Part shown: piece after piece, positions 1 through 64,000 of the stretch
How positions within the stretch are numbered: the first letter of the stretch is position 1
How the letters are laid out: every line of letters begins with the position of its first letter
Source: a virus
Direction: 5' to 3' (one strand)
Virus record (IMG/VR): IMGVR_UViG_2065487013_000003
Coordinates: 3,047 to 67,046 of that record
DNA length: 64,000 nucleotides
Notes under the pieces: generated by a model
Databases searched by the model: none
The model's input: the letters and a program-made list of their open reading frames with translations, nothing else
What the model was told of the DNA's origin: nothing
Made by a program: the position numbers and the translations under genes

Positions 1-2
1 AG

Positions 3-512
3 AAAGGCGTGAAGGTCGGTTCCCGTAATCCACTTTTGCTACCAGTGGATGGCACTTACGGGTACGCCCAGGCACAGCCCAACATGCTGGCTAAAGAAGC
101 GATGGACAGCAAGCGCGATTATATGGTTCAGCTAGGTGCCAGGCTCATCGAGCAAAACAGCGCGACAAAAACAGCAACACAGGCCAGCGGCGAGCAGTCT
201 GCCGCAACGTCAATCTTGAGTATTTGCGTATCAAACGTGTCTGAGGCCTTCAGTAAGGCGCTGATGTGGTGCGCGAAGTATCTCGGCGTGACGGATGAAA
301 AAGCGGATTACAGTATCAACCAGGAGTTTATCGCCAGAGTGGCAGACTCCGGGATGGTGGCTGTTCTGGTCAGTGCCTGGCAGTCAGGTGCTATCCGTGA
401 CAGTGACCTGGTGCGTGTGCTGCAAAAACTGGACATCATTGACCCGGCCGACAGCGTTGATGAAGTTATAGACGCGCTGCGCAACGCAAACCCTACATTG
501 CTGGATAAGTGA
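3..512 (+). CDS. Portal protein, C-terminal part (DUF4055-like), 5' end truncated by the window
   Basis: Open frame from the window edge, directly upstream of a gp7-like head gene; INQEF and AWQSGAI resemble this portal family. Confidence 0.75.
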   Translation, partial: KGVKVGSRNPLLLPVDGTYGYAQAQPNMLAKEAMDSKRDYMVQLGARLIEQNSATKTATQASGEQSAATSILSICVSNVSEAFSKALMWCAKYLGVTDEKADYSINQEFIARVADSGMVAVLVSAWQSGAIRDSDLVRVLQKLDIIDPADSVDEVIDALRNANPTLLDK

Positions 513-513
513 T

Positions 514-1626
514 ATGGCTACGGTTAACGAGCAGCTTCGTGACGAGGCCATTTCGCACGCAATCGGTATAAATCGCTTTGGCACCGGAATAGCAAACCGG
601 ATGCTGAAAATCCTCAACGCCAGTGACGCGGATATCAGTGCAAAACTGATTGTGGCGCTGGAAACCCTTTCCCCTGAAAGTTTCACCGTGAGGCGGCTTG
701 AATCAATCCTGGGGGATGTTCGTTCGCTCAACCGTCAGGCGGTTGATTCCATGTTTTCTGCAATGTCAGGTGAGCTGCATGCGCTGGCAGGTTATGAGGC
801 GGGCTATCAAATCAGCCTGTTCGATTCCCTCTTGCCTGATATCGTTCTGAAGCGTTACCCGTTGCAGGGCATCACGGCGGATATGGTTTACGCCGACACC
901 ATGTCACAGCCTTTTCAGGGGCGGTTATTGTCTGAGTGGGCCGAGGGTCTGGAAACCGACAGGATGACCCGCATCGTCAATGCTGTTCGTCATGGTTATC
1001 TACAGGGGGAAACGACTGAAGCCATCGCCAGAAGGGTGAGAGGTCACGCTAACAAAGGCTATAAAGACGGTGCGCTGCAGATGAGCAGGGCAAATGCCAC
1101 CAGCATCGTTAAATCTGCGGTCAACCATCTCGCAGCTACGGCGCGGCAAAGTTTCGCAAAAGCGAACAGTGACGTTATCGAGTGTAAGCAGTGGCTTTCA
1201 ACGCTCGATAATAAAACCACGCCCCTCTGCATGATCCGCGACCGCAGAAAGTACACGCTGGAAAATAAACCGATAGGGCACAAGGTGCCTTATTTGCAGG
1301 GGCCAGGCCGAATTCATTTTTGTTGCCGCTCTACCGAAACGCTGGTGGTGAAATCATGGCGCCAGCTTGGTATTGATGTCGATGAAATGGACGTAGGAAC
1401 CCGCGCCAGTATGGACGGACAAGTACCGGCCGGCATTACCTATAACGACTGGTTACTCAGTCAGTCATTTACCCGACAGGTTCAGGTGCTGGGTGAAACC
1501 CGCGCCAGGCTCATTCGTGACGGCGGTATACGTCCTGATGAGTTCTACACCGACAAAGGGGAATGGCTCACGCTTGAACAGCTCCGCGAATATGACAGCA
1601 AGGCTTTCGAGGCCGCAGGGCTGTAA
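514..1626 (+). CDS. Minor head / head morphogenesis protein (SPP1 gp7 / Mu F family)
   Basis: WLSTLDNKTTPLC...GPGRIHFCCRST motif; follows the portal. Confidence 0.88.
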   Translation: MATVNEQLRDEAISHAIGINRFGTGIANRMLKILNASDADISAKLIVALETLSPESFTVRRLESILGDVRSLNRQAVDSMFSAMSGELHALAGYEAGYQISLFDSLLPDIVLKRYPLQGITADMVYADTMSQPFQGRLLSEWAEGLETDRMTRIVNAVRHGYLQGETTEAIARRVRGHANKGYKDGALQMSRANATSIVKSAVNHLAATARQSFAKANSDVIECKQWLSTLDNKTTPLCMIRDRRKYTLENKPIGHKVPYLQGPGRIHFCCRSTETLVVKSWRQLGIDVDEMDVGTRASMDGQVPAGITYNDWLLSQSFTRQVQVLGETRARLIRDGGIRPDEFYTDKGEWLTLEQLREYDSKAFEAAGL

Positions 1627-1633
1627 ATCATCA

Positions 1634-1656
1634 GGTCGCTTATGCGGCCTTTTTTA
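1634..1656 (+). terminator. Intrinsic terminator-like hairpin after gp7
   Basis: GGTCGC-TTAT-GCGGCC followed by a T run. Confidence 0.55.
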
Positions 1657-1691
1657 TTGGGCGAAGCCCTGAATAATCCCGAGGGGAATTT

Positions 1692-2465
1692 ATGTTAATC
1701 CGAAATATGCTTCTGAAATATTACGCTCCAGATGACGGCGGCAACGGTGGCGGTGGCGGTGGTATCGAAATCACCCCAGAGATTCAGAAGCTGATTGATG
1801 AACGCGTGACGTCTGAAGTCACCGGGCTGAAGTCAAAAAATAACGAGCTGTTGGGAACCATCAAACAGCAAAAAGAAAACTTGGCCCGCTTTGAAGGTAT
1901 CGATCCTGATGCGGTGAAAACCATCCTCCAGCGTTTTTCTGACGACGAAGAGGCGAAGCTGATCGCCGAAGGGAAAATTGACCAGGTTCTGGAAAAACGC
2001 ACTGAGCGTTTTCGCGCTGACAGCGATAAGCAAATCAAAGCGGCGGTAGAGCGTGCGGAAAAAGCAGAAGGCTTTGCCAACAAGTTCCGCGACCGCGTTC
2101 TGGCTGATGCAATCCGCGAAGCGGGACTGAAGGCCGGGGCGCTGCCTACCGCGTCAGATGATTTGATCCTCCGCGCTCGTGGCACGTTTAAGGTCAACGA
2201 TGAAGGTGAGGCCATCGCCGTTGATTCAGATGGCAATGCCATTCTCGGCAAGGACGGCAAAACGCCGCTGAGCCCGATTGAATGGGCTGAGTCGCTCAAA
2301 GATACCGCGCCGCACCTCTTTCCCGCGGCTGAAGGCACTGGGGGCGGTGGACATAAACAGGGTGGAGGTGGTGGAAACCTGAAGCGCTCAGAAATGTCGT
2401 CTCAGGAAAAAACCGACTATATCCGCAAGCATGGCCAGCAGGCTTTTCTAAAACTCCCGAAATAA
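1692..2465 (+). CDS. Capsid scaffolding protein
   Basis: Coiled-coil, Gly-rich, ends KTDYIRKHGQQAFLKLPK; lies just before the capsid gene. Confidence 0.75.
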   Translation: MLIRNMLLKYYAPDDGGNGGGGGGIEITPEIQKLIDERVTSEVTGLKSKNNELLGTIKQQKENLARFEGIDPDAVKTILQRFSDDEEAKLIAEGKIDQVLEKRTERFRADSDKQIKAAVERAEKAEGFANKFRDRVLADAIREAGLKAGALPTASDDLILRARGTFKVNDEGEAIAVDSDGNAILGKDGKTPLSPIEWAESLKDTAPHLFPAAEGTGGGGHKQGGGGGNLKRSEMSSQEKTDYIRKHGQQAFLKLPK

Positions 2466-2477
2466 AGGATTTTCTCA

Positions 2478-3449
2478 ATGACCACAACTGTAAACTCTGA
2501 CCTGATTATTTATAACGACCTGGCGCAGACCGCTTTCCTTGAGCGTCGCCAGGATAATTTGCAGGTATTTAACGATGCCTCAAACGGTGCCATCGTTCTG
2601 GACAACGAACTGATCGAGGGTGATTTCCGTAAACGTGCGTTCTACAAAGTAGGCGGCAGCATTGAAACCCGCAACGTTAACTCAACCGAAACGGTAGAAG
2701 GTAAAAAAATCGGTGCTGGCGAAGCAGTATCGGTAAAAGCGCCGTGGAAATATGGCCCGTACCACACCACTGAAGAAGCGTTTAAACGCCGCGGTCGCAG
2801 TGTAGACGAGTTCTCTGAAGTGGTTGGCGTTGACGTGGCAGACGCTGCGCTTGAAGGCTACGTGAAATATGGACTGAAGGCGCTGATCGCTGCAATCGGC
2901 GGTAATGCTGACATGGTGGTTACCGCCGATATTGAAACTGACGGTAAGCGTACCCTTACCCGTGGGCTGCGTAAGTACGGCGACAAATTTAACCGCGTAG
3001 CGCTGTTCGTCATGCACTCCGCTACCTATTTCGACATCGTGGATGAGGCTATCGCCAACAAAATCCACGAAGAAGCGGGTGTGGTTGTGTACGGCGGTCA
3101 GCCTGGCACGCTGGGTAAGCCGGTTCTTGTCACTGACTCAATGGATGTTGATGCCATTCTGGGTCTGGTTCAGGGCGCGGTGTATGTCACCGAGTCACAG
3201 GTTCCGGGGTTCCGTTCCTACGACATCAACAATCAGGAAAACCTTGCTGTAGGCTTCCGCGCAGAAGGCACGGTGAATGTTGAGCTGTTGGGCTACAGCT
3301 GGGATGAGTCGAAAGGCGATAAAAACCCGAGCCTGGAAAAAATCGGTACCGAAGGGAACTGGAAAAAACATTTCACTTCTAACAAATCTACCGCAGGCGT
3401 GCTGATTAAGCTCACTGGCGCCGAACCCGCAAATCAGTCCGTAAAGTAA
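2478..3449 (+). CDS. Major capsid protein
   Basis: 323 aa, high-expression codon usage, position after the scaffold. Confidence 0.88.
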   Translation: MTTTVNSDLIIYNDLAQTAFLERRQDNLQVFNDASNGAIVLDNELIEGDFRKRAFYKVGGSIETRNVNSTETVEGKKIGAGEAVSVKAPWKYGPYHTTEEAFKRRGRSVDEFSEVVGVDVADAALEGYVKYGLKALIAAIGGNADMVVTADIETDGKRTLTRGLRKYGDKFNRVALFVMHSATYFDIVDEAIANKIHEEAGVVVYGGQPGTLGKPVLVTDSMDVDAILGLVQGAVYVTESQVPGFRSYDINNQENLAVGFRAEGTVNVELLGYSWDESKGDKNPSLEKIGTEGNWKKHFTSNKSTAGVLIKLTGAEPANQSVK

Positions 3450-3727
3450 GCCTGTCAGCGGATAAAACTTCCGTCACCGCTGACGGTACAGATTCCGTAA
3501 CCTTCTCCGTCAAAGTCACCAAAGATGATGCGCCCGTTTCCGGTGCGGCTATCTCGTGGGCGACGTCTGGCGGGGTGCTCAGTTCGGAATCAACTTCGAC
3601 GGGCTCTGCTGGTGGCTCAACGGTAAAACTGACCTCAGAAGAGGCTGGTGAATTTACCGTGACCGCCACGGTTGATGGCGTGGGCGTCACGTCAGAAAAA
3701 ATCACCTTTGCACCAGCAGGTGCGTAA
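3446..3727 (+). CDS. Ig-like (Big_1 type) domain, probably fused to the capsid by a -1 frameshift
   Basis: No start codon; the -1 frame reads VSLSADKTSVTADGTDSVTFSVKVTKDDAPVSGAAISW...TVTATVDG; A_AAG at 3443-3446 and a 10-bp stem starting 5 nt downstream. Confidence 0.82.
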   Translation, partial: VSLSADKTSVTADGTDSVTFSVKVTKDDAPVSGAAISWATSGGVLSSESTSTGSAGGSTVKLTSEEAGEFTVTATVDGVGVTSEKITFAPAGA

Positions 3728-3732
3728 TCAAC

Positions 3733-3758
3733 AGGGGGCTTGTCCCCCTTAATTTTTT
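3733..3758 (+). terminator. Terminator after the Ig-domain frame
   Basis: AGGGGG-CTTGT-CCCCCT, then AATTTTTT. Confidence 0.6.
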
Positions 3759-3766
3759 GGTGAGAC

Positions 3767-4249
3767 ATGATTGATACCAATATCACCTCTCCTGATTTCA
3801 ACAGCTACGCCAGCGAAGCCGATTTACAGAAATATGCCAGCGCTCGAGATCTGATGTTGCCGGAAAATCTCCCCGCGATACTCCTCAAAGCAATGGATTA
3901 TCTGGAAGGCCTTAGCTGGTACGGCATCCGCGCCAGCCCGTCACAGCCTCTGTGCTGGCCCCGTCTCGATATCGAATTTGACGGTCATCCTTTCCCGTCA
4001 GATCAGATCCCCCGTCAGGTTATTACCGCCCAGTGCATGCTGGCGGTTGAAGCGGTTGACGGTGATTTACTCGGTTCCTCCCGTGAGGCTGCGGTGAAAA
4101 CTGAGCGCGTGGAAGGGGCTGTGACGATGACTTACGCCGTGGCTGATGGTGAGGCCTTCGTCCCATCTTATCCAGCCGTTGACGCGCTTCTGGCTGCGTT
4201 TATGGGCGGGCGTGGGTTTGCTATTAACACATTCTCGGAGCGTGGATAG
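3767..4249 (+). CDS. Head-tail connector (DnaT-like domain family)
   Basis: NSYAS...KAMDYL...QPLCWPR...TERVEGAVTMTY pattern; position. Confidence 0.7.
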   Translation: MIDTNITSPDFNSYASEADLQKYASARDLMLPENLPAILLKAMDYLEGLSWYGIRASPSQPLCWPRLDIEFDGHPFPSDQIPRQVITAQCMLAVEAVDGDLLGSSREAAVKTERVEGAVTMTYAVADGEAFVPSYPAVDALLAAFMGGRGFAINTFSERG

Positions 4250-4599
4250 TGCCGATTAATTATCAGCGTATGCAGCAACGCTCTGACAGGCTGCTGCGTC
4301 AGAACGGCGCGGAATATCCGGTAACGCGTAAAGGCACGGTTTCGGTCATCGGTGGCGTTGAACATCAGACTGAAGACGAGACGTTTACCGCCTGGGGCGT
4401 AAGAACCGAATATGCCCCTGACGAGATTGACGGAAACAACATCCAGCGCGGTGATGTGAAAATTGTTTTCACGTCAGAAAAAATTATCGAAATTGGCGAT
4501 CTGGTTAACGTAGACGGCAAACAACACAGGGTTATCAAACCTAATCCGGTTAAGCCCGCTTCACTGGTGATTTGCTATAAGTCACAGCTGAGGGCATAG
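4249..4599 (+). CDS. Head-tail joining / closure protein
   Basis: 116 aa beta-rich, coupled to the preceding gene. Confidence 0.65.
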   Translation: MPINYQRMQQRSDRLLRQNGAEYPVTRKGTVSVIGGVEHQTEDETFTAWGVRTEYAPDEIDGNNIQRGDVKIVFTSEKIIEIGDLVNVDGKQHRVIKPNPVKPASLVICYKSQLRA

Positions 4600-4600
4600 C

Positions 4601-5182
4601 ATGGCTGGAAACGATGATTTCATGGCCTCCATCGATGCATTCGTGGAAAAAGCAAAGTCCAATCAGGAGCAGGTTATCAGGGCTGGCTGTATACGCATCC
4701 TCGCGCGTCTCGTCGAAATGTCTCCGGTTGGTAACCCCGAGCTGTGGGAAGTTAATCAGACGGCGGTGCAGTACAACAACGTCGTTACCGAGTACAACGA
4801 TCAGCTGCGTAATGACCCTGACAACCTGACCCGAAGCGGTCGCCTGAAACGAGGCCGTAAGATTCATGACAGCATGGCGATTAGATCACCTGCGGGTTAT
4901 ACGGGCGGACGGTTTCGGGGTAACTGGCAGGTTTCTTTCGATGCACGGACAACGGAAGAGACAGGACGCATCGACAAAAGCGGTGGTGAAACACTGCGGG
5001 CCGGAAATCTTGTTCTCTCACAGTTTCGCGTGGGTATGAAGGAGGTATTTTTTTGCAATAACGTCCCCTACGCCTATCCGCTTGAAATGGGGCATTCCTC
5101 TCAGGCTCCAGGCGGGATGGTGCGTATCACAGCCGCAGAGGCGGCGCGTTTTTTTGATGAAGCGGCTAAGGAGATCAGTTAA
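4601..5182 (+). CDS. Neck protein, HK97 gp10 family
   Basis: SPVG...GRFRGNW...NNVPYAYPLEMGHSSQAPGGMVR motifs. Confidence 0.82.
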   Translation: MAGNDDFMASIDAFVEKAKSNQEQVIRAGCIRILARLVEMSPVGNPELWEVNQTAVQYNNVVTEYNDQLRNDPDNLTRSGRLKRGRKIHDSMAIRSPAGYTGGRFRGNWQVSFDARTTEETGRIDKSGGETLRAGNLVLSQFRVGMKEVFFCNNVPYAYPLEMGHSSQAPGGMVRITAAEAARFFDEAAKEIS

Positions 5183-5184
5183 TC

Positions 5185-5415
5185 ATGCGTATCACTGTTC
5201 TGGATGACGATCCCGGTAAGCGTATTAGTCCAGGCGCAGAGCGCTACGAGGTCCGGCTCGACGGGGAAATCATTAAATACTGCCTGACGGCGGATGATGA
5301 TAAAGGCCTGGTCATTTGTGCGGTTGCAGATGAGAGAGGCCTCATGAGGGCGCGAAATGGTGAGGTGGAGAAAACCACGCTTTACGGGACGGTTGAAATA
5401 AGGCGGATGCCGTGA
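5185..5415 (+). CDS. Hypothetical 76-aa protein in the neck region
   Basis: GGAG RBS, translational coupling with neighbours. Confidence 0.6.
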   Translation: MRITVLDDDPGKRISPGAERYEVRLDGEIIKYCLTADDDKGLVICAVADERGLMRARNGEVEKTTLYGTVEIRRMP

Positions 5416-5828
5416 ACATTCAACCCGATATTACAGTGCTGCTGGATAAACATCTGGGTGAATGGGCTGATAAGGAAGGTATTTCGATTTCCTGGGATAA
5501 TGTGGAATTCACTCCGCCTGAAACGGGCGTTTATCTTCAGTCACATGATCTGCCGGCCACGCCATACAGTATTGACCTGGCCGGAAAATGTCAGGTTTAT
5601 CCTGGCGTGTATCAGATTAATGTTATTGCCAGAACGGCAACGGGTCGAACGCTTGCTGCGCAGACGGCAAAAAAAATCACCGCGCTTTTTCATCAAAACC
5701 TTGTCCTTGTCGGCGAAGGTTTTACCTGCTGGGTTTTATCACTTCCCGCCATTCATCGTGGCATCAATAACGGCGTGAACTGGACTGTTCCGGTCAGCCT
5801 GACTTACCGCGCAGAAACCATAGTCTGA
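5412..5828 (+). CDS. Tail terminator-like protein
   Basis: Position before the tail tube; YPGVYQINV and WTVPVSLTYR pattern. Confidence 0.7.
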   Translation: MNIQPDITVLLDKHLGEWADKEGISISWDNVEFTPPETGVYLQSHDLPATPYSIDLAGKCQVYPGVYQINVIARTATGRTLAAQTAKKITALFHQNLVLVGEGFTCWVLSLPAIHRGINNGVNWTVPVSLTYRAETIV

Positions 5829-5871
5829 TTTCTGCTGCACACCCTAACTTTATTCCAGTGGAGATATCTCT

Positions 5872-6810
5872 ATGGGCTTTGCATTGCCTAACGGCTCGCA
5901 CGTCTATCTGGCGTCGGGCTATGATCCTGCGGTTCCATTTACAGGGGCGACTAATGCCGAACATGCCGTTGTCACGGTTGAATCAGGGGGCGGATTTGCT
6001 TCTGGCGACGTTGTTCACGTCAATTGTGACTGGACCGGAATTGATAACGTCGTCGCGCTGGTTGATGCCGTTGCTGGTTCGGCGGTAACCCTTCGCAACA
6101 TCAACACCACCAACACCGGAAAATTTCCTGCTGGTGGTGGAAGCGGTACTCTGCGTAAGGTCACCGAATGGACCGAAATCCCTCAGATCACCGAGGTGGC
6201 GAACGCGGGTGGCGAGCAGAACACCACGCAGATCCAGTTTTTGTCTGATGACCGTCAGCGTAACCTTAACACCTACAAATCAGCCAGTTCGCAGACCTAC
6301 ACCATTGCGCATGATTCATCGCTTCCGGTTTACCCGCTGCTGCGCAAGCTTGATGAGGATGAAGAAACGGTGGCGGCGTACATGTACGTGCCAAAAGCGA
6401 AAGAAAACCGCTACTGGGCGGCGACAGCTTCTTTCAATGATATTCCGCAGACAGCCGTAAACTCAGTTGAAACAGTAACCGCAGTTCTCAACCTTCAGTC
6501 TCCTGCTATGACGTTCTACAAAATCGATAACGTGACTACCCCAGCAGTACAGGTCACGGGGGTTACTCTCAACGAGACTAAGCTGGATCTGGATGCTGGC
6601 GAAACAGCTCAACTGGTCGCTGAAGTCACTCCGGCTGATGCCACAAATAAACAGGTCACCTGGTCAAGTTCGAATGAAGAAGTCGCCAAAGTTAGCGCCG
6701 ATGGGCTTGTGACGGCGATGGCTGGCGATGGCGGTTCAACGATTATCACCTGCACAACGGTAGACGGCAGTAAAACCGCGACCTGTGAAGTTACCGAAAC
6801 GGTAGCTTAA
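5872..6810 (+). CDS. Major tail tube protein with C-terminal Big_2 Ig domain
   Basis: LPNGSHV start; GGEQ...QFLSDD motif; C-terminal VTGVTLNETKLDL...TNKQVTWSSS. Confidence 0.9.
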   Translation: MGFALPNGSHVYLASGYDPAVPFTGATNAEHAVVTVESGGGFASGDVVHVNCDWTGIDNVVALVDAVAGSAVTLRNINTTNTGKFPAGGGSGTLRKVTEWTEIPQITEVANAGGEQNTTQIQFLSDDRQRNLNTYKSASSQTYTIAHDSSLPVYPLLRKLDEDEETVAAYMYVPKAKENRYWAATASFNDIPQTAVNSVETVTAVLNLQSPAMTFYKIDNVTTPAVQVTGVTLNETKLDLDAGETAQLVAEVTPADATNKQVTWSSSNEEVAKVSADGLVTAMAGDGGSTIITCTTVDGSKTATCEVTETVA

Positions 6811-6816
6811 TTACCG

Positions 6817-6838
6817 GCCCTCTTGTGAGGGCTTTTTT
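6817..6838 (+). terminator. Terminator after the tail tube gene
   Basis: GCCCTC-TTGT-GAGGGC followed by T6. Confidence 0.7.
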
Positions 6839-6858
6839 ATTTTGAGAAGGAAAACACA

Positions 6859-7170
6859 ATGGCAACTAAATTTGAGCTGCAACCGAAACCGACTTTTAAA
6901 GCCAACGTAGAGATCCCGCGAGCAGGGGAAGAGCCTGGCGTGCTGACTTTTACGTTCCGTCATAAGTCAGCGGATCAGATCAAAGAGATGGAAAAGCGTG
7001 AAGGGGCAACGGCAGTTGATTTTCTGTCTGAAATAATTGAGGGCTGGGCGCTGCCTCAACCTTACACCCGCGAAAACCTGACGGTGTTACTGAATAACTA
7101 CCTGAGCGCGGCAGGTGCAATCACCGAAAAATATTACGCCGAACTGATGGGGATCCGGGAAAAAAACTAA
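6859..7170 (+). CDS. Tail assembly chaperone (gpG-like)
   Basis: Between tube and tape measure; ends at slippery A_AAA_AAC. Confidence 0.85.
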   Translation: MATKFELQPKPTFKANVEIPRAGEEPGVLTFTFRHKSADQIKEMEKREGATAVDFLSEIIEGWALPQPYTRENLTVLLNNYLSAAGAITEKYYAELMGIREKN

Positions 7171-7481
7171 TAGCGGTTGCCTCTGCATTCTATACGCCTG
7201 AAGTGGCAGCGGAGGACATGGCCACCTTCGGGCTGACTGATGACGATTACGACGATGTGATCGTTCACGTTCTGCCTGATGTGTGGCCCGCCTTTTGCCT
7301 GTTCCAGTCGCTGTCTACGCAATGGCGCACTGGCTTTGGTGGCGCGACAGGACTTGATTATAACGTGCTGCCCTGGCTGATGCGCGTTCACGGCATCGAG
7401 GATGAGGCAACCGCCCTAAATGACATCCGTATCATGGAGCGCACCGCTCTGAAAACCATGCATAAAAAAGAGGTGGCCTGA
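7167..7481 (+). CDS. Tail assembly chaperone frameshift extension (gpT-like, DUF1799-like)
   Basis: The -1 frame is open from the slippery site; TQWRTGFGGATGLDY motif. Confidence 0.82.
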   Translation, partial: LIAVASAFYTPEVAAEDMATFGLTDDDYDDVIVHVLPDVWPAFCLFQSLSTQWRTGFGGATGLDYNVLPWLMRVHGIEDEATALNDIRIMERTALKTMHKKEVA

Positions 7482-10294
7482 TGAGTGATATCGCCACGAT
7501 CTCACTGCGTGTTAATACCAGCGGACTGGAAAAAGGCACGCAGGAGCTTGATAAATTCCGCCACGCAGCGAAAGGCGGGGCTGGATCCGCTGACGAACTG
7601 AGCCAGAGCGTTGATGAAACGCATCGCAGGGTGGAGGAACTGCGTAAGCGCCTGGCGAATAGTGAGGCTGTAACCAGGAAAAATGCCTCCGCTCAGGATG
7701 AGCTGGCGTCGGCGTTTTATAAGCAAATTGACAGCATAAAAAATGCCGCAAAAGAAACGGATAATATCGCGGCGATACGCTCCCGCCTTCATGCGGCGCA
7801 GAAATCAGGGAATCTGATCCAGGAAGACTATCTGGCGTTGCTGTCTGCAATCACAGCAAAACAGATCGAAGGCCGACGCGCAGAAGAAAGTGCAGCAGCG
7901 GCGCGGGAGGTTTTTCTCAAAAAACTGAAAGACCAGGTAGCAACCACGCGTCTTTCCCGCGAAGAACTGCTGCGCTACAGGGCTGAACAGCTGGGGGCAG
8001 GTTCGGCTGCTGAAATTTATATTCAGAAGCTGAAAAAGGCAGAAGAGGGTACTGCACGCTTTAATACCAGGACCGCTGCAGCGGGTAAAAACCTGCGCAC
8101 TCTGGCCGCTTCACTCGTCAGAAGCAACCTGGGCGGTGTGGCAGGTACAGGAACGTCTTTTCTTGGCAATATCGGGGCTTTGACACCGCAAGTTGCTCTT
8201 TTGGCGGGTGCAGTCGCAACGCTTGGAACCGCTTACTACAAAGGCCAGCAGGAAAGCAGCGAGTTTAATAAACAGCTCGCGCTGACGGGAAATTATGCTG
8301 GCCGTACAACCGGACAACTAAATAATCTGGCGAAAGCTATCTCAGGCAGTGGGATAACGCGAGGGGACGCAGCGGCGGCGCTGGCGAAAGTTGTCGGCAC
8401 AGGAAGCTTTGGGAGTAACCAGCTTGAGATGATTACCCGATCTGCCATCAGGCTGGAACAGGTAACGGGTCAGTCAGTAGATGCGACAGTAGGGCATTTT
8501 GCGCGGCTGCAAAATGAACCTCTCAGCGCGGCTAAGGAACTGGATCAGCAGCTTCACTTCCTGACCGCCAGCCAGCTTGAGCAGATTACCTCTCTTTCAC
8601 AGGTTGGTGATACCACCGGCGCGGCAAAAATCGCTATGGAAGCGTATGCCGACGCTATTCAAAATCGTACCACTGATATCACCAACAACCTGGGTTTTCT
8701 GGAATGGGGCTGGCGGGCTATCAAGCAGAAAGCCGCTGAAGCCTGGGATGCCATGCTGGGTATTGGGCGTCCTGAAACAATCGAAGACCAGATTGCAAAC
8801 CTACAGAAACGCGCCAGCAGAAAAATCCCTACGCCGTCAGGGATGAACAACTATGGGGCCGAAAAGTCACTGGATGAGCTGAAGGAGGAAAAATTTCAGG
8901 CGGATATTGCTGCGGCACGTGAAGACTCAGCTAGAAAAGCAGAAGAAACCCAAAAACGTATTTTCAACGACGACCAAAAATGGAAGACCCAGTACGAAAA
9001 CAAGGAAGAGCAGCATCAAAGACGGCTAGCTGAAATCCGTAATTCTTACGCTTCAAAAGCGGTGAAAGACGAGGCTATTCGTCGTGAGAATGAAAGTTAC
9101 GAGAAGAGTAAGCAGAAGGGGCTGAAGAAGGAAAAAACCTACACCGATGATTCTGCAACAAAGATGCTACAGGAATCATCGAAACGCCTGGCGGTACTGA
9201 AAGAGCAGGATGAAACAACCAAAAGCCTGACCTCAGAAGAAAAGCGTCTGCTGGAATTTAATCAGCAAATTGCCGACCTGAAGCAGAAAAGGATTTTAAC
9301 GGCTGATCAAAAAAGTCTTGTCGCCAGAAGTAGTGAGATCCGCGCAGCACTTGAGGCTGAAAGTGCAGAGGCTAAGCGGATTCAAAACATTAAGGAAATA
9401 GCAAAGGGCCATGAAACTTCCCTGAGATTCATACAGCAACAAAGCGCTCTTATCTCGGCTATGGACAGCGCCGCGGGAATGAGCAACCGACAAGCGCAGC
9501 GTCAAAAAGAGCGTGAGCAGCTCAAACTGATGAAAGCCTCTGAAGAGGATAAATCAGCAGCAAGCAACAAGCTTGAAGAGCGCTATGCGAAGGAGGATGA
9601 ACTACGCGGCGACTGGCTTGCAGGGGCTAAAAAGGGCTGGGCTGAGTATGAGGATTCAGTGACAAACGTTAATGAAAATATTGCTACTTTAACTCAGGGT
9701 GCCTTTATGGATATGAGTAAAAGCCTGAGCGATTTTTTCATTACTGGAAAGGCTCAATTTAGCGACTTTTTGACAACTTTCCTTAAGGGCATAACACAGA
9801 TGCTGACGCAATTGGCTTTGCTTAACACAGCTAAAGCAGCATTTGGAGGTACAGCGTTTGGCAATCTTTTAGGTATCAAACAGGCATATGTAGGAGGTTA
9901 CATCCCTGAATTCGATGTGGGTGGCTATACCGGCGCAGGCGGTAAGTATGAACCTAAAGGGATCGTTCACGGCGGCGAATTCGTGTTTACCAAAGAGGCT
10001 ACCAGTGCGATCGGTGTCGAGAACCTCTATGCCATGATGCATAACGCAAAGGGTTATGCCGGTGGTGGTGTGGTTGGGCGGGCACCAATGTATGGGCTTT
10101 CTGGTGGCGGGTTAACGGTGAATGTTGATGCGCCTGTTTCAATTACGCATGAAAACGGAGTTGGGGTTAATAGTTCAAACATGAAAGGCGCTGAGAACAT
10201 CGGTAGCCTGGTGAAATCAGTGGTCCAGCAGGAAGTAACAACCAGGTTACGTAAAGAATTGACAGAGGGCGGTGTATTGTACAAACGAGCCTGA
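7481..10294 (+). CDS. H: Tape measure protein (lambda gpH family)
   Basis: 937 aa helical; AWDAMLGIGR and GIVHGGEFVF motifs. Confidence 0.92.
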   Translation: MSDIATISLRVNTSGLEKGTQELDKFRHAAKGGAGSADELSQSVDETHRRVEELRKRLANSEAVTRKNASAQDELASAFYKQIDSIKNAAKETDNIAAIRSRLHAAQKSGNLIQEDYLALLSAITAKQIEGRRAEESAAAAREVFLKKLKDQVATTRLSREELLRYRAEQLGAGSAAEIYIQKLKKAEEGTARFNTRTAAAGKNLRTLAASLVRSNLGGVAGTGTSFLGNIGALTPQVALLAGAVATLGTAYYKGQQESSEFNKQLALTGNYAGRTTGQLNNLAKAISGSGITRGDAAAALAKVVGTGSFGSNQLEMITRSAIRLEQVTGQSVDATVGHFARLQNEPLSAAKELDQQLHFLTASQLEQITSLSQVGDTTGAAKIAMEAYADAIQNRTTDITNNLGFLEWGWRAIKQKAAEAWDAMLGIGRPETIEDQIANLQKRASRKIPTPSGMNNYGAEKSLDELKEEKFQADIAAAREDSARKAEETQKRIFNDDQKWKTQYENKEEQHQRRLAEIRNSYASKAVKDEAIRRENESYEKSKQKGLKKEKTYTDDSATKMLQESSKRLAVLKEQDETTKSLTSEEKRLLEFNQQIADLKQKRILTADQKSLVARSSEIRAALEAESAEAKRIQNIKEIAKGHETSLRFIQQQSALISAMDSAAGMSNRQAQRQKEREQLKLMKASEEDKSAASNKLEERYAKEDELRGDWLAGAKKGWAEYEDSVTNVNENIATLTQGAFMDMSKSLSDFFITGKAQFSDFLTTFLKGITQMLTQLALLNTAKAAFGGTAFGNLLGIKQAYVGGYIPEFDVGGYTGAGGKYEPKGIVHGGEFVFTKEATSAIGVENLYAMMHNAKGYAGGGVVGRAPMYGLSGGGLTVNVDAPVSITHENGVGVNSSNMKGAENIGSLVKSVVQQEVTTRLRKELTEGGVLYKRA

Positions 10295-10433
10295 GTGAAT
10301 TATTGATTATGCCCCCCTATCTGAACTAGCTGGTTAGCATTACTTCAATATCCATTTGTTTAATGTGTGTTTAAGGTGAGAGAGTTCGGTGATGATAACA
10401 TTTTGAAACTTTTGGTTTAGTGATGGAAACACA

Positions 10434-10973
10434 ATGGAAATAATCATAGGTTTAGCGATTTTAGCTCTCATTCCTGCCACAATTGCGTGCCGCAAAGGAA
10501 GAAGTTTTCTGTGGTGGTGGGTGTATGGTGTTTTATTCTTTATCATTGCTTTTATCCATTCGCTGCTTATCAAGACAGATGTTCGCGTTGCTGAGAGAGA
10601 GCAAATCAGTAAAGGTATGGTCAAGTGCCCATTCTGTGCAGAGGTGATCAAGCCAGAAGCGATTAAGTGTAAGCATTGCGGAAGTGATCTTGATGATGCC
10701 CATAATGCTCTTGCTCTCAAAAATTTCACTCCTAGTGATATGCCGATAGAATCTTTCATAATAAGAAAGAAAGATGACTTTAGAGGATCGGAGACTTTTC
10801 ATATTAATGAGAATTCTGTAGTCACCTTGGCTACGAATCTAAAAAAAGCAAATCCAAAAATGGACCCTGTTACAGTGATGGTAAAATTTCAAGTTGAGAT
10901 TGAAGAAATCAAAATGTCTCTTCCTGTTGGGTTAAGAGAACAGTTTATGCATTTGTATCAGGCTCAATTTTAA
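10434..10973 (+). CDS. Moron: membrane protein with zinc ribbon (possible superinfection-immunity type)
   Basis: AT-rich; two N-terminal TM segments; CPFC...CKHC; inserted between H and M. Confidence 0.75.
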   Translation: MEIIIGLAILALIPATIACRKGRSFLWWWVYGVLFFIIAFIHSLLIKTDVRVAEREQISKGMVKCPFCAEVIKPEAIKCKHCGSDLDDAHNALALKNFTPSDMPIESFIIRKKDDFRGSETFHINENSVVTLATNLKKANPKMDPVTVMVKFQVEIEEIKMSLPVGLREQFMHLYQAQF

Positions 10974-11000
10974 AATTCCTTACCTCTTAAGTTAAAAGAC

Positions 11001-11024
11001 AACCCGCTTCGGCGGGTTTTTTTT
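11001..11024 (+). terminator. Terminator after the moron
   Basis: AACCCGC-TTCG-GCGGGTT followed by a T run. Confidence 0.85.
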
Positions 11025-11035
11025 ATGGGTGAAAT

Positions 11036-11374
11036 ATGACAGATACCTTTACTTGGGCCACGCAGGTTTCACCAACCGCGACCGATACCATCAGCCTCTA
11101 CACCGCACAGTTCGGTGACGGTTACGAACAGGTGGCGGTTAATGGTATCAACAATGTGGCGGAAGCGTGGGATCTAACCTGGACTGGCAAGAAGAATGAC
11201 GTGGCGGCTATTCGTGCGTTTCTCCATTCCCATGCTCATCAGTCGTTCTGGTGGTCGAATCCGTGGGGGGAGAAAAAACTCTACAGGGTGAAACCTGACT
11301 CAATAAAACCGACCTTTATTTCAGGGAAAGTGGTCACTCTTGGCTTTTCCTTCAAACAGGCTTTTGTGCCTTAA
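11036..11374 (+). CDS. M: Minor tail protein M (distal tail)
   Basis: AQFGDGYEQ motif. Confidence 0.9.
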   Translation: MTDTFTWATQVSPTATDTISLYTAQFGDGYEQVAVNGINNVAEAWDLTWTGKKNDVAAIRAFLHSHAHQSFWWSNPWGEKKLYRVKPDSIKPTFISGKVVTLGFSFKQAFVP

Positions 11375-11427
11375 TCTTTAAATCTCTCCAACAGCCGCGT
11401 ATGCGGCTTTTTTTATGGAAAAATTTT

Positions 11428-12165
11428 ATGGGGCTAAATGCTGATTTCCAGGCGCTGGAGCCTGGCGAAAAAATCCAGCTAATCGAGGTTGATGGAACCT
11501 CATTCGGGATGGATAAAGTGCTTCGCTTCCACGCGTACAATATCCACTCTGAAGGCTGGGCATCGTTTGCTGCTGACAATCTCCCATCAATCATCTGGCA
11601 GGGTAACGAATACGATCCGCATCCCTACGAAGTGACGGGTCTGGAATTATCGGGTTCTGGCCCACAGCCGACGCCGACTCTTTCAGTGGGAAATATCTCT
11701 AACTATGTGACGGCACTCTGTTTGCAGTATGACGACATGGTTAAGGCTAAAGTTCGTATTCATACCACGTTCGCAAAATACCTGGATGCCGCTAACTGGG
11801 TGCATGGCAATCCGAACGCCAACCCGAACGAAGAACGTGTGCAGCTTTTCTATATCAATGCCAGAACCGCAGAATCGCGCGTACAGGTGGATTTTGAACT
11901 GTGCTCACCCTTCGATATTCAGAACCTCCAATTGCCAGCAAGGCAAATTCTCCCCGTGTGTACCTGGTGTCTGCGTGGCTGGTACCGCACAGGTAACGGC
12001 TGCGACTACAACGGCACGAAATATTTTCAGAAAGACGGCACTCCAACGGATAACCCTGCTTTGGATGTATGCGGCGGTCGTATGCAGGATTGCAGGGATC
12101 GCTTTGGACAGGACAATCCACTTCCTTTCGGTGGCTTTCCTGCTGCAAATTTACAGGGGAAATAG
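11428..12165 (+). CDS. L: Minor tail protein L
   Basis: WQGNEY, C-terminal Cys motif (CTW...C...C...C), PFGGFP; start taken at ATG 11428. Confidence 0.9.
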   Translation: MGLNADFQALEPGEKIQLIEVDGTSFGMDKVLRFHAYNIHSEGWASFAADNLPSIIWQGNEYDPHPYEVTGLELSGSGPQPTPTLSVGNISNYVTALCLQYDDMVKAKVRIHTTFAKYLDAANWVHGNPNANPNEERVQLFYINARTAESRVQVDFELCSPFDIQNLQLPARQILPVCTWCLRGWYRTGNGCDYNGTKYFQKDGTPTDNPALDVCGGRMQDCRDRFGQDNPLPFGGFPAANLQGK

Positions 12166-12166
12166 C

Positions 12167-12901
12167 ATGCGTAAACGCCTGATGGACGCAATACGTAAAC
12201 ACGTCGCGGCTGAGTACCCGAAAGAGGCCTGCGGCGTGATCGTTGAAACGAGTATGGGGCAGAAATACGTTGCCTGTCGCAACGTGGCCAGTGATCCGAC
12301 TGAAACTTTCACGATGTCACCCGATGACCGACGTGCGGCTGAAAAACTGGGTGAGATCATCATGGTTATCCATTCTCACCCGGATGTGACCAGACTGGTA
12401 CCGTCTGAGTTCGACCGCATCCAGTGCGACTGGTCAGGGATTGAGTGGGGGATTATGTCCTGGCCTGACGGGGATTTTTGCACGATTTCACCCCGTGACG
12501 AACGCGATTATGTCGGGCGTCAGTGGCTGCTCGGATACGCCGATTGCTGGTCGCTGATTCGTGAGTATTACCAGCGTGAACACGGCGTGGTTTTGGGGGA
12601 TTACTCTGTCGATTACGAGTGGTGGATTGATGCGAAAGAAAACCGCTACGACGATAACTGGGAGCGCGAAGGGTTCTACGAGGTGCCATCCAGCCAGATA
12701 CAACCTGGCGACATGATCATGATGCAGGTCAGCGCCCCTGTAACCAATCACGCCGCGATTTATCTGGGAGACAACCAGATGCTTCATCACATGTTCGGAC
12801 AGCTATCAACGCGCGTGCCATATGGCAAATATTACCGTGATCGGACTGTACGCGTGGTAAGACACAAAGGAGTAAACCTTGAAAAAAACGCTGATTCTTA
12901 A
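12167..12901 (+). CDS. K: Tail tip assembly protein K (JAB + NlpC/P60)
   Basis: EACG...HSHP JAB motif; DCWSL...NHAAIYLG NlpC/P60 motif; real start ATG 12167. Confidence 0.9.
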   Translation: MRKRLMDAIRKHVAAEYPKEACGVIVETSMGQKYVACRNVASDPTETFTMSPDDRRAAEKLGEIIMVIHSHPDVTRLVPSEFDRIQCDWSGIEWGIMSWPDGDFCTISPRDERDYVGRQWLLGYADCWSLIREYYQREHGVVLGDYSVDYEWWIDAKENRYDDNWEREGFYEVPSSQIQPGDMIMMQVSAPVTNHAAIYLGDNQMLHHMFGQLSTRVPYGKYYRDRTVRVVRHKGVNLEKNADS

Positions 12902-13501
12902 AGGCCGCATGGCGAAAAAATTCGGTAAAACTCACCAGTTTCATGTGGCAGACCTGCGCGAAATGCTCAGGGCGATGTGTTCGCAGGTGCCGGGGTTCAG
13001 GAAGTACATGAGCGAGGCGCATATGAACGGTATTCGCTTCGCATTTTTCAGCGGTCGCAACAATATCGGGATTGACGAGTTTGATATGACGGCTGGTGGG
13101 GAGGTATTCAGTATTGAGCCTGTTATTGAAGGGGCAAAGCGGGGGGATTCCTTCAGGTCGTTATAGGCGCGGCTGCGCTTGCTGCAGCATTCTTTACAGC
13201 TGGCGGCTCACTGGCGCTGTGGGGGGCTGCGCTGGGAGCAACTACGGCAACAGGTGCCGCTGTCACTGCCCTAACCTCAATCGGCCTGAGCATGGTTCTT
13301 GGAGGCGTGGTGCAGATGCTGACGCCGCAGCCTGATTTCAACGTGGGCGCATCATCCAGCAGTGACAACAAGCCTAACTATGCCTTCGGTGCTCCGGTGA
13401 ATACCGTATCAATGGGCTATCCCGTTCCGGTGCTCTATGGCGAGCGGGAAATCGGCGGCGCGATTATCAGCGCAGGAATGTTCTCCAGCGATCAGCAGTA
13501 A
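12879..13501 (+). pseudogene. I: Tail assembly protein I split by a 1-bp deletion in a G6 run (13141-13146), or a sequencing error
   Basis: N-half ends 13166; the -1 frame continues GFLQVVIGAAAL...NYAFGAPVNTVSMGYPVPVLYG; one extra G restores the frame. Confidence 0.8.
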
Positions 13502-13517
13502 CCATCAATTTCTGACT

Positions 13518-13542
13518 GGCCACCTTTTCGGTGGCCTTTTTT
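13518..13542 (+). terminator. Terminator-like hairpin before J
   Basis: GGCCACC-TTTTC-GGTGGCC followed by T6. Confidence 0.7.
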
Positions 13543-13553
13543 ATGGGTGCAAT

Positions 13554-16500
13554 ATGAACTACTCATTCACGGAAATCCCGTATTCAGGAAGAAAGGGCGG
13601 TGGTGGAAGCGCGCACACACCCGTTGAGCAACCAGACGATTTACTGTCTGAAGCCCGTTTAAAAATGCTGGTGGCCCTTTCTGAAGGAGAGATTCAGGGC
13701 AATTTGACTGCCCAGGATATTTACCTGAACGATACCCCACTGGCGAATGCTAACGGCACGTACAACTTTGAGGGCGTTACCTGGGAATTTCGTACCGGCA
13801 CACAGGACCAGGAATACATTCCAGGCTTGCCTGAGGTGAATAACGAACTGGCGGTTGGGGTAGTCGTAAGTGAATCGGTATCGTGGACCCGACAGTTTAC
13901 TAATCTGGCGCTTGATGCCGTCAGAATTAAGCTGAGTTTGCCCGTTCAGTACCGCTATAAGAATAACGGCGATATGGTTGGTACGGTAACCGAGTACGCC
14001 ATTGACCTTTCAACCGATGGAGGGAGCTGGCAGGAAGTGGTAAGGGGCAAATTTGACGGAAAAACCACGTCAGAGTATCAGCGGGATCACCGGATCAATT
14101 TTCCTAAGTCCTCTACCGGCTGGTCTGTTCGGGTTCGTCGCCTTACTCCTGATTCGACGGATTCAAAACTGGTTAACGCCTTTAGCGTCTTTTCTTTCGC
14201 TGAGGTAATCGACAGCAAGCTTCGATATCCCAATACCGCACTGCTGTACATTGAGGTTAATGCCAGCCAGTTTAATGGATCTGCGCCGAAGATAACCTGT
14301 AAGCCGAAGGGCAAAATCATTCGCGTACCTGATAACTATGATCCCGTTTATCGCACTTACTCCGGTAGCTGGTCAGGCGGGTTTAAATGGGCGTACAGCA
14401 ATAATCCCGCCTGGATTTTTTACGATCTCCTGCTGGATGAGATTTACGGTATGGGTTCGCGCATTGATGCCAGCATGGTTGATAAGTGGGAGCTGTACGA
14501 AATAGCGCGTTATTGCGATGAATCGGTTTCTGACGGCGCTGGAGGCACTGAACCCAGATTCACCTGCAATGTGTTTATTCAGAGCCAGCAGGACGCCTAC
14601 ACGGTACTTAACGACCTGGCAGCGGTATTTCGCGGGATCACGTTCTGGGGCAACGAGCAGCTTTTTGTTAAAGCTGACGTGCCGCAGGATGACGTTGACT
14701 GGGTTTATACAGCGTCAAACGTTATTAACGGCGAATTCTCTTACGCTGGCGGCAGCTACAAAAAACGTTATTCCTCATGCCTGGTGTCATGGTCTGACCC
14801 TGTCAACCATTACAGCGACACGGTGGAAGGGGTCTATGACTCAGCCCTGGTTGAGCGTTACCAGATTAACCAGCTCACGCTTACGGCTATAGGCTGCACA
14901 AAACAGAGTGAGGCGCACCGACGCGGCCGCTGGGCGCTGCTGTCGAGCGTTAAAGACGGCTCAGTGACCTTTGGTGTCGGGCTCGACGGCTACATACCGT
15001 TACCGTCGCAGGTGATAGGGGTTGCCGATCCGTTCCGTGCCGGTATTCAGAACGGCGGGCGTATGAAGTCGATTAAGGGGCGGGTCGTGACTCTTGATCG
15101 CGCCATTGACTATGAGGCCGGTGCTCGTCTGGTTATGAACATGCCTGATGGTACCACCCAGTCGCGCACCATTGAGGCCGTAGACAACGAAGAGCATACG
15201 GTAACCCTGACAACTGCATACAGCCAGACGCCCGTTTACGGAGCTGTATGGGCTATCGATAGCGACAAGGTAGCTATTCAGTATTTTCGGGTGATGTCTG
15301 TTGCCGCTAACGACGATGAAACAGGCGGTTTCACTATTTCGGCAATTCAGCACGACCCTGAGAAATATCGCTACATCGATGACGGCGTGCGTATCGAAAG
15401 CCCTCCGATCACAGTTACACCGATTAATGTTCTCAGTGCACCTGAAAACATTGTTATTCAGGAGACTGATTATGTCGCCCAGGGGCTGACTGTGGCGACG
15501 ATGTATGTTTCCTGGAGTAAGGTAGATGGAGCTATCCGCTATATTGCACAGTGGCGTAAGGATAACGGCGACTGGATAAACGTTCCTGTTACGAGTGCCC
15601 AGGGCTTCTCTGTTGAAGGGATTTACTCAGGCTCATACGATGTGAGGGTGAGGGCGCTAAATGCGCAGGAAACGTCTTCACCGTGGGGCTATGCCGATAA
15701 TACTTTCCTCTCAGGTAAGCAAGGCAAACCAGGCACTCCGACCAACTTCCGCGCCACCGATAACGTTGTGTGGAATATTGACCTTGCCTGGGGGTTCCCT
15801 GAGGGTTCAGGTGACACTGCTTATACGGAAATTGAGCGGGCCACCACGTCTGACTTCCAGAACCCACAACAACTAACCATGCTGGCCTATCCCGCAGCAA
15901 CATATCAGCACGGACCGATGAAAGCAGGCGTCAGTCAGTGGTATCGCGCTCGTCTGGTTGATCGTATCGGAAACGTTGGTGACTGGACTGAATGGGTTAA
16001 AGGTGTAACCAATCAGGATGCGTCAGATTTGATTGGTGACATCGACGAGGAAATTCAAAACTCAGGCGTTTGGGATCACTTCAATCAGGGGATCAACTCG
16101 AATCTTGAAGCGAGTCTGAATAACTCGCTCGCCATTGGTAAGGTCTCGTTCAGACAGTGGGAGCAGTACGGAGAAGTTAAAGCCGAAATCATTGTAGTGA
16201 CGACAACAATTGCCGCTGTTGATAAATCCCTGGCTGAGCTTACCACGAGCGTAAGGGCCCAGTTTGAAACACAGGATGCTCATATTCTGGAGGTCAGACA
16301 GGCCGCAGCCGATGCGCAGCAGGCAGTTTCTAAACTTGAAACCTCAGTAAACGCCTCGATTGGCGAGCTTACTGCAGGAGTGAACCAGAAATTCGATTCA
16401 TACGTTAAGTCAGACGGCACGGCTGCAGCGTATTACGCCCTGAACCTTGGTGTCGATAAGAACGGTGTGAAATATAACTGCGGCATGGCCTTTGGGATCG

Positions 16501-17228
16501 AACCGAAATCAGGTGGTGGCTATAAATCGACCGTTATTTTTGCGGCTGATACTTTCGGTATCTATACAGGAAGTACGCCAGGAAATTACGAGCTTGTTTT
16601 TGCTGTTGTGAATGGTCAGGCTATTCTGAAGGAAGCATTCATTGGTAACGGGACCATTACCAATGCCAAAATTGGCAACGAGATATACTCACTTAATTAT
16701 GTGAAAGGAATTAGCGGATGGTACATCGGTAAAAATGGCGAGGCTGAGTTTAATAACGCAACGTTCAGAGGGACAGTATATGCAACAAACGGTCAATTCT
16801 CAGGGGTTATAGAAGCCAAGTCATTCATAGGCGATGTGGCTAATGGCTATGTATTCACAGATACTGGATTGACTTCTGGTGCTGGAGCTGTAACACGTTC
16901 TTTCAGATACACAGACAGCGCCACAACCGCATTAGATAAGCAGGTATTGGTCATGTGTATGATTGATTCATATAAGCCATCTAAAGCCGGTGTAGGACAG
17001 GTCACAGTTACTATAGGTAGCGCATCAAAACAGTTTGTTATCCAGTTAGGAAATGAAGGGGTTTCCGCCTACAGTACGACGGATTGCGCCGCCATCATAT
17101 TTTCAGCCAGAACGTCAGCAAGAATTGTTGATTGTTCAATCTCTGCAAAATCAGACGGTGGGGGCGTTGCAATAAAATCTCCGTCGATGTTAATCATGCG
17201 CGGCTCTGGTTCATTCACTCAACTGTAA
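13554..17228 (+). CDS. J: Tip attachment / host specificity protein J
   Basis: GRKGGGG start, KLRYPNTAL, SNNPAWIFYD, FN3 repeats, DUF1983-like C-terminal part; start at ATG 13554. Confidence 0.93.
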   Translation: MNYSFTEIPYSGRKGGGGSAHTPVEQPDDLLSEARLKMLVALSEGEIQGNLTAQDIYLNDTPLANANGTYNFEGVTWEFRTGTQDQEYIPGLPEVNNELAVGVVVSESVSWTRQFTNLALDAVRIKLSLPVQYRYKNNGDMVGTVTEYAIDLSTDGGSWQEVVRGKFDGKTTSEYQRDHRINFPKSSTGWSVRVRRLTPDSTDSKLVNAFSVFSFAEVIDSKLRYPNTALLYIEVNASQFNGSAPKITCKPKGKIIRVPDNYDPVYRTYSGSWSGGFKWAYSNNPAWIFYDLLLDEIYGMGSRIDASMVDKWELYEIARYCDESVSDGAGGTEPRFTCNVFIQSQQDAYTVLNDLAAVFRGITFWGNEQLFVKADVPQDDVDWVYTASNVINGEFSYAGGSYKKRYSSCLVSWSDPVNHYSDTVEGVYDSALVERYQINQLTLTAIGCTKQSEAHRRGRWALLSSVKDGSVTFGVGLDGYIPLPSQVIGVADPFRAGIQNGGRMKSIKGRVVTLDRAIDYEAGARLVMNMPDGTTQSRTIEAVDNEEHTVTLTTAYSQTPVYGAVWAIDSDKVAIQYFRVMSVAANDDETGGFTISAIQHDPEKYRYIDDGVRIESPPITVTPINVLSAPENIVIQETDYVAQGLTVATMYVSWSKVDGAIRYIAQWRKDNGDWINVPVTSAQGFSVEGIYSGSYDVRVRALNAQETSSPWGYADNTFLSGKQGKPGTPTNFRATDNVVWNIDLAWGFPEGSGDTAYTEIERATTSDFQNPQQLTMLAYPAATYQHGPMKAGVSQWYRARLVDRIGNVGDWTEWVKGVTNQDASDLIGDIDEEIQNSGVWDHFNQGINSNLEASLNNSLAIGKVSFRQWEQYGEVKAEIIVVTTTIAAVDKSLAELTTSVRAQFETQDAHILEVRQAAADAQQAVSKLETSVNASIGELTAGVNQKFDSYVKSDGTAAAYYALNLGVDKNGVKYNCGMAFGIEPKSGGGYKSTVIFAADTFGIYTGSTPGNYELVFAVVNGQAILKEAFIGNGTITNAKIGNEIYSLNYVKGISGWYIGKNGEAEFNNATFRGTVYATNGQFSGVIEAKSFIGDVANGYVFTDTGLTSGAGAVTRSFRYTDSATTALDKQVLVMCMIDSYKPSKAGVGQVTVTIGSASKQFVIQLGNEGVSAYSTTDCAAIIFSARTSARIVDCSISAKSDGGGVAIKSPSMLIMRGSGSFTQL

Positions 17229-17243
17229 TTATTAATTCTCTAT

Positions 17244-17268
17244 ATCCCGCCAGTGAGCGGGATTTTTT
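17244..17268 (+). terminator. Terminator-like hairpin before the tail fibre gene
   Basis: ATCCCGC-CAGTGA-GCGGGAT followed by a T run. Confidence 0.7.
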
Positions 17269-17281
17269 ATGGGGTAAAACA

Positions 17282-18799
17282 ATGGCTAACGGCACTATTA
17301 ATTTAGTGAATAACTCAACGGCATTAACTGGCGTGGGGTCCAAATTCATTACAGAGGTAACACCCGGAGATTTTATCTACGCAGAAGTCGGGACGGTTCC
17401 TTATACGTTACCTGTTGATAAGGTAAACAGTGATACAAGCATTACGCTATTGCGTAAATTTACCGGGCCTACAATTAACGGTATTGCATGGACATTAATA
17501 CCGCGCCGTGCTCAAAATTCTGTCGCGTCCGCGCTTGCTGACCAGGTGGCTGAGGCCATACGGTTATCATTGAATAATGAAAATAACTGGCAGAAGTTAT
17601 TAACTGAAAACGGCAATGTAACGATAACCCGTCCTGATGGTTCTACTTACACTGGCCCATCATGGATTTCAATATTAGATACAACTCTCCAGACTGGTGA
17701 TTTTGGCTTGGGAGGGACTGCTCCACGAACTCCGGCAGTTTCATCTAATAGTTATGACAGCATCCCTACAGGGTTAGTCTCTGGTTTTTGGACTCACGCT
17801 GTAACAGGGGGGCCATATGCTTATACAATTACGTTGATGCAAGATGGCGGTGGAGTAAGAAATTCCCGGCACTTGATAATCCCCGCAAGTAATGCTGGAA
17901 GAATTGCGCTTCGTTGGGATGATGGCAGCAAGCTTGATTATCAATATTTTTATACGGATAAAAATAAACCAACGGCCGCTGATGTAAGTGCGTTGGCTCT
18001 AAATATAAATAGCTTACTGGTTGACCTTAATACGCTAGGATATGAAAGTAGTGCGGCTGTTTATGCTCAGAAATTAAATGCTAACGCATTGTTGACGAAT
18101 AACTATCCTATACAGCAAGCCGGTTCACTTTATGTGACACCTTCCGCTTATGGATGTCAGCAAATGTATGTAACATATGCTAATCGGTTGTTTCTTCGTG
18201 CTTTAAATGGCACTTATACAGGGAGTGGTCCTTGGACAAGGTGGGCTGAATTTTATAGTACTATTAACACTACCAGAGCCAGCGATGGCACTTTAAAAGC
18301 CGCCTCACCAATAGTAAAACTATTTGCTGATGGCTCGTTTGAAACTAACGACGAATCAGAGGGAGCAACCGTCACTCGCCTGGACGTGGGGCAATACCTT
18401 ATTGAAGGGTGTGAGGCGCTAAATTCAGACGCGGCCTGGGGAGGGTGGGACGGCGGTTTTGATATCCCCACAGACCGCAACAAACAACCGCTTATCTGGC
18501 TTGATTATGACGTTAACCCGGATGGGTCCGTACTCGTCAAAACCTACCATCGGACACATCCGGACTCCCCGGAGTTCGCCCGTAACAGCATCGGCTATAA
18601 AAATGATGCAGGTGATTTTATCGAGACGGTAGCGAACGGTGACCCGGTAGACATTCCATCGGATCAGTTTGTTAGCGTACGTGTTGAAATGCCGCAGGAT
18701 AGTATCTGGAACCAACGGCAGAAAGAAATTGCTGAAATGATGGATGCCGAAACATCCAACCAGGAGTCAACTACTGGTGACGAAGTGGAGAAAGGTTAG
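17282..18799 (+). CDS. Side tail fibre protein (pyocin-knob-like repeats, conserved C-terminal module)
   Basis: MANGTINL start, GDFGLGG, AGSLYV...QMYVTY, ASDGTLKAASPIVKLF; start ATG 17282. Confidence 0.85.
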   Translation: MANGTINLVNNSTALTGVGSKFITEVTPGDFIYAEVGTVPYTLPVDKVNSDTSITLLRKFTGPTINGIAWTLIPRRAQNSVASALADQVAEAIRLSLNNENNWQKLLTENGNVTITRPDGSTYTGPSWISILDTTLQTGDFGLGGTAPRTPAVSSNSYDSIPTGLVSGFWTHAVTGGPYAYTITLMQDGGGVRNSRHLIIPASNAGRIALRWDDGSKLDYQYFYTDKNKPTAADVSALALNINSLLVDLNTLGYESSAAVYAQKLNANALLTNNYPIQQAGSLYVTPSAYGCQQMYVTYANRLFLRALNGTYTGSGPWTRWAEFYSTINTTRASDGTLKAASPIVKLFADGSFETNDESEGATVTRLDVGQYLIEGCEALNSDAAWGGWDGGFDIPTDRNKQPLIWLDYDVNPDGSVLVKTYHRTHPDSPEFARNSIGYKNDAGDFIETVANGDPVDIPSDQFVSVRVEMPQDSIWNQRQKEIAEMMDAETSNQESTTGDEVEKG

Positions 18800-19050
18800 C
18801 GCTTAAAGCATTTATGGCGAATTTCATGGTTCAACTTGTCCAGACAATCATCACAGTAGTCCTTTTCAAGTGAGCACAACCACTTAAGCAATGGATGGCG
18901 TTTGCCGCAGTACAGACACTTTCTACCCAATATTGGTAAGGGGGCTAACATGGTCAGCATAAAAAAAAATAAAATTATGGTGAGCATCCATAGCGGCATC
19001 GTCAACATCCTGTCGGGAAAAAAGAGAAAAACCATAGCTTTAAAACCCAC
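18796..19050 (-). CDS. Hypothetical small Cys-rich, possibly membrane, protein
   Basis: Hydrophobic N-terminal part plus CxxC...C...CxxC; start codon uncertain. Confidence 0.45.
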   Translation of the reverse strand: MGFKAMVFLFFPDRMLTMPLWMLTIILFFFMLTMLAPLPILGRKCLYCGKRHPLLKWLCSLEKDYCDDCLDKLNHEIRHKCFKR

Positions 19051-19134
19051 TCAAAGATAATGGTTATTACCGATCGATTGCTGGTTATTGATCGCTCCTG
19101 ACGATCAATCTTGAAAGGATTCTCGATATAAATA

Positions 19135-19154
19135 TACTGTATGTATAAACAGTG
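19135..19154 (+). promoter_or_regulatory. LexA (SOS) box
   Basis: TACTGTATGTATAAACAGTG matches CTG-N10-CAG with TA-rich core; about 20 bp upstream of the ORF at 19172. Confidence 0.9.
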
Positions 19155-19171
19155 TTTCGGGAGGGCATAGC

Positions 19172-19411
19172 ATGCCGAGGCAATACGAAATAGAGGGCGC
19201 TTTCCGCGCCGCTGTCAAAATTGAGCAAACTGGACGGCGCACCGTCACCACAGAGGATTTTGTAAAACAGCTTGAGGAGGTCAACTGGAACTGGTCGCTG
19301 AAGCAGGCTAACAACTGGATAGAGTGTTACGTGACGACCTTCAAGGATATCTCTTCCGATGAAGGGGAAGCGCGTACCTTCATGCTGTTCAATCCCAACG
19401 GGGGGCTTTGA
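19172..19411 (+). CDS. SOS-regulated 79-aa protein of unknown function, partner of the umuD-like gene
   Basis: GGGAGG RBS, LexA box upstream, stop 1 nt before the next ATG. Confidence 0.75.
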   Translation: MPRQYEIEGAFRAAVKIEQTGRRTVTTEDFVKQLEEVNWNWSLKQANNWIECYVTTFKDISSDEGEARTFMLFNPNGGL

Positions 19412-19412
19412 G

Positions 19413-19790
19413 ATGGGTTTTCCTTCACCAGCTACTGACTACATTGAAGAACGGATCTCGCTGGATAAGTTATTCATTTCTCACCCGAGCGCCACATATT
19501 TCATGAAGGCGGCAAACACGTACTGGCGTGCAGGTATAACCCAGGGAGCGCTTCTAATCGTGGATTGCTCGGCTACACCTTGCGACGGTTCGGTGGTTGT
19601 CTGCAAGCTGGCGGGGGAGTTTCATATACGGCGATTCAGGACTCATCCATATAGGCATCTGGAAAGCCTGGGCGGTGATGGTCGTAAGGACAGGATAAAC
19701 ACAGATGATGATGACGGGATTTTCGGCGTGATTTTGCACGCGGTGAATGACATGCGAACAATGGAGTTTGACGATAACCCAGTGATGTAA
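19413..19790 (+). CDS. umuD: UmuD'-like (HumD-like) S24 family protein
   Basis: Begins MGFPSPATDY, equivalent to the post-cleavage UmuD' N-terminus; catalytic Ser and Lys are not evident. Confidence 0.8.
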   Translation: MGFPSPATDYIEERISLDKLFISHPSATYFMKAANTYWRAGITQGALLIVDCSATPCDGSVVVCKLAGEFHIRRFRTHPYRHLESLGGDGRKDRINTDDDDGIFGVILHAVNDMRTMEFDDNPVM

Positions 19791-19796
19791 TCGAAT

Positions 19797-19816
19797 GCGC
19801 GCAATTAATTGCGCGC
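19797..19816. repeat. Perfect 20-bp palindrome between convergent genes
   Basis: GCGCGCAATTAATTGCGCGC. Confidence 0.9.
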
Positions 19817-19832
19817 CCTAATGATTCGCTGT

Positions 19833-20663
19833 TTATAAATTTCTGTATGGAAGATCGGATCTTTCTACACTAATATAAAATTCAGGTTTCTTTTCTTTTT
19901 TAGCAATTCTTTTGCTTATTAGGCTGGTAAATAAAACCAAAGAGTCTTCAGAAAGAAGTTGATTATCTATTGGACCTATCATAACGCTCTCAATCGAAGA
20001 GTGGGGGAATTCAAACTCCAAATATGGAATTAAAACATCTCCTTTTGCTCTAAACTTAATATCGTCATCATCAGGTCCGCAGCTAATTACCAGTCTTTTC
20101 TCTTGTTCTTCGTAAAATGCAGCGTGTTTAAAGGTTAGTGCATAAATATCAACCATATAAGATAGCTCAACTTCTAACCAGTGAGGTTCTGACTCATATA
20201 CCTTAAGCATGTGAGGGATTAATGAATCTTTGATTATATCATTGGCGTCATCTAGCGCATCGCCTTCATCAAGTATGTATTTGCAATCAAGAAGGTAAAT
20301 TTCTTTTTTAGCTTGTAATTCAGCAAAAGCTGATTCGTCAAATTCTACTGAGAACATTCCATAGCTGCGCCACTGACTAAGAGAATCAGGGTCTAAGCTA
20401 AATGACGAAACGAAAATTTTATTCTCATTAGGAGAGAATAAATCCTGTGTAGTAACGTACGCTATAGCAACTTTTAACCGGTCAATAAATTCTTGTGAGC
20501 AATCTTCAGGATAGTCATCGTAAGCATTAAGTGCATCAATCAAGATCCTATAACCTGCCCTCAATTCTTCTTTGTCATTTAAAAATTTGTAATCGGTTAA
20601 CCAAAGTTTAGAATTTTCTATAATAGATTTAACAGCATTAAGATCCGTATAATGATAAATCAC
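19833..20663 (-). CDS. DUF2971-like protein (AT-rich moron, candidate defence effector)
   Basis: IYHYT, FVSSFS, LSQWRSYG, FKHAAFYEEQEKR motifs; GTG start 6 nt after GGAG (ORF-finder start 20678). Confidence 0.78.
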   Translation of the reverse strand: MIYHYTDLNAVKSIIENSKLWLTDYKFLNDKEELRAGYRILIDALNAYDDYPEDCSQEFIDRLKVAIAYVTTQDLFSPNENKIFVSSFSLDPDSLSQWRSYGMFSVEFDESAFAELQAKKEIYLLDCKYILDEGDALDDANDIIKDSLIPHMLKVYESEPHWLEVELSYMVDIYALTFKHAAFYEEQEKRLVISCGPDDDDIKFRAKGDVLIPYLEFEFPHSSIESVMIGPIDNQLLSEDSLVLFTSLISKRIAKKEKKPEFYISVERSDLPYRNL

Positions 20664-20862
20664 TATGTTCTCCAACAAAGGTAAAAGTTTGATGCAATCA
20701 TAACTAACTTTTACTTGAAGAGGAAAGTTATGACACGCTTCAGGGTACGCTGGTCAATGAGCAAAGGTTGCACTAGAAGATTTGCCAAACATTTTTGAAA
20801 GAATGGATGCATCATAATGCACATTTAATGAGCTGATAACACAAGGATTTTGCGTGCGCATC

Positions 20863-20890
20863 CACGATAAAACCACGAATGCACACGAAA
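20863..20890. repeat. Triad of CACGA repeats (probable integrase arm-type sites)
   Basis: CACGA at 20863, 20874 and 20884 (10-11 bp period). Confidence 0.55.
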
Positions 20891-20964
20891 AAAGTGATAA
20901 GTATTTGAAATTTAGTGCACGTATTTACAGCTATTTCAGGTCGGTTTTTGCTCGCTTTCGTTCT

Positions 20965-20977
20965 TAACTACTTGATA
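20965..20977. promoter_or_regulatory. IHF binding site in the att arm
   Basis: TAACTACTTGATA is a perfect YAANNNNTTGATW; a 1-mismatch copy lies at 20898-20910. Confidence 0.7.
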
Positions 20978-21007
20978 TTTAACAAAAACAGATAAGGGCT
21001 GGCAGAA

Positions 21008-21037
21008 ACAGGAATCGTATTCGGTCTCTTTTTATCT
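21008..21037 (+). other. att core equal to the 3' end of the sdsR(ryeB)/ryeA sRNA locus, in an attP-like context
   Basis: ACAGGAATCGTATTCGGTCTCTTTTTATCT matches the SdsR terminator region as recalled; the 5' GACCGAAT arm and the chromosomal flanks are absent. Confidence 0.82.
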
Positions 21038-21068
21038 ATTTGTTTCATAAGGGTTTTTTCGGTCTCAA

Positions 21069-21097
21069 CACGAAATCCCCCGAAAATTACTCGAATA
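21069..21097. repeat. Triad of CGAA-containing repeats (probable arm-type sites next to int)
   Basis: CACGAAAT 21069, CCCGAAAA 21079, CTCGAATA 21090. Confidence 0.55.
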
Positions 21098-21110
21098 TTC
21101 CATATCCTGT

Positions 21111-22196
21111 CTAAACCATAACATACTCTGCACCGCGTGCGTCCAGGTATTTTTTGGTCATTGTTAAATTTTTGTGGCCGAGCAAACGTTGAGCAAATTC
21201 CTCTCCGCGTTCCTTTTCATAGAGCCTGCTCGCCAGACTTCTGATCTCATGGAAAGGCGGTGGGTTAGGTCCGAATTTTAACCCGGTCGAATCCCTTATC
21301 TCTGCGAAGGCCTGGGTGAGCCCGTCAGGAGTTAGTGGCCCCGGCTTTCTCCCACCACGGCGAACCGGCGAGTAAAGCATAAAGTCGGAGGGGTTATTTA
21401 CCCGGCATCGCTCAATGACATCCTGCAACACAAGCCCGGCGACGTCCAGCCTCAAATCAAGGGGGAGCGCCAGTTTGTGACCTGTTTTCTCCTGAGTAAC
21501 GAAAAGCCTCCCGTCTTTAACGTCACTGAATCTGAACAGCGAAATATCCTCACGCCGCTGGCCGGTGACCAGTGCCAGATCGCATGCATTTGGTGCCCAG
21601 TCAGAATGAGTTAACGCGGCCTGGCGAATGACGTTGAAATGTTCGAGCAACAGGCGCTCTCGCTTAACTTTCGGTGTCGGCGTTCGCGTCGGCTCGGCCG
21701 GGTTCCTGTCGACATGTCCTTCTACGATCGCCTCCCTGAAGATGTCCATTAAGACAGAACGCAGCCCGGAAGCCATGCTCTTTTTATCGCAGAGAATGTA
21801 CGATTCAAGAAATGAGGCGATGTCCTTTGTCGTAACAGAAGCGAGGGGAATATTGCCGAACTCTTCCTTAATAGTGGCGATCTGGTTTCGCCTGACCTTC
21901 ATCGTGTTTGGTTTCAGCTCGCGCCGCTCGAGAATCACCTCGTAACGCTCCAGCCATGCGGCCACTGTGAAAGTGGGCACGTCTTTTATGCGATCCAGGA
22001 GAGAAGAGGGAAGGTAATTCTGATCGATGTAGTTATTGGCCTCAATGGCCTGGGCAACAGCGTCCTTGCGATCAATCCGGCCAAGAGAGATCTCCTGCCC
22101 GGTCACCGGATTGCGCCAGCTGTAAAGTCTGTCTCTTTTACGATAGGTCAGGTTACGTGGCAGGTTAGCGTCGTAACGTACTGGCCTTTTCGCCAT
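21111..22196 (-). CDS. int: Tyrosine integrase (lambda Int family)
   Basis: LPRNLTYRK arm-binding domain; TGQR, FHEIRS, LGH, KYL catalytic residues. Confidence 0.97.
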   Translation of the reverse strand: MAKRPVRYDANLPRNLTYRKRDRLYSWRNPVTGQEISLGRIDRKDAVAQAIEANNYIDQNYLPSSLLDRIKDVPTFTVAAWLERYEVILERRELKPNTMKVRRNQIATIKEEFGNIPLASVTTKDIASFLESYILCDKKSMASGLRSVLMDIFREAIVEGHVDRNPAEPTRTPTPKVKRERLLLEHFNVIRQAALTHSDWAPNACDLALVTGQRREDISLFRFSDVKDGRLFVTQEKTGHKLALPLDLRLDVAGLVLQDVIERCRVNNPSDFMLYSPVRRGGRKPGPLTPDGLTQAFAEIRDSTGLKFGPNPPPFHEIRSLASRLYEKERGEEFAQRLLGHKNLTMTKKYLDARGAEYVMV

Positions 22197-22437
22197 GAGT
22201 CAGTCTCTCCAGTAAAGTGCCGCCGGACGGCAATTTGGTATGTTTCGGTTTAGCGCGCAGATTCTTCTTACGCGGATCCACGTAGATAGCGTCAGGCTGA
22301 ACCTTATATTCCTTTCCGTGCAGCTCTGGCGCGGGATAAATTCGCCCCTCCCGCGTCCATCGACGCAGAGTAGAAAGGGAGGGTGGAGTCGTGTAGACCT
22401 CAGCAGCCCATTCCTGCAAGTTGAGAAGCTTAGCCAT
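22165..22437 (-). CDS. xis: Excisionase
   Basis: LQEWAAEVY...STLRRWTREGRIYPAPELHGKEY; overlaps the int start. Confidence 0.93.
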   Translation of the reverse strand: MAKLLNLQEWAAEVYTTPPSLSTLRRWTREGRIYPAPELHGKEYKVQPDAIYVDPRKKNLRAKPKHTKLPSGGTLLERLTHGEKASTLRR

Positions 22438-22459
22438 GAGAACTCCTTAGCCGCCTGGC

Positions 22460-22488
22460 ATTATAAGCGAGGCCGCGTTGACGTGTTG
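22460..22488 (-). promoter_or_regulatory. Candidate xis-int promoter (perfect -10, poor -35)
   Basis: TATAAT at 22465-22460; the -35 position reads CAACAC. Confidence 0.45.
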
Positions 22489-22504
22489 ATTAATCGAAAT
22501 CAGG

Positions 22505-22530
22505 CAAAAATAAACCCGCCGAGGCGGGTT
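22505..22530 (-). terminator. Terminator upstream of xis
   Basis: AACCCGCC-TC-GGCGGGTT followed by TATTTTT on the minus strand. Confidence 0.8.
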
Positions 22531-22557
22531 GAATGATGAGAGATTTTAATTGGGTGC

Positions 22558-23091
22558 TTAGTTAATTTTTAATTCTCGCTTAGCTTCTGCGACTAAATCA
22601 CTGAGCAGTTTTTCAGAGAGTTTGAGGTCCTTTTCTGACGCTTCATAGCTTTCAATAGCATCCTCATACCAATCATCCATCATTTTCTTTCTGGCATTAA
22701 CATAGACATCGAGCAAGCTTTTGACTTTGGTAGTTAATGTGAAATCAGCTAACTGCGCTATTCTTTCAAGCTCCTGAAGATCAAGCCAATACTCAGTTCT
22801 TAACTTCTCTTCGATCTCTTTCGGATGTGGTTTGAACCGAGACTCACCAGGTTCCATTCGCGCATATTCGCAACGGAGGAAGTAGTCATTGCTCATCTTA
22901 ATCCGATACGCAATATTGATGATTTCTGTGAACGCTTCCAATCGTTTTTCCCACCACTTCTCTTTGTAAAACTTATTCAAAGCAAACTTGGTAGAGAAAT
23001 ATGCTGCTAGCGCAGCTACAAGTAATGGAACAACAAATTTTGATAGAACATCCGTTAAATCCAGCGTTGTTTGCACAGGAATGGCGGTCAT
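22558..23091 (-). CDS. AT-rich moron, N-terminal TM helix plus helical domain, unknown function
   Basis: 177 aa, TAAGGA RBS, lower GC than neighbours, own terminator. Confidence 0.75.
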   Translation of the reverse strand: MTAIPVQTTLDLTDVLSKFVVPLLVAALAAYFSTKFALNKFYKEKWWEKRLEAFTEIINIAYRIKMSNDYFLRCEYARMEPGESRFKPHPKEIEEKLRTEYWLDLQELERIAQLADFTLTTKVKSLLDVYVNARKKMMDDWYEDAIESYEASEKDLKLSEKLLSDLVAEAKRELKIN

Positions 23092-23134
23092 TTCATATCC
23101 TTAAATCATTAAAACTGTACTCATCATAACTTGA

Positions 23135-23356
23135 TTATCGAATATGCTTAAGCGCATGTTCTTTTCTTTCCTGGCACTCCGCGCAAGTCTGGCAGCCAGG
23201 AACGGCAGCGCGCCGCGGCTCGGGAATTTGTTCGTCGCATTCTTCACAACGCTCAGCTGATACGGCGTTGCGGTTCAGCCGGTGAGCGGAAAGGGCAGCG
23301 TTACGCTGAAGCTCTTCAATCTCTGCTGCTGTGTCGATGATGTCGGCCATGGTCAA
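23135..23356 (-). CDS. TraR/DksA C4-type zinc finger protein
   Basis: CEEC...IPEPRRAAVPGCQTCAEC. Confidence 0.9.
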   Translation of the reverse strand: MTMADIIDTAAEIEELQRNAALSAHRLNRNAVSAERCEECDEQIPEPRRAAVPGCQTCAECQERKEHALKHIR

Positions 23357-23445
23357 TGCTCCCGGAACTGTCGGTTAATTCGGGCGAAGGTAAACGCCAG
23401 CAATAAAAAAGGCCGCTTCAGCGACCTGGTGATTAGTGCCTTCAT
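23353..23445 (-). CDS. Small conserved phage peptide (MKALITRSLKRPF...)
   Basis: 30-aa ORF coupled by ATGA overlaps on both sides. Confidence 0.55.
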   Translation of the reverse strand: MKALITRSLKRPFLLLAFTFARINRQFREH

Positions 23446-23633
23446 GCTGCACCGCCTTCATTCTTCTCGGCTTCGACCGCCATCTGCTCAAGCCGTCGCG
23501 ATAACTCGGCGGCCAGCGTCTGGAATTCTTCTTCGGTCGCCACCGGGATTGGCACAAAGCGAATCCCGATTTGCGCCAGGTGATTGGCAATTTCGAGGCT
23601 TTTCCTCAAATCAACAGGTGAGGCTCTGTTCAT
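23442..23633 (-). CDS. DUF1382-like phage protein
   Basis: MNRASPVDLRKSLEIANHLAQIGIRFVPIPV. Confidence 0.7.
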   Translation of the reverse strand: MNRASPVDLRKSLEIANHLAQIGIRFVPIPVATEEEFQTLAAELSRRLEQMAVEAEKNEGGAA

Positions 23634-23947
23634 TCCGCACCGCCAGCGTGCCGCAGCCAGATGCATACCGCGCCATCTTCCGTGTCGTGAATTGAACCGA
23701 CAAACCAACCACCACCGGCGGGAGTTTGGGGCTGCCACGATGAAATGTCATAGCCGTCAACATCTGGATCGACGTCATCCTCATCGCGGTACTCCACTAT
23801 CCACTCAAGACCGTTCTTCTCCAGCCATGCGTTGAACTCAATGGGCGATATGGATTCGCGTCCATCGCAAAATTCATTGTAAAGCGGGTGGGTCCAGTAG
23901 CCGTATTGGTCGCGCTCGACGGGTAGGGCTTTAAATTCTGTTGTCAT
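23630..23947 (-). CDS. Hypothetical early protein
   Basis: Coupled ORF with LPVERDQYGYWTHP and GGWFVGSIHDTEDGAVC. Confidence 0.7.
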   Translation of the reverse strand: MTTEFKALPVERDQYGYWTHPLYNEFCDGRESISPIEFNAWLEKNGLEWIVEYRDEDDVDPDVDGYDISSWQPQTPAGGGWFVGSIHDTEDGAVCIWLRHAGGAE

Positions 23948-24162
23948 TGTTCGGCTCCAAACCGCCCGTTAAGGCGGCCAGTTTTAACGACGAACTCAAG
24001 GAGGCTAACTCCCAGAGCTTCAATTTTCTTGTGATGCTTGTTGATGATGGGAGGCACCGTTTCGTTCCAGTTAGGCTTTGGCTTCTTGCGCATGGTCTGC
24101 TGAATTTCTTCGGTGCAGCGGCGGCAGGCGGCGCGGATGGCGTTGTCTGTTTCTGGCGTCAT
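23944..24162 (-). CDS. Hypothetical early protein
   Basis: GGAGG RBS and ATGA coupling. Confidence 0.65.
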   Translation of the reverse strand: MTPETDNAIRAACRRCTEEIQQTMRKKPKPNWNETVPPIINKHHKKIEALGVSLLEFVVKTGRLNGRFGAEQ

Positions 24163-24710
24163 GCGGCCTCCCGGCGGGCGAGAAGTTTCGCCCCGAAAGC
24201 CATCAGCTCGTCCCGGTCCACAGTTGCGAAATGGCAGTGTGTACGCGGGTACGGTCGCCAGATTATGAGCATCGACCCTTTGTTGTTGCCGCTTACCGGC
24301 TTACCGGTGACCGGGTTGATAAATGCCAGCCGCCCGGCTGTGATGAAGCGCACCTCGCTGGCGGTCTGGATAGCCTCTTTGAACCAGCCAACCGAAGTGT
24401 CTGCCGGTACCAGCATGACCGTGCCGATCTGATTTGCGCTCTCGGCTGCGGCCTTCTTAACGAAAGGTGTAATGTCGCTGTAAGGTGGGTTCAGCCAGAC
24501 GTAGCCGGGAATACTCAGGTAATCAGCCCAGGGCGTTTCCAGAGTGTTCTCCTCGGATGTGATGAACTTTCTGCACAGCGCGTTATGCGGCGCCGCGGCG
24601 GCATCCAACTGGAAGCAGAATTCAGCATCAAGGGAAGCGAAGAGAGCTGGCGGAGTGCGCCAGAGGTCGCGCTGATCCGCTGGCGTGTTGCTGCCGGTGT
24701 AATCAGTCAT
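24159..24710 (-). CDS. dam: Phage N6-adenine DNA methyltransferase (phage Dam family)
   Basis: WRTPP...LDAAA...WLNPPYS motif. Confidence 0.9.
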   Translation of the reverse strand: MTDYTGSNTPADQRDLWRTPPALFASLDAEFCFQLDAAAAPHNALCRKFITSEENTLETPWADYLSIPGYVWLNPPYSDITPFVKKAAAESANQIGTVMLVPADTSVGWFKEAIQTASEVRFITAGRLAFINPVTGKPVSGNNKGSMLIIWRPYPRTHCHFATVDRDELMAFGAKLLARREAA

Positions 24711-25171
24711 GCCGCCTCCCTTCTGCGTGCCAGCAACGGCCCGTCGTATCCTGCGTTAAAGCTTTCAACCATCGCCCGGCAACACGCCGGACAGCAGCTG
24801 TAAATCCTTTGCGGCTCTCCGTCGAATTTCCAGTAAGAGGAACGCATAGACGCGGAGAACGTGGAGCAGATATCGCAATGAAAGGCTCCCGTTTCCAGCA
24901 CCCTCATTAGCTGAGGCTCGGTGAGTTCGAACTTTCTGGCGATAACCGCATGCTCAAGACCGGCATCAAGCAGGGCTTCAATCAGCTGCAGATCGTCGAT
25001 GGTTAATTTCCCGCAGCGGTAAAGACCCATGCTGCTGGCTTTCATCTGGATAGATGCTTTGGTGCGCTGTAAGGTTTCACACAGTTCATCCATATCCATG
25101 TACAGATAAGTTTTTGACAAAAAGACGGCCTGAGATTCAGGCCAGGGCATTGAGTGCATCTGCATTGTCAT
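24707..25171 (-). CDS. Hypothetical HTH / zinc-binding protein
   Basis: ELCETLQRTKASI HTH-like segment; CDIC...CCPAC. Confidence 0.6.
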   Translation of the reverse strand: MTMQMHSMPWPESQAVFLSKTYLYMDMDELCETLQRTKASIQMKASSMGLYRCGKLTIDDLQLIEALLDAGLEHAVIARKFELTEPQLMRVLETGAFHCDICSTFSASMRSSYWKFDGEPQRIYSCCPACCRAMVESFNAGYDGPLLARRREAA

Positions 25172-25173
25172 AA

Positions 25174-26235
25174 CTACTCCTCAAGGCTTTTCGCCAGGAT
25201 AACTTTGACGAGACGGTCTGCAGCAGATTTCTGCGCCGGAACGGAGGCAATGATCGTTGGCCGGTCTTTTTCGGCATTCACGCAGACACCACCCCATCGG
25301 GAAATCAGGAAGAAGTCTTCCATCTCAGAGGAGCCCGCATTGCTTGCCAGACCCTCAATCATCTGGACGATATCGACTATTGAGTGGTCAGCCATCAGCC
25401 GCTGAACGGCGTAGCCGAAAGCGTTGATCATCACCGCGTGGAACTGAATGTAGTCGCGCTTATAGTCTGCCTGACTGGTACCGTGGCGAATCGCTTCGAT
25501 CTGCGTCATGGCCAACCAGGCCTCCCAGATGGATTCGATGTCACCCATTTCCAGCGGCTTACTGCCCGCGTTGGCAAACTTGGCCGTCGCGTCGCTAAGC
25601 GCCTTGAAGCTCACCCACAACTTACTTTTCGCCGGAACGACGTTGTGCTCGAAGTCTGTCACCTCTGCGAAGGTGTCGTTCTGAGACAGGAACGTCACCA
25701 TCCCCTGTGCAACTTCATTACGCCCGTCATAGGCCATGTTGATCGCAGCGGAAGGTTTAGAGACGTTGTTATTGATATCGGAGAAGAACTGCTGGCGTGC
25801 CTTCAGCGGGAGGTTATGGGTCAGCATTAATGGGATGCTGATCGGCTCTCCGTATGTCCGGCAGAACTCCGCCAATCCGGCGGCGCGGTGCTGGCCGTCG
25901 AACAGCTTAATTACCGCATCCATCGGGAAGCGTGCGACGCCAACATTCGTATTACCGAACTCTTCAAACTCAATATCCGCGTCGCAGTTGCCGACCAGCG
26001 GCGGGATGATGAAGGGCTCTTTGTTTTGGTATGCATTGACGAGGTACTGGTAAAACTTCTTCACTCGCGCCTGGTTAATTTCGCGTTGAGAACGCTCGAG
26101 CGTGCTGCCGTGATTGTCGGAGGCAAGTATGCGCGTCAGCGCGCGGGCCGGTGCCGTTATCATGTAAGTCGCCGTGCCACCCTGCATTCCGCGCGACGCC
26201 GGGAACTCGAAGAAATAATCGCCTACTTTGCTCAT
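25174..26235 (-). CDS. DGQHR-domain (DndB-like) protein
   Basis: QREINQARV, PPLVGN, LFDGQHRAAG, QQFFSDINNNVSKPS. Confidence 0.88.
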   Translation of the reverse strand: MSKVGDYFFEFPASRGMQGGTATYMITAPARALTRILASDNHGSTLERSQREINQARVKKFYQYLVNAYQNKEPFIIPPLVGNCDADIEFEEFGNTNVGVARFPMDAVIKLFDGQHRAAGLAEFCRTYGEPISIPLMLTHNLPLKARQQFFSDINNNVSKPSAAINMAYDGRNEVAQGMVTFLSQNDTFAEVTDFEHNVVPAKSKLWVSFKALSDATAKFANAGSKPLEMGDIESIWEAWLAMTQIEAIRHGTSQADYKRDYIQFHAVMINAFGYAVQRLMADHSIVDIVQMIEGLASNAGSSEMEDFFLISRWGGVCVNAEKDRPTIIASVPAQKSAADRLVKVILAKSLEE

Positions 26236-26399
26236 GCACCCTCCCGCTCCGGATCGTTAACATCCCAGCCATTACGCTCAATATTGGTTTGCAGCCGCTT
26301 GTCTCCGACCTCTTCAATGCTACGGCCGGTAATCTCTGCGACTTCAGAGTTTGAGTGTCGCCACAGCAGCGCCAGCTCTTCGAGTGACCACGCTTTCAT
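26232..26399 (-). CDS. Small HTH-like protein
   Basis: [27 protein letters not shown]; ATGA-coupled; absent from the ORF track. Confidence 0.6.
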   Translation of the reverse strand: MKAWSLEELALLWRHSNSEVAEITGRSIEEVGDKRLQTNIERNGWDVNDPEREGA

Positions 26400-26824
26400 A
26401 GCACTGACTCCATTTCGTCGATGTAGAGGCCCTGAGCAATCAGGCGGCGACGGCGGGCGGCACGTTCAATGCACTCCTGCCGTCTACCTTCCTGTGATTG
26501 CTCAATGGCGCGCCGGGTGAACAGGCGCGATTTACCCTGCGGTGTTACGACTTTTGGCTTCGTGACCAGGTCGAATGCCCGGTCGCAGATGCCGTCCTCG
26601 TTGATCCACTTTTTCGACTCAACGATCTGCGCTATCTGTCCGGAGCCGCGGGTAATGCCATTGGCGACCCGGTTAAACTCGATGAGCGTTACGCCAAACT
26701 TCTCTGCGATTTCGCTGCCGGTTACCGGGCGGCCGCGCGTCTGAATCATCCAGATAACGCGTTCACGGAGGCCAGAAAATTGCCCGGTTCGCCCGGGCCT
26801 GCGGTAAAAGGGTGTGCGTTTCAT
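26396..26824 (-). CDS. Hypothetical (winged-HTH-like) protein downstream of exo
   Basis: [16 protein letters not shown]; ATGA overlap with the exo stop. Confidence 0.65.
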
Positions 26825-27501
26825 TTCCACTGCTCCCCGAACGTGAAGCCGATCTCCGCCAGGGCCTCGTCCATCTTCTCGATGAACTCCGGCACCATTT
26901 CGTTGAAATCGGACATGTATTGCGGATCCCGCTCAACGACGACGTGGTGAATTCCTTCGCGTTTCATGCGCGGGTCGTAGTTGGCAAAGAACCAGGCGTC
27001 TTTCCCGGTCACCCACATGCTGTACTGTACCTGGGCCATGTACGCAGACTTGATGGCTTCGAAACCGCCAAGGCGGAATTTCATGAAGTCGCGGGAGGTG
27101 AAAGGGCATTTAAGCTCAAGGCCGAACCCATTACTGCACAGGCCGTCAGGGGAGCACGCGGTGCGCATGCTCTCGTCACGGAACAGGATCGGAGACTCCG
27201 TGACTTTCACGTCCGTGGTGAACTCGAAGAGGGTGCGGGCGTCTTCCTCGTACTGCTTGCCCCAGGCCAGCGCCTTGGCGTTAACCTCTGGCGCGACGCC
27301 GGTGCATACCTCGGCGAGCAGCGTGTGGAAGTAGGACATTTTCATGTCTGTCCACTTCTTTCCCGATCGTGGCTTGGATATGACGTTGTGCACTTCAGAG
27401 GCGGTGATAACGCCGAGGCGCAGCCGGTGCCACGCCTCATCACCCTGTTGGATAGTGGTAACGTCAATACCGGTCCGGGCCAGGATAATTTCTGGTGTCA
27501 T
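26821..27501 (-). CDS. exo: Lambda exonuclease (Red alpha)
   Basis: [35 protein letters not shown]. Confidence 0.96.
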
Positions 27502-28343
27502 GCTGCCGCCTTAGCCCTTTTCTGAAGGAAGCCAAACCCTTTCTGTGCCTCTTCTTCAGTGAGTTCTGACGCCTCAAGAATTTGCCGTTTGAAGATGTCG
27601 CTGCACAGTGGTAGGAAGTCTTTCTCCCAGTCTTTATCCAGAGTTGTTAAGAGATCGGTGATCGCTTGAAGCGTTTCTTCGCTTGCTGCTGGTGGAAGTG
27701 CTTCTGTGGTACTTCGCGGCGTGACGTCACGCATATCGACATCCAGAGATTTGCCTTCCATTTCTTCGGCGGTAGGCTGCTGCCCAATCTCAGGCCATGC
27801 CTTGCGCAACGCTTGGGCTTCTGCGCATTTCGCCAGCTGTCCATACGGGCGTTTTTTCCACATCGCATTCGGCGCCGTGGTGTCGCGGCCGCCGGTGGCG
27901 TAGTTTTCAATCCAGTATTCTTTGGCGCTGAACTCGACGATCTCGCCGCTGGGCATGCGCTTATAAACGGTGTATTTGCACCACTGAGGGAAAGTCACTT
28001 CGACACCAGTAAGTGTCTGAGTAACGTCAGGACCGAACTCTGGTTCGCGGGCACCGGCATAATCACCTGAGCGGTCCGCCTGAATGCGGTAAAGCCCGAT
28101 GCCCGGCATGACCACGTCGCGCCAATCACCTTTACCTGTTTTCGAGTCTTTGACGTACATCGGAACGAGGTGGACAGGTTTGAGCAACGGATCCAGCTGG
28201 CGGGCGCGGCAGTAATCAAGCGCCATCATTACCGATTCGTCTTTGGCGCCAGGGTAGATGCTATTCTTCAGCGCGCTCCAGGTGGAGACATCGACACCTA
28301 TCTCCTGAAGTGACGTCGCTGTGATTGTTAATTCGTTTGCCAT
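27498..28343 (-). CDS. bet: Recombination protein Bet (Red beta)
   Basis: [38 protein letters not shown]; start ATG 28343. Confidence 0.92.
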
Positions 28344-28361
28344 CGTTAATCCCCTCAAAAA

Positions 28362-28646
28362 TTAAAACGGGCAGCCGGTACGGTGCTCCCAGTCGTATTC
28401 CGCCTGGGCGTAAGCAACGGCCGAAATGAAATCGTTGTAGGCCTCACCAGCTTTATCGCTGCGAAGTCCTTCGTATGGACTGGAGTCAATCGGTACCGTG
28501 AAGTGGAAGAGGCCAGACGGCTCTTTTGGCATCATGTCGATGATTTGCTGCGCCCGGTCGTCGATCCACTTCTCTTTCTCGTCGGTGAGCTGCTGCTCAA
28601 CCCAGCGCCGATCTTCGATGCGGTCATTAGTGAGGTATGCGTTCAT
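28362..28646 (-). CDS. Gam-like protein (gam position)
   Basis: MNAY..DRIE...W start resembles Gam; lies directly upstream of bet. Confidence 0.5.
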   Translation of the reverse strand: MNAYLTNDRIEDRRWVEQQLTDEKEKWIDDRAQQIIDMMPKEPSGLFHFTVPIDSSPYEGLRSDKAGEAYNDFISAVAYAQAEYDWEHRTGCPF

Positions 28647-28718
28647 GGCTGAACTCCTGAAATTTGCATGTGCAGATCCCGCCCGCAGAAAGCCAGGCCG
28701 ATCGGATGAATAGGGTGG

Positions 28719-28916
28719 TTAGTGCTGCGCGATGGATTTCGCCGGGAACTCGCCGTTGCGGAGGATGCTTTCTACCGGCCAGCATTCTGCTGTTACTTTC
28801 TGCTCTGTTGCTGCCTGGCTGCATTCCTGCGGGCTATCGTAAACGCCGAGAATGACGTCCTGGTAATCACCGTTGGTCATTGCCACGGTCAGAACGAGCG
28901 CGAATAAAGTTTCCAT
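28719..28916 (-). CDS. ydfD: DUF1482 / YdfD-like protein
   Basis: FALVLTVAMTNG.YQDVILGVYDS.QEC...ECWPV. Confidence 0.75.
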   Translation of the reverse strand: METLFALVLTVAMTNGDYQDVILGVYDSPQECSQAATEQKVTAECWPVESILRNGEFPAKSIAQH

Positions 28917-29044
28917 CAGTGAAGAGTCCTCCCGATGGCGACGGCGTAAAGGCGCTTTGCTTCTTCCCACGCCGGAGCATTGCGATGGAGCACCGCGAAC
29001 GAAGCGAGTCGTTGGGCCTCTCTAATCTGCTGCTGGTTTACCAT
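28916..29044 (-). CDS. kil: Kil-like cell division inhibitory peptide (42 aa)
   Basis: MVNQQQIREAQRLASFAVLHRNAPAWEEAKRLYAVAIGRTLH; AAGAGGA RBS; kil position; absent from the ORF track. Confidence 0.6.
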   Translation of the reverse strand: MVNQQQIREAQRLASFAVLHRNAPAWEEAKRLYAVAIGRTLH

Positions 29045-29167
29045 GATTTCCTCTTGGCCTTATCGCGGCGAACGGAACGGTTAATACAAGACTTCTGCGC
29101 TTAATCTCTGGCGGTGGATGGCCGCCGGTTGTCATAACTAAGCCGCCTCGGTGAAGCGACTGAGGTA

Positions 29168-29190
29168 TGAAAAAACCCGCCGTGGCGGGT
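29168..29190 (-). terminator. pL operon terminator
   Basis: CCCGCC-AC-GGCGGG followed by T6 on the minus strand. Confidence 0.8.
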
Positions 29191-29384
29191 CATTCAGATG
29201 CTGCTTTCAACTTGTTGAGGAGATTCGACGCCGCCTCTGCATCAGTTCTTGTGCAGCAGTCGAACACCGCATAGCTCAACTCGCCAATGCGCTTGTAAAC
29301 CGTCCAGAACTTCGCTTCTTCATCACTAACTCGCTCAACTTCACCATCGCGCTCAATCGCGCCATGCACGAAGTATTCATCCAT
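29190..29384 (-). CDS. Hypothetical 64-aa early protein
   Basis: AGAGG RBS, compact ORF. Confidence 0.55.
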   Translation of the reverse strand: MDEYFVHGAIERDGEVERVSDEEAKFWTVYKRIGELSYAVFDCCTRTDAEAASNLLNKLKAASE

Positions 29385-29430
29385 ACACTAACCCTCTGTA
29401 TGCACCCATAAAAAAGGCCGCCTAAGCGAC

Positions 29431-29622
29431 CTATTCGACATCTTTCACCAAAATGAATATGCTTTGACCGTTAATGCAGTCTTCCATCCCAGATCGACTT
29501 CCATTTAAGTGCCTCATCATTGAGCTGCCATCTTTCCATGCATAAGTGACCTCAAGAAGAGTGCCATCGAGTGGGCATTCGTAAACCTGACCAATCTTTT
29601 TCATTGGATATGCACTTTTCAT
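29431..29622 (-). CDS. Hypothetical 63-aa protein, first ORF of the pL transcript
   Basis: TAAGG RBS; followed by a terminator-like hairpin at about 29410-29432; not Arg-rich, so not N-like. Confidence 0.5.
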   Translation of the reverse strand: MKSAYPMKKIGQVYECPLDGTLLEVTYAWKDGSSMMRHLNGSRSGMEDCINGQSIFILVKDVE

Positions 29623-29624
29623 CG

Positions 29625-29945
29625 CCTTACCCTCTGTCGTTACCCGCTGATGCGGGAGAAATGCTTAATTCAGCCCAGCCCACTCAACTTCGAATGGGCT
29701 GGAATAAATCTGTTTGCGCTTCGCACCTCTCATCCCGCCAGTGTTTCCCGTTCCCACGCCTTTATCGCTCTCGCGAGGGGGTAGCCTCACACCGACCGGA
29801 TCGCGCCCGGTGCTACGCCGCACATTTGCGTTGGGGTCTAAACAGGATTACCGAGTGCTGTTCCGACTTTGCATGTTGTTAAAAAGCAGGCGACTTGCTG
29901 TCCGCCGCTGGCTCACTTCGCTCAGCTGTCGATGTTTCGTTTCGA
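29625..29945 (-). ncRNA. Long structured pL leader / candidate sRNA(s)
   Basis: About 320 nt with no credible ORF, several hairpins, and a boxA-like TGCTTTTTAACAA at 29888-29876. Confidence 0.4.
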
Positions 29946-29952
29946 TGGGTTG

Positions 29953-29981
29953 AATATACAAAACGTATTCTTGTCATGCAA
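29953..29981 (-). promoter_or_regulatory. pL promoter
   Basis: TTGCAT-17-TATATT on the minus strand, overlapped by operators. Confidence 0.8.
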
Positions 29982-30027
29982 TACGAAATGTATATTTATG
30001 GGGTGGATTTGTGATAACAAATTGTAT
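29956..30027. promoter_or_regulatory. OL1-OL3 operators (ATACA-N3-YGTAT)
   Basis: ATACAAAACGTAT 29956, ATACGAAATGTAT 29981, TAACAAATTGTAT 30015. Confidence 0.85.
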
Positions 30028-30197
30028 TCTAAGGTGATTTATTTTTGTGCTTTGGTGCTAGGAACCAAAAACGAAGGAGAGAGGATGCATCCTGCACTTA
30101 CGTATCTATGAAGTGGAGGTTAAGTTGGGGCCGGAAATGGGAAGTGAAAGGCGGTACTGCGCCACCGCCAGAAGGTGGTGGCTGAATGGCGGGGTGT

Positions 30198-30686
30198 TTA
30201 GTTTGTTGGTGACTGGCAATAGGCGGTAGATACTAGATCGTACTGTTTATTTTCAATTTTTACCTGGTTTCGCCCAAAATCACCAGCCGCAGATCTTGTC
30301 ATTGCCGGCTGCTTAGAAGGCTTGATTGTCACAGCTTTGTTTTTTTCAATGTATACGAACCTTGCGCCAATTTTGCTGAGGTGTGTTTTCCCAGAAACTA
30401 CACCGCAGACAGCTTTTCCACTTTCTGATTCAACAACCTTTACGTCACTAAAGGTGAGGCCGTTTGCAACTGCAAAGGTGTTATCACAAGTGGCTATGGC
30501 TAAGGGTTTCTTAGACTCATCAGCTGCAGCTACCCTCATAAAATCTGTGCACTTGTTTGTAGCATCACGGGACTTCAGGTTATCAATAACGGCAGTTTTA
30601 GCGTTAGCAACCAAAGCCTGGTCCTGAGCATAAAGAGATGTCGAGCAAAGCAATAGCGATAACAAAAAAGAATTTTTCATAAGCAT
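30198..30686 (-). CDS. Exported protein co-transcribed with cI (rex position)
   Basis: Signal peptide MKNSFLLSLLLCSTSLYA, four Cys in the mature part; 15 bp after the cI stop. Confidence 0.75.
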   Translation of the reverse strand: MLMKNSFLLSLLLCSTSLYAQDQALVANAKTAVIDNLKSRDATNKCTDFMRVAAADESKKPLAIATCDNTFAVANGLTFSDVKVVESESGKAVCGVVSGKTHLSKIGARFVYIEKNKAVTIKPSKQPAMTRSAAGDFGRNQVKIENKQYDLVSTAYCQSPTN

Positions 30687-30701
30687 CCTTACTGTTTGCG
30701 T

Positions 30702-31361
30702 TTAAATAAGTCTTAGCTTTGTTTCCACAGCTACGCCAATAATCCTGCAGTTCCCGTTAATAGGTACCAGTGGCCATTGCGGATTTAGGCCCTTCAGATA
30801 CCTTTGTCCACCATCGATGACTAGCTTTTTGAAAGTTGCTTCGTTCGATTCAGATAGCTTGGCAATTACCAGGCTACCATTGACTGCGTCTCTTCCGGTG
30901 TCGAAAAGTACATAGGTTCCTTCAGGAATACTCAATCCAGTAGGGGCAGTCATTGACTCTCCCTCAACGAGCAACCAGAACGCGTCTCCCTGGATGTGAG
31001 CATTTGACTCAAGCCAGAGATCTATATCTTTCAGGGTATAAGGCTCAACCGCTTCACACCATGAACCAGCCTGAACGCTGCTGATTACTGGGTACTTATT
31101 TCCCGGGCTATAGGGACCAACATACTCAACATCACCCTTAAGTGTGTCATCAATGATCAAGCCTCCTGCTCCTACGGAAAAGTTCTTTTTGCCAAGGAAC
31201 TGCAATATTTTTGCGATCTCGGAAAGGCTTGGCTCACGACGAGCGTTCAGCCAATGACTTACCGCACCTTTAGTAATGCCGAGGTGCTCCGCCAGCTGTT
31301 CCTGATTGATGCCCTGACTTTTCATCAGGGTCTTAGCTAAGTCGTACCATTTCATAGTCAT
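30702..31361 (-). CDS. cI: CI repressor (HTH + S24 autopeptidase), RecA-cleavable
   Basis: QEQLAEHLGITKGAVSHWLN HTH; QAG cleavage site, GESM Ser, TFKKL Lys; start ATG 31361 (or 31355). Confidence 0.96.
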   Translation of the reverse strand: MTMKWYDLAKTLMKSQGINQEQLAEHLGITKGAVSHWLNARREPSLSEIAKILQFLGKKNFSVGAGGLIIDDTLKGDVEYVGPYSPGNKYPVISSVQAGSWCEAVEPYTLKDIDLWLESNAHIQGDAFWLLVEGESMTAPTGLSIPEGTYVLFDTGRDAVNGSLVIAKLSESNEATFKKLVIDGGQRYLKGLNPQWPLVPINGNCRIIGVAVETKLRLI

Positions 31362-31367
31362 ACCCGA

Positions 31368-31396
31368 ATGATACAAGTTGTATATATTTGCGCGAG
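31368..31396 (-). promoter_or_regulatory. pRM-like promoter giving a leaderless cI mRNA
   Basis: -10 TATCAT ends 6 nt before the A of ATG 31361; weak -35 (CTCGCG). Confidence 0.6.
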
Positions 31397-31442
31397 CCAC
31401 AATTCGTATATTTTACTTGCGAACAAAGAATACAAAACGTAT
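31371..31442. promoter_or_regulatory. OR3-OR1 operators
   Basis: ATACAAGTTGTAT 31371, CCACAATTCGTAT 31397, ATACAAAACGTAT 31430. Confidence 0.85.
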
Positions 31443-31445
31443 ATT
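31417..31445 (+). promoter_or_regulatory. pR promoter
   Basis: TTGCGA-17-TATATT. Confidence 0.8.
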
Positions 31446-31469
31446 TAAGTTGTTTAAAGGAGACCCGAC

Positions 31470-31688
31470 ATGAACAACATCCGAAAAATCCGCAGAAACA
31501 TCGGCTTGACTCAGCGCCAGATGGCGGAAGAGCTGAACCTGACGACAGGCGCGGTATGCCATTACGAAAAAAATAAACGCAGCTTAAGCCTGGAGCAGTG
31601 CCGGGCGATTGTTGCGGCTCTGAATAAGCATGGCGCTTCAGTTAGCGTCGATGACGTTTTTCCACCAATCAACAGCAACGCCGCTTAA
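31470..31688 (+). CDS. cro: Cro-like HTH regulator
   Basis: [24 protein letters not shown]; divergent from cI; AAGGAG RBS. Confidence 0.9.
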
Positions 31689-31717
31689 CGGCGGCCTTAA
31701 CCACGAAAGGGAAAGCA

Positions 31718-32260
31718 ATGCATTCACTTGCGTATCAACACAATACCGGAATACACCCGGGAGCGATGATAAACCGCGCTCAAGCTAAAGCGGCGCCAGA
31801 CCACGAAAAGATCCGCGATGCGGTCCGGGCATGGTCGTCGGCTCTGGACAATCAGGATGTCGTTTCGGCGTTGATCATCAACGAATACCGGGAGCAGGGC
31901 GGGACCGCCATCAGCTTCCCGGAGGACATCAGCCGGGCGCGTCAGAAGCTGTTCCGCTTTCTGGACAACCGTTTCGACTCAGAACAGTACCGCGAGAACG
32001 TGCGCCAGCTGACGCCCGCAATCATGGCGGTTCTTCCACTGGAATTTCGCAACCGCCTGGCGCCGCAGAACGACACGATGTCGCTGATCGCCTCTGCGAT
32101 GAAAGAGTGTGCAGAGGCTAAGCAGGCCGTTCTGCTGGACGCTCCAGAGCATCAGAAGCTGAAAGAGGTTAGCGAGGGTATAGCGTCGCTGTTCCGCCTC
32201 ATGCCGGAGCAGGTAGGGCCGCTGATGACGATGGTTACGTCGATGCTGGGGGTTATGTGA
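31718..32260 (+). CDS. ydaT: YdaT-family (DUF1019) CII-equivalent regulator
   Basis: IRDAVRAW...ARQKLFRFLDN...LTPAIMAVLPLEFR...KECAEAKQAVLL; cII position. Confidence 0.85.
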   Translation: MHSLAYQHNTGIHPGAMINRAQAKAAPDHEKIRDAVRAWSSALDNQDVVSALIINEYREQGGTAISFPEDISRARQKLFRFLDNRFDSEQYRENVRQLTPAIMAVLPLEFRNRLAPQNDTMSLIASAMKECAEAKQAVLLDAPEHQKLKEVSEGIASLFRLMPEQVGPLMTMVTSMLGVM

Positions 32261-32345
32261 GAACTACTGAAATGGCGAAAGCCGGTCTGCGCGAACAGAA
32301 CCGACTTTCAGGTGCAAATCGTTTGGACTCTTTGCAGGAGTAAGT

Positions 32346-33245
32346 ATGTCAAACACCGCCAAAGTAATCAAATTTCCTGCGCAACAACCGGCGCAGCAGG
32401 AGAATCGCATGGCCGATCTGGAAAATGGCTATCTTCGCCTTGCTAACCAGATTCAGGATGCCTTGTGTTACGTAGAGCTTTCGGGGCGTGAGTTCCGCGT
32501 ACTGAATGCTATTGTTCGCCTGACGTATGGCTGGTCCAAGAAAGAGGACAGGATCACCAACAGCCTCATCGCAGATAAAACCAGACTGGCCGTTAAGCAC
32601 GTTTCTGAAGCTGTGCTCAGCTTGGCTTATCGCAACATCATCAAGATGCGCAGAATCGGGCAGACACGTTACATTGGGATCAACACGCTTCTGGATAGCT
32701 GGGCTTACACAAAGCCAAAATGTGCAAAGTGCCCGGTCAGTTTCCCGGTCGCTGAAGTTGTAACGCAGGTTATTACCATCCCTGAAATAGGGGATAGCAA
32801 AATCACCTCAAAAACCATCCCTGAAAACGGGGATAACCATCCCCAAAAACAGGGAGAGGTATCCCTGAAAACAGGGAACACCAAAGACATTCTTCCAAAG
32901 ACAAATATAAAACCTAATACCCCCTCTAATCCCCCAAGGGGGAATGGCAAGTTTGATCCGCTCGGTGTTGACGTTCCTGACTGGCTAAACCAAACCGCCT
33001 GGCAGGAATGGGTTGCTTACCGCAAACAGTCTGGCAAGCCTATCAAAACTGAGCTGACCGTCACGAAGGCATTCAAGCTGCTGAAAGAGTGCCTGGAAGG
33101 CGGACACAATCCGGTCGACGTGATCAACACCAGTATTGCGAACGGTTACCAGGGACTTTTTAAGCCGAAGTTCGCTGTCAAACCAGCCGCTAAGCCGGAT
33201 CTGGACTTCAACAACACTGACTGGGTCTACGGGGTGATTCGATGA
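32346..33245 (+). CDS. O: Replication initiator O
   Basis: ADLENGYLRLANQI, RLTYGWSKKEDRI; contains iterons. Confidence 0.93.
   Translation: MSNTAKVIKFPAQQPAQQENRMADLENGYLRLANQIQDALCYVELSGREFRVLNAIVRLTYGWSKKEDRITNSLIADKTRLAVKHVSEAVLSLAYRNIIKMRRIGQTRYIGINTLLDSWAYTKPKCAKCPVSFPVAEVVTQVITIPEIGDSKITSKTIPENGDNHPQKQGEVSLKTGNTKDILPKTNIKPNTPSNPPRGNGKFDPLGVDVPDWLNQTAWQEWVAYRKQSGKPIKTELTVTKAFKLLKECLEGGHNPVDVINTSIANGYQGLFKPKFAVKPAAKPDLDFNNTDWVYGVIR
32778..32878 (+). repeat. Replication origin: four 18-bp iterons
   Basis: ATCCCTGAAATAGGGGAT 32778, ATCCCTGAAAACGGGGAT 32817, ATCCCCAAAAACAGGGAG 32839, ATCCCTGAAAACAGGGAA 32861. Confidence 0.9.
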
Positions 33246-33931
33246 AATCTCTAGCAGAGCAGATGCTTAACCACGACCGCGAGCAGATGAGCCGTATGGC
33301 ACATAACCTGCCAGAGCAGTACCAGGAGCGTGCGCCAGTCGAGCAGGTTGCGCAGGTATTCAACAAGCTGTTCAACGAGCTGCGCGCCGCGTTCCCGGCA
33401 AGCATGGCGAACTTCCGCACCCAGGACGACCTGAACGAATTTCGCCGTCAGTGGCTGCTGGCATTTCAGGAGAACGGGATCCACTCAATGGCTCAGGTCG
33501 ATGCCGGAATGCGTGTAGCTCGCCGCCAGGAGCGTCCATTCCTGCCGTCGCCGGGTCAGTTCGTCGCCTGGTGCAAGCAGAGCGGCGGGGCGCTGGGCAT
33601 CACCGTTGACCAGGTGACCGCCGAATACTGGGACTGGCGTAACCGGTCGTTCGAATTCACATCCAGTGAGCAATTCCCTTGGTCACAGCCGGTCATGTAC
33701 CACATCTGCGTTGAACTGCGCCACCGCAGTACAGAGCGCCAGTTGACTCATGGCGAGCTGGCTCGTGAAGCGGGCGATCTGCTGGATATGTGGGAGAAGC
33801 GCGTCACCGAGGGTAAGCCAGTACCGCCGGTACGCCGGGCAATTGCCGCACCTGCCGCCGGGCATGGGCCTACGCCGATCCAACTGCTTCAGGCCAAGTA
33901 CAACCGCAACAAGTCGAACGGGATGGTGTGA
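33242..33931 (+). CDS. P: Replication protein P (DnaB loader)
   Basis: EFRRQWLLAFQENGI, PFLPSPGQFVAWC. Confidence 0.92.
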   Translation: MKSLAEQMLNHDREQMSRMAHNLPEQYQERAPVEQVAQVFNKLFNELRAAFPASMANFRTQDDLNEFRRQWLLAFQENGIHSMAQVDAGMRVARRQERPFLPSPGQFVAWCKQSGGALGITVDQVTAEYWDWRNRSFEFTSSEQFPWSQPVMYHICVELRHRSTERQLTHGELAREAGDLLDMWEKRVTEGKPVPPVRRAIAAPAAGHGPTPIQLLQAKYNRNKSNGMV

Positions 33932-33932
33932 G

Positions 33933-34232
33933 ATGAAAGGCAAACAGGCAATTCTGCGTTATCTCGAAACGCACCGGACCTTCACCGCGAAGGATGTGGC
34001 CACAGAATGCGGTATGACAATCAACTGCATCACGAAGAACGCTATCGACCTGGAGCGGGCCCGCAAGATTGTCCGGGTGAACAAGGTCTGGCGAACGGTG
34101 ACTTATCGCCTGGCGACGCCAGAAGAACAGGATGGCACCGCGCGCAGCTGCACCAACGGAATATTTCAGGAGTGCCGCAACAGCGCGGCTATGAAGCGAG
34201 TATTGATGGTTTGGGGGAGGGCAGGGGTATGA
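33933..34232 (+). CDS. ren: Ren-like protein
   Basis: MKGKQAILRYLETH...KVWRTVTYRLAT...IFQECRNSAAMKRVL. Confidence 0.85.
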   Translation: MKGKQAILRYLETHRTFTAKDVATECGMTINCITKNAIDLERARKIVRVNKVWRTVTYRLATPEEQDGTARSCTNGIFQECRNSAAMKRVLMVWGRAGV

Positions 34233-34477
34233 GCGAATGGAGTGATTATCGCTGGATGGTTAGGACCATGGCGAAGGATAACTGTGTAACGCTCATCAGC
34301 ATCGCCAAGCACTGCGGCGTATCGCACAGGAAGCTTAATCAAATTCTGCAAACCGGGCCATCCAAAGAACAGGAAGAACTCATAGCCGAAGCTCTGGGGT
34401 GCGCAGGGTGTGACCTTGCGGAAATCCACAGGCAAATGGGCGAGTTATCAGACAAGTACGGGAGAGCATCAGCATGA
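34229..34477 (+). CDS. Small HTH protein
   Basis: LISIAKHCGVSHRKLNQIL; ATGA-coupled. Confidence 0.6.
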   Translation: MSEWSDYRWMVRTMAKDNCVTLISIAKHCGVSHRKLNQILQTGPSKEQEELIAEALGCAGCDLAEIHRQMGELSDKYGRASA

Positions 34478-34830
34478 AACCAACATACGAAGAGCTGGAA
34501 GCAAAATGCGCGGCGCTGGCTGCGGAGAATGTGGGGCTGAAGGAGTGGAGTCCTAATCCGCATAGCGCTTCGATGTTTGAGGCGATAGAGAAGGCCGAAA
34601 AGCTCATGGATGATGGTATGCCTGAGCTGGCGATGGTGGAGGCCTTTGAAATTCTTAAGATGCAGCATACACCGGCCACGGACGCTTTCCTGGCTGAAGT
34701 GCGGGCGCAGGGTGTGGATGCAGCTATCGAGCATCTCAATAAAATATTCGGCAGCAAAGAAGACACTGGCGAGCAGGTAAGGGCTCTTGAATGGTTGGCG
34801 CAGGCGCTTCGCAAAGGAGTGCAGTCATGA
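34474..34830 (+). CDS. Ead/Ea22-like protein
   Basis: LEAKCAALAAEN...TPATDAFLAEVRAQGV. Confidence 0.75.
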   Translation: MKPTYEELEAKCAALAAENVGLKEWSPNPHSASMFEAIEKAEKLMDDGMPELAMVEAFEILKMQHTPATDAFLAEVRAQGVDAAIEHLNKIFGSKEDTGEQVRALEWLAQALRKGVQS

Positions 34831-35054
34831 GCAACATCGACAAACAGGACAGCCAAGTGCAGCGCTATGCAAACTTCGGTGTCGACATGATGGAGTGGGC
34901 TGACGGTGGGTACGTAAAACACTCTGATTATCTGGCGCTGCTGGATGAGCTGGAAGCCAAAGACAAGCAGATTGCAGATTTGAAGGAAGCGTTCCGAATC
35001 GCTTTGTCTGCTGCTGGCATCGACGCACCCGCCGCAGCCGGGAAAGGAGAGTGA
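34827..35054 (+). CDS. Ead/Ea22-like small protein
   Basis: MSNIDKQ...LALLDELEAKDKQIA. Confidence 0.7.
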   Translation: MSNIDKQDSQVQRYANFGVDMMEWADGGYVKHSDYLALLDELEAKDKQIADLKEAFRIALSAAGIDAPAAAGKGE

Positions 35055-35248
35055 ACATGCAAGCGCAGATATCAATAGTTCGGCCTGGTGCTGCTGATGA
35101 TAAAGAAATCAGGCTAATCATTCGTCTGGCGATGGGGAAAACAATCACCGCTCTGATGACTCCAGAAAACCTTGCTCTGGCGTTAACTGGCAAATCAGAC
35201 CTGCCGGCAGCGCTTAAGTTGCGAAACGTTGAGATTGAGGTTAAGTAG
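35051..35248 (+). CDS. Hypothetical protein
   Basis: Coupled ORF with GGAG RBS. Confidence 0.55.
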   Translation: MNMQAQISIVRPGAADDKEIRLIIRLAMGKTITALMTPENLALALTGKSDLPAALKLRNVEIEVK

Positions 35249-35250
35249 CC

Positions 35251-35634
35251 ATGAGCACTATTACCAGAGAACCTGTGACGCACAACCTCAAGATTTGGCC
35301 TGAATACTTCGCAGCGGCCCGGGACGGACTTAAGCGCGCAGAACTGCGTTGGAATGACCGTGAGTATCAGGAAGGCGACATTCTCGACCTTTGTGAGTGG
35401 GATCCGAATGAAGAAGCCTTCACGGGTGATTTCATCAGCGTCACCGTTACGCACGTTGCTGATCTTGGTCAGTGGATGCCGGGTTACGTGCTGCTGAGTG
35501 TCGCCCCAGCAGCGCCGGTATCTGTGCCTGATGCGATGGATGACCAAGGAGGTGTTTGCTGCGAGGTTTCGTACGCTGATGGCTGGAACGCCTGCCGCGC
35601 CGCCATGCTGAGCCAGGAGAAAGGCAATGGATAA
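35251..35634 (+). CDS. DUF3850 / ASCH (PUA-like) domain protein
   Basis: HNLKIWPEYF...KRAELRWNDREYQEGDIL. Confidence 0.8.
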   Translation: MSTITREPVTHNLKIWPEYFAAARDGLKRAELRWNDREYQEGDILDLCEWDPNEEAFTGDFISVTVTHVADLGQWMPGYVLLSVAPAAPVSVPDAMDDQGGVCCEVSYADGWNACRAAMLSQEKGNG

Positions 35635-36055
35635 TCGCTACGAAATAGCAGAGCAGAACGGGATGAGCCGAGAGTTTGCTGACTGGTTCTTTGATAACAA
35701 AAAGCCTGGCTGTGGAAACGTCTGGTTCATGATGATGGCAGCCATGTGGGAAGGGTGGCAAGGCCGCGCCGCCATGCTTCGGGGTGCTGAAAAAACCGAG
35801 CCGCTGCACGCCGTCAAAGACGCGCCAGCACTGGATTCTTCGTCAAGAATAGCCGAGCCGCTGCACGCCGATTTTCAGGGTGCCGAACCTGTAACGACGG
35901 CTTACAAGTTGCCAGAGGGTTGGGTGGCGGTGCCGGTTGAGCCAACCAAAGAGATGATTGACGCTGGATGGTCATATTACATGACAACAAAATCACCATC
36001 ATCACTTGGCGTTTATGGCGCCATGCTCGCAGCAACACCTCAGCAGGATGTTTAA
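35627..36055 (+). CDS. Mosaic Eaa-like hypothetical protein
   Basis: EPVTTAYKLPEGWVAVPVEPTKEMIDAG module; internal repeats. Confidence 0.65.
   Translation: MDNRYEIAEQNGMSREFADWFFDNKKPGCGNVWFMMMAAMWEGWQGRAAMLRGAEKTEPLHAVKDAPALDSSSRIAEPLHADFQGAEPVTTAYKLPEGWVAVPVEPTKEMIDAGWSYYMTTKSPSSLGVYGAMLAATPQQDV
35796..35870 (+). repeat. 18-bp direct repeat
   Basis: CCGAGCCGCTGCACGCCG at 35796 and 35853 (57-bp period, in frame). Confidence 0.9.
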
Positions 36056-36145
36056 GGTTCTACTCATCTTTTACATTTTGTGCGCATATTAACCAAATAT
36101 TTGAGGGTATAATCCTGTCGTCAAATAAGAAAAGGCGACAGGATT

Positions 36146-36433
36146 ATGGTGAAGGTATTGGTTTATGGTGGCGGATATAACGGCGTTGTTCGTGAAGTTG
36201 AGTCCGCAAGTTCACCCGTAAGAATCCTCCGCGGCGACTGGGTCCGCGATCGTGATGCTCATCATGCAGGCGGAAAGGTGGAAGCGGTCAATTGCGATGA
36301 GGAGTTTTCAATTCGTGAGTTTGAATATGCTGAAGGCCAGGTTTATTTAATCGCCGAGCATGGCGTTACCATTCCAGATGAAGAAATCAGGAAGCGTATT
36401 GATGTGATGCGCAGCTTAAAGTCACTGTCATGA
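36146..36433 (+). CDS. Hypothetical 95-aa protein, first gene of a three-gene insert
   Basis: AGGA RBS; TATAAT at 36108. Confidence 0.65.
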
Positions 36434-36687
36434 GTGAGTTCAATATTGCAGCCAAAAGCCAAGAGGAGCGCGACAAGGTTAACGTTGACCTTGCGGCTTC
36501 CGGAGTGGCCTACAAAGAACGCCTGAATATGCCGGTTATCGCTGAGGTGGTGATGCGTGAGCAGCCAGAGCATTTGCGGGACTACTTTCTTGAGCGTTTG
36601 AGCTATTACCGCGAGCAAAGCGTGAGCCTACCAAAACCTTCAGACCCCAGATATATTGAGATGTCGGCACAGAGCGAGAAAAAATGA
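36430..36687 (+). CDS. holE: DNA polymerase III theta subunit homologue (HolE / P1 Hot)
   Basis: [25 protein letters not shown]...[10 protein letters not shown]. Confidence 0.92.
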
Positions 36688-36974
36688 TGGAACCTACTAA
36701 TAAAATTACAAGGCAGCAATTTAATGATATTCAGCGAGCTATCCTAAATGCCGCAAACTCCTCCACAAAAGACCTGGCCAGGTCTTCCTTAGAATTGGCA
36801 AAAGCCTATCGCGCTCAAATCAGACATCTGCTCGATGACTATGTTGATGAGCAATTAAGTTCCGCATTGATCTATGCTGATGAGGCCGCAGGAAGAGTTA
36901 AAGACAAGGACCGAAAACTGGAAAATGTCGAGCATTTCCTATACAAATTCAAGTCCGGTCTTACCTTCGAATAA
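36684..36974 (+). CDS. Hypothetical 96-aa helical protein
   Basis: Coupled to holE; AT-rich. Confidence 0.6.
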
Positions 36975-37003
36975 TTGATTTTCCATAATCAACCAGCCAT
37001 AAT
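36975..37003 (+). promoter_or_regulatory. Internal sigma70 promoter overlapped by a TTGATT-N6-AATCAA inverted repeat
   Basis: TTGATT-17-CATAAT; TTGATT ttccat AATCAA at 36975-36992. Confidence 0.7.
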
Positions 37004-37059
37004 CATGTCATCGGAGCCTGAACAACTCCGGTGACTTCTGCGCATTTAAGGGGACTTAA

Positions 37060-37155
37060 ATGCGACCACAATCTGAACTCCTCACCTTGTCACAGATGCA
37101 GAAATGCACCTGCGATTTTCTGCATTCTGCGGTTTCCGTTAGGGAGGCCGTATGA
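37060..37155 (+). CDS. YlcH-like 31-aa leader ORF
   Basis: MRPQSELLTLSQMQKCTCDFLHSAVSVREAV; ATGA-coupled to ninB; RBS and start lie inside a hairpin. Confidence 0.6.
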   Translation: MRPQSELLTLSQMQKCTCDFLHSAVSVREAV

Positions 37156-37607
37156 CTCTTCCAGTAGACGGCATCAAACTCCATCGCGGCAACTTCGCGG
37201 CCATTGGCCAGCAGATTCAGCCATTGCTGGATGCCGGGCAATGTTTCCGCCTGCAAGTCAAACCGTGGCGCGAGAAGCGCAGCCTGTCGCAGAACGCGCT
37301 CAGCCACATGTGGTACACGGAAATCAGCGAGTACCTCGTCGCCCGCGGTAAGACCTTCGCCACGCCTGAGTGGGTCAAGGACGCGATGAAGCACACCTAT
37401 CTCGGCTACGAAAGCAAGGACCGGGTAGACGTCGTGTCCGGAGAGGTAACCACGGTCCAATCCCTCCGCCATACGTCAGAGCTGGAAACCGGCGAGATGT
37501 ACATTTTCCTGTGCAAAGTCGAAGCCTGGGCGATGAATATCGGCTGCCACCTGACCATCCCGCAGAGCTGCGAATACCAGCAGTTGCGCGATAAGCAGGA
37601 GGCCTGA
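37152..37607 (+). CDS. ninB: NinB / YbcN recombination protein
   Basis: KRSLSQNALSHMWY...TSELETGEMYIFL. Confidence 0.9.
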   Translation: MTLPVDGIKLHRGNFAAIGQQIQPLLDAGQCFRLQVKPWREKRSLSQNALSHMWYTEISEYLVARGKTFATPEWVKDAMKHTYLGYESKDRVDVVSGEVTTVQSLRHTSELETGEMYIFLCKVEAWAMNIGCHLTIPQSCEYQQLRDKQEA

Positions 37608-37777
37608 TGTCTACTCCACTTTCCCGCGTCATCACAAATGAAATCTTCCGCGTTCCGGCGCGCCGCAAGCGCAAGGTCGCGGTTAAGCCGTCCGACATCC
37701 CGACCTTGAAAGGCTACACCGCCCGCCTGGTGGATCAGAAATGGCTGCGACTCGCAGCGAGGAGAAAATCAGCATGA
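37607..37777 (+). CDS. ninE: NinE-like protein
   Basis: [17 protein letters not shown]...PSDIPT; absent from the ORF track. Confidence 0.7.
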
Positions 37778-38442
37778 GCATGTATCAACGCATTAATGGC
37801 GCTGACTGGCGCAATATCTTCGTCGTCGGCGATCTGCATGGGTGCTACACGCTGCTGATGAATGAGCTCGAAAAAGTTTCGTTCAACCCTGCGCGTGATT
37901 TGCTGATCTCGGTTGGTGACCTTGTTGACCGCGGCGCGGAAAACGTCGAATGCCTGGAGCTGATTACTATGCCGTGGTTCCGGGCTGTGCGCGGAAACCA
38001 TGAGCAGATGATGGTGGACAGCCTTTCAGAGTACGGAAACGTCAATCACTGGCTGGTAAATGGTGGCGGTTGGTTCTTCAATCTCGACTATGACAAAGAA
38101 GTGCTGGCTAAGGCTCTGGTTCACAAAGCGGCTGATCTGCCATTCGTCATCGAGTTGGCTACCGCTGAACGGAAGGTCGTTATCTGCCACGCTGACTACC
38201 CGCATAACGAATATGCGTTCGATAAGCCAGTATCAGAAGAAATGGTGATCTGGAATCGTGAGCGGGTTAGCGACGCTCAGGACGGCATTGTCTCGCCGAT
38301 AGCCGGTGCTGATCTTTTTATTTTCGGACACACCCCAGCCCGCCAGCCCCTGAAGTATGAAAACCAGATGTACATCGATACCGGCGCTGTGTTCTGCGGA
38401 AACCTAACGCTGGTGCAGGTTCAGGGTGATGACCATGCGTAA
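37774..38442 (+). CDS. ninI: Ser/Thr protein phosphatase (lambda NinI / PphA family)
   Basis: GDLHG, GDLVDRG, RGNHE, FGHTP, IDTG. Confidence 0.93.
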
Positions 38443-39076
38443 ACCATCCCGCCGTAAATGCAAAGTATGCGGTGAATACTTCGAGCCGAAATTCCACGAC
38501 ATCCGGATCCGCTGGTGCAGTCCTGAGCACGGCGCAATCCTCGCAATGGAAGAGCTTGAAAAGGAGAAGGTTAAAGCCGCGGCTAAGCGCATCAAGGAGC
38601 AGAAGGAAGCTGAGAAGGCCGGGCGCAAACGTCGCAAGGAGCGGCTGGCTGAGCTTCGGCCTGCCGGTTACTACAAAGCGCAGGCTCAGCAGGCATTCAA
38701 CGCATACATCCGTGCGCGCGATGCTGATTTGCCATGCATCAGCTGCGGCGAGACCAACCCGCCTGATCTGCATGGCGGGCAATGGGACTGCGGCCATTTC
38801 AAGACTGTAGGCGCCAACCCTGAACTGCGCTTTGAAGAGCGCAACGCCCATAAGCAGTGCAAATCCTGTAATGCCGGAGCCGGAAAGTACACCGCCAAGG
38901 AGGCGACCGTAGCGCAGCAATATGAAGCTGGTCTGGTCGCTCGTTACGGCCAGGAATACGTCGACTGGCTCAATGGCCCACACGAAATGACCAACTACCG
39001 CCGTGAAGACTTCATCCGGATCCGCGATGAGTACCGCGCCAAGCTCAAAGCACTGAAACAGCAGGAGGCCGCATGA
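38435..39076 (+). CDS. ninG: NinG / Rap structure-specific endonuclease
   Basis: [30 protein letters not shown]. Confidence 0.92.
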
Positions 39077-39213
39077 AGCCAGAAACGATCGAGATACTCC
39101 GAGCGCGCTGGCAGCGCCTCCGGATTTACCGCCGCCCGGGCTCCGTGCTGGTGGATTACCGCATTCTCCGTAACTTCGTTCGCATCTATTACCCTGCAGG
39201 AGCCGCACAATGA
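39073..39213 (+). CDS. ylcG: YlcG-like small protein
   Basis: IEILRARWQRLRIYRRPGSVLVDYRILRNFVRIY. Confidence 0.75.
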   Translation: MKPETIEILRARWQRLRIYRRPGSVLVDYRILRNFVRIYYPAGAAQ

Positions 39214-39899
39214 ACAGTCAGCAACTGGAATACGTACGTCAGCAGCTCATTGTGGCGACCGCAGATCTGAGCGGGGCGACCAAAGGGCAACTGGTAGCTT
39301 TCGCCGAGAACGCGCAGTTCACCGCGACGGCGCGCAGCCGGGGCCGGAAGAAAATCACCGATCCGGTCACCGGCCGCAAAGTTAACCCGGACGGCCCGGC
39401 GATGAGCGGCAGCCAGTCCCGCGCCAAGGGATCGTCAATCGCGCTGGTGGGGCCGGTTGAGTTCGTGACAGCATCTTGGCGCCGCGCGGTGCTGTCGCTG
39501 GAAGACCATCAGAAAGCGTGGCTGCTGTGGAACTACAGCGAGAATATCCGCTTCGAGCACCAGGTGGCGATTACCCAGTGGGCATGGGCAGAGTTCCAGG
39601 GGCAACTCGGCGCGAAGAAGGTGGCCGGCAAGACGATGGAGCGGCTGAAGAAACTTATCTGGCTGGCGGCGCAGGACGTCAAAGCGGAACTGGCGGGGCG
39701 TGAGACGTACGAATATCAGGAGCTGGCGGAGTTGGCTGGCGTGGCGAAATCCACCTGGACAGAAACGTATCTGCCTCACTGGCTGGCGATGCGTAACAGC
39801 TTTAAGCGACTCGATAGCGGTGCGCTTATCTCAGTAACGCGATCACGTTCACAACAAAAGGCGACAAATTTAGACGTAAGTCTTGCAAAACCGAACTGA
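39210..39899 (+). CDS. Q: Late antiterminator Q (phage 82 / QuuD type)
   Basis: QLEYVRQQL...DLSGATKGQL...WTETYLPHW; upstream of pR' and lysis genes. Confidence 0.9.
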   Translation: MNSQQLEYVRQQLIVATADLSGATKGQLVAFAENAQFTATARSRGRKKITDPVTGRKVNPDGPAMSGSQSRAKGSSIALVGPVEFVTASWRRAVLSLEDHQKAWLLWNYSENIRFEHQVAITQWAWAEFQGQLGAKKVAGKTMERLKKLIWLAAQDVKAELAGRETYEYQELAELAGVAKSTWTETYLPHWLAMRNSFKRLDSGALISVTRSRSQQKATNLDVSLAKPN

Positions 39900-39911
39900 A
39901 ACGCATATATT
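39883..39911 (+). promoter_or_regulatory. Late promoter pR'
   Basis: TTGCAA-17-TATATT at the end of Q. Confidence 0.7.
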
Positions 39912-39964
39912 TCATGTAAATCTGATATCATCGCCATAGCTTTGATTGTCGACACAAAGAATTC

Positions 39965-39997
39965 AAGCCCGAGGTTAACGCCTTGGGCTTTTTTATT
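39965..39997 (+). terminator. tR' terminator
   Basis: AAGCCCGAGG-TTAACG-CCTTGGGCTT followed by a T run. Confidence 0.85.
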
Positions 39998-40072
39998 TGC
40001 GGTACGCCGCACTCAGAACCCACTACCTGGGACCCTTCGGCCAGAGAGCCGACATTGCATTACCCTCATCTT

Positions 40073-40095
40073 CCTGGCTTGTCGCCAGGTTTTTT
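40073..40095 (+). terminator. Second late-leader terminator
   Basis: CCTGGC-TTGTC-GCCAGG followed by T6. Confidence 0.75.
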
Positions 40096-40197
40096 ATTCA
40101 GGCCGCAGACAATCAATTCAAGATGCCCCGTAGCTATCGTGTCTGACGGCCTTTCCCACTACACGAACAGCACCCGCAAACAACGCGAGGTGAGAGC

Positions 40198-40422
40198 ATG
40201 TATCGCATGGAAAAAATAACCACTGGTGCTGCCTATGGCGCTTCAGCCGGGAGCATCCTAAACGGCATGCTGAATGCCTACAGCCCCGAGCAGTGGAACG
40301 CTATCGGCGTGCTGGTGGGTATCATCATTGCCGTACTGACGTATCTGACAAATCTCTATTTCAAGATCCGCGAAGACAACCGCCGCAGCAGGAGCCGAGA
40401 TGAACCCGACACTCAGGAATAA
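40198..40422 (+). CDS. S: Pinholin (phage 21 S type) with dual start M-Y-R-M
   Basis: [15 protein letters not shown]...[12 protein letters not shown]...LTNLYFK. Confidence 0.92.
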
Positions 40423-40894
40423 GCTGGTGGGTGCCATTGTTGGCGGATCCGGAGCCATCACCATTGCTGCAGTAATGCTGGGCAATGCGGATGGGCTGGA
40501 AGGGCGGCGCTATTACGCTTACCAGGATGTGGTCGGCGTCTGGACTGTTTGCGATGGACACACAGGTGCTGATATTCGCCGGGGTCACCGCTACACCGAC
40601 AAAGAGTGCGACAACCTGCTGAAGGCAGATCTGCGAAAAGTGGCAAACGCCATCGACCCGCTGATCAAAGTTCGCATCCCTGAGCCAACCCGCGCCGCGC
40701 TTTACTCCTTCACCTATAACGTTGGCTCTGGTGCTTTCGCCAGTTCCACGCTGCTGAAGAAGTTGAACGCCGGTGATGTACCGGGTGCATGCAAAGAACT
40801 GCAGCGCTGGACATATGCCGGTGGCAAGCAGTGGAAGGGGCTTATCACCAGGCGCGAGATTGAGCGTGAAGTCTGCGAGTGGGGCCAGAAATGA
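40400..40894 (+). CDS. R: SAR endolysin (GH24 lysozyme)
   Basis: N-terminal SAR helix; E-x8-D-x5-T catalytic triad ([16 protein letters not shown]). Confidence 0.95.
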
Positions 40895-41355
40895 GCCGAT
40901 TAACCGCAATCATCTGTGCTGTCGTTATCTGCCTGCTGGTTTCGATGGCCTGGGCGATTAACCATTACCGCGCCAACGCCATCAACTATAAAGACCAGCG
41001 CGATAAAGCCACTGAGAAACTCAGCCTGGCTAACGCTACCATTAAAGACATGCAGGCGCGCCAGCGTGATGTCGCTGAGCTGGATGCCAAATACACGAAG
41101 GAATTGTCCGATGCGAAAAACACCATTAACGATCTGCGTCGGGATGTCGATTCTGGCGCTAAACGGCTGCGCATCGCCGCAACCTGCCCTGGAGTGCCAA
41201 AAGCCACCTCCGCCACCGGCGTGGTTGATGCAGGAGCCCCCGAACTTACTTCAGACGCTCGACGAAATTATTTCGATCACCGGGACGGAATCGCAACCGC
41301 TGACAAGATGATTCGCGGCATGCAGGACTACATCAAAGAGCAGTGTCTTAAGTGA
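40891..41355 (+). CDS. Rz: Inner-membrane spanin Rz
   Basis: N-terminal TM plus coiled coil; [14 protein letters not shown]. Confidence 0.92.
41111..41311 (+). CDS. Rz1: Outer-membrane spanin Rz1 (nested lipoprotein)
   Basis: Lipobox LNGC, poly-Pro, nested in the +1 frame of Rz. Confidence 0.9.
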
Positions 41356-41550
41356 TTCGTCACCCAAATAACAGAGCCTGACTTCGGTCGGGCTTTTTTA
41401 TGCCCGAATTTCACCGCGCACCGCAGCGCATTCAACCTACGTCGAACCACCCTTTGAAATGAGCCTTTGAGGAAGTCAGTTAGTGCTGGCGAGCCTCGAC
41501 GGGCTGATTTCCTATGCGGCAAAGGTTCATCTCAAAGAAAGGTACACGCT

Positions 41551-42075
41551 ATGAATAATCCGTCAGTTATTCCGGCCTTCGACTTCCGCGAAATGGTGCA
41601 AGCCAAAAACGGAGAGGTCGTTACCACATCCAGAAAAGTTGCCACTTACTTCGGCAAGCGTCACGGCGATGTGCTCAGGAAAATCGAGCAGGTTAAGGCT
41701 GATTGCTCGATTGAATTTAGCCAACGCAATTTTGCGTCGGCTGATTATATCGATGAGCAAGGTAAGGTTCGCCCGATGTATAGCCTGACGAAAGATGGCT
41801 GGATCATGGTTGTGATGGGGTTCACCGGGAAAGCTGCTGCGGCGATCAAAGAAAGCTACATCTCTGCGTTCAACTGGATGTCTGAGCAGCTTAGCCGTCG
41901 TCTTGCTATGGGTGAAGAAATGCAGCACCGCTACGCCATCAAAGAAACGCGCTCAAAGCTCAAAGGCACAATCGGCAGCCGGTTGATGAATGAGCGGAAG
42001 AAAGAGAAGCGCGTTTTGGAGCTCGAGCATGAGCACATCATGCAGGTAACGCAGCCCGAGTTACTTATTGGCTGA
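41551..42075 (+). CDS. rha: Rha family regulatory protein
   Basis: VTTSRKVATYFGKRHGDVLRKI...YSLTKDGWIMVVMGFTG. Confidence 0.9.
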   Translation: MNNPSVIPAFDFREMVQAKNGEVVTTSRKVATYFGKRHGDVLRKIEQVKADCSIEFSQRNFASADYIDEQGKVRPMYSLTKDGWIMVVMGFTGKAAAAIKESYISAFNWMSEQLSRRLAMGEEMQHRYAIKETRSKLKGTIGSRLMNERKKEKRVLELEHEHIMQVTQPELLIG

Positions 42076-42191
42076 AAGCGGCATTACAGGAGCCCTTCAC
42101 TGAGGGGCTTCGATAATGTATTGCTACCGTTGAATTTTCGTTCTTGATCCCCATCTCCTAATTACCATAGATAGTCTATGGGTAATGGAGA

Positions 42192-42425
42192 ATGAGAATG
42201 CTAGAAAATTATTTTGATGGGACAAGTAAGACCGAGGTTGAAGCACAAAAGAAGTTTCAGCGTTTAGCTGCGGTTCAGGCTGCGCTTGAGATTGCTAAAC
42301 ACGCAGTTGGCCCAACTGGCGCTGCGGCACACTCTCGCGTGGATCAAGATCTGGAGTCAGTGACCGAAAAAATAGAAGCACTTGCTGACGCAATACAAAC
42401 CGCGCTAACCAAGAATATAGATTGA
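42192..42425 (+). CDS. Moron: 77-aa helical hypothetical protein
   Basis: GGAG RBS; AT-rich upstream region; terminator at 42432-42453. Confidence 0.65.
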   Translation: MRMLENYFDGTSKTEVEAQKKFQRLAAVQAALEIAKHAVGPTGAAAHSRVDQDLESVTEKIEALADAIQTALTKNID

Positions 42426-42519
42426 GTAATAACCGCCTCCGGGCGGTTTTTTGTTGCCATCACCCTGGGTATTCCCAGCGTAATGGCAATATCCCCACAA
42501 GCGGATAAAGAGGCTCTCA

Positions 42520-42737
42520 ATGTCCGACATCTACCAAATCACGCTAACCACTCAAACAGGCGAAACCTTCACGGGCAAGATGTCACGACGTCAGCCAGAG
42601 CTGGTTAACGGCTTTGTGCCGCTGGCGACCGAGACGGGCAGTGGTTGTATTTCGCTCCTGCTGATGTAAAGCGCGTGCAGTTCACGCCAGTACCGGAAGA
42701 GCAGACCGAACAGCCGGAAGAACAAACAACGGAGTAA
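42520..42737 (+). pseudogene. Small conserved gene before terS with a 1-bp deletion (or sequencing error)
   Basis: MSDIYQITLTTQTGETFTG...LATETG then shifts to WLYFAPADVKRVQF; 218 nt, one short of a multiple of 3. Confidence 0.6.
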
Positions 42738-42740
42738 CGA

Positions 42741-42770
42741 ATGAGCAAACCGGACTGGGAGGCCATCGAA
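42741..42770 (+). pseudogene. N-terminal stub of a different terminase small subunit
   Basis: MSKPDWEAIE start, then abruptly interrupted by a hairpin and AT-rich DNA. Confidence 0.55.
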
Positions 42771-42798
42771 CCCGAAGCGAATTCGATGGCGAGAAAGG

Positions 42799-42987
42799 TT
42801 AGTTCAAATCGGCAACGTAATTGGTAGCTTCAAGGTTGGTGATTCTAAATTCTGAAGCCAGAATGCGAGCTAGTTCTTCTTTTGAACTGGAAGTACGGTT
42901 TTGATTAGACCAAGAAATTAGGTAAAAACCATTACTTTTCGCAAGCAAGATTTTTATTGCATTAATGGTTATGTAGTAACTGTCCAA
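42799..42987 (-). CDS. Small AT-rich antisense ORF (62 aa, TTG start)
   Basis: GAGGTG RBS 6 nt before TTG; fills the AT-rich insert. Confidence 0.4.
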   Translation of the reverse strand: MDSYYITINAIKILLAKSNGFYLISWSNQNRTSSSKEELARILASEFRITNLEATNYVADLN

Positions 42988-43015
42988 AAACTTCACCTCA
43001 GTGTTGGTAAAAAAT

Positions 43016-43531
43016 ATGGCACTCACCGACAAGCAAGAAATGTTCTGTCGCGAGTACCTCATCGATTTAAACGCCACGCAAGCGGCTATTCGGGCGGGGT
43101 ACAGCGGTAGGACAGCTAACCGCACCGCGTCCGAAAACCTGTCAAAACCTGACATCCAGTCCAGAATTGCCGAACTTAAAGCGCAACGCAATGATCTGGT
43201 TGGCATAAATGCGACATACGTCCTGAATCGTCTCGTTGAGATAGACCAGATGGACGTGCTCGACATCCTGACATCGACCGGTGAGCTTAAGCCGGTGTCA
43301 CAATGGCCGAAGGTCTGGAGGACGACATTGTCCGGGCTGGATGTCGTCGAGATATCAGCCGAGGGGAACACAGCCGCGCTTCTTAAAAAGATTAAGTGGC
43401 CTGATAAGGTGAAGAACCTTGAGCTGATTGGTAAGCACATCGACGTCCAGGCATTCCGTGAGCAGGTGAAAACTGAACACGTTGTCGATTCAATTTCAGA
43501 CCTGATGGATTCTCTGTCTCAGGGGGCGTAA
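43016..43531 (+). CDS. terS: Terminase small subunit
   Basis: LTDKQEMFCREYLIDLNATQAAIRAGYS. Confidence 0.93.
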   Translation: MALTDKQEMFCREYLIDLNATQAAIRAGYSGRTANRTASENLSKPDIQSRIAELKAQRNDLVGINATYVLNRLVEIDQMDVLDILTSTGELKPVSQWPKVWRTTLSGLDVVEISAEGNTAALLKKIKWPDKVKNLELIGKHIDVQAFREQVKTEHVVDSISDLMDSLSQGA

Positions 43532-45003
43532 TGAAACCTGAGCACATCAAGTTGCTGGCCGACAAAGACTGGCGGCTGAACAACCTTTACTGGATCACCG
43601 ACAAAGAGGGAAAGCCTACGCGGTTCAGGATGACACCTGAGCAGCGGGAATACTTCGAGGGGATCCACACCCGCAACATCATTCTGAAAGCTCGCCAGCT
43701 CGGGTTCACCACAGAGGTGTGCATCATCCAGCTCGACGCGGCCCTGTTTGAGTCGGCGAAGTGCGCGCTGATTGCCCACACGCTGAATGACGCAAAGCGC
43801 CTGTTCCGAGAAAAGGTGAAGTACGCGTACGACAAGTTGCCGGCAGAGATAAAGGCGGCCAACCCGGCCAGCAACGACTCTTCCGGTGAGCTTGTCTTTA
43901 AGAAAGGCGGATCGCTATACGTCAGTACGTCGTTTCGTGGCGGTACGCTGCGTTACCTGCACGTTTCTGAGTTCGGGAAGATATGCGCTAAGTATCCTGA
44001 CAAAGCTCGTGAGATCGTCACTGGTGCGTTTGAGGCGGTATCGACCGGGTGCTTCGCTACTATCGAGAGCACGGCAGAGGGCCGGGCGGGTTACTTCTTC
44101 GATTACTGCCAAACAGCAGAGAAAGCATTGCTGCAGGGTAAGCCTTTGTCCGCGCTGGACTGGAAGTTTTTTTTCTTCTCCTGGTGGAAGAATCCGCAGT
44201 ACGCCATCGACCCGGTGGAATCGTTGCCGGTGCGCCTGCTTGAGTACTTCGCTGAAATGGAGGCGAAGCACGGCGTAGTAGTCAATGAGCGCCAGAAAGC
44301 CTGGTACTACGCCAAAGAGAAAACGCTCGGCGATGACATGAAGCGCGAATACCCGACCATTCCGGCCGAGGCGTTCCAGCAGTCGGTCGAGGGCGCGTAC
44401 TACGCCAAACAGTTCCGCTGGCTCTACGCCAATAAGCGGATCGGCCAAATCCCTGATAACTCGCACCTCCCTGTACACACGTTCTGGGATATCGGTGTGG
44501 GTGACTCCACGGCGATCTGGTTCGTTCGCGAGGTCGGCGAAGAGTTCCACATCATCGACTACTACGAAAACTCCGGCGAGGGGCTGAGGCACTACATGAA
44601 GGTGCTAAAAGACCGCGGCTATGAGTACGGCGAGCACTGGGGCCCACACGACATCGAGAACCGCGAATTCGGCGCTGATGCCAAATCGCGCAAAGAGCTC
44701 GCGCAGGAAGGCTATGAAATCGACGGCCAGGTTTACTCGATGACGTTCAATGTTGTTCCGAAAACGGGTGTCGATACCGGCATTGAGTCGGTGCGTGAAA
44801 TTCTCCCGTCATGCGTCTTCGATGAGGAGAAATGTGCCGAGGGCATATCTCACCTCGAAGGCTACCGCAAGGAGTGGGACGACAAGCGCGGGTGCTGGAA
44901 AGACAAACCGCTTCATGACTTCACATCACACGGTGCTGACGGCTTCCGTTACTTTGCAGTAGCGAAGAACAACCACAAGCAAGTCGGCGCAGTATTCTTC
45001 TAA
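43531..45003 (+). CDS. terL: Terminase large subunit
   Basis: ILKARQLGFTT, LHVSE, IESTAEG, FWDIG, SHGADGFRY. Confidence 0.95.
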   Translation: MKPEHIKLLADKDWRLNNLYWITDKEGKPTRFRMTPEQREYFEGIHTRNIILKARQLGFTTEVCIIQLDAALFESAKCALIAHTLNDAKRLFREKVKYAYDKLPAEIKAANPASNDSSGELVFKKGGSLYVSTSFRGGTLRYLHVSEFGKICAKYPDKAREIVTGAFEAVSTGCFATIESTAEGRAGYFFDYCQTAEKALLQGKPLSALDWKFFFFSWWKNPQYAIDPVESLPVRLLEYFAEMEAKHGVVVNERQKAWYYAKEKTLGDDMKREYPTIPAEAFQQSVEGAYYAKQFRWLYANKRIGQIPDNSHLPVHTFWDIGVGDSTAIWFVREVGEEFHIIDYYENSGEGLRHYMKVLKDRGYEYGEHWGPHDIENREFGADAKSRKELAQEGYEIDGQVYSMTFNVVPKTGVDTGIESVREILPSCVFDEEKCAEGISHLEGYRKEWDDKRGCWKDKPLHDFTSHGADGFRYFAVAKNNHKQVGAVFF

Positions 45004-45014
45004 GGAGCTCATCA

Positions 45015-46475
45015 GTGAGTGAACAACAAAGCGAGGTTTCATTCCTCGTTAATGCCCTTGCTGATGCTATCGGGCGGCAGCGCATGCTGTACGCGGGCCA
45101 GCCGGGAAACACCAAACGCACAAAGTTGTGGGATGAGTTCGGCTATCCAAACAGTCTCGAGTTCGACCGCTACTATCGGGCCTACGAGCGCAACGCGGTG
45201 GCGTTTGCCGCAGTCCATAAGCTTCTTGATTCGTGCTGGGTTGATAACCCGACGATCATCGACGGCGACGACGGTAAGGAGTCAACCGAGACAACGGACT
45301 GGGAAAAGTCAGCCACTAAGCTGCTGAAGAAGCATTGGCCGAAAATTAAGGACGCGGATCGCCGCAATCTCGTTGGCCGATACTCGGCATTGCTCATTCA
45401 GTTCCGCGACGGGAGGGAATGGCACGAGCCAGTCGATCGCGCGAAGGTTAAATCCCTACGGAATATCGGTAACGGACCCATTGTTAAGCTGATCCCCGCG
45501 TGGGAATCGCAGATCAAGCCAGGCAACTTCGATACCGACACGCTTTCAGAAACGTACGGCCAGCCAGTTTCGTACAACTTCAACGAGCAGCCCGTAGGTG
45601 ATGATGGCACGTACGGCCCGGTGCGCGGCGTTACCGTACACCCCGAGCGAATCATCATCCTTTGCGAAGGCTCAGAAGACGAGAACATGCTCTCTGGCGT
45701 GCCATTCCTGCGCGCGGGCTACAACAAACTGCTCGACCTTGAAAAGGTATCTGGCGGTAGTGCCGAGGGGTTCCTGAAGAATGCCAGTCGCCAGCTCGGG
45801 ATTGCGTTCGACAAAGAAACCAACATTGCGAACCTGTCAAAGCAAGCCACAGAATCTGGCTACAAAGACCTGGGCGAGGCGCTTAACGACAAAGTCGCCA
45901 AGATGAACCGTGGCACGGATGCGGCCCTGGTTATGCAGGCGGGCACGCCGTCTGTTCTCTCCGTTGCGGCGGCAGACCCATCCCCGACTTGGACAGTGGC
46001 CGCCAACGAGTTTGCATCTTCTATTCAATGCCCGTTCACGATACTGTTTGGTCAGCAGACGGGGCGCCTTGCCTCCGATGAGGACAAAACAGACTGGGCG
46101 AAGCGCTGTAACGGCCGCCGCTGGGGATTCCAGTCGACGATTGTAGAGAGCGTCCTTGAGCGCTTCTGGACAGTAGGCGTAATTGACCCGCCATCATCCG
46201 GAGAGGTAACGCTGGCATGGTCTGATCTGCTCGCGCCGAGCGAAAAAGAGAAGATTGCCAACATGCAGGCAATGGCCGTCGTGGCGAAAGATACCCAGCA
46301 GGCATACGGCACACCGGCAGTGGATGAAAACGAAATCCGCGCAGTCGGTGAGCTGGAGCCTCGCAAGGTCGTGCCGCCACCTAACCCTGATGTAAAGCAA
46401 ACCGACAAGGATCCGCTGACAGATGATGATGACAGCGCAAACCAGAATCGGGACGCCAATCGTACCGCGCAATAA
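45015..46475 (+). CDS. Portal protein (DUF1073 family)
   Basis: Follows terL; VHPERII, LRAGYNKLLDLEKVSGG, LFGQQTGRLASDED. Confidence 0.88.
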   Translation: MSEQQSEVSFLVNALADAIGRQRMLYAGQPGNTKRTKLWDEFGYPNSLEFDRYYRAYERNAVAFAAVHKLLDSCWVDNPTIIDGDDGKESTETTDWEKSATKLLKKHWPKIKDADRRNLVGRYSALLIQFRDGREWHEPVDRAKVKSLRNIGNGPIVKLIPAWESQIKPGNFDTDTLSETYGQPVSYNFNEQPVGDDGTYGPVRGVTVHPERIIILCEGSEDENMLSGVPFLRAGYNKLLDLEKVSGGSAEGFLKNASRQLGIAFDKETNIANLSKQATESGYKDLGEALNDKVAKMNRGTDAALVMQAGTPSVLSVAAADPSPTWTVAANEFASSIQCPFTILFGQQTGRLASDEDKTDWAKRCNGRRWGFQSTIVESVLERFWTVGVIDPPSSGEVTLAWSDLLAPSEKEKIANMQAMAVVAKDTQQAYGTPAVDENEIRAVGELEPRKVVPPPNPDVKQTDKDPLTDDDDSANQNRDANRTAQ

Positions 46476-47406
46476 ATCTGACCCTACGCAGTCCTCGCGG
46501 CAGGTCAGCCGGATGTTCAGCGATATCGAAGGCCGGTATCTGAACATTAAGCGCAGGCTAAAGGCACTCTTTGACCAAAGGCTGACAGGACAGCAGCGAG
46601 AGGCGAACGCGCAACGGTCATGGATGGTGTGCAACAACGAAGGTGCAGAACCTTCGCTGTATCAGGTCAATGCCGGTAAGTTCGTCTATGACATGACCGC
46701 CGCTGAGTTGGCCGACCTGCTGCAGGTAGTTCAGTCGATTCTGGATGACGAGCTTCTCGATGGTGGCAGCCAGAACCTCTGGGCTCTGGACTACGTCATT
46801 GCGGAGTATGACCGCGGCACGCTAAACGCTTTCACCAACCTGTCGGTTCAATCGCAGGTGTACGCCACCCAGACGACGCTACAGCAGCTTTTAAGCAGCC
46901 CGGGATACCTGAACCAGATAGCGGCTGCCAGGCTGACAACGTTTAGTGACTGGAAGGTCATCAGCGATACAGCCCGCGGGGACCTGACCAACATCATCAC
47001 CGATGCGGTAGCGCGCGGGGTGAATCCTCGCGAGACGGCTAGCGTCATCAGCAAGCGTCTCGATGTAAGCATGTCAAAGGCAAAGACGATAGCTCAGACC
47101 GAGCAGGTCGGCGCGCTGCGGCAGGCACAATGGAACGAAACGGACTGGGCCGCCGACAGGCTGGGGCTGAATACCGGTCTGCTGTGGCTGTCAGCGCTCA
47201 AGCCTACTACGCGCACTTGGCACGCCAGCCGTCACGGCAAGGTCTACACCACCGAAGAGGTGCGCGACTTCTACGCCGAGAACGGCAACCGGTACAACTG
47301 CTACTGCAGCCAGATACCGGTGCTGCTCAACGACGACGGCAGCATCTTCAATGAAGGGCTGACTGAGAAGCTGGCGAAAGAGAGAAAGGCCTGGGCGTCA
47401 GGTTGA
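46426..47406 (+). CDS. Head morphogenesis protein (gp7 / Mu F family)
   Basis: IAQTE, WLSALKPTTRTWHASRHG, NCYCS. Confidence 0.87.
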   Translation: MMTAQTRIGTPIVPRNKSDPTQSSRQVSRMFSDIEGRYLNIKRRLKALFDQRLTGQQREANAQRSWMVCNNEGAEPSLYQVNAGKFVYDMTAAELADLLQVVQSILDDELLDGGSQNLWALDYVIAEYDRGTLNAFTNLSVQSQVYATQTTLQQLLSSPGYLNQIAAARLTTFSDWKVISDTARGDLTNIITDAVARGVNPRETASVISKRLDVSMSKAKTIAQTEQVGALRQAQWNETDWAADRLGLNTGLLWLSALKPTTRTWHASRHGKVYTTEEVRDFYAENGNRYNCYCSQIPVLLNDDGSIFNEGLTEKLAKERKAWASG

Positions 47407-47410
47407 TTCA

Positions 47411-47599
47411 TCAACCAAATTCAACGACCTCATTAACTACAACCGTTAAATCATCGAATGTAGGCTTGGCGAATTGTAAGGCATGGTTCATGCAAAAAAG
47501 CATTGCGTCCTCACCCTTTGGATCGAGATATCCATTGTAATCAACGAAGATATCGTAGGATTGCCGGTTGATTGTGTAGTTAATTTTATACTTTTTCAT
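47411..47599 (-). CDS. Antisense AT-rich 62-aa moron
   Basis: TAAGG RBS; low GC; opposite strand to the head operon. Confidence 0.6.
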   Translation of the reverse strand: MKKYKINYTINRQSYDIFVDYNGYLDPKGEDAMLFCMNHALQFAKPTFDDLTVVVNEVVEFG

Positions 47600-47664
47600 T
47601 TTCTAATCGCCTTATTTACCTTCGAAGCATTTGAAATTTCAACATAGCATGAAGAGGACCCAGC

Positions 47665-49059
47665 ATGAAACGCAACCGCGTTAACGTGCTGACCGTCGTC
47701 AACTCCGCTTCAAACATCACCACTGAAACCATCGACGGCAAGCCACATATCGTGGTTCGCGGCATCACGCCTGTCGTGGACGATATCGTGATGAACCGGA
47801 AGTTGTACCCGGCAGCAGAAATCGAAAAGGCCTACAACACGCTTGAGCGTAACCCGATGCCGCTGGGCCACCCGAAAGTGGACGGCAAGCATGTTTCGGC
47901 GCGCGATGTCCGGGCGGTGAACGAGTACCACGTCGGGGCCTGGCTGCAGAACGTCAGTCACAATGACGGGAAGGTGACGGGCGACATGTACGTTAACCGC
48001 CAGTACGCCGAGTCGAGCGACAAGGGCAAACGCCTCATCAACCGCCTGGATGAAATGCTGGCTGGCACAAACTCCGACCCGATCCACATTTCCACCGGCC
48101 TGCTGTATTCCGGTATCGCCGCCAACGGCGAGTCGAAGGGCAAGAAGTACAACGAGATCGCCACCAACATGATGTTTGACCATGTGGCGGTGCTGCTTGA
48201 TGAGCCTGGCGCCGGTACGCCGGAAGAGGGCGTGGGCATTTTCGTTAACTCTGAAGGCGATGAGCAACAGATTGAAGTTGCCCGCCTTGCTGATGGTATC
48301 GATTGCACCCGCGACGGCCTGCTCAACAAGACCAAATTCTTCTTCACCAACGCCTCCAACTTCTCTTTCGATGACATCTCCCGAGCTATCAGCGACAAGC
48401 TGCGCGAGGGGGACGCCGAAGATAAGTGGCTTTGGCCTGAAACGGTGTGGCCGGACAGCTTCATCTACCGCAATGACACCAAATACCTGAAACAGAAGTA
48501 TCTCATCGATGATGACGGCAAGGCCGTGTTCGTCGGCGAACCTGTAGAAGTCGTGCGCAAACCCACTGAGTACGAGATTAAAACCAACGGAGAGAACGAT
48601 CCGATGAAAGAACTGATTATCAATGCGCTGCAAGCCGCTGGTAAGCCGACTGAAGGCAAGTCCGACGCCGAGCTGATGGACGCATACAACCAGATGGCCG
48701 CCGAAAAGGCAGCGAAAACAGAAACGCCTGAAGAAAAGGCCGCCCGCGAGAAGAAAGAAGCGGACGACAAGAAGTCGAAAGAGCAGGCCAACAACAACGA
48801 AGAAATGCCCGGCTGGGCTAAGTTGCTGAGTGAGCAAGTTACCGCCATTAACAGCCAGCTCAATGCCAACTCTGACAAAGAGAAAGGCGAAAAGCGTGCT
48901 GCAGTCAAAGCCAAGTTTCTGCTCGACGACATCGCTGTTAACGCACTCGATGGCGCTGCACTCGATGGTCTTTATGCGCAGTGCCAGACCTCTGTCGGCC
49001 TGAATGGTGCATTCCGCCAGGTCAATTCCTCTCAATCAGTCAGCGAAATGCCGGAGTAA
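47665..49059 (+). CDS. DUF2213-like head protein (protease / scaffold)
   Basis: PMPLGHP, ISTGL, FDHVAVLLDEPGAG; C-terminal scaffold-like coil. Confidence 0.82.
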   Translation: MKRNRVNVLTVVNSASNITTETIDGKPHIVVRGITPVVDDIVMNRKLYPAAEIEKAYNTLERNPMPLGHPKVDGKHVSARDVRAVNEYHVGAWLQNVSHNDGKVTGDMYVNRQYAESSDKGKRLINRLDEMLAGTNSDPIHISTGLLYSGIAANGESKGKKYNEIATNMMFDHVAVLLDEPGAGTPEEGVGIFVNSEGDEQQIEVARLADGIDCTRDGLLNKTKFFFTNASNFSFDDISRAISDKLREGDAEDKWLWPETVWPDSFIYRNDTKYLKQKYLIDDDGKAVFVGEPVEVVRKPTEYEIKTNGENDPMKELIINALQAAGKPTEGKSDAELMDAYNQMAAEKAAKTETPEEKAAREKKEADDKKSKEQANNNEEMPGWAKLLSEQVTAINSQLNANSDKEKGEKRAAVKAKFLLDDIAVNALDGAALDGLYAQCQTSVGLNGAFRQVNSSQSVSEMPE

Positions 49060-49062
49060 AAA

Positions 49063-49497
49063 ATGGCTAAAGATGGAAAGCATATCATTCACGCTGGTGG
49101 CGTGTTCCCTAATCCGCTGCTTAACCGTGAAGGCGCAGCTGCGGCATCCACTCAACCAGGCACAATTGGCTTCTTCAGCTCGGCGGATAAGTTTACCGCT
49201 TCGGTAGCAGGTAATGAGGCTGCAATCCTTTATGTTGCAAACAAAGATTACCTGCGCTGCTTGTCAGTTGATGACGCTATCCCTGCGGGTGAGTTGGTGG
49301 TGGGTATTCAACCGCTGCCTGGCATGTTCTTAAACGTACGTGCGGCCGCTGGAACCTACACCAAGGGGCAAGCCCTATCTATTGCAAACGGCCGAGTCAA
49401 AGTGGCTGCTGGCGACGAGTCAGTGCGCTGCTACGTCGAGGAAGACAAATCATACACAACGGCAGCAGGCGATCTGCTTCGTGTCGTAATCAAGTAA
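49063..49497 (+). CDS. Head decoration / capsid cement protein
   Basis: Beta-rich 144 aa between DUF2213 and the capsid gene. Confidence 0.7.
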   Translation: MAKDGKHIIHAGGVFPNPLLNREGAAAASTQPGTIGFFSSADKFTASVAGNEAAILYVANKDYLRCLSVDDAIPAGELVVGIQPLPGMFLNVRAAAGTYTKGQALSIANGRVKVAAGDESVRCYVEEDKSYTTAAGDLLRVVIK

Positions 49498-49506
49498 GGG
49501 GCAGAT

Positions 49507-50604
49507 ATGTTTGTATTCTCCAAGTCTATCGGTGAAAAGACCGGTAACCTCGCGGTTAACCAGGCGCAATGGCGCGCCCTTGAAGTTGAGCGAAACGCCA
49601 GCGCACAGGCTGCGGCTGATTTTCTGGCGCGCACTCAGTTCCGTGGCGATGCAGAAAATGCTCCTTATCTCGACGCGGTGAATGCAGTTGACGATATCCG
49701 TCGCCTGTATCGCGCTTTCGACACAACTGTGCTTCAGCAGTTCGAGCCGAATACCGAGTTCACTCTGTTGAACGATTTGATGCCGCTTTCTCGCTCCGTG
49801 CGCATCGAGCAGTCTCGTTACGATTATGCTCGTACCGGCGGTCGCGGCTGGGCTCATACGTCCATGTCCGGTCAGGTCGGTGCGGCGCTGGATGCTCGCA
49901 GCTATTCCTTCGATGGCACTATGGTGCCTATCCACGACTCGGGCTTTAAGTTCGAATGGCGTGATCCAATCTTCAATAGCCCGCAGGCATTGCAGTCGCA
50001 GTCAGATGCGCAGCGTGGATCCGTTGAAGACGTTCAGCGTCGTTACGTTGACTACATTTTCAACGGCTTCCGCGATAAGGCTGGCAACTTCGCAGTCTTC
50101 GATGGCCTTACCTGGAAAGGATTGCGTGACGATGAGCGTGTAGCACAGATCGACCTTGGGGCTTCCGGCCTCAACATCGATTTCACCTCTGGCACAGCAA
50201 CGTCAGAGGCTATCCGCGCTGGCGCAATCGCGCTGCGTGATCAGATGCGTCGCGTGAACAACCAGTATGCAGAGCAGACCTGGTACGTATCCGGTGAAAT
50301 CATCTCCAACCTGGAGCGTTATTTCTCCGACAACTTCCAGTCAGGCACGATCATGGAGGAAATCCTTAAACTGACCGGTGTTGCGGCGATTAAAGAAGAC
50401 AGCCAGCTGTCAGGTAACGAAATCGTCATCGTTCCGCTGTCTGCTGGAGTCATTGCTCCAATCGTCGGACAGGCTATCGGTACCGTTGCATCTCCGCGCC
50501 CGGAGTACAACAGCGACTACATCTGGCGCACCTGGGGTGCAATGGGGTTGATGGTCAAGCAGGACATCAACAACAAATACTCCGTTATTCACGCATCAAG
50601 CTAA
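49507..50604 (+). CDS. Major capsid protein
   Basis: 365 aa; position; high-expression codon usage. Confidence 0.85.
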   Translation: MFVFSKSIGEKTGNLAVNQAQWRALEVERNASAQAAADFLARTQFRGDAENAPYLDAVNAVDDIRRLYRAFDTTVLQQFEPNTEFTLLNDLMPLSRSVRIEQSRYDYARTGGRGWAHTSMSGQVGAALDARSYSFDGTMVPIHDSGFKFEWRDPIFNSPQALQSQSDAQRGSVEDVQRRYVDYIFNGFRDKAGNFAVFDGLTWKGLRDDERVAQIDLGASGLNIDFTSGTATSEAIRAGAIALRDQMRRVNNQYAEQTWYVSGEIISNLERYFSDNFQSGTIMEEILKLTGVAAIKEDSQLSGNEIVIVPLSAGVIAPIVGQAIGTVASPRPEYNSDYIWRTWGAMGLMVKQDINNKYSVIHASS

Positions 50605-50613
50605 GGATAAATC

Positions 50614-50979
50614 ATGGCACTGGTAGAAATCGTGGCAAGTAATCTGCACGCCGGTGCCAATCTCCGCAAACTGGAGGTTGGTTCGGTGGTGGATGTGGAC
50701 GATGTAACAGCTGAACGCTGGATCAGCACTGGCAAGGCGAAGGATACCGACAAGAAGAAAGGCGAAAAGCTTTCCTTCGAAGTGGCTACACCGTCCGCGC
50801 CGACGGCAGAGCTGTCTGCCCTGCAAAAGCAACTAGCCGACGCGCTGGAGCAGAACCAAAAGCTAATCGCCGATGGTGAAGCAAAAGACAAGGCTCACGC
50901 CGACGCGCTGGCAGCAGAAACAAAGCGCGCCGACGATGCCGAAGCCGCACTGGCAGAAGCTATCAAGAAGGCGAAATAA
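50614..50979 (+). CDS. Hypothetical head-associated coiled-coil protein
   Basis: AAGGA RBS; follows the capsid gene. Confidence 0.65.
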   Translation: MALVEIVASNLHAGANLRKLEVGSVVDVDDVTAERWISTGKAKDTDKKKGEKLSFEVATPSAPTAELSALQKQLADALEQNQKLIADGEAKDKAHADALAAETKRADDAEAALAEAIKKAK

Positions 50980-50981
50980 CC

Positions 50982-51362
50982 ATGGCTGACCCAATCACAG
51001 CGGCAGACGTGCAGGCGTTCCTCGGTGAATTGGGTTACTCCATCCCGGGCGCGCTGCTGGAGCCGATCCTCTGCCTGGTGAACAAGATTATCCCGTGCCT
51101 CGATGGCGCAGGGTATGACGAGTGCACCGCGAAGCTGATTCTGATGTATGCCGCTGCGCTTATGGCTACGTCGTCCGGCGCGCGCCGCATAAAATCGCAG
51201 GGTGCGCCGTCTGGCGCGTCCCGTTCGTTTGAATATGGCGACGACAGCATTACATGGCTTCGCGACTCGCTGGCCCGTCTCGATACCAGCGGCTGCACCG
51301 GCGAGCTGCCGATCAGCGCCGGTAACAGCGTCGGTCTGTTCATGGTGGTCGGAGGCTGCTGA
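50982..51362 (+). CDS. Head-tail adaptor
   Basis: RIKSQGAPSGASRSFEY; position. Confidence 0.7.
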   Translation: MADPITAADVQAFLGELGYSIPGALLEPILCLVNKIIPCLDGAGYDECTAKLILMYAAALMATSSGARRIKSQGAPSGASRSFEYGDDSITWLRDSLARLDTSGCTGELPISAGNSVGLFMVVGGC

Positions 51363-51535
51363 TGACGTACAAATCAGTTAAGCACGGCCTGCCGCGTTCA
51401 TTCGTCCGCGTCTGGGTGATTACCGACACCGGGCGGGAGACTACCGGCTACGTGAAATCGGACGGTGAGTGGTTCATCAACTGCCCGCGCATCCGGGCGA
51501 CTGGCGCGAAGGTGCTGCGCTGGAAGGAGGGCTGA
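51362..51535 (+). CDS. Small hypothetical protein (57 aa)
   Basis: MTYKSVKHGLPRSFVRVWV...; TGATG-coupled on both sides. Confidence 0.55.
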   Translation: MTYKSVKHGLPRSFVRVWVITDTGRETTGYVKSDGEWFINCPRIRATGAKVLRWKEG

Positions 51536-51885
51536 TGTCATCGGTAGCGAACTGGTCATACACAGCCACGGCGACCATCTGGCGAAAGCTGGAAGGCAAT
51601 GACGAATACGGCGACCCGCTGGGCTATGCCGAGCCTGAGCAAATTCTCTGTGATTACGAGGGCGGGCTCAGTAAGAAGTTAGCCAGCCTGGGCGCCGAAA
51701 TCGTCGTGAAGAATACGGTCTGGACGGAGTTCGCTCTGGCGGCCGCTGGTGATTACCTGCTGATTGGCATATCGACCGAAGCTGACCCGGTTGTCGCTGG
51801 TGCCGACGAGGTGCGGCAGGTTATCCGCTACGCCGACACATTCGAGCGCCTGGCGGATGATTACGCCATCCTGACGGGAGTGTAG
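51535..51885 (+). CDS. Head closure / joining protein
   Basis: ATATIWRK...DEYGDP; position. Confidence 0.7.
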   Translation: MSSVANWSYTATATIWRKLEGNDEYGDPLGYAEPEQILCDYEGGLSKKLASLGAEIVVKNTVWTEFALAAAGDYLLIGISTEADPVVAGADEVRQVIRYADTFERLADDYAILTGV

Positions 51886-51887
51886 CA

Positions 51888-52295
51888 ATGGGTATCAAAG
51901 TGAAGGGTATCAGCCAGGCGAAAAGGAATCTTGATCGAATTGTTGGTGAAATTGAAGGGATAAAAGTCCTAAGAGCCATCAAATCAGCATTGCTCATCGT
52001 TGCGCCTGAGGCGGCGAGAATGACACCAGTTGGAAGCACATCAAACCTTATCAATTCACAGATACAGGAAGTAGAAGCCAGTGGCAACTTGGTCACAGGG
52101 CGCATTATCTACTCCGCAAATTACGCAATCTATGTGCATGAGGCGAAAGGGACCTTAAAGGGGCAGCCGCGACCTTTATCAAAAGGTGGAGGTAATTACT
52201 GGGATCCTGCTGGTGAGCCAAAATTCCTTGAGAAGGCTGGCGATAATACTCGTTCAGATGTTGACTCTGTCGTTAAGAAGGAACTTACGTTATGA
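51888..52295 (+). CDS. Neck protein (HK97 gp10-like)
   Basis: TPVG.TSNLINS...YSANYAIYVHE...PKFL. Confidence 0.78.
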   Translation: MGIKVKGISQAKRNLDRIVGEIEGIKVLRAIKSALLIVAPEAARMTPVGSTSNLINSQIQEVEASGNLVTGRIIYSANYAIYVHEAKGTLKGQPRPLSKGGGNYWDPAGEPKFLEKAGDNTRSDVDSVVKKELTL

Positions 52296-52675
52296 CACCC
52301 ATGATGCACGAGAGGGTGCGCAACATGTTCGGCGACGCCGGGCTAACTTCCGGCTTCACGGTGCAACAGCTGATGTACGACGACCCTGGAGACCTGTCGA
52401 AGGCGATCATGGTATTCAGGCCAAACGGCGGCTCGAATATCCGCACTGACCTTGGCTCTGAGTATCACGTCCTGGTTGATGTCGTCGGCGCGAAGGACAA
52501 GCGCAAAGACGCGCTCAATGCCGTGCAGCGCATCGTCGATTATGTCCAGGCCAACCCCATGGCTGACGAGTGCGTCGGCTACATCCAGAACATGGGCGCA
52601 ATCCCAGCGCCGGTGCTCACAGAAGAAGGGCGAATAGTCTTCCGACTCCAGTTCGCCTGCACTTACGGCGAATAG
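52292..52675 (+). CDS. Tail terminator-like protein
   Basis: Position before the tube; TEEGRIVFRLQF. Confidence 0.7.
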   Translation: MTPMMHERVRNMFGDAGLTSGFTVQQLMYDDPGDLSKAIMVFRPNGGSNIRTDLGSEYHVLVDVVGAKDKRKDALNAVQRIVDYVQANPMADECVGYIQNMGAIPAPVLTEEGRIVFRLQFACTYGE

Positions 52676-52690
52676 CCATCCCAACCAAAT

Positions 52691-52715
52691 AACCCGCTTC
52701 GGCGGGTTTTCTTTT
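52691..52715 (+). terminator. Terminator-like hairpin before the tail tube gene
   Basis: AACCCGC-TTCG-GCGGGTT followed by TTCTTTT. Confidence 0.75.
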
Positions 52716-52737
52716 ATACGTCAAAGAGGAGTTTCAC

Positions 52738-53481
52738 ATGGCTAATTGCCAGAACTCGAACGAGCGCCTGTTCGGCGGTGCGGTCGTGCTGGAAGTCGCC
52801 GATGGCTGCCCGGACGTCAAACCACTCGAAGATGAGTGGATGGCGCTGGCCGCTGGCACAACGAAGGGGTTTGACTTCAACCCTAACACCACTACCAGCG
52901 ATGCTGATGATGGTGGTGGCTACGTAGAATCTATCGTCACTAATAGTGACTTCACTATCTCATTTGATGGTGAGGTGCGGGTGCGGGATAAGCTTGATCA
53001 GTATGGCTTCGGGCGCTTTACCCGGTATTTTCACACTGAAGTAGCTGCACGTCGTCAGCCTGGCATGTGGGTTCGACTGAACTATGGGCCGGTGGAATTT
53101 GTAGGCTACATGAACATTACCGCCCTCAACTCCAGCGGAGGGACGAACGATATTACCCCGTTCACCACTGAGTTTAAGGTTGGTGACGCAAGCACTATCG
53201 AGGTTAATGAAAATAACTCGGTAGCAGTGACTGGCGTAACGGTAACCCCGACAACCAGCACCGGCACAGCTGGCGGCACCAGCACCTTCACGGTGAATAT
53301 CGCACCAACCGGCGCAACCAACAAAGACTTCACTGTAGCGACAACCGACGCGACCAAAGCAACGGCTACCGCCTCTGGCAACGCCGTTACCGTGACACGT
53401 GTCGCCACCGGCAGCGCGCAGATCATCATCAACACCGAAGACGGCAACTTTGTGGCCGTGCATACGGTTACCGTTACCTAA
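52738..53481 (+). CDS. Major tail tube protein with C-terminal Big_2 Ig domain
   Basis: TSDADD...NSDFTISFDGEVR; VAVTGVTVTP...TEDGNF. Confidence 0.85.
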   Translation: MANCQNSNERLFGGAVVLEVADGCPDVKPLEDEWMALAAGTTKGFDFNPNTTTSDADDGGGYVESIVTNSDFTISFDGEVRVRDKLDQYGFGRFTRYFHTEVAARRQPGMWVRLNYGPVEFVGYMNITALNSSGGTNDITPFTTEFKVGDASTIEVNENNSVAVTGVTVTPTTSTGTAGGTSTFTVNIAPTGATNKDFTVATTDATKATATASGNAVTVTRVATGSAQIIINTEDGNFVAVHTVTVT

Positions 53482-53538
53482 CGGACATTCCAAAGGGCGG
53501 CGTGCTGCCCTTGATAATGACCGTTTACTGGAAGGCCT

Positions 53539-54210
53539 ATGACCGCTTTAACCGATATTGGCGAACTCTCTATCAGCGACAGCCGAGAGGGTGGGAAAGA
53601 TTACCTGCTACGGCCTTCATTCGAGGCCATGACCAGGATCGGCACTCCGGAAGAGATTGTGCAGGCGTACGCCACCATCCACGGCAATGAAGTCGCTCAG
53701 CTCATTGAGGTTTGCGCTGGCACGCTGGGGCGTTTTCCTGTCTGGCTGGCCCCATCATTCAACCGCGCTGCCGAGAAGCTGTTATCAACGTGCATGCTGG
53801 TGCTGCAGGCGTGTTGTGAAGAGGACCTGACGCCGATGATCGGAGAGTGGAAGGGGTGGCGGCATTGCGTCGTCTACCGACCCGGGCAAATGCCGAAGAA
53901 CGACATCATAGTGCTGGCGCAGCACCTCATGCAGCACGGCGTCGTCGGAAAGGCAAAGGTTCGCCAGCTACAGCGACACGAGACTGGTGAGCGCACTACA
54001 GAGTTTAAAGCCTTCGACTACATCAGCGCGGCCCGTAGTCACTTTGATATGAACCGCGCCGAAGCCTCTCAGTTAACGATGACCGAATTTCAGATGCTGC
54101 TGGCGGCGAAATACCCTGACCAGAAAGGCTTCACTCGTGAAGAGTACGACAGTATCGCCGACGAATACCTTGCTAAACAGGCCGCACGCAGGGCTAAAGC
54201 AAAGCAATAA
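53539..54210 (+). CDS. Tail assembly chaperone (DUF6246-like)
   Basis: LRPSFEAMTRIG, LTMTEFQMLL; between tube and tape measure. Confidence 0.75.
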   Translation: MTALTDIGELSISDSREGGKDYLLRPSFEAMTRIGTPEEIVQAYATIHGNEVAQLIEVCAGTLGRFPVWLAPSFNRAAEKLLSTCMLVLQACCEEDLTPMIGEWKGWRHCVVYRPGQMPKNDIIVLAQHLMQHGVVGKAKVRQLQRHETGERTTEFKAFDYISAARSHFDMNRAEASQLTMTEFQMLLAAKYPDQKGFTREEYDSIADEYLAKQAARRAKAKQ

Positions 54211-54222
54211 CCGGAGAATGAC

Positions 54223-57153
54223 ATGGCAGGTGAGAAGAACGCCGGTAGCATCGTTTATGAAATCAGCGCCGACGTTGAGCCGCTGCTGCAGGGCGGGAAA
54301 CAGGCCATTGATGCCCTGGATAAACTGGATGCTGCAGCCCAGCAGTCCGGCAAGGGAATGGATAACCTCGACCAGAGTACGTCCCAGACCGGGTCCGCGT
54401 TTACTGAACTGGCTGGCTATGCCAACTCGATGGATAACCAGCTGCGCAAGCTGAATACCAACGTCAGCGGAATTGCCCGCGCAATGGAAGAGGCCCGCAG
54501 CGGTACCGGAGGCGCGAGCAGTGAATTCAGCCGTGCCGAATCCATCATCGAGGCGCTTGGCAACCAGTTGGCGGTGCTTGACGAGGCGCAGGAGAATGGC
54601 GCTCGTAGTGCCGCAGTACTTGCTGCACAGCTGCGAGCAGGGTCGAAAGCGACAGACGAAGAAAAGCAGAAGATCGGCGAGCTTACTGGTCGCTTGTATG
54701 ACATGAAGACTGGCGTTGAAAATGGTGCAAAAGGCACTGGCAGCTGGAAAACCAGCATGCAGCAGGCCGGGTATCAGGTTCAGGACTTCATCGTACAGGT
54801 GCAGGGCGGACAGTCTGCGCTGGTGGCGTTCGCTCAGCAGGGCTCGCAACTCGCTGGTGCATTCGGTCCTGGTGGTGCAGTCGTTGGCGCCATAATCGCC
54901 CTTGGTTCTGTGCTGGCCGGCGTGCTGATTACTTCGCTCAATGGCGGTAAAAACGCCATGGATGCGCTGAAAGATGCAGCTGAAGCGATGGATAAGGTGA
55001 TCACCATTTCCTCGCAAGGCGTAGCCGCGCTTTCCGACAAGTATGCTGCCCTGGCGCGCGTAAATGCCGACGTGGCTACTTTGCTGCGAAATCAGGCGCT
55101 GCTCGAGTATAACCAGGCCATCTCAAAGATTCCTAAGGCCATTAGTGACGCGTCTGATGCTTTCATTACATTAGGCGATCGCGCTCTGGCGGCTGTTGGC
55201 GGTGCGTCTCCAAGCATCAAAAAGTTCAACGATGAGCTTTCTGCGCTTGGCGTTACGACAAATGACTGGAGCCAGGCCATTCAACAGGCCAACAGTCAGG
55301 GGCAATACGCCTCTGGCATTGTGAACTCTTTATCTTCAACGGTCAGCACGCTTTCTTCACGCCTCGGCATCAGCAAGCAATCAGCGTTTGATCTTGCAAG
55401 AGAGTTATCAGACCTGAGCAACAACCCATCTCCTGAAGCACTTCAGGAACTGGCGAAAAAGCTCCAGGAAATGAAGTCCTCCTCCAAAGATGGGCAGTCA
55501 GCCATTGCTGAGCTGGCTGGTAAGCTTGTCGATCTGGCAAGAGAGGCAGCCAACGCGAAGATCAATGTAGACAGCCTGAATAAGTCTACGGATAACCTTA
55601 CCGCCGGACAGAAGAACCTGATCAAACAGTCCGAGCGCAACCTGGCACTCTCGAAGTTGCAAGGCGAGGCCCGAGCACGGTTGCAGGCTCAATACGCTGC
55701 CGAAGATGCTGGCTTTGCGAAGGATGATCCGCACGCCAAGCAGATGGAAGATGATGCTGCTGCTACGTACAAAAATACGCAGGCGCAGAAGACGCTTCAG
55801 TCTGAGCAGAAAAAAGGAGCATCACAGGCAGAAACCATTGCTCAGAAACTGGCGAACCTAAAACAGCAGTCAGAACTCGCTGCCGATTCAACGAATAAGC
55901 TGAGCCGAGAGCAGGCTATTCTGAATGCGCAGCAGTCGCTCGGGAAAGGTGCCACCAAAGAGCAGATAGCACTTGCCGGTCAGTATGCGGCCAAAAAATG
56001 GGACACGGCCAACGCCATTAAGGCGCAGGCGGCAGCCGAGAAGCTCCTGCCAGAAGCGCGCGAAAACGCCAGCTATAAGCAGGATGTTGAGGATCTGAAT
56101 ACCGCTCTGGCTGCGAAGAAAATCAGTCAGGAGCAGTTCAATCAGACATCTGAGCGGCTGGAAGCAGCACACCAGGCTAACCTTGCGAAAATTCGTGCCG
56201 ATCAGGCTGTAAGCCCACAGCAGGAAGCTGCTGGTGGCGTGGACCCAGTGCAGCAACTGGCGAATGAAAATGCCCGCAAACTCGCGCTTATTCAGGCATA
56301 CGAGCAGCAGGGGATTATCACTCACCAGAACGCACTTATGCTGCGCGCTACTGCTGATAGAGAGTACGAGCAGGCTCGCATCGCTGCACAGTGGGAGATC
56401 TTCCGTAACCAGAGTGCAGGCAATGAAGCGCTGGCGGCGTCCTTTGATGCACTGGCCGGTAATGCGTCCAATGCCTTAACCGGCATCATCACCGGGAGTA
56501 TGTCAGCTTCCGATGCTCTGCGCTCGATCGGCAATACCGTCCTGAACAGCCTTATCAACACCTTCGTGCAGATGGGCGTTGAGTGGGTGAAATCGGCCAT
56601 CATGGGGCAGACGGCCACCACAGCTGCAGTGGCAGCATCAACCACGGCTCAGGCGGCGGGTATTGCTACCACGACGGCGACGTCTACCGCGGCGGCGGCG
56701 GCCACAACTGCAGCATGGACGCCAGCGGCCATCATGTCCTCCATTGCGTCATTCGGTGGTGCGGTGGCGATCGGCATCGGTGCTATGGCTGGCATCCTCG
56801 CTCTGTCTGGCAAGCGTAAGAACGGCGGCCCTGTTTCGGCTGGCGGGATGTATCAGGTCGGTGAAGGAGGCATGCCGGAGATTTACCAGGCTAGCGCCGG
56901 TAAGCAGTACATGATTCCGGGCGACAACGGCAAGGTGATCAGCAATAAGGAAATGACTGCCGGAGGCGGTGGCGGGGTGATTTTGAATATCAACAATTAC
57001 TCTTCAGCGTCGGTCGATGCTCAGGCAACGCAGGGCAGTGACGGCACCTGGACCATCGATGCATTTATCGCTGACATGAATAATGGTGGACCAGCAAGTC
57101 AGGCGATCACCAGCAATTTGAACGTTAAGCGCTCGCCAAGGGGGCAGGGCTGA
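54223..57153 (+). CDS. Tape measure protein
   Basis: 976 aa Ala/Gln-rich; QAGYQVQDFIVQVQGG; RKNGGPV...YQVGEGGMPE. Confidence 0.92.
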   Translation: MAGEKNAGSIVYEISADVEPLLQGGKQAIDALDKLDAAAQQSGKGMDNLDQSTSQTGSAFTELAGYANSMDNQLRKLNTNVSGIARAMEEARSGTGGASSEFSRAESIIEALGNQLAVLDEAQENGARSAAVLAAQLRAGSKATDEEKQKIGELTGRLYDMKTGVENGAKGTGSWKTSMQQAGYQVQDFIVQVQGGQSALVAFAQQGSQLAGAFGPGGAVVGAIIALGSVLAGVLITSLNGGKNAMDALKDAAEAMDKVITISSQGVAALSDKYAALARVNADVATLLRNQALLEYNQAISKIPKAISDASDAFITLGDRALAAVGGASPSIKKFNDELSALGVTTNDWSQAIQQANSQGQYASGIVNSLSSTVSTLSSRLGISKQSAFDLARELSDLSNNPSPEALQELAKKLQEMKSSSKDGQSAIAELAGKLVDLAREAANAKINVDSLNKSTDNLTAGQKNLIKQSERNLALSKLQGEARARLQAQYAAEDAGFAKDDPHAKQMEDDAAATYKNTQAQKTLQSEQKKGASQAETIAQKLANLKQQSELAADSTNKLSREQAILNAQQSLGKGATKEQIALAGQYAAKKWDTANAIKAQAAAEKLLPEARENASYKQDVEDLNTALAAKKISQEQFNQTSERLEAAHQANLAKIRADQAVSPQQEAAGGVDPVQQLANENARKLALIQAYEQQGIITHQNALMLRATADREYEQARIAAQWEIFRNQSAGNEALAASFDALAGNASNALTGIITGSMSASDALRSIGNTVLNSLINTFVQMGVEWVKSAIMGQTATTAAVAASTTAQAAGIATTTATSTAAAAATTAAWTPAAIMSSIASFGGAVAIGIGAMAGILALSGKRKNGGPVSAGGMYQVGEGGMPEIYQASAGKQYMIPGDNGKVISNKEMTAGGGGGVILNINNYSSASVDAQATQGSDGTWTIDAFIADMNNGGPASQAITSNLNVKRSPRGQG

Positions 57154-57650
57154 TGCCAATTATCGACTATCCCGACTGGCTGCCGCTAGCGCAGAAGGCC
57201 AGCAAAAACATGACGCTCGATACCGGGTTCCAGACCGATCAGCCAGCGGTCGGCCCGGCCATCTTCCAGAACCTTACGGACGATCTGAAAGTGACCTGGT
57301 CCCTGACATGGATCTTCACTCTGGACCAGGAGCGCGCTTTCCAGCAGTGGCTGCGCAGCCCTAACTATCTCAACCGTGGTCTGAACTGGTTCCGGATGAA
57401 TATCAACCTGGGCGGCAGTGGCCTGCAGCTGCAGGAGCTTCACTTCACGCAGATGCCGGTGCAAACCAGTATCGACGGCGGGGTGGTGACGTGGACTGGG
57501 ACCGTTATTGCGAACCACCTCTACAACGCCGATGACGAGTTTGATGACGTTATTGTTGAACTGCCGCCGCCGTGGGATTCGTGGCTTGATATCGTGGTTA
57601 CGGGTTATCCGGACGGTCGCGATCCGGAAAGTCTCCCGAGGGTTCCCTGA
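57153..57650 (+). CDS. Distal tail protein
   Basis: Follows the tape measure gene; DYPDWLPL start. Confidence 0.7.
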   Translation: MPIIDYPDWLPLAQKASKNMTLDTGFQTDQPAVGPAIFQNLTDDLKVTWSLTWIFTLDQERAFQQWLRSPNYLNRGLNWFRMNINLGGSGLQLQELHFTQMPVQTSIDGGVVTWTGTVIANHLYNADDEFDDVIVELPPPWDSWLDIVVTGYPDGRDPESLPRVP

Positions 57651-58120
57651 TGCCATCTTTTCGCCAATACAAGCAGCAGCGTCCGACGCGCGGGCTGTAC
57701 GACACTATCACGTTCTACCATCCATCCTTTGGCTATGTGCGCCTTGTCGATAAGCAGTTCTTCCCGAAGATGCTCGCCGGCCAGGCCTACACGCCAGCGC
57801 GTTTTGAAATCGAAGAGAGTCAGCAGAGCGGTACGCCGGTGATTGACGCGACGGTGAAGCTTGGGAGGCTGTCGTCCGACATCAAAGCGCTGATGAAGGA
57901 GTGGAAGGGGGCTTCCCGACTGACGGCCATTACGGCCACCCGGCAGATATTCGACAGCGGTGATGTCTCAGTGCCGATCAAGTCGTGGCAACTGTACGTC
58001 AAAACGGTAGACATCGACGCCGACTCCGCGTCGGTAACCCTGTCTGTCACCAACCCGCTGAACAACAACATCGGAAGGCTCTATGACCCAACGGAATACA
58101 CCGGCCTGCAATACCTCTGA
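57650..58120 (+). CDS. DUF1833-like tail tip protein
   Basis: TITFYHPSFGYVRLV; position. Confidence 0.75.
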   Translation: MPSFRQYKQQRPTRGLYDTITFYHPSFGYVRLVDKQFFPKMLAGQAYTPARFEIEESQQSGTPVIDATVKLGRLSSDIKALMKEWKGASRLTAITATRQIFDSGDVSVPIKSWQLYVKTVDIDADSASVTLSVTNPLNNNIGRLYDPTEYTGLQYL

Positions 58121-58499
58121 TTTTATCAGCAGGATGATCGGCGTGCCGTGGTCTAACCGCGCCTGCTCCTTCGAAAAGACTGACTGCTGGGGGCTGGTGG
58201 TGCTGTATTACCGGCACGCTCTCCGAATTGAGCTGCACCAGACGCCGGACTACGAAGCCGGTGAGGACTTCTTTACCTGCTATCGGGGTGATGTTGTCTT
58301 CTGGCGCCAGGTCGATAAGCCTGCCGATGGCGGGATATTCGTCGGGTACCGCGGAGCTCAACCGGCACATGTTGGCCTGGTTCTGAACCGTCAGGCGCTG
58401 CACTCGCGCGGCGAGAATGGAAGCGTGCGCATGGACTCGTTGCTGGTCATTCAGCGTGCATTCACTAAAGTGGAGTTTTTCGAATATGGCGCTGGTTGA
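58083..58499 (+). CDS. NlpC/P60 tail tip protein
   Basis: DCWGLVVLYY...HVG; start uncertain. Confidence 0.82.
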   Translation: MTQRNTPACNTSDFISRMIGVPWSNRACSFEKTDCWGLVVLYYRHALRIELHQTPDYEAGEDFFTCYRGDVVFWRQVDKPADGGIFVGYRGAQPAHVGLVLNRQALHSRGENGSVRMDSLLVIQRAFTKVEFFEYGAG

Positions 58500-60963
58500 G
58501 ATATCGAACTTTCCAGGAACGCCTAAGCTGCGTTGCAGGGTGCCAAACGGCACCCTTTTTTATGACTGGCTGGCGGCCAATGACGCTACTTTCCACCGCG
58601 ACCTGCTGATCGTCCGCAATGGCGTTAAGCTGGGCGACGATGACGAGCTGGCGTTTGAGCTGAGCGAACTGGACAATATCCAGATTTTCGACCAGCCAAA
58701 GGGCATTGTCAGTGACATCCTGAGCCCGATTTTCAAAGTTGTCGGGTCTGTATTTTCCTTCCTGGCGCCTAAGCCGGCAATCGCAAATACCGGTGGTAAC
58801 ACCGTCGACTCGCCAAACAACAGCCTGACCGGTCAGACAAACACCGCGCGCGTCTATAAAGCCAAGCCGGATATCTACGGCCAGATTCGCTCATACCCTG
58901 ACCTGATTCAGGAGTCGGTATTCGAATACATTCGCCAGGATGCCTTTGACGGCGGACTGAAGTTTGTCACTGAGTGGATGTGTATTGGGCTTGGTAAATA
59001 TGACCGTGAGTCTATTCGTTACTCAGAATCAAGCCTGGGTAGCATGGCTGGTGCTGAATACCAATTCATCGAGCCTGGTGAAGTCATCCCCCAGATTGTT
59101 GAGGGATACGGGTTTGATGACGTTGACGGGCAGGAAGTCCCAGGGCAGAACGAAGCGGGTGATTTCCCGATCGAGACGGCGACGGCCAACACCGTCGTCA
59201 GCGGGACATATTCAGGCGGCCAGATTGCGATGAAAATCGTCAAACAGGCTGATTTTGATTACTTCATGGGTCTGGTGCTGCCGCACGCGGTAACGTTCAC
59301 CATCAACGTGACATATAACACTGCATCCGGATCAGTAACGACTGATGCGACATTCTCAGGAACACTGATCTCCGCGGTCGAAACGAACGACGGTGCTGTG
59401 GTTAACCCGGTGCGATGGTACACGTTTACGATGAGCGACCTGCAGGGCCCGCAGGACATCCCGGCGACTGCGACCATAAACACCACGAAGTTCATTCTGA
59501 ACGACAACGAGGCGCTGGTTGTGGGGCCGTTCTTCTCACCGGTTGAGTCGTCTCAGCTCTGGCTGCACACACAGTCGAGCCTGGGCGGGAAGAAACAGAC
59601 TAACTGGAAGGTTGTTATCTGGAAAATCGACGACGATTACAACCAGATCCCCGGCACTACGCAGACGTTTACCTATTACCAGGGAACGCCGCACGACCAT
59701 ACGAGCGAAGTGTTTTACCGCACCGATAAACTTACTCCGGCAGCCGGGTTCGGCAAATACGCAATTAGCTTCCAGCGTACGGATAACTCCAGCGACGCGT
59801 CAGTTCTGAAGGTTGAAGAGATTCACGCTATCAACATCAGGACCAATGTCGTTCATCCTACTGACACGCTGGTGCGCGTGAAGGTGAGGGCGACAGAGAA
59901 CGCGCTGGGGAGCCGGGAACGCAAATATAACGCTCTGGTGACACGGCACACCATCACGTACGACCTGGACACGCAGACGGTGGATTACACGCTGCGACCT
60001 TCTCGCTCGTTCGCTGATGCAGTGGCGCACACCTGGCTGATTATGGGCGAGCAGCCGGTCAGCAGCATTGACCTCTACGGGCTGTACTCGATCGCCGAAA
60101 GCCTCCCTGATGAGCGCCTGGGTTACTTCGACTACACGTTTGATGACGAGAACGACTCGCTGGGCGACCGCGTGCAGGCGATCTGCAATGCGGCGTCGGT
60201 GGTGGCGTACTGGGATGATGGAGTGCTGACTTTTACCCGTGATCAGAAGGTCGATTACCCGGCGGCCGTATTCAACCGGGCCAACATGAAGACGGACGAG
60301 TACAAAATGACGTACGAAGCCACTCTTCCAGGCGGCTACGACGGCGTGCAGGTGTCCTATGTTCACCCGACGACGAACAACAAGACATACATCAACTACC
60401 GCGTGCTGAACGGCGCTATCGTCGAACAGGAAGCGGAGAACCCGAACAAACTGGAGATAGTTGGTTTCCGTAATGAGTACCAGGCGCGGGAGCGCGCGTT
60501 GCGTGAAACAAAGCGACTGATCTACTCCCGGGTGAAGATGAATGCCAAAGTGTTCGAAGACGGCATTATCCAAGTCGGAAGCGTCATTCAGATGCCTGAT
60601 ATCTACGACAGCAACCAGCAGCAGGGTTACATAACCGGCCGCGCCGGGAATAACTTCGATACCAGCGAGCCGATCGCGTTTGCCGGTTCAATGTATGTGC
60701 TGGTGACCGACAGCATGGGTAATCCGACGCTGCGCTATCCGGCTACGGCCCGCAGCGACACGAAGTACGGATTCACTGCAGCAATACCCAACATTCAGCT
60801 CAACATATGGAACGGAGACACTGTGCAGCTCCCGTCGCGCTATCTCATTGCGACAGTAGAGGAACTGGACAGTCAGCTATGGACGGTCAACAGCATTAAA
60901 CCGAACACAGATAACACGGTATCTCTGACCGTCGCGGAATACAGCGACGCCATCTACCAATAA
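58486..60963 (+). CDS. Central tail tip / host specificity protein (TipJ-like)
   Basis: NNSLTGQTNTAR, PDIYGQIRSYPDL, YWDDGVLTFTRD; start ATG 58486. Confidence 0.87.
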   Translation: MALVEISNFPGTPKLRCRVPNGTLFYDWLAANDATFHRDLLIVRNGVKLGDDDELAFELSELDNIQIFDQPKGIVSDILSPIFKVVGSVFSFLAPKPAIANTGGNTVDSPNNSLTGQTNTARVYKAKPDIYGQIRSYPDLIQESVFEYIRQDAFDGGLKFVTEWMCIGLGKYDRESIRYSESSLGSMAGAEYQFIEPGEVIPQIVEGYGFDDVDGQEVPGQNEAGDFPIETATANTVVSGTYSGGQIAMKIVKQADFDYFMGLVLPHAVTFTINVTYNTASGSVTTDATFSGTLISAVETNDGAVVNPVRWYTFTMSDLQGPQDIPATATINTTKFILNDNEALVVGPFFSPVESSQLWLHTQSSLGGKKQTNWKVVIWKIDDDYNQIPGTTQTFTYYQGTPHDHTSEVFYRTDKLTPAAGFGKYAISFQRTDNSSDASVLKVEEIHAINIRTNVVHPTDTLVRVKVRATENALGSRERKYNALVTRHTITYDLDTQTVDYTLRPSRSFADAVAHTWLIMGEQPVSSIDLYGLYSIAESLPDERLGYFDYTFDDENDSLGDRVQAICNAASVVAYWDDGVLTFTRDQKVDYPAAVFNRANMKTDEYKMTYEATLPGGYDGVQVSYVHPTTNNKTYINYRVLNGAIVEQEAENPNKLEIVGFRNEYQARERALRETKRLIYSRVKMNAKVFEDGIIQVGSVIQMPDIYDSNQQQGYITGRAGNNFDTSEPIAFAGSMYVLVTDSMGNPTLRYPATARSDTKYGFTAAIPNIQLNIWNGDTVQLPSRYLIATVEELDSQLWTVNSIKPNTDNTVSLTVAEYSDAIYQ

Positions 60964-61021
60964 GAACCGTCCCCGACCATCCAGACCCGGCCACTGCGCC
61001 TGGTTTTTTTATGGAATAAAT

Positions 61022-63463
61022 ATGGCTACTACACCTACTCAGAACTCGGTTCCAAGTGAATCTCCAATCGACCTGAAGTTTAATGCAGGGAAAATCGATG
61101 AGTTTGTTACCTCTATGGGGTGGACATACACCGATCGATTCGGCGTGAAGCACTACACTATAGAAGGCATAAACTATCTCGCTCAGCAAGTTATGAATGC
61201 CTTCGGGTATGTCACGTTATCAGGCGTGACATTCACTACAGGTGCTACGGTTTCCAACCCAAACGAAGTTCTTTTTAACACCGCAGATAATACCTATTAC
61301 AAATGGACAGGGTCATTTGCTGGAGGTGCAAAGGTAGTTCCAGCCAACTCAACACCTCAGTCATCAGGAGGTGTTGGTGTAGGTAAATGGCTTAGTGTTG
61401 GCGATACGGTTTTGCGTACTGAGTTGCAGCGCGGCCAGTTTCGCTCAGACGCAACATCATGCTATTACGTTGCTGGATTTGTAATCGACCAAACTACAAA
61501 CAACCGTGACGCGGCATATGCATTCCCTGGTACGATTTACATCCCGAAAGGATTAACAATTCGCTGCAACTTTCTTCCTGAGGATGATGTGCGAAAGTTC
61601 ACAGGAGAGGGTGCAATCTTAACTCGCGATCCGTGGGGGTATGAGCATACATTTGATGTTGCAAAGGCCAGTCATGGCAGTACCTTTACCGTCAGCGGCG
61701 TCATTCACCAGGGGATGGAGCGTAAAGGAACTGAAAATAAGAGTATTGGTGTTATTGGAGATTCCATTACCGATGGTGCCTGGGGTAAGCAAACGTGGAC
61801 TATGAACCCAAATACCGGGGGTGCACTGCGAAACTTAAACTCAACCAATTATGATCATTCAGCAAATGGAGGAAGCCACTCCTGGTTTGCTCATTTCGTT
61901 ACGACATTAAATAAAGTTATCAGTCGCTGGACCGCTAACCCAATATTTAGTGGTTACAACTGTGCCGAATCTGGCATGAAAATGATTGATGGTTGGGCAT
62001 ACCGTAACTTTGACTACGGATTTTTCCAGAATGCAGCTTATGGTAATAAGGCTCCTGACTCATTACTTATTTCCATGGGGTGGAATGATGTTGATGGGGT
62101 AAATTTCGAGAGCTATCTTGATAACTTCGACGCGCTCATCAGAAAGGCATGGGGATATGGATGCGCCGTTGGGCTAGTTACATGCAACATGAATGAAAGC
62201 ACACGCTCAGGGCTGGAGGGCGCTGTAAAACGGACGCTCACAACAAAATATCCTGGCATAGAATACTATGATTTAGGAACATACCTCCGTAAGAGGGCCA
62301 GCTCCGATTTGAGGAACCTTAAAAACTATTACGTAAAATCAGACAATACCTTCGACTATACCCACCCTCAGCCACTTGGTCAGGCGGATATGGGTAACGC
62401 AATGCTTTGGGAGGTATGCAAAGACACGTTTATCCCATCCGTAAAACCTGGAGAAATGATATCTTGGGCAAACGCTGATAAATTCTGGGATTGTGTAGGC
62501 GTTACGTCTGGCACGCATTATCAATTTACGTGGGCTAATGCAGCGGGTACGCCGGCACTGAATAAGATGGGGAAGGTCGCACAAGCTATTGTCTCATCTG
62601 AAAACGTCACTCTTTCTACTTTTATTTTCTGCGAAGAAGATGATATGAATCTCTTCATCCTTGAGCCTTATTCTCGGGATGCTGATTTTACTGCATCAGG
62701 AAGAAACCACATTATTGATGTCCAATCCCCTGCGGGTAAGAATATGGCAGAGACTGCCCCTGAAACACTCAGGAACTTGCATGTTGCACAGAGGCTTGCA
62801 TCTGGTGTGTTGGGTGAGAAAAAAACATTAACAACATATGTAGGAAGGCTTCGTTATGGAATTAACTTTTTGACGATACGTTATGATGGCAGTCCTACAT
62901 CAGTGTATGTGCCAGCTATAGTTACCGGTTCTATGAAATCCTCGAAAGTCGGTTTTAACAACGTTCGCCTTGATAAAGTGGCGGGTTTCAATGGCCCTAT
63001 GCTTACCAGGATCAACTCCCTAGATGGCATAACGTCAAATCTGATGGATGGGTCGCAGTACGCGTCACTGCCTAACTGGTTTAGCGCGGGTCAGAATTTG
63101 GTTGGCAGCCTTTCAGTCAATGAACCACTTACTGACCAGTGCGGAGTAATCCTTTTTTATGATCCAGATGAGAAAAATGGGTACGCTGTACAGAGAAGCG
63201 GGGCAGTGCTACGGGTCGGTTCGATGGTTAGCGGAGTCGTTAGTTCATGGGCAACTACGACTATCGACGCCACTAAAACGTTCCAGATTTATTTTTATCA
63301 GACGACGAGCGTATTGAATGGAATTACTATGAACATTATAGGCTCCACAAGCACCTTTACCGGTACTTATGGAAAGCCAGGTGGTGTCATTGGTGTTCTA
63401 AACTCATCCGCGGCATCTGCAACGTTTAACCTTAGCTACAACGCTTATGATATGGGCTCTTAA
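61022..63463 (+). CDS. Tailspike with SGNH/GDSL esterase domain
   Basis: Conserved N-terminal virion-attachment part (DLKFNAGKIDEFV, YYKWTG); GDSITDG, GWND and DYTHP SGNH blocks. Confidence 0.88.
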   Translation: MATTPTQNSVPSESPIDLKFNAGKIDEFVTSMGWTYTDRFGVKHYTIEGINYLAQQVMNAFGYVTLSGVTFTTGATVSNPNEVLFNTADNTYYKWTGSFAGGAKVVPANSTPQSSGGVGVGKWLSVGDTVLRTELQRGQFRSDATSCYYVAGFVIDQTTNNRDAAYAFPGTIYIPKGLTIRCNFLPEDDVRKFTGEGAILTRDPWGYEHTFDVAKASHGSTFTVSGVIHQGMERKGTENKSIGVIGDSITDGAWGKQTWTMNPNTGGALRNLNSTNYDHSANGGSHSWFAHFVTTLNKVISRWTANPIFSGYNCAESGMKMIDGWAYRNFDYGFFQNAAYGNKAPDSLLISMGWNDVDGVNFESYLDNFDALIRKAWGYGCAVGLVTCNMNESTRSGLEGAVKRTLTTKYPGIEYYDLGTYLRKRASSDLRNLKNYYVKSDNTFDYTHPQPLGQADMGNAMLWEVCKDTFIPSVKPGEMISWANADKFWDCVGVTSGTHYQFTWANAAGTPALNKMGKVAQAIVSSENVTLSTFIFCEEDDMNLFILEPYSRDADFTASGRNHIIDVQSPAGKNMAETAPETLRNLHVAQRLASGVLGEKKTLTTYVGRLRYGINFLTIRYDGSPTSVYVPAIVTGSMKSSKVGFNNVRLDKVAGFNGPMLTRINSLDGITSNLMDGSQYASLPNWFSAGQNLVGSLSVNEPLTDQCGVILFYDPDEKNGYAVQRSGAVLRVGSMVSGVVSSWATTTIDATKTFQIYFYQTTSVLNGITMNIIGSTSTFTGTYGKPGGVIGVLNSSAASATFNLSYNAYDMGS

Positions 63464-63525
63464 ATGACTTTATGACATGGATGTCGAATGTTACTATTCG
63501 TCATTATCTCGTTGTGGAGGTTTGG

Positions 63526-63684
63526 ATGAAGATTAACAGGTGGGTAATCAGAGCGTGTGCATTAATATCATTTTTATCTCTGCTAAGCGGTCAAAGTAAA
63601 TTTCCAGAATATTTATTTTGGGTTAGCGTTGCAATGCTATTAATCTGGGGTCATACAGAGTGGACCGATCACAAAAAAGATTAG
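63526..63684 (+). CDS. Small two-TM membrane protein (52 aa)
   Basis: GGAGG RBS before ATG 63526; two hydrophobic segments. Confidence 0.55.
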   Translation: MKINRWVIRACALISFLSLLSGQSKFPEYLFWVSVAMLLIWGHTEWTDHKKD

Positions 63685-63727
63685 GACGTTAATTTTAATA
63701 TAAAAACGGATAGCCATACGTATCAAT

Positions 63728-63750
63728 AAAAAGGAGGGCTATCACCCTCC
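63728..63750 (-). terminator. Terminator of the acyltransferase transcript
   Basis: GGAGGG-TGATAG-CCCTCC followed by T5 on the minus strand. Confidence 0.75.
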
Positions 63751-63755
63751 GTTAT

Positions 63756-64000
63756 TCATGCTGCTTGTTCTTGTCTGATTTTTGTTTTCTGTTTGAGCCA
63801 TGCGATGGATGGCTTCTCGATATTCTTATGAATGAAGATACCAACAATAACAGATATGGATATCAGAGCGAAGGACATAACAATGGCAACATCCTTATCA
63901 TTATGGTTCCTTTCTATGACATCATTCAGTAGGTGAGCAAAGTAGATGTGTGAGATATATATGCTATACGATGCGTCTCCAATAAGATGCATGAAGTTGC
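63756..64000 (-). CDS. Acyltransferase-3 (O-antigen acetylase-like), C-terminal end; 5' part beyond the window
   Basis: LIGDASYSIYISH...IHKNIEKP is the typical AT3 C-terminal signature. Confidence 0.8.
   Translation of the reverse strand, partial: NFMHLIGDASYSIYISHIYFAHLLNDVIERNHNDKDVAIVMSFALISISVIVGIFIHKNIEKPSIAWLKQKTKIRQEQAA

Follow-up and report, generated by a model that had tools for sequence, protein, structure and literature searches.

A predicted -1 frameshift at the last sense codon of an enterobacterial phage capsid gene would fuse a Big_1 Ig-like domain to the major capsid protein

The major capsid gene of a siphophage-type prophage very probably encodes two proteins, the longer of which would arise by a programmed -1 ribosomal frameshift at the last sense codon and would carry a Big_1 Ig-like domain fused to the end of the capsid protein. 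The gene lies in a stretch of 64,000 nucleotides, hereafter the window (positions 3,047 to 67,046 of IMG/VR record IMGVR_UViG_2065487013_000003); coordinates are those of the window and features lie on the plus strand unless stated otherwise. A preliminary description, made from the sequence without database searches, had proposed a frameshift at this place, and we find that the proposal is supported by a -1 register shared by all 59 loci that carry the domain, by the dN/dS ratios of the -1 frame, by conservation and covariation of a hairpin downstream, by in-frame fusions in sister phages and by the absence of a canonical start codon in 28 of the 59 loci, the window among them.

Results

The capsid gene and its surroundings

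The window starts inside the late operon of the prophage. By Pfam, its gene order begins with a DUF4055 protein fragment, followed by a Mu-F-like head protein (514-1626) and a scaffold-like protein (1692-2465). The major capsid gene (2478-3449) is located between this scaffold gene and that of a DnaT_2-like head-completion protein (3767-4249), and a tail tube protein, tail chaperones and a tape measure protein are found further along. The capsid gene encodes an HK97-type protein of 323 residues (35.1 kDa). In a Pfam profile search PF20036 covers residues 8-309 with an E-value of 3.3e-105, which places the protein in the Gp13-like family, and the solved capsid chains 8xb6 and 9zys are homologous to it; residues past ~309 form a variable linker. 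At its 3' end the ORF reads ...TCC GTA AAG TAA, and the ending GTA AAG TAA is thus as first described.

An intrinsic-terminator-like hairpin (GGGGG/CCCCC) with a T-tract is found at 3733-3758, directly 3' of the stop codon of the Ig frame. No terminator-like site follows the capsid stop, in agreement with the preliminary description.

The tail genes of the window have features of a similar kind. The tail tube protein (Phage_tail_3, 5872-6810) possesses an in-frame C-terminal Big_2 domain at residues 228-307 (E 2e-17), and given the predicted Big_1 domain on the capsid the phage would show Ig-like domains of two families, on its tail and on its head. In the tail assembly chaperone pair at 6859-7481, the Phage_TAC_4 ORF (6859-7170) ends ...CGG GAA AAA AAC TAA, the DUF1799 part is in the -1 frame, open from 7098, and a canonical A_AAA_AAC heptamer adjoins the stop. 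Judged by its sequence, the pair would be a usual G/GT-type frameshift, likewise abutting a TAA.

A complete Big_1 domain in the -1 frame

The -1 frame is open from stop to stop at 3410-3727. Its overlap with the capsid frame is limited to 40 nt (3410-3449), so any shift between the two frames must fall there. From 3446 to 3727 the -1 frame encodes a domain of 93 residues followed by TAA (3725-3727). It contains no ATG, GTG or TTG before 3575, the only near-cognate codons before that position being CTG at 3452 and ATC at 3551, and no Shine-Dalgarno sequence for the Ig frame is found in the window. The 93 residues match the Pfam Big_1 profile (PF02369) from end to end, over positions 2-92 of 93, with a score of 65.9 bits (E 3.6e-18) against a gathering threshold of 34.9 bits. 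The frame had been described beforehand as start-less, 93 residues long, Big_1-like and ending at 3727, and each of these properties holds.

A profile search against PDB sequences matched the domain to intimin (E 1e-25) and to invasin. The model of the domain is a 9-strand beta-sandwich with a pLDDT of 92.5, which superposes on D0-D1 of intimin (6tpl; Foldseek) with a TM-score of 0.89 and an rmsd of 1.3 Å. Only the Ig domain was folded; a combined capsid and Ig alignment for the full fusion misaligned Ig fragments and was dropped. The first beta-strand of the model is made up of residues 2-5, so the domain begins at the junction and any later start would truncate the fold. A search of the domain against longer proteins was crowded out; it returned only two large intimin-like proteins and bears on capsid fusions neither way.

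Fifty-nine loci share the register of the junction

Capsid-protein searches yielded 64 related loci from phage records, genome prophages and viral contigs, and 59 loci, counting the window, carry a homologue of the Ig domain. In 59 of 59 the domain occupies the -1 frame, its first base being located 3 nt upstream of the last base of the capsid stop, which is TAA throughout. The last two sense codons always take one of three junction forms, and the resulting classes follow capsid divergence. Class A (GTA AAG TAA; 14 loci) has capsid proteins 94-100% identical to that of the window. Class B (G(C/T)G GGG GAG TAA, giving G_GGG_GAG; 38 loci) has capsids that are ~85% identical; Klebsiella prophages and E. 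coli phage PHB10 belong to it. Class C (G(C/A)G GGA AAG TAA, giving the canonical heptamer G_GGA_AAG; 7 loci) has capsids that are ~78% identical and is found in Providencia. The Ig domain is absent in Pseudomonas and other relatives: with the other frames checked as well, an Ig-like frame was found in none of six more distant capsid relatives (63-69% identity; Medea1, L009 and L057-L060).

The constancy of the register bears on the possibility that the fusion is a product of transcriptional slippage in the RNA, or that the frame break is an assembly error, which we regard as the least probable account of the junction. Nothing specific speaks for it, although homopolymer-linked indels are common in sequencing and class B has a five-G run. 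An assembly error would have to have recurred identically in 59 independent assemblies, at junctions of three different sequences, and for transcriptional slippage the junction of the window offers only AAA. Judged by slippage-prone A/T runs, AAA is too short for polymerase slippage.

One locus, L050 (IMGVR_UViG_2576861709_000001), has an internal indel after ~17 codons that splits the Ig domain between the -1 and +1 frames; the break is either an assembly error or a sign of a decaying copy.

In place of the Ig frame the ORF track had called an antisense ORF, as the preliminary description remarked. This ORF exists (129 aa, 3412-3801, minus strand), and we rejected it as a gene: in classes B and C it contains 1-3 stops, and only the closest relatives keep it open, as expected of a shadow ORF.

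Selection on the -1 frame

When the Ig frame of the window is compared pairwise with that of seven relatives, dN/dS is 0.13-0.28, with a synonymous divergence of up to about 1-2 for the class B and C loci among them. This purifying selection argues that the Ig frame is translated. It also weighs on the idea that the frame is an unexpressed, dead remnant of a former in-frame capsid-Ig fusion that was broken by a frameshift mutation. Such an origin is suggested by the in-frame fusions of close relatives, described below, and by the further internal frame break of L050. It is nevertheless highly improbable, since the frame has stayed open under purifying selection in three clades whose synonymous divergence is saturated, and since shift-prone motifs and a hairpin have been maintained exactly at the junction.

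Start codons in the Ig frame

We counted start codons from the upstream -1 stop to Ig codon 12. A canonical start is absent in 28 of the 59 loci, comprising all 14 of class A, all 7 of class C and 7 of class B, and the Ig frame thus has no conserved start of its own. In 30 of the 38 class-B loci a GTG is found at Ig codon 5, 11 nt after GGGGGAG. A single locus, L021 (IMGVR_UViG_2840160255_000001), has an ATG at Ig codon 2, where a TAATG stop-start overlap follows GGGGGAG; codon 2 varies elsewhere (S/T/N/I/M), so this ATG may be incidental. The preliminary description had named homologues that translate the domain from their own start codon as evidence against a frameshift. No such codon is available in the 28 loci, but the class-B GTG and the ATG of L021 make separate initiation possible in part of the family.

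The one serious rival to a frameshift is such separate initiation, by which the Ig domain would be a small head-decoration protein of its own; translation would begin near the capsid stop, at a non-canonical or coupled start, through termination-reinitiation. Beyond the GTG and the TAATG overlap, it can draw on annotation: RefSeq gives the Ig frame of one relative as a CDS of its own, and one phage record calls a CDS from the class-B GTG. Set against this are the 28 loci with no canonical start and the only near-cognate codon that the window offers for it, CTG at 3452, which is not accompanied by a Shine-Dalgarno sequence and is CTA in relative L051. The first strand of the fold, moreover, is encoded from codon 2, and in Arsenophonus the same domain is covalently joined to the capsid in frame. 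We consider separate initiation quite improbable, and the frameshift remains our preferred reading.

A putative shift site abuts the capsid stop

The putative shift site is C_GUA_AAG (3440-3446), of which the effective part is A_AAG (3443-3446), and the UAA stop of the capsid frame (3447-3449) is directly 3' of the shift codon, within the 5-nt spacer that precedes the hairpin. All 14 class-A loci keep GTA AAG TAA unchanged, whereas their codons further 5' vary freely, which places the shift at A_AAG. This tetranucleotide is documented as a -1 shift motif in E. coli, and G_GGA_AAG is highly shift-prone there (PMC5009743). The window thus has a conserved shift motif in the form of A_AAG only, without a full X_XXY_YYZ heptamer; C_GUA_AAG lets only one tRNA re-pair, so that its efficiency may be low. 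G_GGG_GAG, the commonest junction in the relatives, is not a documented efficient shift site. The sole other candidate site in the overlap, GCA_AAT (A_AAU), was rejected as its codon varies among the closest relatives. No upstream Shine-Dalgarno-like stimulator common to the three junction classes was found.

A conserved hairpin follows the putative shift site

A 10-bp stem (3452-3461 paired with 3477-3486, with a 15-nt loop) starts 5 nt past the A_AAG motif and contains one G-U pair, in accordance with the stem and spacing given in the preliminary description; it is likely to be the stimulatory element predicted from the sequence. Folded as a 45-nt segment, the hairpin has an energy of -17.0 kcal/mol (z -4.6), and none of 200 shuffled sequences is equally stable. 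Hairpins of -15 to -17 kcal/mol (z -3.0 to -5.4) are found in the 45-nt segment of all three classes. It is only this segment that is unusually stable, as the 90-nt junction region folded whole has a z of -1.6.

All 10 stem pairs are standard in 25 distinct junction sequences, as compared with 21-65% after displacement of the 3' partners by 1-3 columns, and RNAalifold recovers the stem. Among these 25 sequences four pairs have one-sided changes that preserve pairing, and in L051 a G-C pair is replaced by A-U through two synonymous substitutions, a compensatory change that is the single covariation event of the hairpin. The fraction of synonymous differences is 0.17 in Ig codons 1-14 versus 0.41 elsewhere (Mann-Whitney p 3.6e-4), and the codons GAT AAA of the loop belong to this region of low synonymous variation. 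Because the stem overlaps codons for conserved residues (LSxDK...TAD), its conservation is due in part to coding constraint.

In the loop (3462-3476) the codons GAT AAA and the following TCC show no synonymous variation in 33 sequences, an invariance for which the 10-bp stem does not account. It may reflect a small alternative CGGA/TCCG helix or a tertiary contact; reading by eye, we saw no downstream complement to the loop.

The competing hairpin that had also been proposed, CCGTCA (3471-3476) with TGACGG (3481-3486), occurs in the window without being conserved: only 78% of its cells pair, it is broken at two pairs in 13 of the 25 relatives and it shows no covariation.

The arrangement as a whole contains the elements of a bacterial -1 frameshift cassette, with an overlapping -1 ORF that has no initiation signal, a shift motif and a structure within the range of 5-9 nt downstream.

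In-frame capsid-Ig fusions in relatives

Arsenophonus protein P0041 (405 aa) is a capsid protein of the same family to which a homologous Big_1 domain is fused in frame. Its Big_1 domain is 51% identical to that of the window over 89 residues (E 6e-26), and its capsid part is ~90% identical to the Providencia capsid proteins P0022 and P0030. At the matching place the P0041 DNA contains no stop, shift motif or hairpin, and the equivalent stretch folds with -9.3 kcal/mol (z -1.4). Relatives from Yersinia, Ewingella and Sodalis have an in-frame Big_2 domain at the same place in the capsid. These fusions, of which the Arsenophonus version is the strongest single argument, indicate that the Ig domain belongs on the capsid C-terminus. 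The family fits the class of virion proteins with recoded Ig domains: the domain would form the C-terminus of a major structural protein, and in relatives it is either fused in frame or absent.

Several database 'capsid' proteins of 380-520 aa (P0014, P0115, P0028, P0029, P0069 and P0101) are chimeric, with the N-terminal part replaced by or joined to unrelated phage segments, for example scaffold-like or terminase-like ones. They are probably artefacts of short-contig assembly or gene calling.

Public annotation

None of five public records inspected annotates a frameshift, and four phage records omit the Ig domain or call a truncated ORF. In E. coli NZ_CP015912.1 (L067:1701-2000) RefSeq gives an 'Ig-like domain-containing protein' whose CDS starts from an ATC located 19 nt within the capsid gene, apparently to get around the lack of a start codon and not as an annotation of ribosomal slippage. 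The 316-aa capsid of Pseudomonas phage Medea1 (L003, MW862109.1) bears the annotation 'major tail protein V; Ig domain-containing protein' although it is without an Ig domain, and many 317-aa NCBI capsids are likewise named 'Ig domain-containing protein', a name that was probably transferred from in-frame capsid-Ig fusions. The literature searched contained no paper dealing with this phage group or with phage PHB10.

Discussion

In the mechanism that we propose, one gene would give rise to two capsid proteins. Most ribosomes would terminate at the UAA at 3447-3449 and release the 323-residue, 35.1-kDa protein. In a fraction of ribosomes, the tRNA-Lys on AAG (3444-3446) would slip back by one base and re-pair with AAA (3443-3445), after which GUA (3446-3448) would be read, followed by 92 further codons. 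The product would be a capsid protein of 416 residues (44.0 kDa) in which a flexible linker leads to a C-terminal intimin-type Big_1 domain, with the junction ...NQSVK-VSLSADK. The slip would probably be favoured both by the slow-to-decode stop that adjoins the shift codon and by the 10-bp hairpin that starts 5 nt downstream. The Big_1 domain would sit outside the head, where its function may be weak adhesion to carbohydrates or surfaces.

By analogy with known systems, the further proposals of the preliminary description, that only a minority of capsid subunits would carry the domain, that the hairpin would tune this ratio and that the Ig domain may serve as an adhesin, are reasonable. The in-frame fusions show that the lattice tolerates the domain on every subunit, and the need for a sub-stoichiometric ratio is thus not evident. 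In-frame or out-of-frame placement of such domains may reflect chance (PMC5009743), a view that fits the pattern seen in the window family.

The three interchangeable junctions have only three things in common: a last sense codon that is read by an mnm5s2U34 tRNA (Lys or Glu), an immediate UAA and the same hairpin with its invariant loop. We have considered that the cassette may be a distinct, termination-coupled type of -1 shift, in which the P-site tRNA would slip while the ribosome awaits release factor. We regard this version as unlikely. If it were correct, the share of Ig-bearing subunits would follow release-factor availability or the growth state of the host and would not be a fixed ratio.

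Extension of a capsid protein by a -1 frameshift has precedents in coliphage T3 (10A/10B), Lactobacillus phage A2 (gp5A/gp5B) and Listeria phages A118 and A500, the extensions of T3 and A2 being Ig-like (PMC5009743, citing Fraser et al. 2006). PSA and SPP1 gp17.1* are also counted among the frameshift-appended Ig-like domains of virions (PMC5009743; PMC8718954). As in T3, A2, A118 and A500, the shift proposed here is near the end of the capsid gene and would yield a second, C-terminally extended capsid protein. The window differs from them in its Gp13-like capsid, in the family of its Ig domain (Big_1, intimin/invasin type) and in its site, a tetranucleotide A_AAG abutting the stop, and its shift is a predicted one.

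A close parallel is found in the MSTV1-like archaeal viruses ('Usuviridae'), in which a predicted -1 frameshift of the capsid gene at A_AAG_GAA appends an Ig-like domain and one relative has the Ig domain fused in frame (PMC11375127). The window family is alike in a shift site that starts with A_AAG, in the Ig-like extension of the capsid and in the existence of an in-frame relative. The archaeal case is likewise a prediction only, and it differs in host, in an unrelated capsid lineage and in a shift site that is away from the stop.

For single-tRNA slippage on A_AAG after a non-slippery codon, Bacillus subtilis cdd (A_CGA_AAG) and IS1222 (G_CGA_AAG) provide models (PMC5009743), and C_GUA_AAG of the window matches their pattern. 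These are cellular or insertion-sequence genes, however, and the cdd case is regarded as incidental. The Providencia-clade relatives use exactly G_GGA_AAG, the heptamer of lambda-type tail chaperone G/GT frameshifts, at the capsid-Ig junction. Lambda itself reportedly uses this heptamer. The G/GT shift concerns another gene and purpose, and the window holds only the A_AAG half of the heptamer.

A frameshift also gives part of a major virion protein an Ig-fold domain in SPP1, where the protein is that of the tail tube instead of the capsid and the domain is of another family. The frameshift that produces gp17.1* is a +1 shift. Gp17.1 and gp17.1* are made at a ratio of ~3:1, and infection does not require the Ig-fold (FN3) domain that gp17.1* carries (PMC8718954).

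The addition of Ig-like domains to capsid and tail proteins by frameshifting is an established class, to which the cassette of the window, as predicted from its sequence, adds a well-supported enterobacterial example. For the family as a whole, the commoner G-run variant is ambiguous with respect to separate initiation, and the A_AAG variant, lacking both a Shine-Dalgarno sequence and a start codon, settles this ambiguity; together, the A_AAG form and the G_GGA_AAG form of Providencia remove the question of the start codon. Public annotation handles the capsid-Ig cassette wrongly. With three shift sites, one hairpin and an in-frame control, the family would be a natural allelic series for shift efficiency, and the capsid C-terminus of these phages would be a natural display site for a folded domain.

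What the first reader, a model, noticed from the sequence alone, without database searches (positions are those of the whole stretch)
20860..21110. Two unrelated prophages joined at an attP-like junction built on the sdsR/ryeA core
Seen: the tail end of prophage A and the integrase of prophage B flank a 30-bp copy of the SdsR 3' end, and neither flank is chromosomal. There are repeat triads with a 10-11 bp period on both sides and IHF motifs at 20965 and 20898. Known (from memory, verify): the ryeA/ryeB locus is a phage insertion hotspot. Inferred: B integrated into A's attR (or A into B's attL), creating a hybrid P-O-P' site. That would allow excision of A alone, B alone or A+B, and cross-use of Int/Xis.
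Basis: partly seen in the sequence, partly recalled or inferred. Interest (0 to 1): 0.75.

Follow-up and report, generated by a model that had tools for sequence, protein, structure and literature searches.

The report
Two prophages sharing one attachment site
Two unrelated prophages sit head to tail in an Enterobacter chromosome at the known sdsR/ryeA phage insertion hotspot, joined by a hybrid attachment site; this is a clean but ordinary case of tandem lysogeny.

Summary
A 30-bp copy of the SdsR 3' end lies at 21008-21037. To its left are the tail, UmuD'-like and moron genes of lambdoid prophage A. To its right are Int and Xis of the phi80-like prophage B. There is no sdsR body here. Triads of CNCGAW at a 10-11 bp period occur only at 20863 and 21069 in the 64-kb window. 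A perfect IHF consensus lies at 20965-20977.

The junction is a hybrid att site: A's P arm, the core, then B's P' arm. B's P' arm follows an intact sdsR in 22 of 24 IMG/VR records. A's P arm abuts chromosomal DNA in three other records. A second core copy closes B 46.5 kb to the right, followed by Enterobacter chromosome. The same P_A-core-P'_B junction recurs in two other, diverged assemblies. A P_C-core-P'_B junction lies inside one provirus record.

Caveats: the record starts inside A, so A's integrase and the outer attL are missing. The source is a mixed termite metagenome whose k=31 contigs all break at the core, so no read-level bridge could be checked.

The hotspot (Balbontín 2008) and tandem prophages with attR/attL hybrid junctions are both already described. 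Cross-use of Int/Xis and joint excision remain untested. Interest is low to moderate.

The parts
1..21007 (+). Late half of prophage A (lambdoid siphovirus): head morphogenesis, major head, tape measure, minor tail, J, fibre and right-end cargo. Its terminase lies in the 3 kb of the record before the window. Its early half, integrase and outer attL are not in the record.
   Evidence: PHROG and Pfam hits. ORF map of the whole record. No similarity to B by blastn or tblastx.
13437..17228 (+). Tip attachment / host specificity protein J of A (1263 aa)
   Evidence: PF24801, PF09327, PF13550; phrog_31
17132..18799 (+). Tail fibre of A (555 aa)
   Evidence: PF25670; phrog_1591
19172..19790 (+). Small ORF plus UmuD-like gene, the right-end cargo of A. 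In L121 this operon directly abuts the P_A arm.
   Evidence: phrog_3893, phrog_811, PF00717. L121 is 93% identical over 19267-19791.
19833..20678 (-). AT-rich 281-aa ORF (moron) between the UmuD-like gene and the P arm. Absent at this place in L121 and L042.
   Evidence: Only phrog_1762 (unknown function) and no Pfam hit. Alignment of P_A arms.
20826..21007 (+). P arm of prophage A (about 180 bp), conserved in six other-sample records
   Evidence: Alignment of window, L121, L122, L123, L030 and L042. Conservation starts at TTTAATGAGCTG. In L030, L042 and L123 this arm is followed by chromosomal B'.
20863..20890 (+). Triad of putative arm-type Int sites (CACGAT, CACGAA, CACGAA; 11 and 10 bp apart)
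   Evidence: One of only two such triads in the window, 0.02 expected. Conserved in all P_A arms.
20965..20977 (-). Perfect IHF consensus TATCAAGTAGTTA, 31 bp before the core
   Evidence: One of 2 matches in 64 kb. Conserved in the P_A arms.
21008..21037 (+). 30-bp core, equal to the last bases of sdsR (half terminator stem, loop, 3' stem, T-run) plus ATCT. 33 bp (21005-21037) are shared with the copy at B's right end.
21038..21110 (+). P' arm of prophage B with a triad of putative arm-type sites (CACGAA, CCCGAA, CTCGAA at 21069, 21079, 21090)
   Evidence: Near-identical arm after intact sdsR in L003, L019, L023, L078 and 22 IMG/VR records.
21111..22196 (-). Integrase of B (361 aa, lambda type)
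   Evidence: PF09003, PF22022, PF00589; phrog_7244. The identical protein lies next to sdsR-yebY in L003.
22165..22437 (-). Excisionase of B (90 aa)
   Evidence: PF07825 Exc; phrog_629
21008..64000 (+). Prophage B (phi80-like / Enterobacter-phage-like). It carries int, xis, repressor, terminase, portal, tape measure and tail fibre. It runs on beyond the window to its attR (P_B-core-B') at record 70512-70541, for a total of about 46.5 kb.
   Evidence: Its P_B arm resembles the attR arms of the single lysogens L069, L080 and L088.

Best explanation
Window 20826-21110 is a hybrid lambda-type attachment site made by two successive site-specific integrations into the same chromosomal target. That target is the 30-bp 3' end of the sRNA gene sdsR (ryeB), here in an Enterobacter-like host.

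The inferred layout is: yebY-sdsR-core-[P'_A int_A ... A late genes ... P_A]-core-[P'_B int_B xis_B ... B late genes ... P_B]-core-B' (the ryeA 5' side and a DUF535 gene).

The middle site serves as attR for prophage A and as attL for prophage B. Either B's attP recombined with A's attR, or A's attP recombined with B's attL. The product is the same either way.

Each phage keeps its own pair of cognate arms. Int_A/Xis_A acting on attL and the hybrid site would release A alone. Int_B/Xis_B acting on the hybrid site and attR would release B alone.

Shown here: the anatomy, the cognate arm pairings in other genomes, and the recurrence of such junctions. Inferred: the outer attL of A (outside the record), recombination activity, and independent excision.

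The junction copy is not an sRNA gene. It has no sdsR promoter or body, and the terminator stem is broken.
For: Anatomy in this record:
- The core is identical to the sdsR 3' end.
- There is no sdsR body at the junction.
- A second core copy lies at record 70512. It is followed by DNA 91% identical to the empty-site or attR flank of Enterobacter genomosp. O, and 89-91% identical to that of E. chinensis and E. sichuanensis. That side carries the DUF535 gene.
- A and B each have a full, unrelated set of head and tail genes.
- Arm-type triads and an IHF site sit where a lambda-like att site has them.

Cognate arm pairings elsewhere:
- B-type P' arm plus Int follows intact sdsR in L003, L019, L023, L078 and 22 of 24 IMG/VR records.
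- These are paired with P_B-type attR arms in L069, L080 and L088.
- The P_A arm is followed by chromosomal B' in L030, L042 and L123. It is paired there with a different P' arm and an int_A remnant.

Recurrence of hybrid junctions:
- The same P_A-core-P'_B junction is in L121 and L122. These come from other samples and are diverged elsewhere.
- A P_C-core-P'_B junction lies inside a single provirus record, G001, that also holds yebY-sdsR-core-P'_C.

Source sample:
- The source runs contain sdsR-core fragments, a 5.6-kb contig starting at the core, and an int_A allele, at depths similar to A's (the int_A loose end matches L123).

Literature:
- The hotspot is described in PMC7380047 and PMC3333887 (citing Balbontín 2008).
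- Tandem prophages with an attR-a/attL-b junction that excise separately are described in PMC9934374.
- PMC8112680 states that phages sharing one attB integrate in tandem.
Against: - The record begins inside A's terminase region. A's integrase, its early genes and the third (outer) core copy are therefore not on the assembly.
- All Logan k=31 contigs of the two source runs stop at the core, and none bridges A to B.
- The sample is a mixture. It shows a third P arm attached to B', and a second int allele with 18 SNPs.
- The depth flows around the core fit one A-B double lysogen plus other strains. They fit two single lysogens equally well.
- The A arm and B's int show different depth ratios between the two runs (1.75 against 2.76).
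- No hybrid junction was seen among about 100 GTDB species-representative genomes carrying the core. Tandem arrays at this site are therefore uncommon.
Confidence: 0.8

Rival explanations
1. Assembly chimera. The metagenome holds one strain lysogenic for A only and another lysogenic for B only. The assembler joined A's right end to B's left end through the shared 33-bp repeat.
For: - The source is a mixed termite metagenome.
- Four left arms and about four right arms meet at the core in the source runs.
- The depth flows balance for two single lysogens without needing an empty-site strain.
- The depth ratios of A and B between the two runs differ.
- No contig bridges the core (all).
Against: - The same P_A-core-P'_B junction appears in two unrelated assemblies (L121, L122). 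In L122 the B-type arm is followed only by an integrase stub, so it cannot come from joining to an intact B prophage.
- A hybrid junction with another partner lies inside one provirus record.
- A 33-bp repeat is shorter than almost any read, so an overlap assembler would need true spanning reads. This last point is inference; the read type was not available.
Confidence: 0.12
2. Not a junction of two elements but the attP of a single phage, drawn in vegetative order (late genes, att, int, early genes). 'A' and the int side of 'B' would then belong together.
For: - The gene order J, fibre, cargo, att, int, xis is exactly the lambda vegetative map.
- P_A-core-P'_B recurs in three assemblies.
Against: - B is complete on its own. 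It runs from P'_B/int through terminase and tail genes to its own P_B-core-B' end.
- P'_B pairs with P_B-type arms in single lysogens.
- P_A pairs with a different P' arm and int_A in L123/L124 and L042/L068.
- The record holds two unrelated late-gene sets.
- No sequenced phage in the 50,697-record collection carries either arm combination.
Confidence: 0.03
3. The tandem array is real, but A is a decayed, immobile remnant. The hybrid site would then be a fossil that works only as B's attL.
For: - Most other carriers of the P_A arm or the int_A type are short decayed elements: 7.1 kb in L123/L124, 12.8 kb in L042/L068, and a truncated int in L148.
- A's early half is not on the record.
Against: - A's 24 kb of late genes here are uninterrupted long ORFs from terminase to fibre.
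- The P_A arm, triad and IHF site are intact.
- An int_A allele and a 5.6-kb contig starting at the core are present in the source runs at about A's depth.
Confidence: 0.2

Closest known systems
ryeA/ryeB (sdsR) insertion hotspot of Salmonella enterica (Balbontín et al. 2008, J Bacteriol 190:4075; phage PhiW104)
   Same: Same target: the last bases of ryeB/sdsR, which are internal to ryeA. The phage copy regenerates the sdsR 3' end at attL and replaces the ryeA 5' context (PMC7380047, PMC3333887; L003).
   Different: - The host here is Enterobacter-like, not Salmonella.
- The core identity is 30 bp rather than the 23 bp quoted.
- Two different phages occupy the site at once.
- The primary paper could not be read, so I do not know whether it already shows tandem arrays.
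Tandem prophages prophiT36-2a / prophiT36-2b of Mycobacterium abscessus (PMC9934374)
   Same: Two different prophages sit at one attB, joined by an attR-a/attL-b hybrid site. Formation was proposed by attP x attR integration, and each phage was shown to excise on its own.
   Different: - Different phylum and a different integration-dependent immunity system.
- There, excision was shown by PCR. Here nothing was tested experimentally.
Tandem prophages of STEC/EPEC E. coli that share one att sequence (PMC8112680), and classical lambda tandem polylysogens (the latter from my own knowledge)
   Same: The 'traditional view' is that phages sharing an attB integrate side by side. The middle site carries one phage arm on each side.
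   Different: That paper's own novelty is prophage-in-prophage integration at attB copies inside prophages. That is not the case here: the core sits at A's end, not inside A.
Bacteriophage lambda attP architecture (from my own knowledge)
   Same: - An Int with an N-terminal arm-binding domain, and an Xis of the Exc family.
- A P arm of about 180 bp with arm-type sites about 120-145 bp from the core, and an IHF site near the core.
- A P' arm with three adjacent arm-type sites.
   Different: The core and arm sequences differ, and the target is an sRNA gene's 3' end. The binding sites are inferred from repeats and conservation only.

Membership tests
Lambda-type tyrosine-integrase attachment site | Core sequence identical to the bacterial target | tested here: met
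   The 30 bp at 21008-21037 are identical to the sdsR 3' end in L003 and in about 100 enterobacterial genomes.
Lambda-type tyrosine-integrase attachment site | Adjacent integrase with arm-binding and catalytic domains, plus an excisionase | tested here: met
   PF09003, PF22022 and PF00589 in the ORF at 21111-22196. PF07825 in the ORF at 22165-22437.
Lambda-type tyrosine-integrase attachment site | Repeated arm-type sites in both arms, and an IHF site | tested here: met
   CNCGAW triads occur only at 20863 and 21069, with 0.02 expected. A perfect IHF consensus lies at 20965-20977. Both are conserved in the P_A arms. Binding itself was not tested.
Lambda-type tyrosine-integrase attachment site | Int-dependent recombination at the site | not testable with these tools
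   Needs PCR for excision circles or an in vivo att x att assay.
sdsR/ryeA insertion hotspot occupant | Element bounded by direct core repeats between yebY-sdsR and the ryeA 5' side | tested here: inconclusive
   The right boundary (P_B-core-B') and the middle copy are on the record. The left boundary with sdsR and yebY is outside the record. It is seen only as fragments in the source runs and in relatives (L003).
Tandem prophage array with hybrid attR-a/attL-b | Each arm of the middle site is cognate to a different element, as shown by single lysogens | tested here: met
   P'_B lies next to sdsR in 22 of 24 IMG/VR records and in L003 and L019. P_A lies next to B' in L030, L042 and L123.
Tandem prophage array with hybrid attR-a/attL-b | Physical continuity of A and B on one molecule | tested here: inconclusive
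   They are contiguous in the assembled record. However, all k=31 contigs of the source runs break at the core and the sample is mixed. Indirect support comes from L121, L122 and G001.
SdsR_RyeB sRNA gene (Rfam RF00111) | Full-length match to the covariance model, with the terminator hairpin | tested here: not met
   16.1 bits against a gathering score of 38. The 5' half of the terminator stem is replaced, so the hairpin does not form. Only the last 30 nt are present.

The most novel reading that the evidence does not exclude
The A-type and B-type integration modules may be cross-compatible. Their integrases are 52% identical with very similar arm-binding N-termini, and all four arms carry CACGAAA-like sites. 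If so, the recurrent P_A-core-P'_B site would be more than a passive scar. It would be a working exchange point. Int/Xis of either phage could then act on non-cognate arm pairs. Possible outcomes are excision of A+B as one unit, B excision being triggered by A, or phages leaving with swapped arms. The fact that three of seven known P_A arms are followed by a B-type arm would then reflect preferential capture of B-type phages by A's attR.
Probability: 0.15. Interest if true: 0.45.

Novelty: new member of a known kind. Interest (0 to 1): 0.25.

Why it matters
It adds an Enterobacter example to a hotspot described in Salmonella. It also shows that at least three integrase/arm lineages (A, B and C types) compete for the same 30 bp of an sRNA gene.

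For annotation, the practical lesson is that this 70.9-kb 'virus' record, scored 100% complete, is really one whole prophage plus half of another. The att anatomy gives exact boundaries for splitting it.

Biologically, occupancy separates SdsR from its antisense partner RyeA. Published work reports that this changes the expression of both. A double occupancy does not obviously add to that effect.

Tried and rejected
- **Rfam at gathering threshold** found only isrJ in the window and no sdsR or ryeA.
- **The exact 281-aa protein** is not on record in the assembly collection.
- **Records behind L003 and L004** are not held, so their far prophage ends could not be read.
- **The Balbontín 2008 paper** (PMC2395037) is not held.
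- **Read laying on the source runs** returned only k=31 contigs that stop at the core. It neither supports nor refutes the A-B bridge.
- **An early idea that the DNA after the second core copy is a third integrase remnant** (a shared TTGTTAAATTTTTGTG) was dropped. That flank matches empty Enterobacter sites and carries the DUF535 gene.
- **Four GTDB loci** (L012, L071, L110, L113) looked like possible further hybrid junctions. None could be confirmed: L071 and L110 have the chromosomal DUF535 gene downstream, and L113 (EAL) and L012 (DUF2000) have no integrase.
- **E. coli complete genomes** hold only distant relatives of the integrase (81-84% identity, 5 of 5426 genomes) and not the junction.
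- **The phage collection** holds neither att arm.
- **G003**, an intact int_A-type prophage, shares no late genes with A. Its record stops before attR, so it could not show the P_A/P'_A pairing in an intact phage.

Full report
**What is there**

The window is bases 3047-67046 of a 70,925-b IMG/VR record that comes from a termite metagenome. At 21008-21037 lies ACAGGAATCGTATTCGGTCTCTTTTTATCT. In L003, a genome contig that encodes exactly the same integrase, these 30 bases are the end of an intact sdsR gene lying just after yebY. Sequence identity with the window begins precisely at ACAGG.

In the window the bases before the core are not sdsR. Rfam gives only 16 bits for SdsR_RyeB and 19.5 bits for SraC_RyeA, both far under their gathering scores. 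The 5' half of the terminator stem is replaced, so the hairpin is lost.

**The flanks**

- To the left lie the tail tip protein J, a tail fibre, a small ORF plus a UmuD-like gene, and an AT-rich 281-aa ORF.
- Further left are head, tape-measure and minor-tail genes.
- To the right lie a lambda-type integrase with an arm-binding domain and an Exc-family excisionase.
- These are followed by a repressor, then terminase, portal, tape measure and tail fibre of a second phage. Its early region resembles phi80 and several Enterobacter phages.
- The two phages share no DNA or translated similarity.

**The att anatomy**

Three CNCGAW sites at a 10-11 bp period start at 20863 (left arm) and at 21069 (right arm). 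These are the only two such triads in the 64-kb window, with 0.02 expected by chance. A perfect IHF consensus lies at 20965-20977 on the minus strand, one of two in the window. The left arm from about 20826 to the core, including the triad and the IHF site, is conserved in six records from other samples.

**Whose arms are they?**

A scan of species-representative genomes for the core gave 115 stretches.

- Most show sdsR-core followed either by a genus-specific chromosomal flank (an empty site) or by a phage arm plus integrase.
- The window's right arm and integrase type follow intact sdsR in L003, L008, L019, L023 and L078, and in 22 of 24 IMG/VR records.
- In Enterobacter genomosp. O, the matching attR (L069) lies 48 kb away. 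Its P arm resembles the one before the second core copy in our record.
- That second copy lies at record 70512-70541. It is preceded by B's P arm and followed by DNA 91% identical to the chromosomal flank in Enterobacter genomosp. O, and 89-91% identical to the empty sites of E. chinensis and E. sichuanensis.
- So B is a complete, bounded prophage of about 46.5 kb in an Enterobacter-like host.

The window's left arm (P_A) is followed by chromosomal flank in L030, L042 and L123. In L123/L124 and L042/L068 it is paired, across a decayed element of 7-13 kb, with a different P' arm and an integrase remnant of another type. An intact integrase of that type (in G003) is 52% identical to B's, with a very similar arm-binding N-terminus.

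The junction is therefore P_A-core-P'_B. It is the attR of A and the attL of B in one site.

**Is the join real?**

This is the weak point. The record starts inside A, so A's integrase and the outer attL are missing. The only data served for the two source runs are k=31 contigs, and these necessarily break at a 33-bp repeat.

Those contigs show that the sample is a mixture:

- The sdsR body, P_A, P_B and a third arm (P_C, attached to B' through a core with one mismatch) all enter the core.
- P'_B, an int variant with 18 SNPs, a 5.6-kb contig, and B' all leave it.
- The depths fit a double lysogen plus other strains. They fit two single lysogens equally well.

Other evidence speaks against a chimera:

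- The same P_A-core-P'_B junction is found in L121 (another metagenome). L121 shares only the UmuD-like operon and the att region with the window.
- It is also found in L122, where the B-type arm is followed only by an integrase stub.
- In G001, a single provirus record reads yebY-sdsR-core-P'_C-int_C, then 39 kb of prophage, then P_C-core-P'_B.
- The source runs also hold an int_A allele identical over 30 nt to L123's, as expected if A has its own attL there.

I put the tandem reading at about 0.8 and a chimera at about 0.1.

**How it works**

This part rests on established lambda biology and is inferred here. One phage integrated into attB. The second phage's attP then recombined with the attR or attL of the first. 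Each prophage keeps both of its cognate arms, so each should excise on its own with its own Int and Xis, leaving the other correctly bounded. Joint excision, or one phage's proteins acting on the other's arms, would need cross-recognition. The shared CACGAAA-like arm motif and the related arm-binding domains make that conceivable, but nothing here tests it.

**Comparison with what is known**

The hotspot is published for Salmonella (Balbontín 2008, as summarised in PMC7380047 and PMC3333887). Tandem prophages at a shared attB are the 'traditional view' (PMC8112680). A hybrid attR-a/attL-b junction with independent excision of each member has been shown in M. abscessus (PMC9934374).

Such junctions are uncommon at this site. 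Among B-type arms in IMG/VR, 2 of 24 follow another phage's arm. No hybrid junction could be confirmed among the GTDB representatives. This is a new instance of a known kind, well defined but not surprising.

Noticed in passing
window 1-64000 (whole IMG/VR record of 70,925 b): The record is scored by CheckV as 100% complete. It is really one whole prophage (B, about 46.5 kb), the late half of a second unrelated prophage (A), and about 390 b of host DNA. The core copies give exact split points.
   Followed up: yes
source runs X1/X2, at window 21005-21048: A third phage arm (...ATATACCGCAGAAATATAAATTGCAGGTAT) enters a core copy with one mismatch and continues into the same chromosomal flank B'. 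A second int allele (18 SNPs over 21013-21667) is also present. The sample therefore holds at least one more strain or element using this site.
   Followed up: partly
window 19833-20678 (-): The AT-rich 281-aa ORF is an insertion relative to L121 and L042, where the UmuD-like gene directly abuts the P_A arm. L122 has a 77%-identical copy. Only a PHROG family of unknown function matches.
   Followed up: partly
window 39915-39991 (+): Rfam isrJ (RF01393) matches at 54 bits, inside prophage B. This sRNA is otherwise known from the Salmonella Gifsy-1 prophage (PMC7380047).
   Followed up: no
L002:505-1176 (-) = record 69516-70187: B carries an SRAP (YedK-like, PF02586) gene at its right end, just inside attR. 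It lies next to a 430-aa ORF that I did not scan (it may be umuC-like). A carries a UmuD-like gene at the equivalent position, so both phages have SOS-related cargo beside their P arms.
   Followed up: partly
L123 / L124 (7.1 kb), L042-L068 (12.8 kb), L148: Several Enterobacter assemblies hold short, decayed A-type elements between two core copies, with truncated int_A genes. The A-type module seems to persist mostly as remnants.
   Followed up: partly
L060 and L095 (Leclercia adecarboxylata NCTC13032, LR590464.1): Two exact core copies lie 147 kb apart on one chromosome. That is far more than one prophage. It could be a large composite island or a rearrangement at the hotspot.
   Followed up: no
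L099 (CACSKA010000003.1): A contig labelled Chryseobacterium sp. 18061 carries a typical enterobacterial sdsR locus. It is probably a mislabelled or contaminated assembly.
   Followed up: no

Follow-up and report, generated by a model that had tools for sequence, protein, structure and literature searches.

For a long time, YdaT proteins were wrongly labelled as toxins; recent work has recognised them as CII analogues. The YdaT protein of prophage CP-933P is such an analogue, activating the promoter PRE933P (PMC8630535), and it protects the repeat 5′-TTGATTN6AATCAA-3′ in the operator OM (PMC9986795). The YdaT protein of the Rac prophage footprints a YdaT-box, ATGATT-N6-AATCAA, at the start of ydaT; the Rac and CP-933P proteins cross-recognise conserved YdaT-boxes, and bridging of separate sites was proposed for Rac YdaT (PMC11879457). 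In the papers on CP-933P and Rac YdaT examined here, sites were described in the immunity region and at rcsA only, and none at int or nin promoters. In phage lambda, a single decision protein, CII, serves three targets, pRE, pI and paQ, for repressor establishment, integration and the damping of Q, respectively.

We analysed a window of 64,000 nucleotides (nt) of viral DNA (positions 3,047 to 67,046 of IMG/VR record IMGVR_UViG_2065487013_000003, the whole of which measures 70.9 kb). Like CP-933P and Rac, this prophage carries a YdaT-family gene at the cII position, an assignment made in a preliminary description of the sequence and borne out by our Pfam search (PF06254, E value of 7.5 × 10−28). 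The gene lies on the plus strand at 31718–32260 and encodes a CII analogue of 180 amino acids, the proposed binder of the sites described here. The protein is 93% identical to phi80 CII and only about 25 to 30% identical to CP-933P YdaT, and it belongs to the phi80-CII subtype with an N-terminal extension. It aligned to PDB entry 8bt1 with an E value of 1 × 10−4, and the best PDB matches of its AlphaFold model (pLDDT of 81) were 8bt1 and 3c4r (probability of 1.00, TM score of 0.62 to 0.67 normalised by target). The recognition helix keeps the equivalents of Arg53, Gln56, Lys57 and Arg60 of the CP-933P protein, and across 22 diverse relatives Phe79 and Arg80 are invariant while Gln76 and Lys77 are nearly so. 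For the YdaT family as a whole, the recognition helix and the helix-turn-helix loop were reported to be variable (PMC9986795). Lambda CII, by contrast, is a member of PF05269, a family unrelated to the YdaT proteins with their POU-like helix-turn-helix fold and tetramerisation helix.

The candidate YdaT operator is an 18-bp inverted repeat, TTGATT-ttccat-AATCAA, read directly from the sequence at 36975–36992 with no strand assigned and located directly 3′ of the TAA stop codon (36972–36974) of the upstream open reading frame (ORF). It covers positions −35 to −18, with its centre at approximately −26.5, of a predicted plus-strand sigma-70 promoter, here called P(ybcN), which consists of TTGATT (36975–36980), a 17-nt spacer, within the 16 to 18 nt that we accepted, and CATAAT (36998–37003), scores 9 of 12 against the consensus, and is predicted to start transcription at about position 37010. 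The motif is identical over all 18 bp to CP-933P OM and one base away from the Rac YdaT-box. The preliminary description had correctly named TTGATT-N6-AATCAA as the sequence bound by CP-933P YdaT, and the palindrome, the promoter, two hairpins and an upstream ORF (uORF) that it placed downstream were all found by direct reading. The boxes of CP-933P and Rac lie at the ydaS/ydaT junction or at the start of ydaT, whereas the present one lies downstream of ydaT at a distance of 5.2 kb and occupies a repressor position on a rightward promoter. The genome-wide search that had been proposed found a single exact copy of the motif, both in the window and in the entire 70.9-kb record. With up to one mismatch allowed there were 2 matches against 0.17 expected, and at least two matches occurred in 1 of 100 shuffled sequences. 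A half-site weight matrix run over the 64 kb returned two sites above 15 bits, one at 36975 (21.5 bits) and the other at 22486 (19.7 bits), the next best scoring 14.1 bits.

Consensus promoter matches in the region numbered 9, with 8.2 expected by chance. Among the RNA data, one raw-read run yielded 33 reads, which belonged to a relative whose upstream flank differs and formed no pile-up of read starts; a second run yielded 0 reads, and two other runs consisted of contigs. Readings of the palindrome as a Fur, IHF or FNR site were rejected because spacing or flanks did not fit. A leftward promoter at this box was discarded as well, there being no −10 hexamer at 20 nt and no conservation of the left flank, and so was HusR (YnfL), whose site falls between ybcO and rusA instead (PMC12844172).

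The cassette headed by this promoter is not new, nor are the promoter, the first hairpin and the uORF as such. The record of phage 82 (X92588, Mahdi et al. 1996) annotates all three in its orf33-orf151 region, with the same putative −35 and −10 hexamers and a small ORF overlapping a YbcN-type Orf protein, and the uORF corresponds to ylcH of Escherichia coli K-12; in the homologous cassettes of phage 82 and DLP12 (ylcH-ybcN), the small ORF has 31 to 33 codons. The same record labels hairpin 1 a "possible regulator-binding site", and the inverted repeat IR4 in the phi80 record (JX871397) is our hairpin 2. These records, that of DLP12 included, mark the −35 hexamer but not the palindrome, and none names a regulator. 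Downstream, ninE, a phosphatase gene and ninG are found here in place of ybcO and rusA. Our literature searches on the regulation of ylcH and ybcN and on YdaT at int or Q returned nothing relevant. What is new is the proposed link of this known cassette to YdaT, a variant of the CII theme that is absent from the YdaT literature examined.

To characterise the box, we compared 191 cassettes from IMG/VR and named phages and used their 109 unique sequences for per-position conservation. The box occurred with up to two mismatches in 183 of the 191. Among the unique cassettes, positions 1 to 6 and 13 to 17 were conserved at 87 to 100% and position 18 at 78%, whereas spacer positions 9 to 12 were free and the sequence to the left of the box was unrelated. 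A symmetric variant, TTGATA-N6-TATCAA, is present in phi80, HK225 and some IMG/VR loci. With its half-sites kept and its spacer free, the palindrome behaves like a protein operator, as far as comparative data support such a statement. The cassette is present in 3023 of 5426 complete E. coli genomes, and the homology nearly always starts at the first base of TTGATT; in E. coli K-12, prophage DLP12 has an identical promoter and an exact palindrome before the 33-codon ylcH and ybcN. The genomes of phi80, HK225, HK639, Perceval and CobraSix contain hardly any core match other than the ybcN box, so that a specificity of the phi80 type of YdaT for this motif is putative.

Two proviruses, G002 (C1:31000–31900) and G001 (C1:28300–28950), carry the box, the promoter, hairpin 1 and then a hairpin whose loop contains the ribosome-binding site and whose stem contains the start codon before a different first ORF, which indicates that the regulatory head is a portable unit. 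In G002, a second box lies 260 bp upstream. Two genes upstream of the palindrome in the window, a homologue of the theta subunit of DNA polymerase III is encoded at 36430–36687 (PF06440, E value of 6 × 10−35), and HK639 and CobraSix have the same theta subunit gene in the same place.

The second-best site of the weight matrix belongs to a candidate pI-like promoter of the xis-int operon on the minus strand (22460–22503, 19.7 bits), in which CTGATT-N6-AATCAA (22503–22486) is followed after 20 nt by a perfect TATAAT (22465–22460), and 22 nt separate this hexamer from the start of xis. The products were identified by Pfam as Xis (PF07825) and Int (PF00589). The centre of this box lies at −41.5, which is the position of a class II activator. 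In related xis loci, the box is located exactly 20 nt from the −10 hexamer in 80 of 80 cases. The spacing holds even in a diverged group whose half-sites read TGATA/TATCA, whose intervening sequence is unrelated and which lacks a usable −35. Every cII gene typed beside those xis loci was of the YdaT family and none encoded lambda CII. The site resembles an int promoter activated in the manner of CII, but with a location ahead of xis instead of within it; with the promoter in this position, Xis would be made as well as Int, unlike from lambda pI. The int promoter of phi80 has no box, and its int/xis module is different.

A third box lies on the minus strand within the first 22 codons of ydaT, the position of pRE, and forms part of a candidate pRE-like leftward promoter (31740–31783) composed of ATGATA-N6-GCTCAA (31766–31783), a 20-nt interval and the −10-like hexamer TATTGT (31745–31740). 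The box is degenerate in this phage (4.8 bits, 8 of 12 positions), and better boxes are found at homologous codons in other YdaT subtypes; a related box at the 5′ end of ydaT is a further likeness of this phage group to CP-933P and Rac. In every unique case, about three dozen in all, the ydaT-internal box is followed on the minus strand by TAnnnT at 20 nt. Of the 32 sites in the window that score at least 4 bits, only the xis and ydaT sites show this 20-nt geometry, against 0.49 expected. Whole-record scans of five related proviruses yielded 2 to 4 core boxes per 50 kb and 0 for a reversed-pattern control, and in the records inspected the boxes were located at xis, approximately 50 nt inside ydaT and at the ybcN-type promoter. 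Between cro and ydaT, at 31679–31695, we also noted a GC-rich inverted repeat, GCCGCTTAACGGCGGC, which our scan scored as terminator-like on the minus strand; this repeat may act as a signal of the tR1 type or mark where a leftward RNA ends.

We interpret the palindrome as the operator of the prophage's own phi80-type YdaT, which would have three targets, activating the two leftward promoters and occluding the promoter of the ybcN-Q operon, and from sequence comparisons we put the probability of this reading at roughly 60%. YdaT would bind the boxes before xis-int (22460–22503) and inside ydaT (31740–31783) and activate both promoters from −41.5, and it would also bind the box at 36975–36992 on the rightward promoter that heads ylcH-ybcN-ninE and the genes up to Q. 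Since the left half-site of this last box is itself the −35 hexamer, binding of YdaT should keep RNA polymerase off the promoter and reduce Q at high CII-like activity. Such a regulon would resemble that of lambda CII in that its two activated promoters point leftward and lack a good −35. It would differ from it in that lambda CII sites are TTGC-N6-TTGC direct repeats, which straddle the −35, and not inverted repeats, that the int promoter lies upstream of xis, and that lambda damps Q by antisense RNA, an effect that direct occlusion of the promoter would achieve here. A site resembling paQ was sought within Q (39210–39899), where no box of at least 4 bits was accompanied by a −10-like hexamer at a distance of 20 nt and all scores stayed below 10 bits.

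YdaT might also bind the nin-side box with an effect other than simple repression, the bound protein acting as a roadblock for polymerase arriving from pR, as one of two anchors, the other being the ydaT 5′-end box, of a DNA loop held by the tetramer, or as a titration site. We consider this unlikely, despite the bridging of separate sites put forward for the Rac protein (PMC11879457). The start of the internal promoter is a predicted one, and the identical K-12 cassette is weakly expressed (PMC12844172), both of which would suit a site whose function is not tied to this promoter. Against a roadblock or a loop, the −10 hexamer of P(ybcN) is conserved at 83 to 100% per position in the 109 unique relatives and its distance to hairpin 1 is fixed. 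Furthermore, a second version of the promoter has CTGATT-N6-AATCAT followed by TATAAT, and its box, displaced by approximately 11 bp further upstream (−46 to −29), still lies over the −35. Steric repression predicts just this, a box that changes position without ever leaving the −35, whereas neither a roadblock nor a loop anchor needs such an overlap.

That the box serves a different protein, be it another phage product or a host factor found in Enterobacteriaceae, and resembles the YdaT-box through an AT-rich coincidence, appears quite unlikely to us, and the genes neighbouring the cassette bear on it from both sides. Where a YdaT-family cII lies beside the cassette, 59 unique junctions comprised 41 exact, 7 one-mismatch and 11 two-mismatch boxes; the 5 unique junctions with a lambda-type CII comprised 1 exact, 3 one-mismatch and 1 two-mismatch box, and these are small numbers from related loci. 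Equal conservation of the box beside a classical cII, which the preliminary description had named as evidence against YdaT, was neither established nor clearly contradicted by these figures, because the box is less exact there (one of five) but still present (five of five). The box also persists in prophages that have lost any immunity region, such as DLP12, and two O157/E. coli loci at icd represent a prophage with its immunity region deleted. Three different subtypes of the YdaT recognition helix co-occur with the same box, as a site for some other protein would allow, and a search for covariation between box variant and recognition helix gave no clean pattern, phi80-type proteins being found with both TTGATT and TTGATA boxes. 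FNR half-sites, TTGAT and ATCAA, equal those of the palindrome at another spacing; the FNR spacing is N4 and not N8. What speaks for YdaT is that the same motif recurs in relatives at its published location, the 5′ end of ydaT, and again at int, which is the target set of CII, and that no boxed xis locus had a lambda CII. In addition, the CI operators of this prophage are unrelated repeats, and the Q promoter region has no such box.

It is very improbable that no regulator is involved, with TTGATT kept as a −35 only and the right half retained by descent in front of a constitutive or read-through nin leader. In favour of this view, many of the cassettes are close relatives, promoter function accounts for the left half-site, and consensus promoters are not above chance. 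Against it, the right half-site lies in a promoter spacer that makes no sigma-70 base contacts and is nonetheless conserved at 78 to 100% beside four free bases, a symmetric variant exists, and the motif recurs at two other promoters.

The whole 156-nt leader folds far better than shuffled sequences (z score of −5.45) and is 75 to 80% identical to those of phage 82, HK225 and phi80. Hairpin 1 (plus strand, 37007–37035, −14.5 kcal/mol, z score of −4.2) forms the 5′ end of the predicted transcript and consists of a 10-bp stem with one G-U pair and the 9-nt loop CCUGAACAA. Nearly all of its approximately 57 distinct variants fold alike with different stems, and RNAalifold identified compensatory pairs, one of which is AU in 32 and GC in 23 variants. 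The combination of many stems with a conserved loop argues for an RNA structure rather than the protein-binding site proposed in 1996, and hairpin 1 is possibly a protective 5′ stem-loop or a recognition element. The loop (37017–37025) is kept while the stem is free, and its CUGAAC recurs 50 nt downstream (37071–37078), just after hairpin 2; a complementary GUUCAG was looked for in the leader and not found.

Hairpin 2 (plus strand, 37041–37064, −12.0 kcal/mol, z score of −7.5) has a 10-bp stem and a GGGA loop, so that the ribosome-binding sequence GGGGA lies in or next to the loop and the AUG of the uORF, at 37060, within the 3′ arm. Because the MAFFT alignment of the leader misaligned this hairpin, its pairs were counted from alignments anchored on the loop. 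By this count, there are 10 stem variants, and their first six pairs are paired in 98% of cases, against 20 to 50% with a shifted partner; the loop does not vary, and in every case the start codon is found 4 to 6 nt into the 3′ arm. The uORF (plus strand, 37060–37155, from the ORF list) is the 31-codon homologue of ylcH and orf33 and overlaps the start of ybcN (37152) by ATGA. In nearly all of 83 variants its frame is kept at 29 to 34 codons with an ATGA or GTGA overlap at the end, and insertions and deletions occur in threes; the variants share the core SQMQKCTCDFLH, while their N-terminal sequences are unrelated. A further hairpin inside the uORF (plus strand, 37095–37126, −12.7 kcal/mol) covers the most conserved nucleotides of the leader and shows no covariation because it is invariant in the alignment, where it also served in part as the search anchor. 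In the last hairpin (plus strand, 37128–37152, −15.3 kcal/mol), the ribosome-binding site of ybcN, GGGAGG, is paired with an upstream stretch of the uORF, and two of five RNAalifold pairs are changed on both sides.

These structures make a translational lock in the leader a reasonable proposal. Hairpin 2 would hold the ribosome site in its loop and bury the start codon of the uORF, and since the last hairpin buries the ribosome site of ybcN, translation of ybcN would depend on translation of the uORF. The cmscan search that the preliminary description had advised assigned the leader to no known class, returning no Rfam family for 36800–37300 at E values up to 10. The map position corresponds to that of the lambda tR2 region, between ren and ninB in the gap before ninB; lambda tR2, however, is a terminator made of a hairpin and a T-run, whereas the present locus has a promoter instead, neither hairpin 1 nor hairpin 2 is followed by a T-run, and neither was listed by our terminator scan. 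The put RNA of HK022 is an element of approximately 70 nt that directly follows an early promoter, contains two bulged stems and exists in two copies, putL and putR (PMC9378689). Two hairpins follow the promoter here too, but their stems are perfect and lack an Rfam match, and no second copy of hairpin 1 was found in the window.

Downstream of the leader, overlapping genes run along the plus strand from the ybcN-type ninB to Q (37152–39899; PF05772, PF05322, PF00149, PF05766 and PF06323). The chain comprises ninB (37152–37607), ninE (37607–37777), a phosphatase gene (37741–38442), ninG (38426–39076), an ORF of 46 amino acids (39073–39213) and Q (39210–39899). In our scan, no clear terminator was found between P(ybcN) and Q. 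At the 3′ end of Q (39883–39990), a promoter-like TTGCAA/17/TATATT is followed by a strong terminator (39965–39990); this region contains no YdaT-type box and is the pR′-tR′ arrangement expected for an antiterminator of the Q82 family.

The suggestion of the preliminary description that YdaT dampens Q by direct repression gained from the comparative conservation, the recurrence of the motif and the kept recognition residues, and lost from the presence of the box beside lambda CII and the absence of YdaT in the lysogen. YdaT is a product of pR that the lysogen lacks, and it therefore cannot keep P(ybcN) harmless there; with no clear terminator on the way to Q, either another control must exist or the promoter is weak. 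K-12 rusA obtains no useful expression from its cassette (PMC12844172), and this low expression with an identical promoter points to a limited output of P(ybcN).

A broader form of the YdaT-operator reading, to which we give somewhat less than an even chance, is that the YdaT-type CII proteins of phi80-like phages govern a three-promoter regulon through one palindromic box, with a pRE-like promoter and the xis-int promoter activated from −41.5 and a dedicated Q-operon promoter directly shut off. No site in the genome matches better than the Q-side box, and the damping of Q would for this reason be the most sensitive output of the decision between lysis and lysogeny. In the same broader form, the exact box in DLP12 would let the YdaT of Rac or CP-933P cross-regulate another prophage. 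E. coli K-12 both carries the exact box on the DLP12 ylcH-ybcN promoter and encodes Rac YdaT. Cross-talk between Rac YdaT and DLP12 is absent from the YdaT literature examined and appears possible from the sequence; because the promoter and the protein are present in one strain, K-12 would offer a simple test of the proposal.

The published targets of YdaT are limited to one host gene and the immunity region. Should the three sites prove real, the full lysogeny-decision logic of the very common phi80/DLP12-type prophages would be readable from their sequence, and there would be an explanation of why thousands of prophages have the box precisely where two mosaic modules meet. The regulon would also represent a second evolutionary solution for restraining Q, in which the occlusion of a promoter replaces an antisense RNA.

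Follow-up and report, generated by a model that had tools for sequence, protein, structure and literature searches.

Genes and Features of the Locus

The window analyzed here is a stretch of 64,000 nucleotides that covers positions 3,047 to 67,046 of the IMG/VR virus record IMGVR_UViG_2065487013_000003. Near its end, a tailspike gene faces a convergent acyltransferase gene of the AT3 type, which extends ca. 770 bp beyond the window and was recovered whole from the parent record. The features considered are listed below; those outside the window are given in window-equivalent coordinates, and the prefix L002 marks coordinates of this locus.

21005–21037: attL core, a 33-bp exact direct repeat found by repeat search
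21111–22196, minus strand: tyrosine integrase beside attL, 361 aa (Pfam Phage_integrase, Phage_int_M and Arm-DNA-bind_1)
58417–60963, plus strand: distal tail protein, 848 aa, PHROG 469, related to J/TipJ, just upstream of the tailspike
61022–63463, plus strand: tailspike, 813-aa ORF
Tailspike residues 1–137: N-terminal anchor
Tailspike residues ~240–460: predicted SGNH esterase domain (S248, N355, D445, H448)
Tailspike, other domains: G7C domain 3, G7C galactose-binding-like domain and C-terminal beta domain
63472–63684, plus strand: small ORF between the tailspike and AT3 genes, 70 aa (52 aa from an internal ATG)
63733–63750, minus strand: intrinsic terminator of the AT3 gene, a G+C-rich hairpin followed by a T-run (terminator scan)
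63756–64000, minus strand: in-window piece (3′ end, last 80 codons) of the AT3-only O-acyltransferase gene
63756–64769 (L002:6803–7816), minus strand: whole AT3 gene from the parent record, ATG at 64763
67463–67495 (record 70509–70541): attR core, the partner of the 33-bp attL repeat

The 33-bp repeat delimits a 46.5-kb prophage, and the terminase, portal, capsid, tape measure and tail protein genes all lie within its bounds. The prophage is a Cobrasixvirus-like temperate siphophage in an Enterobacter-type chromosome. Its isolated chassis relative, Enterobacter phage vB_EclS_CobraSix (NC_071003), shares the tail protein, spike, UmuD-like, UmuC and integrase genes, arranged in the same order. 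At contig loose ends in other samples, an sdsR-like sequence runs into the att core; these ends suggest that the att site may be sdsR/ryeA, while Rfam searches at attL and attR returned no match at gathering or E-value thresholds.

The AT3 gene lies inside attR, 2.7 kb from it, and is separated from the att site by a umuD′C-SRAP module. The first-pass annotation, which was made from the window only, had counted a truncated acyltransferase, or one outside attR, as evidence against its reading. Since the recovered gene is complete, phage-borne and inside attR, neither is the case.

The Tailspike Is Related to the G7C gp63.1 Esterase

A phmmer search of the PDB matched tailspike residues 60–807 to 4QNL, the gp63.1 tailspike of phage G7C (E = 3.6e-158, about 42–45% identity). 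The AlphaFold model of the tailspike has a mean pLDDT of 74.6, and Foldseek placed 4QNL on top of its matches (TMq 0.77, E = 3.6e-73); SGNH carbohydrate acetyl-esterases came next. The Pfam domains found were Tail_spike_N (residues 57–128), Gp63_3rd_G7C (150–214) and G7C_GBD (489–637), with PF21562 at 93.9 bits and PF21988 at 102.5 bits, both over gathering; the G7C-specific domains are the same in the two spikes. Lipase_GDSL gave sub-threshold matches at residues 242–454. The generic Pfam GDSL models scored 17 and 15 bits, under their cut-offs, as they did with several other members of the family.

SGNH blocks I (GDS, residues 246–248), II (Gly), III (GWND, 353–356) and V (DYTH, 445–448) are all present at homologous positions and are identical to those of G7C. 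Residues S248, G283/G284, N355, D445 and H448 are invariant across an 18-sequence alignment that includes G7C; the motifs therefore represent homologous catalytic blocks rather than chance matches. Thus, the complete catalytic set (GDS, GxND, DxxH) that had been noted at first pass was borne out, and by homology the tailspike belongs to the gp63.1-type SGNH esterase spikes.

In G7C, the SGNH esterase gp63.1 removes acetyl groups from the E. coli 4s O-antigen (PMC10743462). From this homology, the SGNH domain of the tailspike most likely deacetylates an O-acetylated surface polysaccharide rather than cutting it, and the glycan is probably an O-antigen. The target might instead be a capsule or another glycan; in Klebsiella, SGNH receptor-binding proteins track K-loci (PMC13123978).

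The two spikes differ in their carriers. G7C is a virulent N4-like podovirus without conversion genes, whereas the spike body in this prophage has been joined to an N-terminal anchor that belongs to a temperate Cobrasixvirus-like siphophage. Residues 1–135 share 64–80% identity with Enterobacter and Erwinia siphophage spikes; the CobraSix anchor is 64% identical, but its spike body is different.

A Complete AT3-Only Acyltransferase Gene Follows the Tailspike

The 80-aa piece encoded in the window gave a weak Pfam AT3 match (E = 1.4e-4) and a match to PHROG 3333 “O-acetyltransferase” (3.7e-13). The full protein (337 aa, or 335 aa counted from the ATG) matched PF01757 with 109 bits against a cut-off of 31, over profile positions 3–322 of 326, and PHROG 3333 with 3.3e-54. 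It is polytopic, with nine hydrophobic segments, and carries no fused SGNH domain. Hallmarks of AT3 proteins, which acylate a wide range of glycans, are an R/K-X10-H motif in TM1 and an RXXR motif in the first cytoplasmic loop (PMC9558356). The protein contains R12-X10-H23, FFxxSG at 44–49 and R69-V-R-R72; residues R12, H23, R69 and R72 are kept in 102–116 of 116 homologues. As had been proposed from its 3′ end, the next substantial gene, convergent with the tailspike gene, is thus an AT3 gene, with the small ORF and a terminator in between.

The terminator hairpin stands directly 3′ of the AT3 stop codon, and homology to the AT3 cassettes of two other prophages (L145 and L004) begins at L002:6779, so that its left edge lies at the terminator. 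The GC content of the gene is 0.39, compared with 0.55–0.58 in the neighbouring umuDC and SRAP genes. The unit therefore has the features of a lysogenic-conversion module of the Sf6/P22 type: a position inside the att sites, adjacency to the spike gene, the opposite strand, its own terminator and low GC.

The 70-aa ORF has two hydrophobic segments and found no match in Pfam, PHROG or NCBIfam; NCBIfam likewise returned none for the spike, the AT3 protein or the UmuD-like protein. Copies that are 63–72% identical were detected by tblastn behind related spikes in L012, L013 and L017. By this distribution, the ORF goes with the spike clade rather than with the AT3 gene.

We also considered the SGNH domain of the spike as the missing periplasmic partner of the AT3-only protein. 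This was rejected, as the spike is a late virion protein without a signal peptide or membrane anchor.

The AT3 Gene Occupies a Generic Conversion Slot

Prophages of this lineage have a slot between the spike gene and umuD′C-SRAP that is filled by gtrABC or by an AT3 gene of one kind or another, regardless of spike type. In the closest spike relatives, L012 and L014, DNA homology spans the spike gene and the small ORF up to L002:6658, is lost over the AT3 gene and returns at L002:7838; the interval that takes the place of the AT3 gene encodes GtrA, GtrB and GtrC, as confirmed by Pfam. CobraSix has a gene for a 430-aa hypothetical protein in this slot instead of AT3.

The distal tail protein was used as a lineage marker for a control set; it retrieved 390 IMG/VR relatives, of which 80 were taken at an identity of at least 93%. 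Either gtr or AT3 genes occupy the slot behind non-SGNH spikes in these 80 lineage-matched prophages. AT3 genes in related loci were found by jackhmmer from Pfam-verified seeds; an AT3 HMM built from one subfamily missed most of them.

We conclude that the AT3 gene sits in a generic conversion slot, a known kind of serotype-conversion layout, and is probably not half of a dedicated writer/eraser pair. Since the sister slots hold gtrABC or unrelated AT3 genes behind spikes of any fold, the adjacency of spike and AT3 genes probably reflects slot architecture together with a shared type of host O-antigen.

Tailspike and AT3 Gene Have Different Closest Companions

Spike relatives at 52–82% identity are accompanied by gtrABC or by no cassette. 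AT3 relatives (87–91% at the amino acid level) adjoin one and the same non-SGNH spike body on three different phage chassis; this body is 94% identical between two of the chassis and 85% on the third. In these phages, the AT3 gene and the non-SGNH body form one 3,043-bp unit (88.9% identical), and a 78% AT3 relative was found in plain chromosome. No AT3 gene next to another SGNH spike exceeds 29% identity with the AT3 of this prophage. Judged by these sequences, the AT3 lineage ordinarily accompanies a non-SGNH spike body.

The spike-AT3 pair itself is ~96% identical in several other samples, one of them an isolate whose copy lacks the umuDC-SRAP stretch. It is kept only by near-identical copies of the whole prophage end, and its persistence is compatible with selection on the pair or with a single circulating prophage. 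When the DNA from the spike gene to attR was compared by megablast with phages and E. coli genomes, only the umuDC and SRAP parts matched, and tblastn with the AT3 protein in the phage collection gave only distant matches (at most 32% identity). Among close relatives, spike and AT3 gene are not co-inherited.

AT3 Genes Are Not Enriched behind SGNH Spikes

The first-pass annotation had suggested that co-occurrence of SGNH spikes with AT3 genes be examined. In dereplicated units, AT3 genes stand behind 8/24 SGNH and 12/42 non-SGNH spikes (Fisher p = 0.78), i.e., there is no enrichment of the kind expected of a dedicated pair; these samples are small and of limited power, and the SGNH set is phylogenetically wider than the control set. 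The SGNH units comprised 8 with AT3, 5 with gtr and 11 with other contents; the corresponding numbers for non-SGNH units were 12, 26 and 4. When only cassette-bearing units are counted, AT3 to gtr is 8:5 behind SGNH spikes versus 12:26 behind the others (odds ratio 3.5, p = 0.10), so that a real, if weak, association may exist. One SGNH spike cluster was seen both with AT3 and with two different gtr cassettes.

SGNH spikes occurred in just 2 of 401 species-representative genomes of the family, too sparse for statistics. A profile search of genome contigs with the spike alignment yielded two loci only, and a generic GDSITDGA pattern swamped the scan.

A Probable Receptor-Recognition and Lysogenic-Conversion Module

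Slot contents, counts and the nearest relatives of both genes together indicate that the AT3 gene follows the host O-antigen type and not esterase chemistry. We therefore consider it probable (roughly 70%) that the locus is the receptor-recognition and lysogenic-conversion end of the prophage, in which an esterase spike and a conversion-slot AT3 gene stand side by side without being a co-evolved pair. The late operon would end in a trimeric tailspike of the G7C gp63.1 family, predicted to deacetylate a surface polysaccharide through its SGNH domain. The gene behind it on the opposite strand would be a low-GC moron with its own terminator, encoding an AT3-only membrane acyltransferase. By analogy with Oac of Shigella phage Sf6, this enzyme would be expressed in the lysogen and O-acylate the O-antigen repeat; the altered serotype may then make the lysogen a poor receptor for incoming phages, its own kind included.

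The proposal that the two proteins form a linked pair on the same polysaccharide was thus supported in part. A shared glycan is likely, since gtrABC, the alternative in the same slot, modifies the O-antigen and since close AT3 relatives travel as a unit with a spike body. The specific link of a writer to its eraser was not supported, the nearest spike relatives having gtrABC or no cassette and the nearest AT3 relatives a non-SGNH body. The tailspike-oac layout of Sf6 offers a parallel: here, too, spike and AT3 protein probably have one O-antigen as their common target. The SGNH spike would probably be an alternative attack on the same O-antigen type, in the way that G7C uses an esterase and Alt63 a lyase. 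G7C needs O-acetylation, and Alt63, which infects the same E. coli host, has a lyase in place of the esterase (PMC10743462).

Sf6 (gene 14 and oac) likewise has an AT3-only acyltransferase gene adjoining the spike gene near the prophage end, and the two acyltransferases have the R/K-X10-H and RXXR motifs in common. Sf6 Oac acetylates the O-antigen used by the spike, which blocks the Sf6 endorhamnosidase and superinfection (PMC9558356). The Sf6 spike is an endorhamnosidase beta-helix, whereas the spike here is of the esterase type; in addition, umuD′C-SRAP lies between AT3 and att here, unlike in Sf6, and the AT3 protein is too distant from Sf6 Oac to be matched by tblastn at E 1e-5. The gtrABC cassettes of P22-like and related prophages (GtrA, GT2 and GtrII by Pfam) are found in sister prophages at precisely this slot, with conserved sequence on either side; they consist of three genes that add glucose, whereas the AT3 cassette is one gene that adds an acyl group.

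Alternative Explanations

It is unlikely, in our view, that the O-acetyl group removed by the SGNH spike is the same one that AT3 of this prophage adds. In that case, lysogens would be protected against depolymerase-type phages, e.g., those with the spike body usual for this AT3, and would be recognised only by phages with esterase spikes, which repressor immunity would stop. The O-acetylated receptor required by G7C-type spikes (PMC10743462) fits such a pair, as do its retention at ~96% identity in the isolate copy without umuDC-SRAP and the weak trend towards AT3 over gtr behind SGNH spikes. An esterase spike could also counter the acetylation by an AT3 lineage that otherwise goes with a non-SGNH body on three chassis. 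However, lysogens would adsorb the phage's own progeny, and since a naive host must already bear the mark when it is infected, an AT3 copy on the phage would be redundant. The cassettes of the nearest SGNH spike relatives (gtrABC or none) and the cluster found with both AT3 and gtr also argue against it. It is similarly improbable that the spike is a counter-measure to this AT3, whose mark would be the receptor feature that it recognises and removes; if that were true, the prophage would put up a barrier against rival phages that it alone can open.

Among temperate phages, Salmonella phage epsilon15 is the only one known to have a spike domain with demonstrated esterase activity; it resembles this prophage in pairing an O-antigen-deacetylating spike domain (predicted here) with lysogenic control of O-acetylation (bioRxiv 10.64898/2026.07.31.742079; PMC9558356). 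Its tailspike carries an SGNH esterase “petal” plus an endorhamnosidase. Lysogeny by epsilon15 suppresses O-acetylation and adds none, which again speaks against a writer/eraser pair: the proposed inhibition of a host AT3 (WbaK) removes the mark, the opposite of a prophage that brings a mark-adding AT3 (bioRxiv 10.64898/2026.07.31.742079; PMC9558356).

Equally hard to favor is an arrangement in which the two proteins share no substrate, the spike acting on capsule, ECA or another glycan and the AT3 on O-antigen, or the reverse, and the genes being neighbours only because both are cargo that can be swapped where the late operon ends. In Klebsiella prophages, SGNH receptor-binding proteins go with capsule loci (PMC13123978), the glycans acylated by AT3 proteins are diverse (PMC9558356), and spike type and cassette type are statistically unlinked. 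Against this, the same-slot alternative gtrABC acts on O-antigen, O-antigen is the target of G7C gp63.1 (PMC10743462), and AT3 and a spike body move as one 3-kb block among three chassis, which suggests that both are fitted to one host glycan.

That one partner is non-functional, because the moron has decayed or because the spike binds but lacks esterase activity, is very improbable: both reading frames are full length, no catalytic or motif residue is missing or varies within its family, the att sites of the prophage are intact and its set of structural genes is complete, and the pair is conserved in several samples. A search for RNA runs that contain the locus gave no match.

Relevance of the Locus

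At the cell surface, glycan O-acetylation sets serotype, vaccine epitopes and phage host range. The spike-AT3 layout itself is ordinary. The locus offers a clean natural construct, with an esterase-type spike and an acyltransferase on one inducible prophage; as the same AT3 lineage stands beside a non-esterase spike elsewhere, it would lend itself well to finding out if acetylation by a phage enzyme hinders a spike that deacetylates or supplies its substrate. It is of practical use when host ranges are predicted that conversion cassettes appear to track the host glycan type rather than spike chemistry. In Klebsiella prophages, SGNH receptor-binding proteins are common and 5–30% of those prophages carry acetyltransferases (PMC13123978); the interplay of acetylation and deacetylation there is the topic of a 2026 paper.

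Esterase Body and Anchor of the Spike

The spike gene (window positions 61022-63463, plus strand) codes for an 813-aa protein that is covered end to end by PHROG 21878 and matches the Pfam families Tail_spike_N, Gp63_3rd_G7C and G7C_GBD; GDSL matches at residues 242-454 stay below threshold. Its top match among solved structures is 4QNL, the G7C gp63.1 spike (E 3.6e-158, residues 60-807), with which it aligns residue for residue around the GDS, GWND and D-x-x-H motifs. In an alignment of 18 homologues (from prophages of Enterobacter, Citrobacter, Providencia, Proteus, Vibrio and E. coli, plus G7C), S248, G283/G284, N355, D445 and H448 are invariant, so that the complete SGNH catalytic set read by the first-pass annotation stands. 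4QNL was also the first Foldseek hit (TMq 0.77) of an AlphaFold model of the spike (pLDDT 74.6), followed by SGNH-family carbohydrate acetyl-esterases. Residues 1-135, unlike the rest of the protein, match the spikes of temperate siphophages of Enterobacter and Erwinia, CobraSix among them, at 64-80% identity, and the protein is thus a gp63.1-type body carried on a local anchor.

A short gene lies directly 3′ of the spike:

63472-63684, plus strand, small ORF of 70 aa with two hydrophobic segments

It returned no family matches. Since copies that are 63-72% identical follow related SGNH spikes in three prophage loci (L012, L013 and L017) whichever cassette comes next, the ORF is part of the spike module rather than a companion of the acyltransferase.

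The Acyltransferase Gene and the Prophage Limits

Only the last 80 codons of the acyltransferase (AT3) gene are in the window, which comprises bases 3047-67046 of the 70,925-bp IMG/VR record. The remainder was taken as L002 (record 60000-70925; window coordinate = L002 coordinate + 56953) and L003. The full gene occupies L002:6803-7816 on the minus strand and codes for 337 aa from a GTG codon or 335 aa from the ATG at which database homologues start. The protein covers the whole PF01757 model (109 bits), matches PHROG 3333, “O-acetyltransferase” (3.3e-54), and has nine hydrophobic segments, and the convergent acyltransferase noted beside the spike is thus confirmed. The motifs R12-X10-H23, R69-x-x-R72 and FFxxSG are present, with R12, H23, R69 and R72 kept in 102-116 of 116 homologues; R-X10-H and R-x-x-R are listed as functionally essential in AT3 proteins (PMC9558356). 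The protein has no fused SGNH domain and is therefore AT3-only in architecture, like Sf6 Oac.

Two exact copies of a 33-bp direct repeat were located, one at record 24051-24083 (window 21005-21037), where a tyrosine integrase gene lies 70 bp away, and the other at record 70509-70541. Between the copies lie genes for terminase, portal, capsid, tape measure, a J-related tail protein, the spike, AT3, a UmuD-like protein, UmuC and an SRAP peptidase. The AT3 gene, which the first-pass annotation had allowed might be truncated or lie outside attR, is intact and 2.7 kb inside attR. The 33-bp core is common to two tandem prophages, the second being lambda-like and occupying record bases 1 to ~21,000. 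In loose contig ends of other samples, an sdsR-like 3′ sequence runs into the core; an Rfam search for an att-site RNA gave no matches.

AT3 Occupies a Generic Slot

AT3 is convergent with the late operon, is followed by a hairpin and T-run 3′ of its stop codon, and has a GC content of 0.39 versus 0.55-0.58 for umuDC and SRAP. The closest spike relatives in IMG/VR are those of L012 and L014 (76% identical). DNA homology to these two loci runs through the spike and small ORF up to L002:6658, is lost over AT3, and returns at L002:7838, within the umuD promoter region. In the gap, L012 and L014 carry three genes that by Pfam are GtrA, GT2-family GtrB and GtrII-type GtrC. The gene thus behaves as a cassette, and the slot that it fills is a generic one.

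Other occupants were also seen. Long AT3 proteins of 610-682 aa fill the slot in sister prophages L054, L065 and L098; their length would suit acetyltransferases of the OafA/OafB type, in which AT3 and SGNH are fused. In CobraSix (NC_071003, locus L133), a 430-aa hypothetical protein (6013-7305) follows the spike, and in L116 and L120 the slot contains polytopic proteins of comparable length (432-445 aa, with 8-9 hydrophobic segments); these may represent a third kind of conversion gene.

An SOS module (L002:7914-10188, window-equivalent 64867-67141, past the window end) lies between AT3 and attR and consists of a near-consensus LexA box, the UmuD-like protein (103 aa, PHROG 3469), UmuC (430 aa) and the convergent SRAP peptidase. 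The trio stands behind the slot in many sister prophages and is absent from the copy in isolate run X4 (joint L002 7825 to 10697).

No Evidence That AT3 Genes Favor SGNH Spikes

Co-occurrence was analyzed in two samples. The SGNH spike alignment retrieved 41 IMG/VR loci and one genome locus; the other sample comprised 80 IMG/VR prophages chosen for a distal tail protein with at least 93% identity to that of this prophage, i.e., the same chassis with any spike. Genes 3′ of the spike were classed by jackhmmer from Pfam-verified seeds. AT3 came next behind SGNH spikes in 11 fetched loci (12 with this prophage), and gtrABC did so in 15 loci within the SGNH-targeted sample (19 over both); in virulent or other phages with SGNH spikes, neither did. 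On the same chassis, the usual gene behind non-SGNH spikes was gtrABC, with AT3 in 13 loci. Ten of these 13 AT3-followed spikes were checked by Pfam; neither GDSL nor G7C domains were seen in any of them, and beta-helix or pectate-lyase signatures in two.

For dereplication, spike bodies and cassettes were clustered at 90% identity.

Genes following the spike, dereplicated counts
SGNH spikes: AT3 8, gtr 5, other 11
Non-SGNH spikes: AT3 12, gtr 26, other 4

For AT3 versus not AT3, the Fisher test gave p = 0.78; for AT3 against gtr, p = 0.10. Within a single SGNH spike cluster (790 aa), pairings with AT3 and with two distinct gtr cassettes occur, and the AT3s beside other SGNH spikes were at most 29% identical to that of this prophage or unalignable. 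Of closer spike relatives looked up singly, P0129 is followed by gtr, and P0130 and P0133 by nothing. The data thus give no indication that SGNH spikes and AT3 are specifically associated, at modest power and with a weak trend left.

The AT3 Lineage Travels with Another Spike Body

The closest AT3 relatives are Enterobacter hormaechei proteins, and three of them mark a two-gene unit of AT3 and a non-SGNH spike body:

L004:10001-13043, another prophage, with a holin-endolysin block; AT3 P0006 (91%) convergent to a 923-aa spike that differs in its N-terminal part and lacks SGNH similarity
L145:729-3771, CobraSix-like siphophage, the chassis of this prophage; AT3 P0007 (90%) convergent to an 815-aa spike
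L146:1643-3214, P22-like context with Arc/Mnt-type genes; AT3 P0008 (87%) convergent to a spike fragment

The 815-aa spike has only the anchor in common with ours (49%, residues 1-140). Its body and that of the 923-aa spike share 94% identity; the fragment is 85% identical to the same body. Thus, across three chassis, AT3 copies are 87-91% identical to ours and bodies 85-94% identical among themselves, with differing anchors. Between two chassis, the unit is a single 3,043-bp block (88.9% identical). The alignment of our AT3 with these blocks begins precisely at the terminator hairpin (L002:6779) and ends at the start codon. More distant AT3 relatives lie in plain chromosome (78%) or again adjoin a pectate-lyase-type spike (46%).

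Judging by these neighborhoods, the AT3 lineage is matched to one non-esterase spike body and, presumably, to a single type of O-antigen, and this prophage joins that lineage to an SGNH body. The linked writer/eraser pair proposed earlier is not borne out as a specific pairing: the nearest spike relatives carry gtr or nothing, and the nearest AT3 relatives adjoin a non-SGNH body. The alternative bodies recall a published case on a single host, in which the E. coli 4s O-antigen is used by G7C with an esterase and by Alt63 with a lyase (PMC10743462).

SGNH spikes in temperate phages and acetyltransferases in prophages have been discussed for Klebsiella, along with the interplay that may exist between them (PMC13123978). 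The most useful additions made here concern the exact position of the slot, the lack of an SGNH-specific association, and the unit of AT3 and non-SGNH body on three chassis.

Possible Masking of the Receptor

The spike would deacetylate host O-antigen during adsorption, and AT3, if expressed in the lysogen, would acylate the same O-antigen; serotype and the quality of the receptor would then shift, as with Sf6 Oac (PMC9558356). That the added group is the spike's own substrate seems unlikely (probability about 0.13). According to the classical model, the added acyl group would instead mask the spike's site; the interchangeability of AT3 with gtrABC favors this, as does the precedent of epsilon15, an esterase-bearing temperate phage in whose lysogens acetylation is suppressed (bioRxiv 10.64898/2026.07.31.742079; PMC9558356).

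The combination persists in other samples, the best match being a termite metagenome sample from which this DNA may have come. In isolate run X4, the tail-protein end, spike, small ORF and AT3 lie on one 27.5-kb contig (~96% identity), and contigs after AT3 are joined to host flank without umuDC-SRAP. The same stretch is present in metagenome runs.
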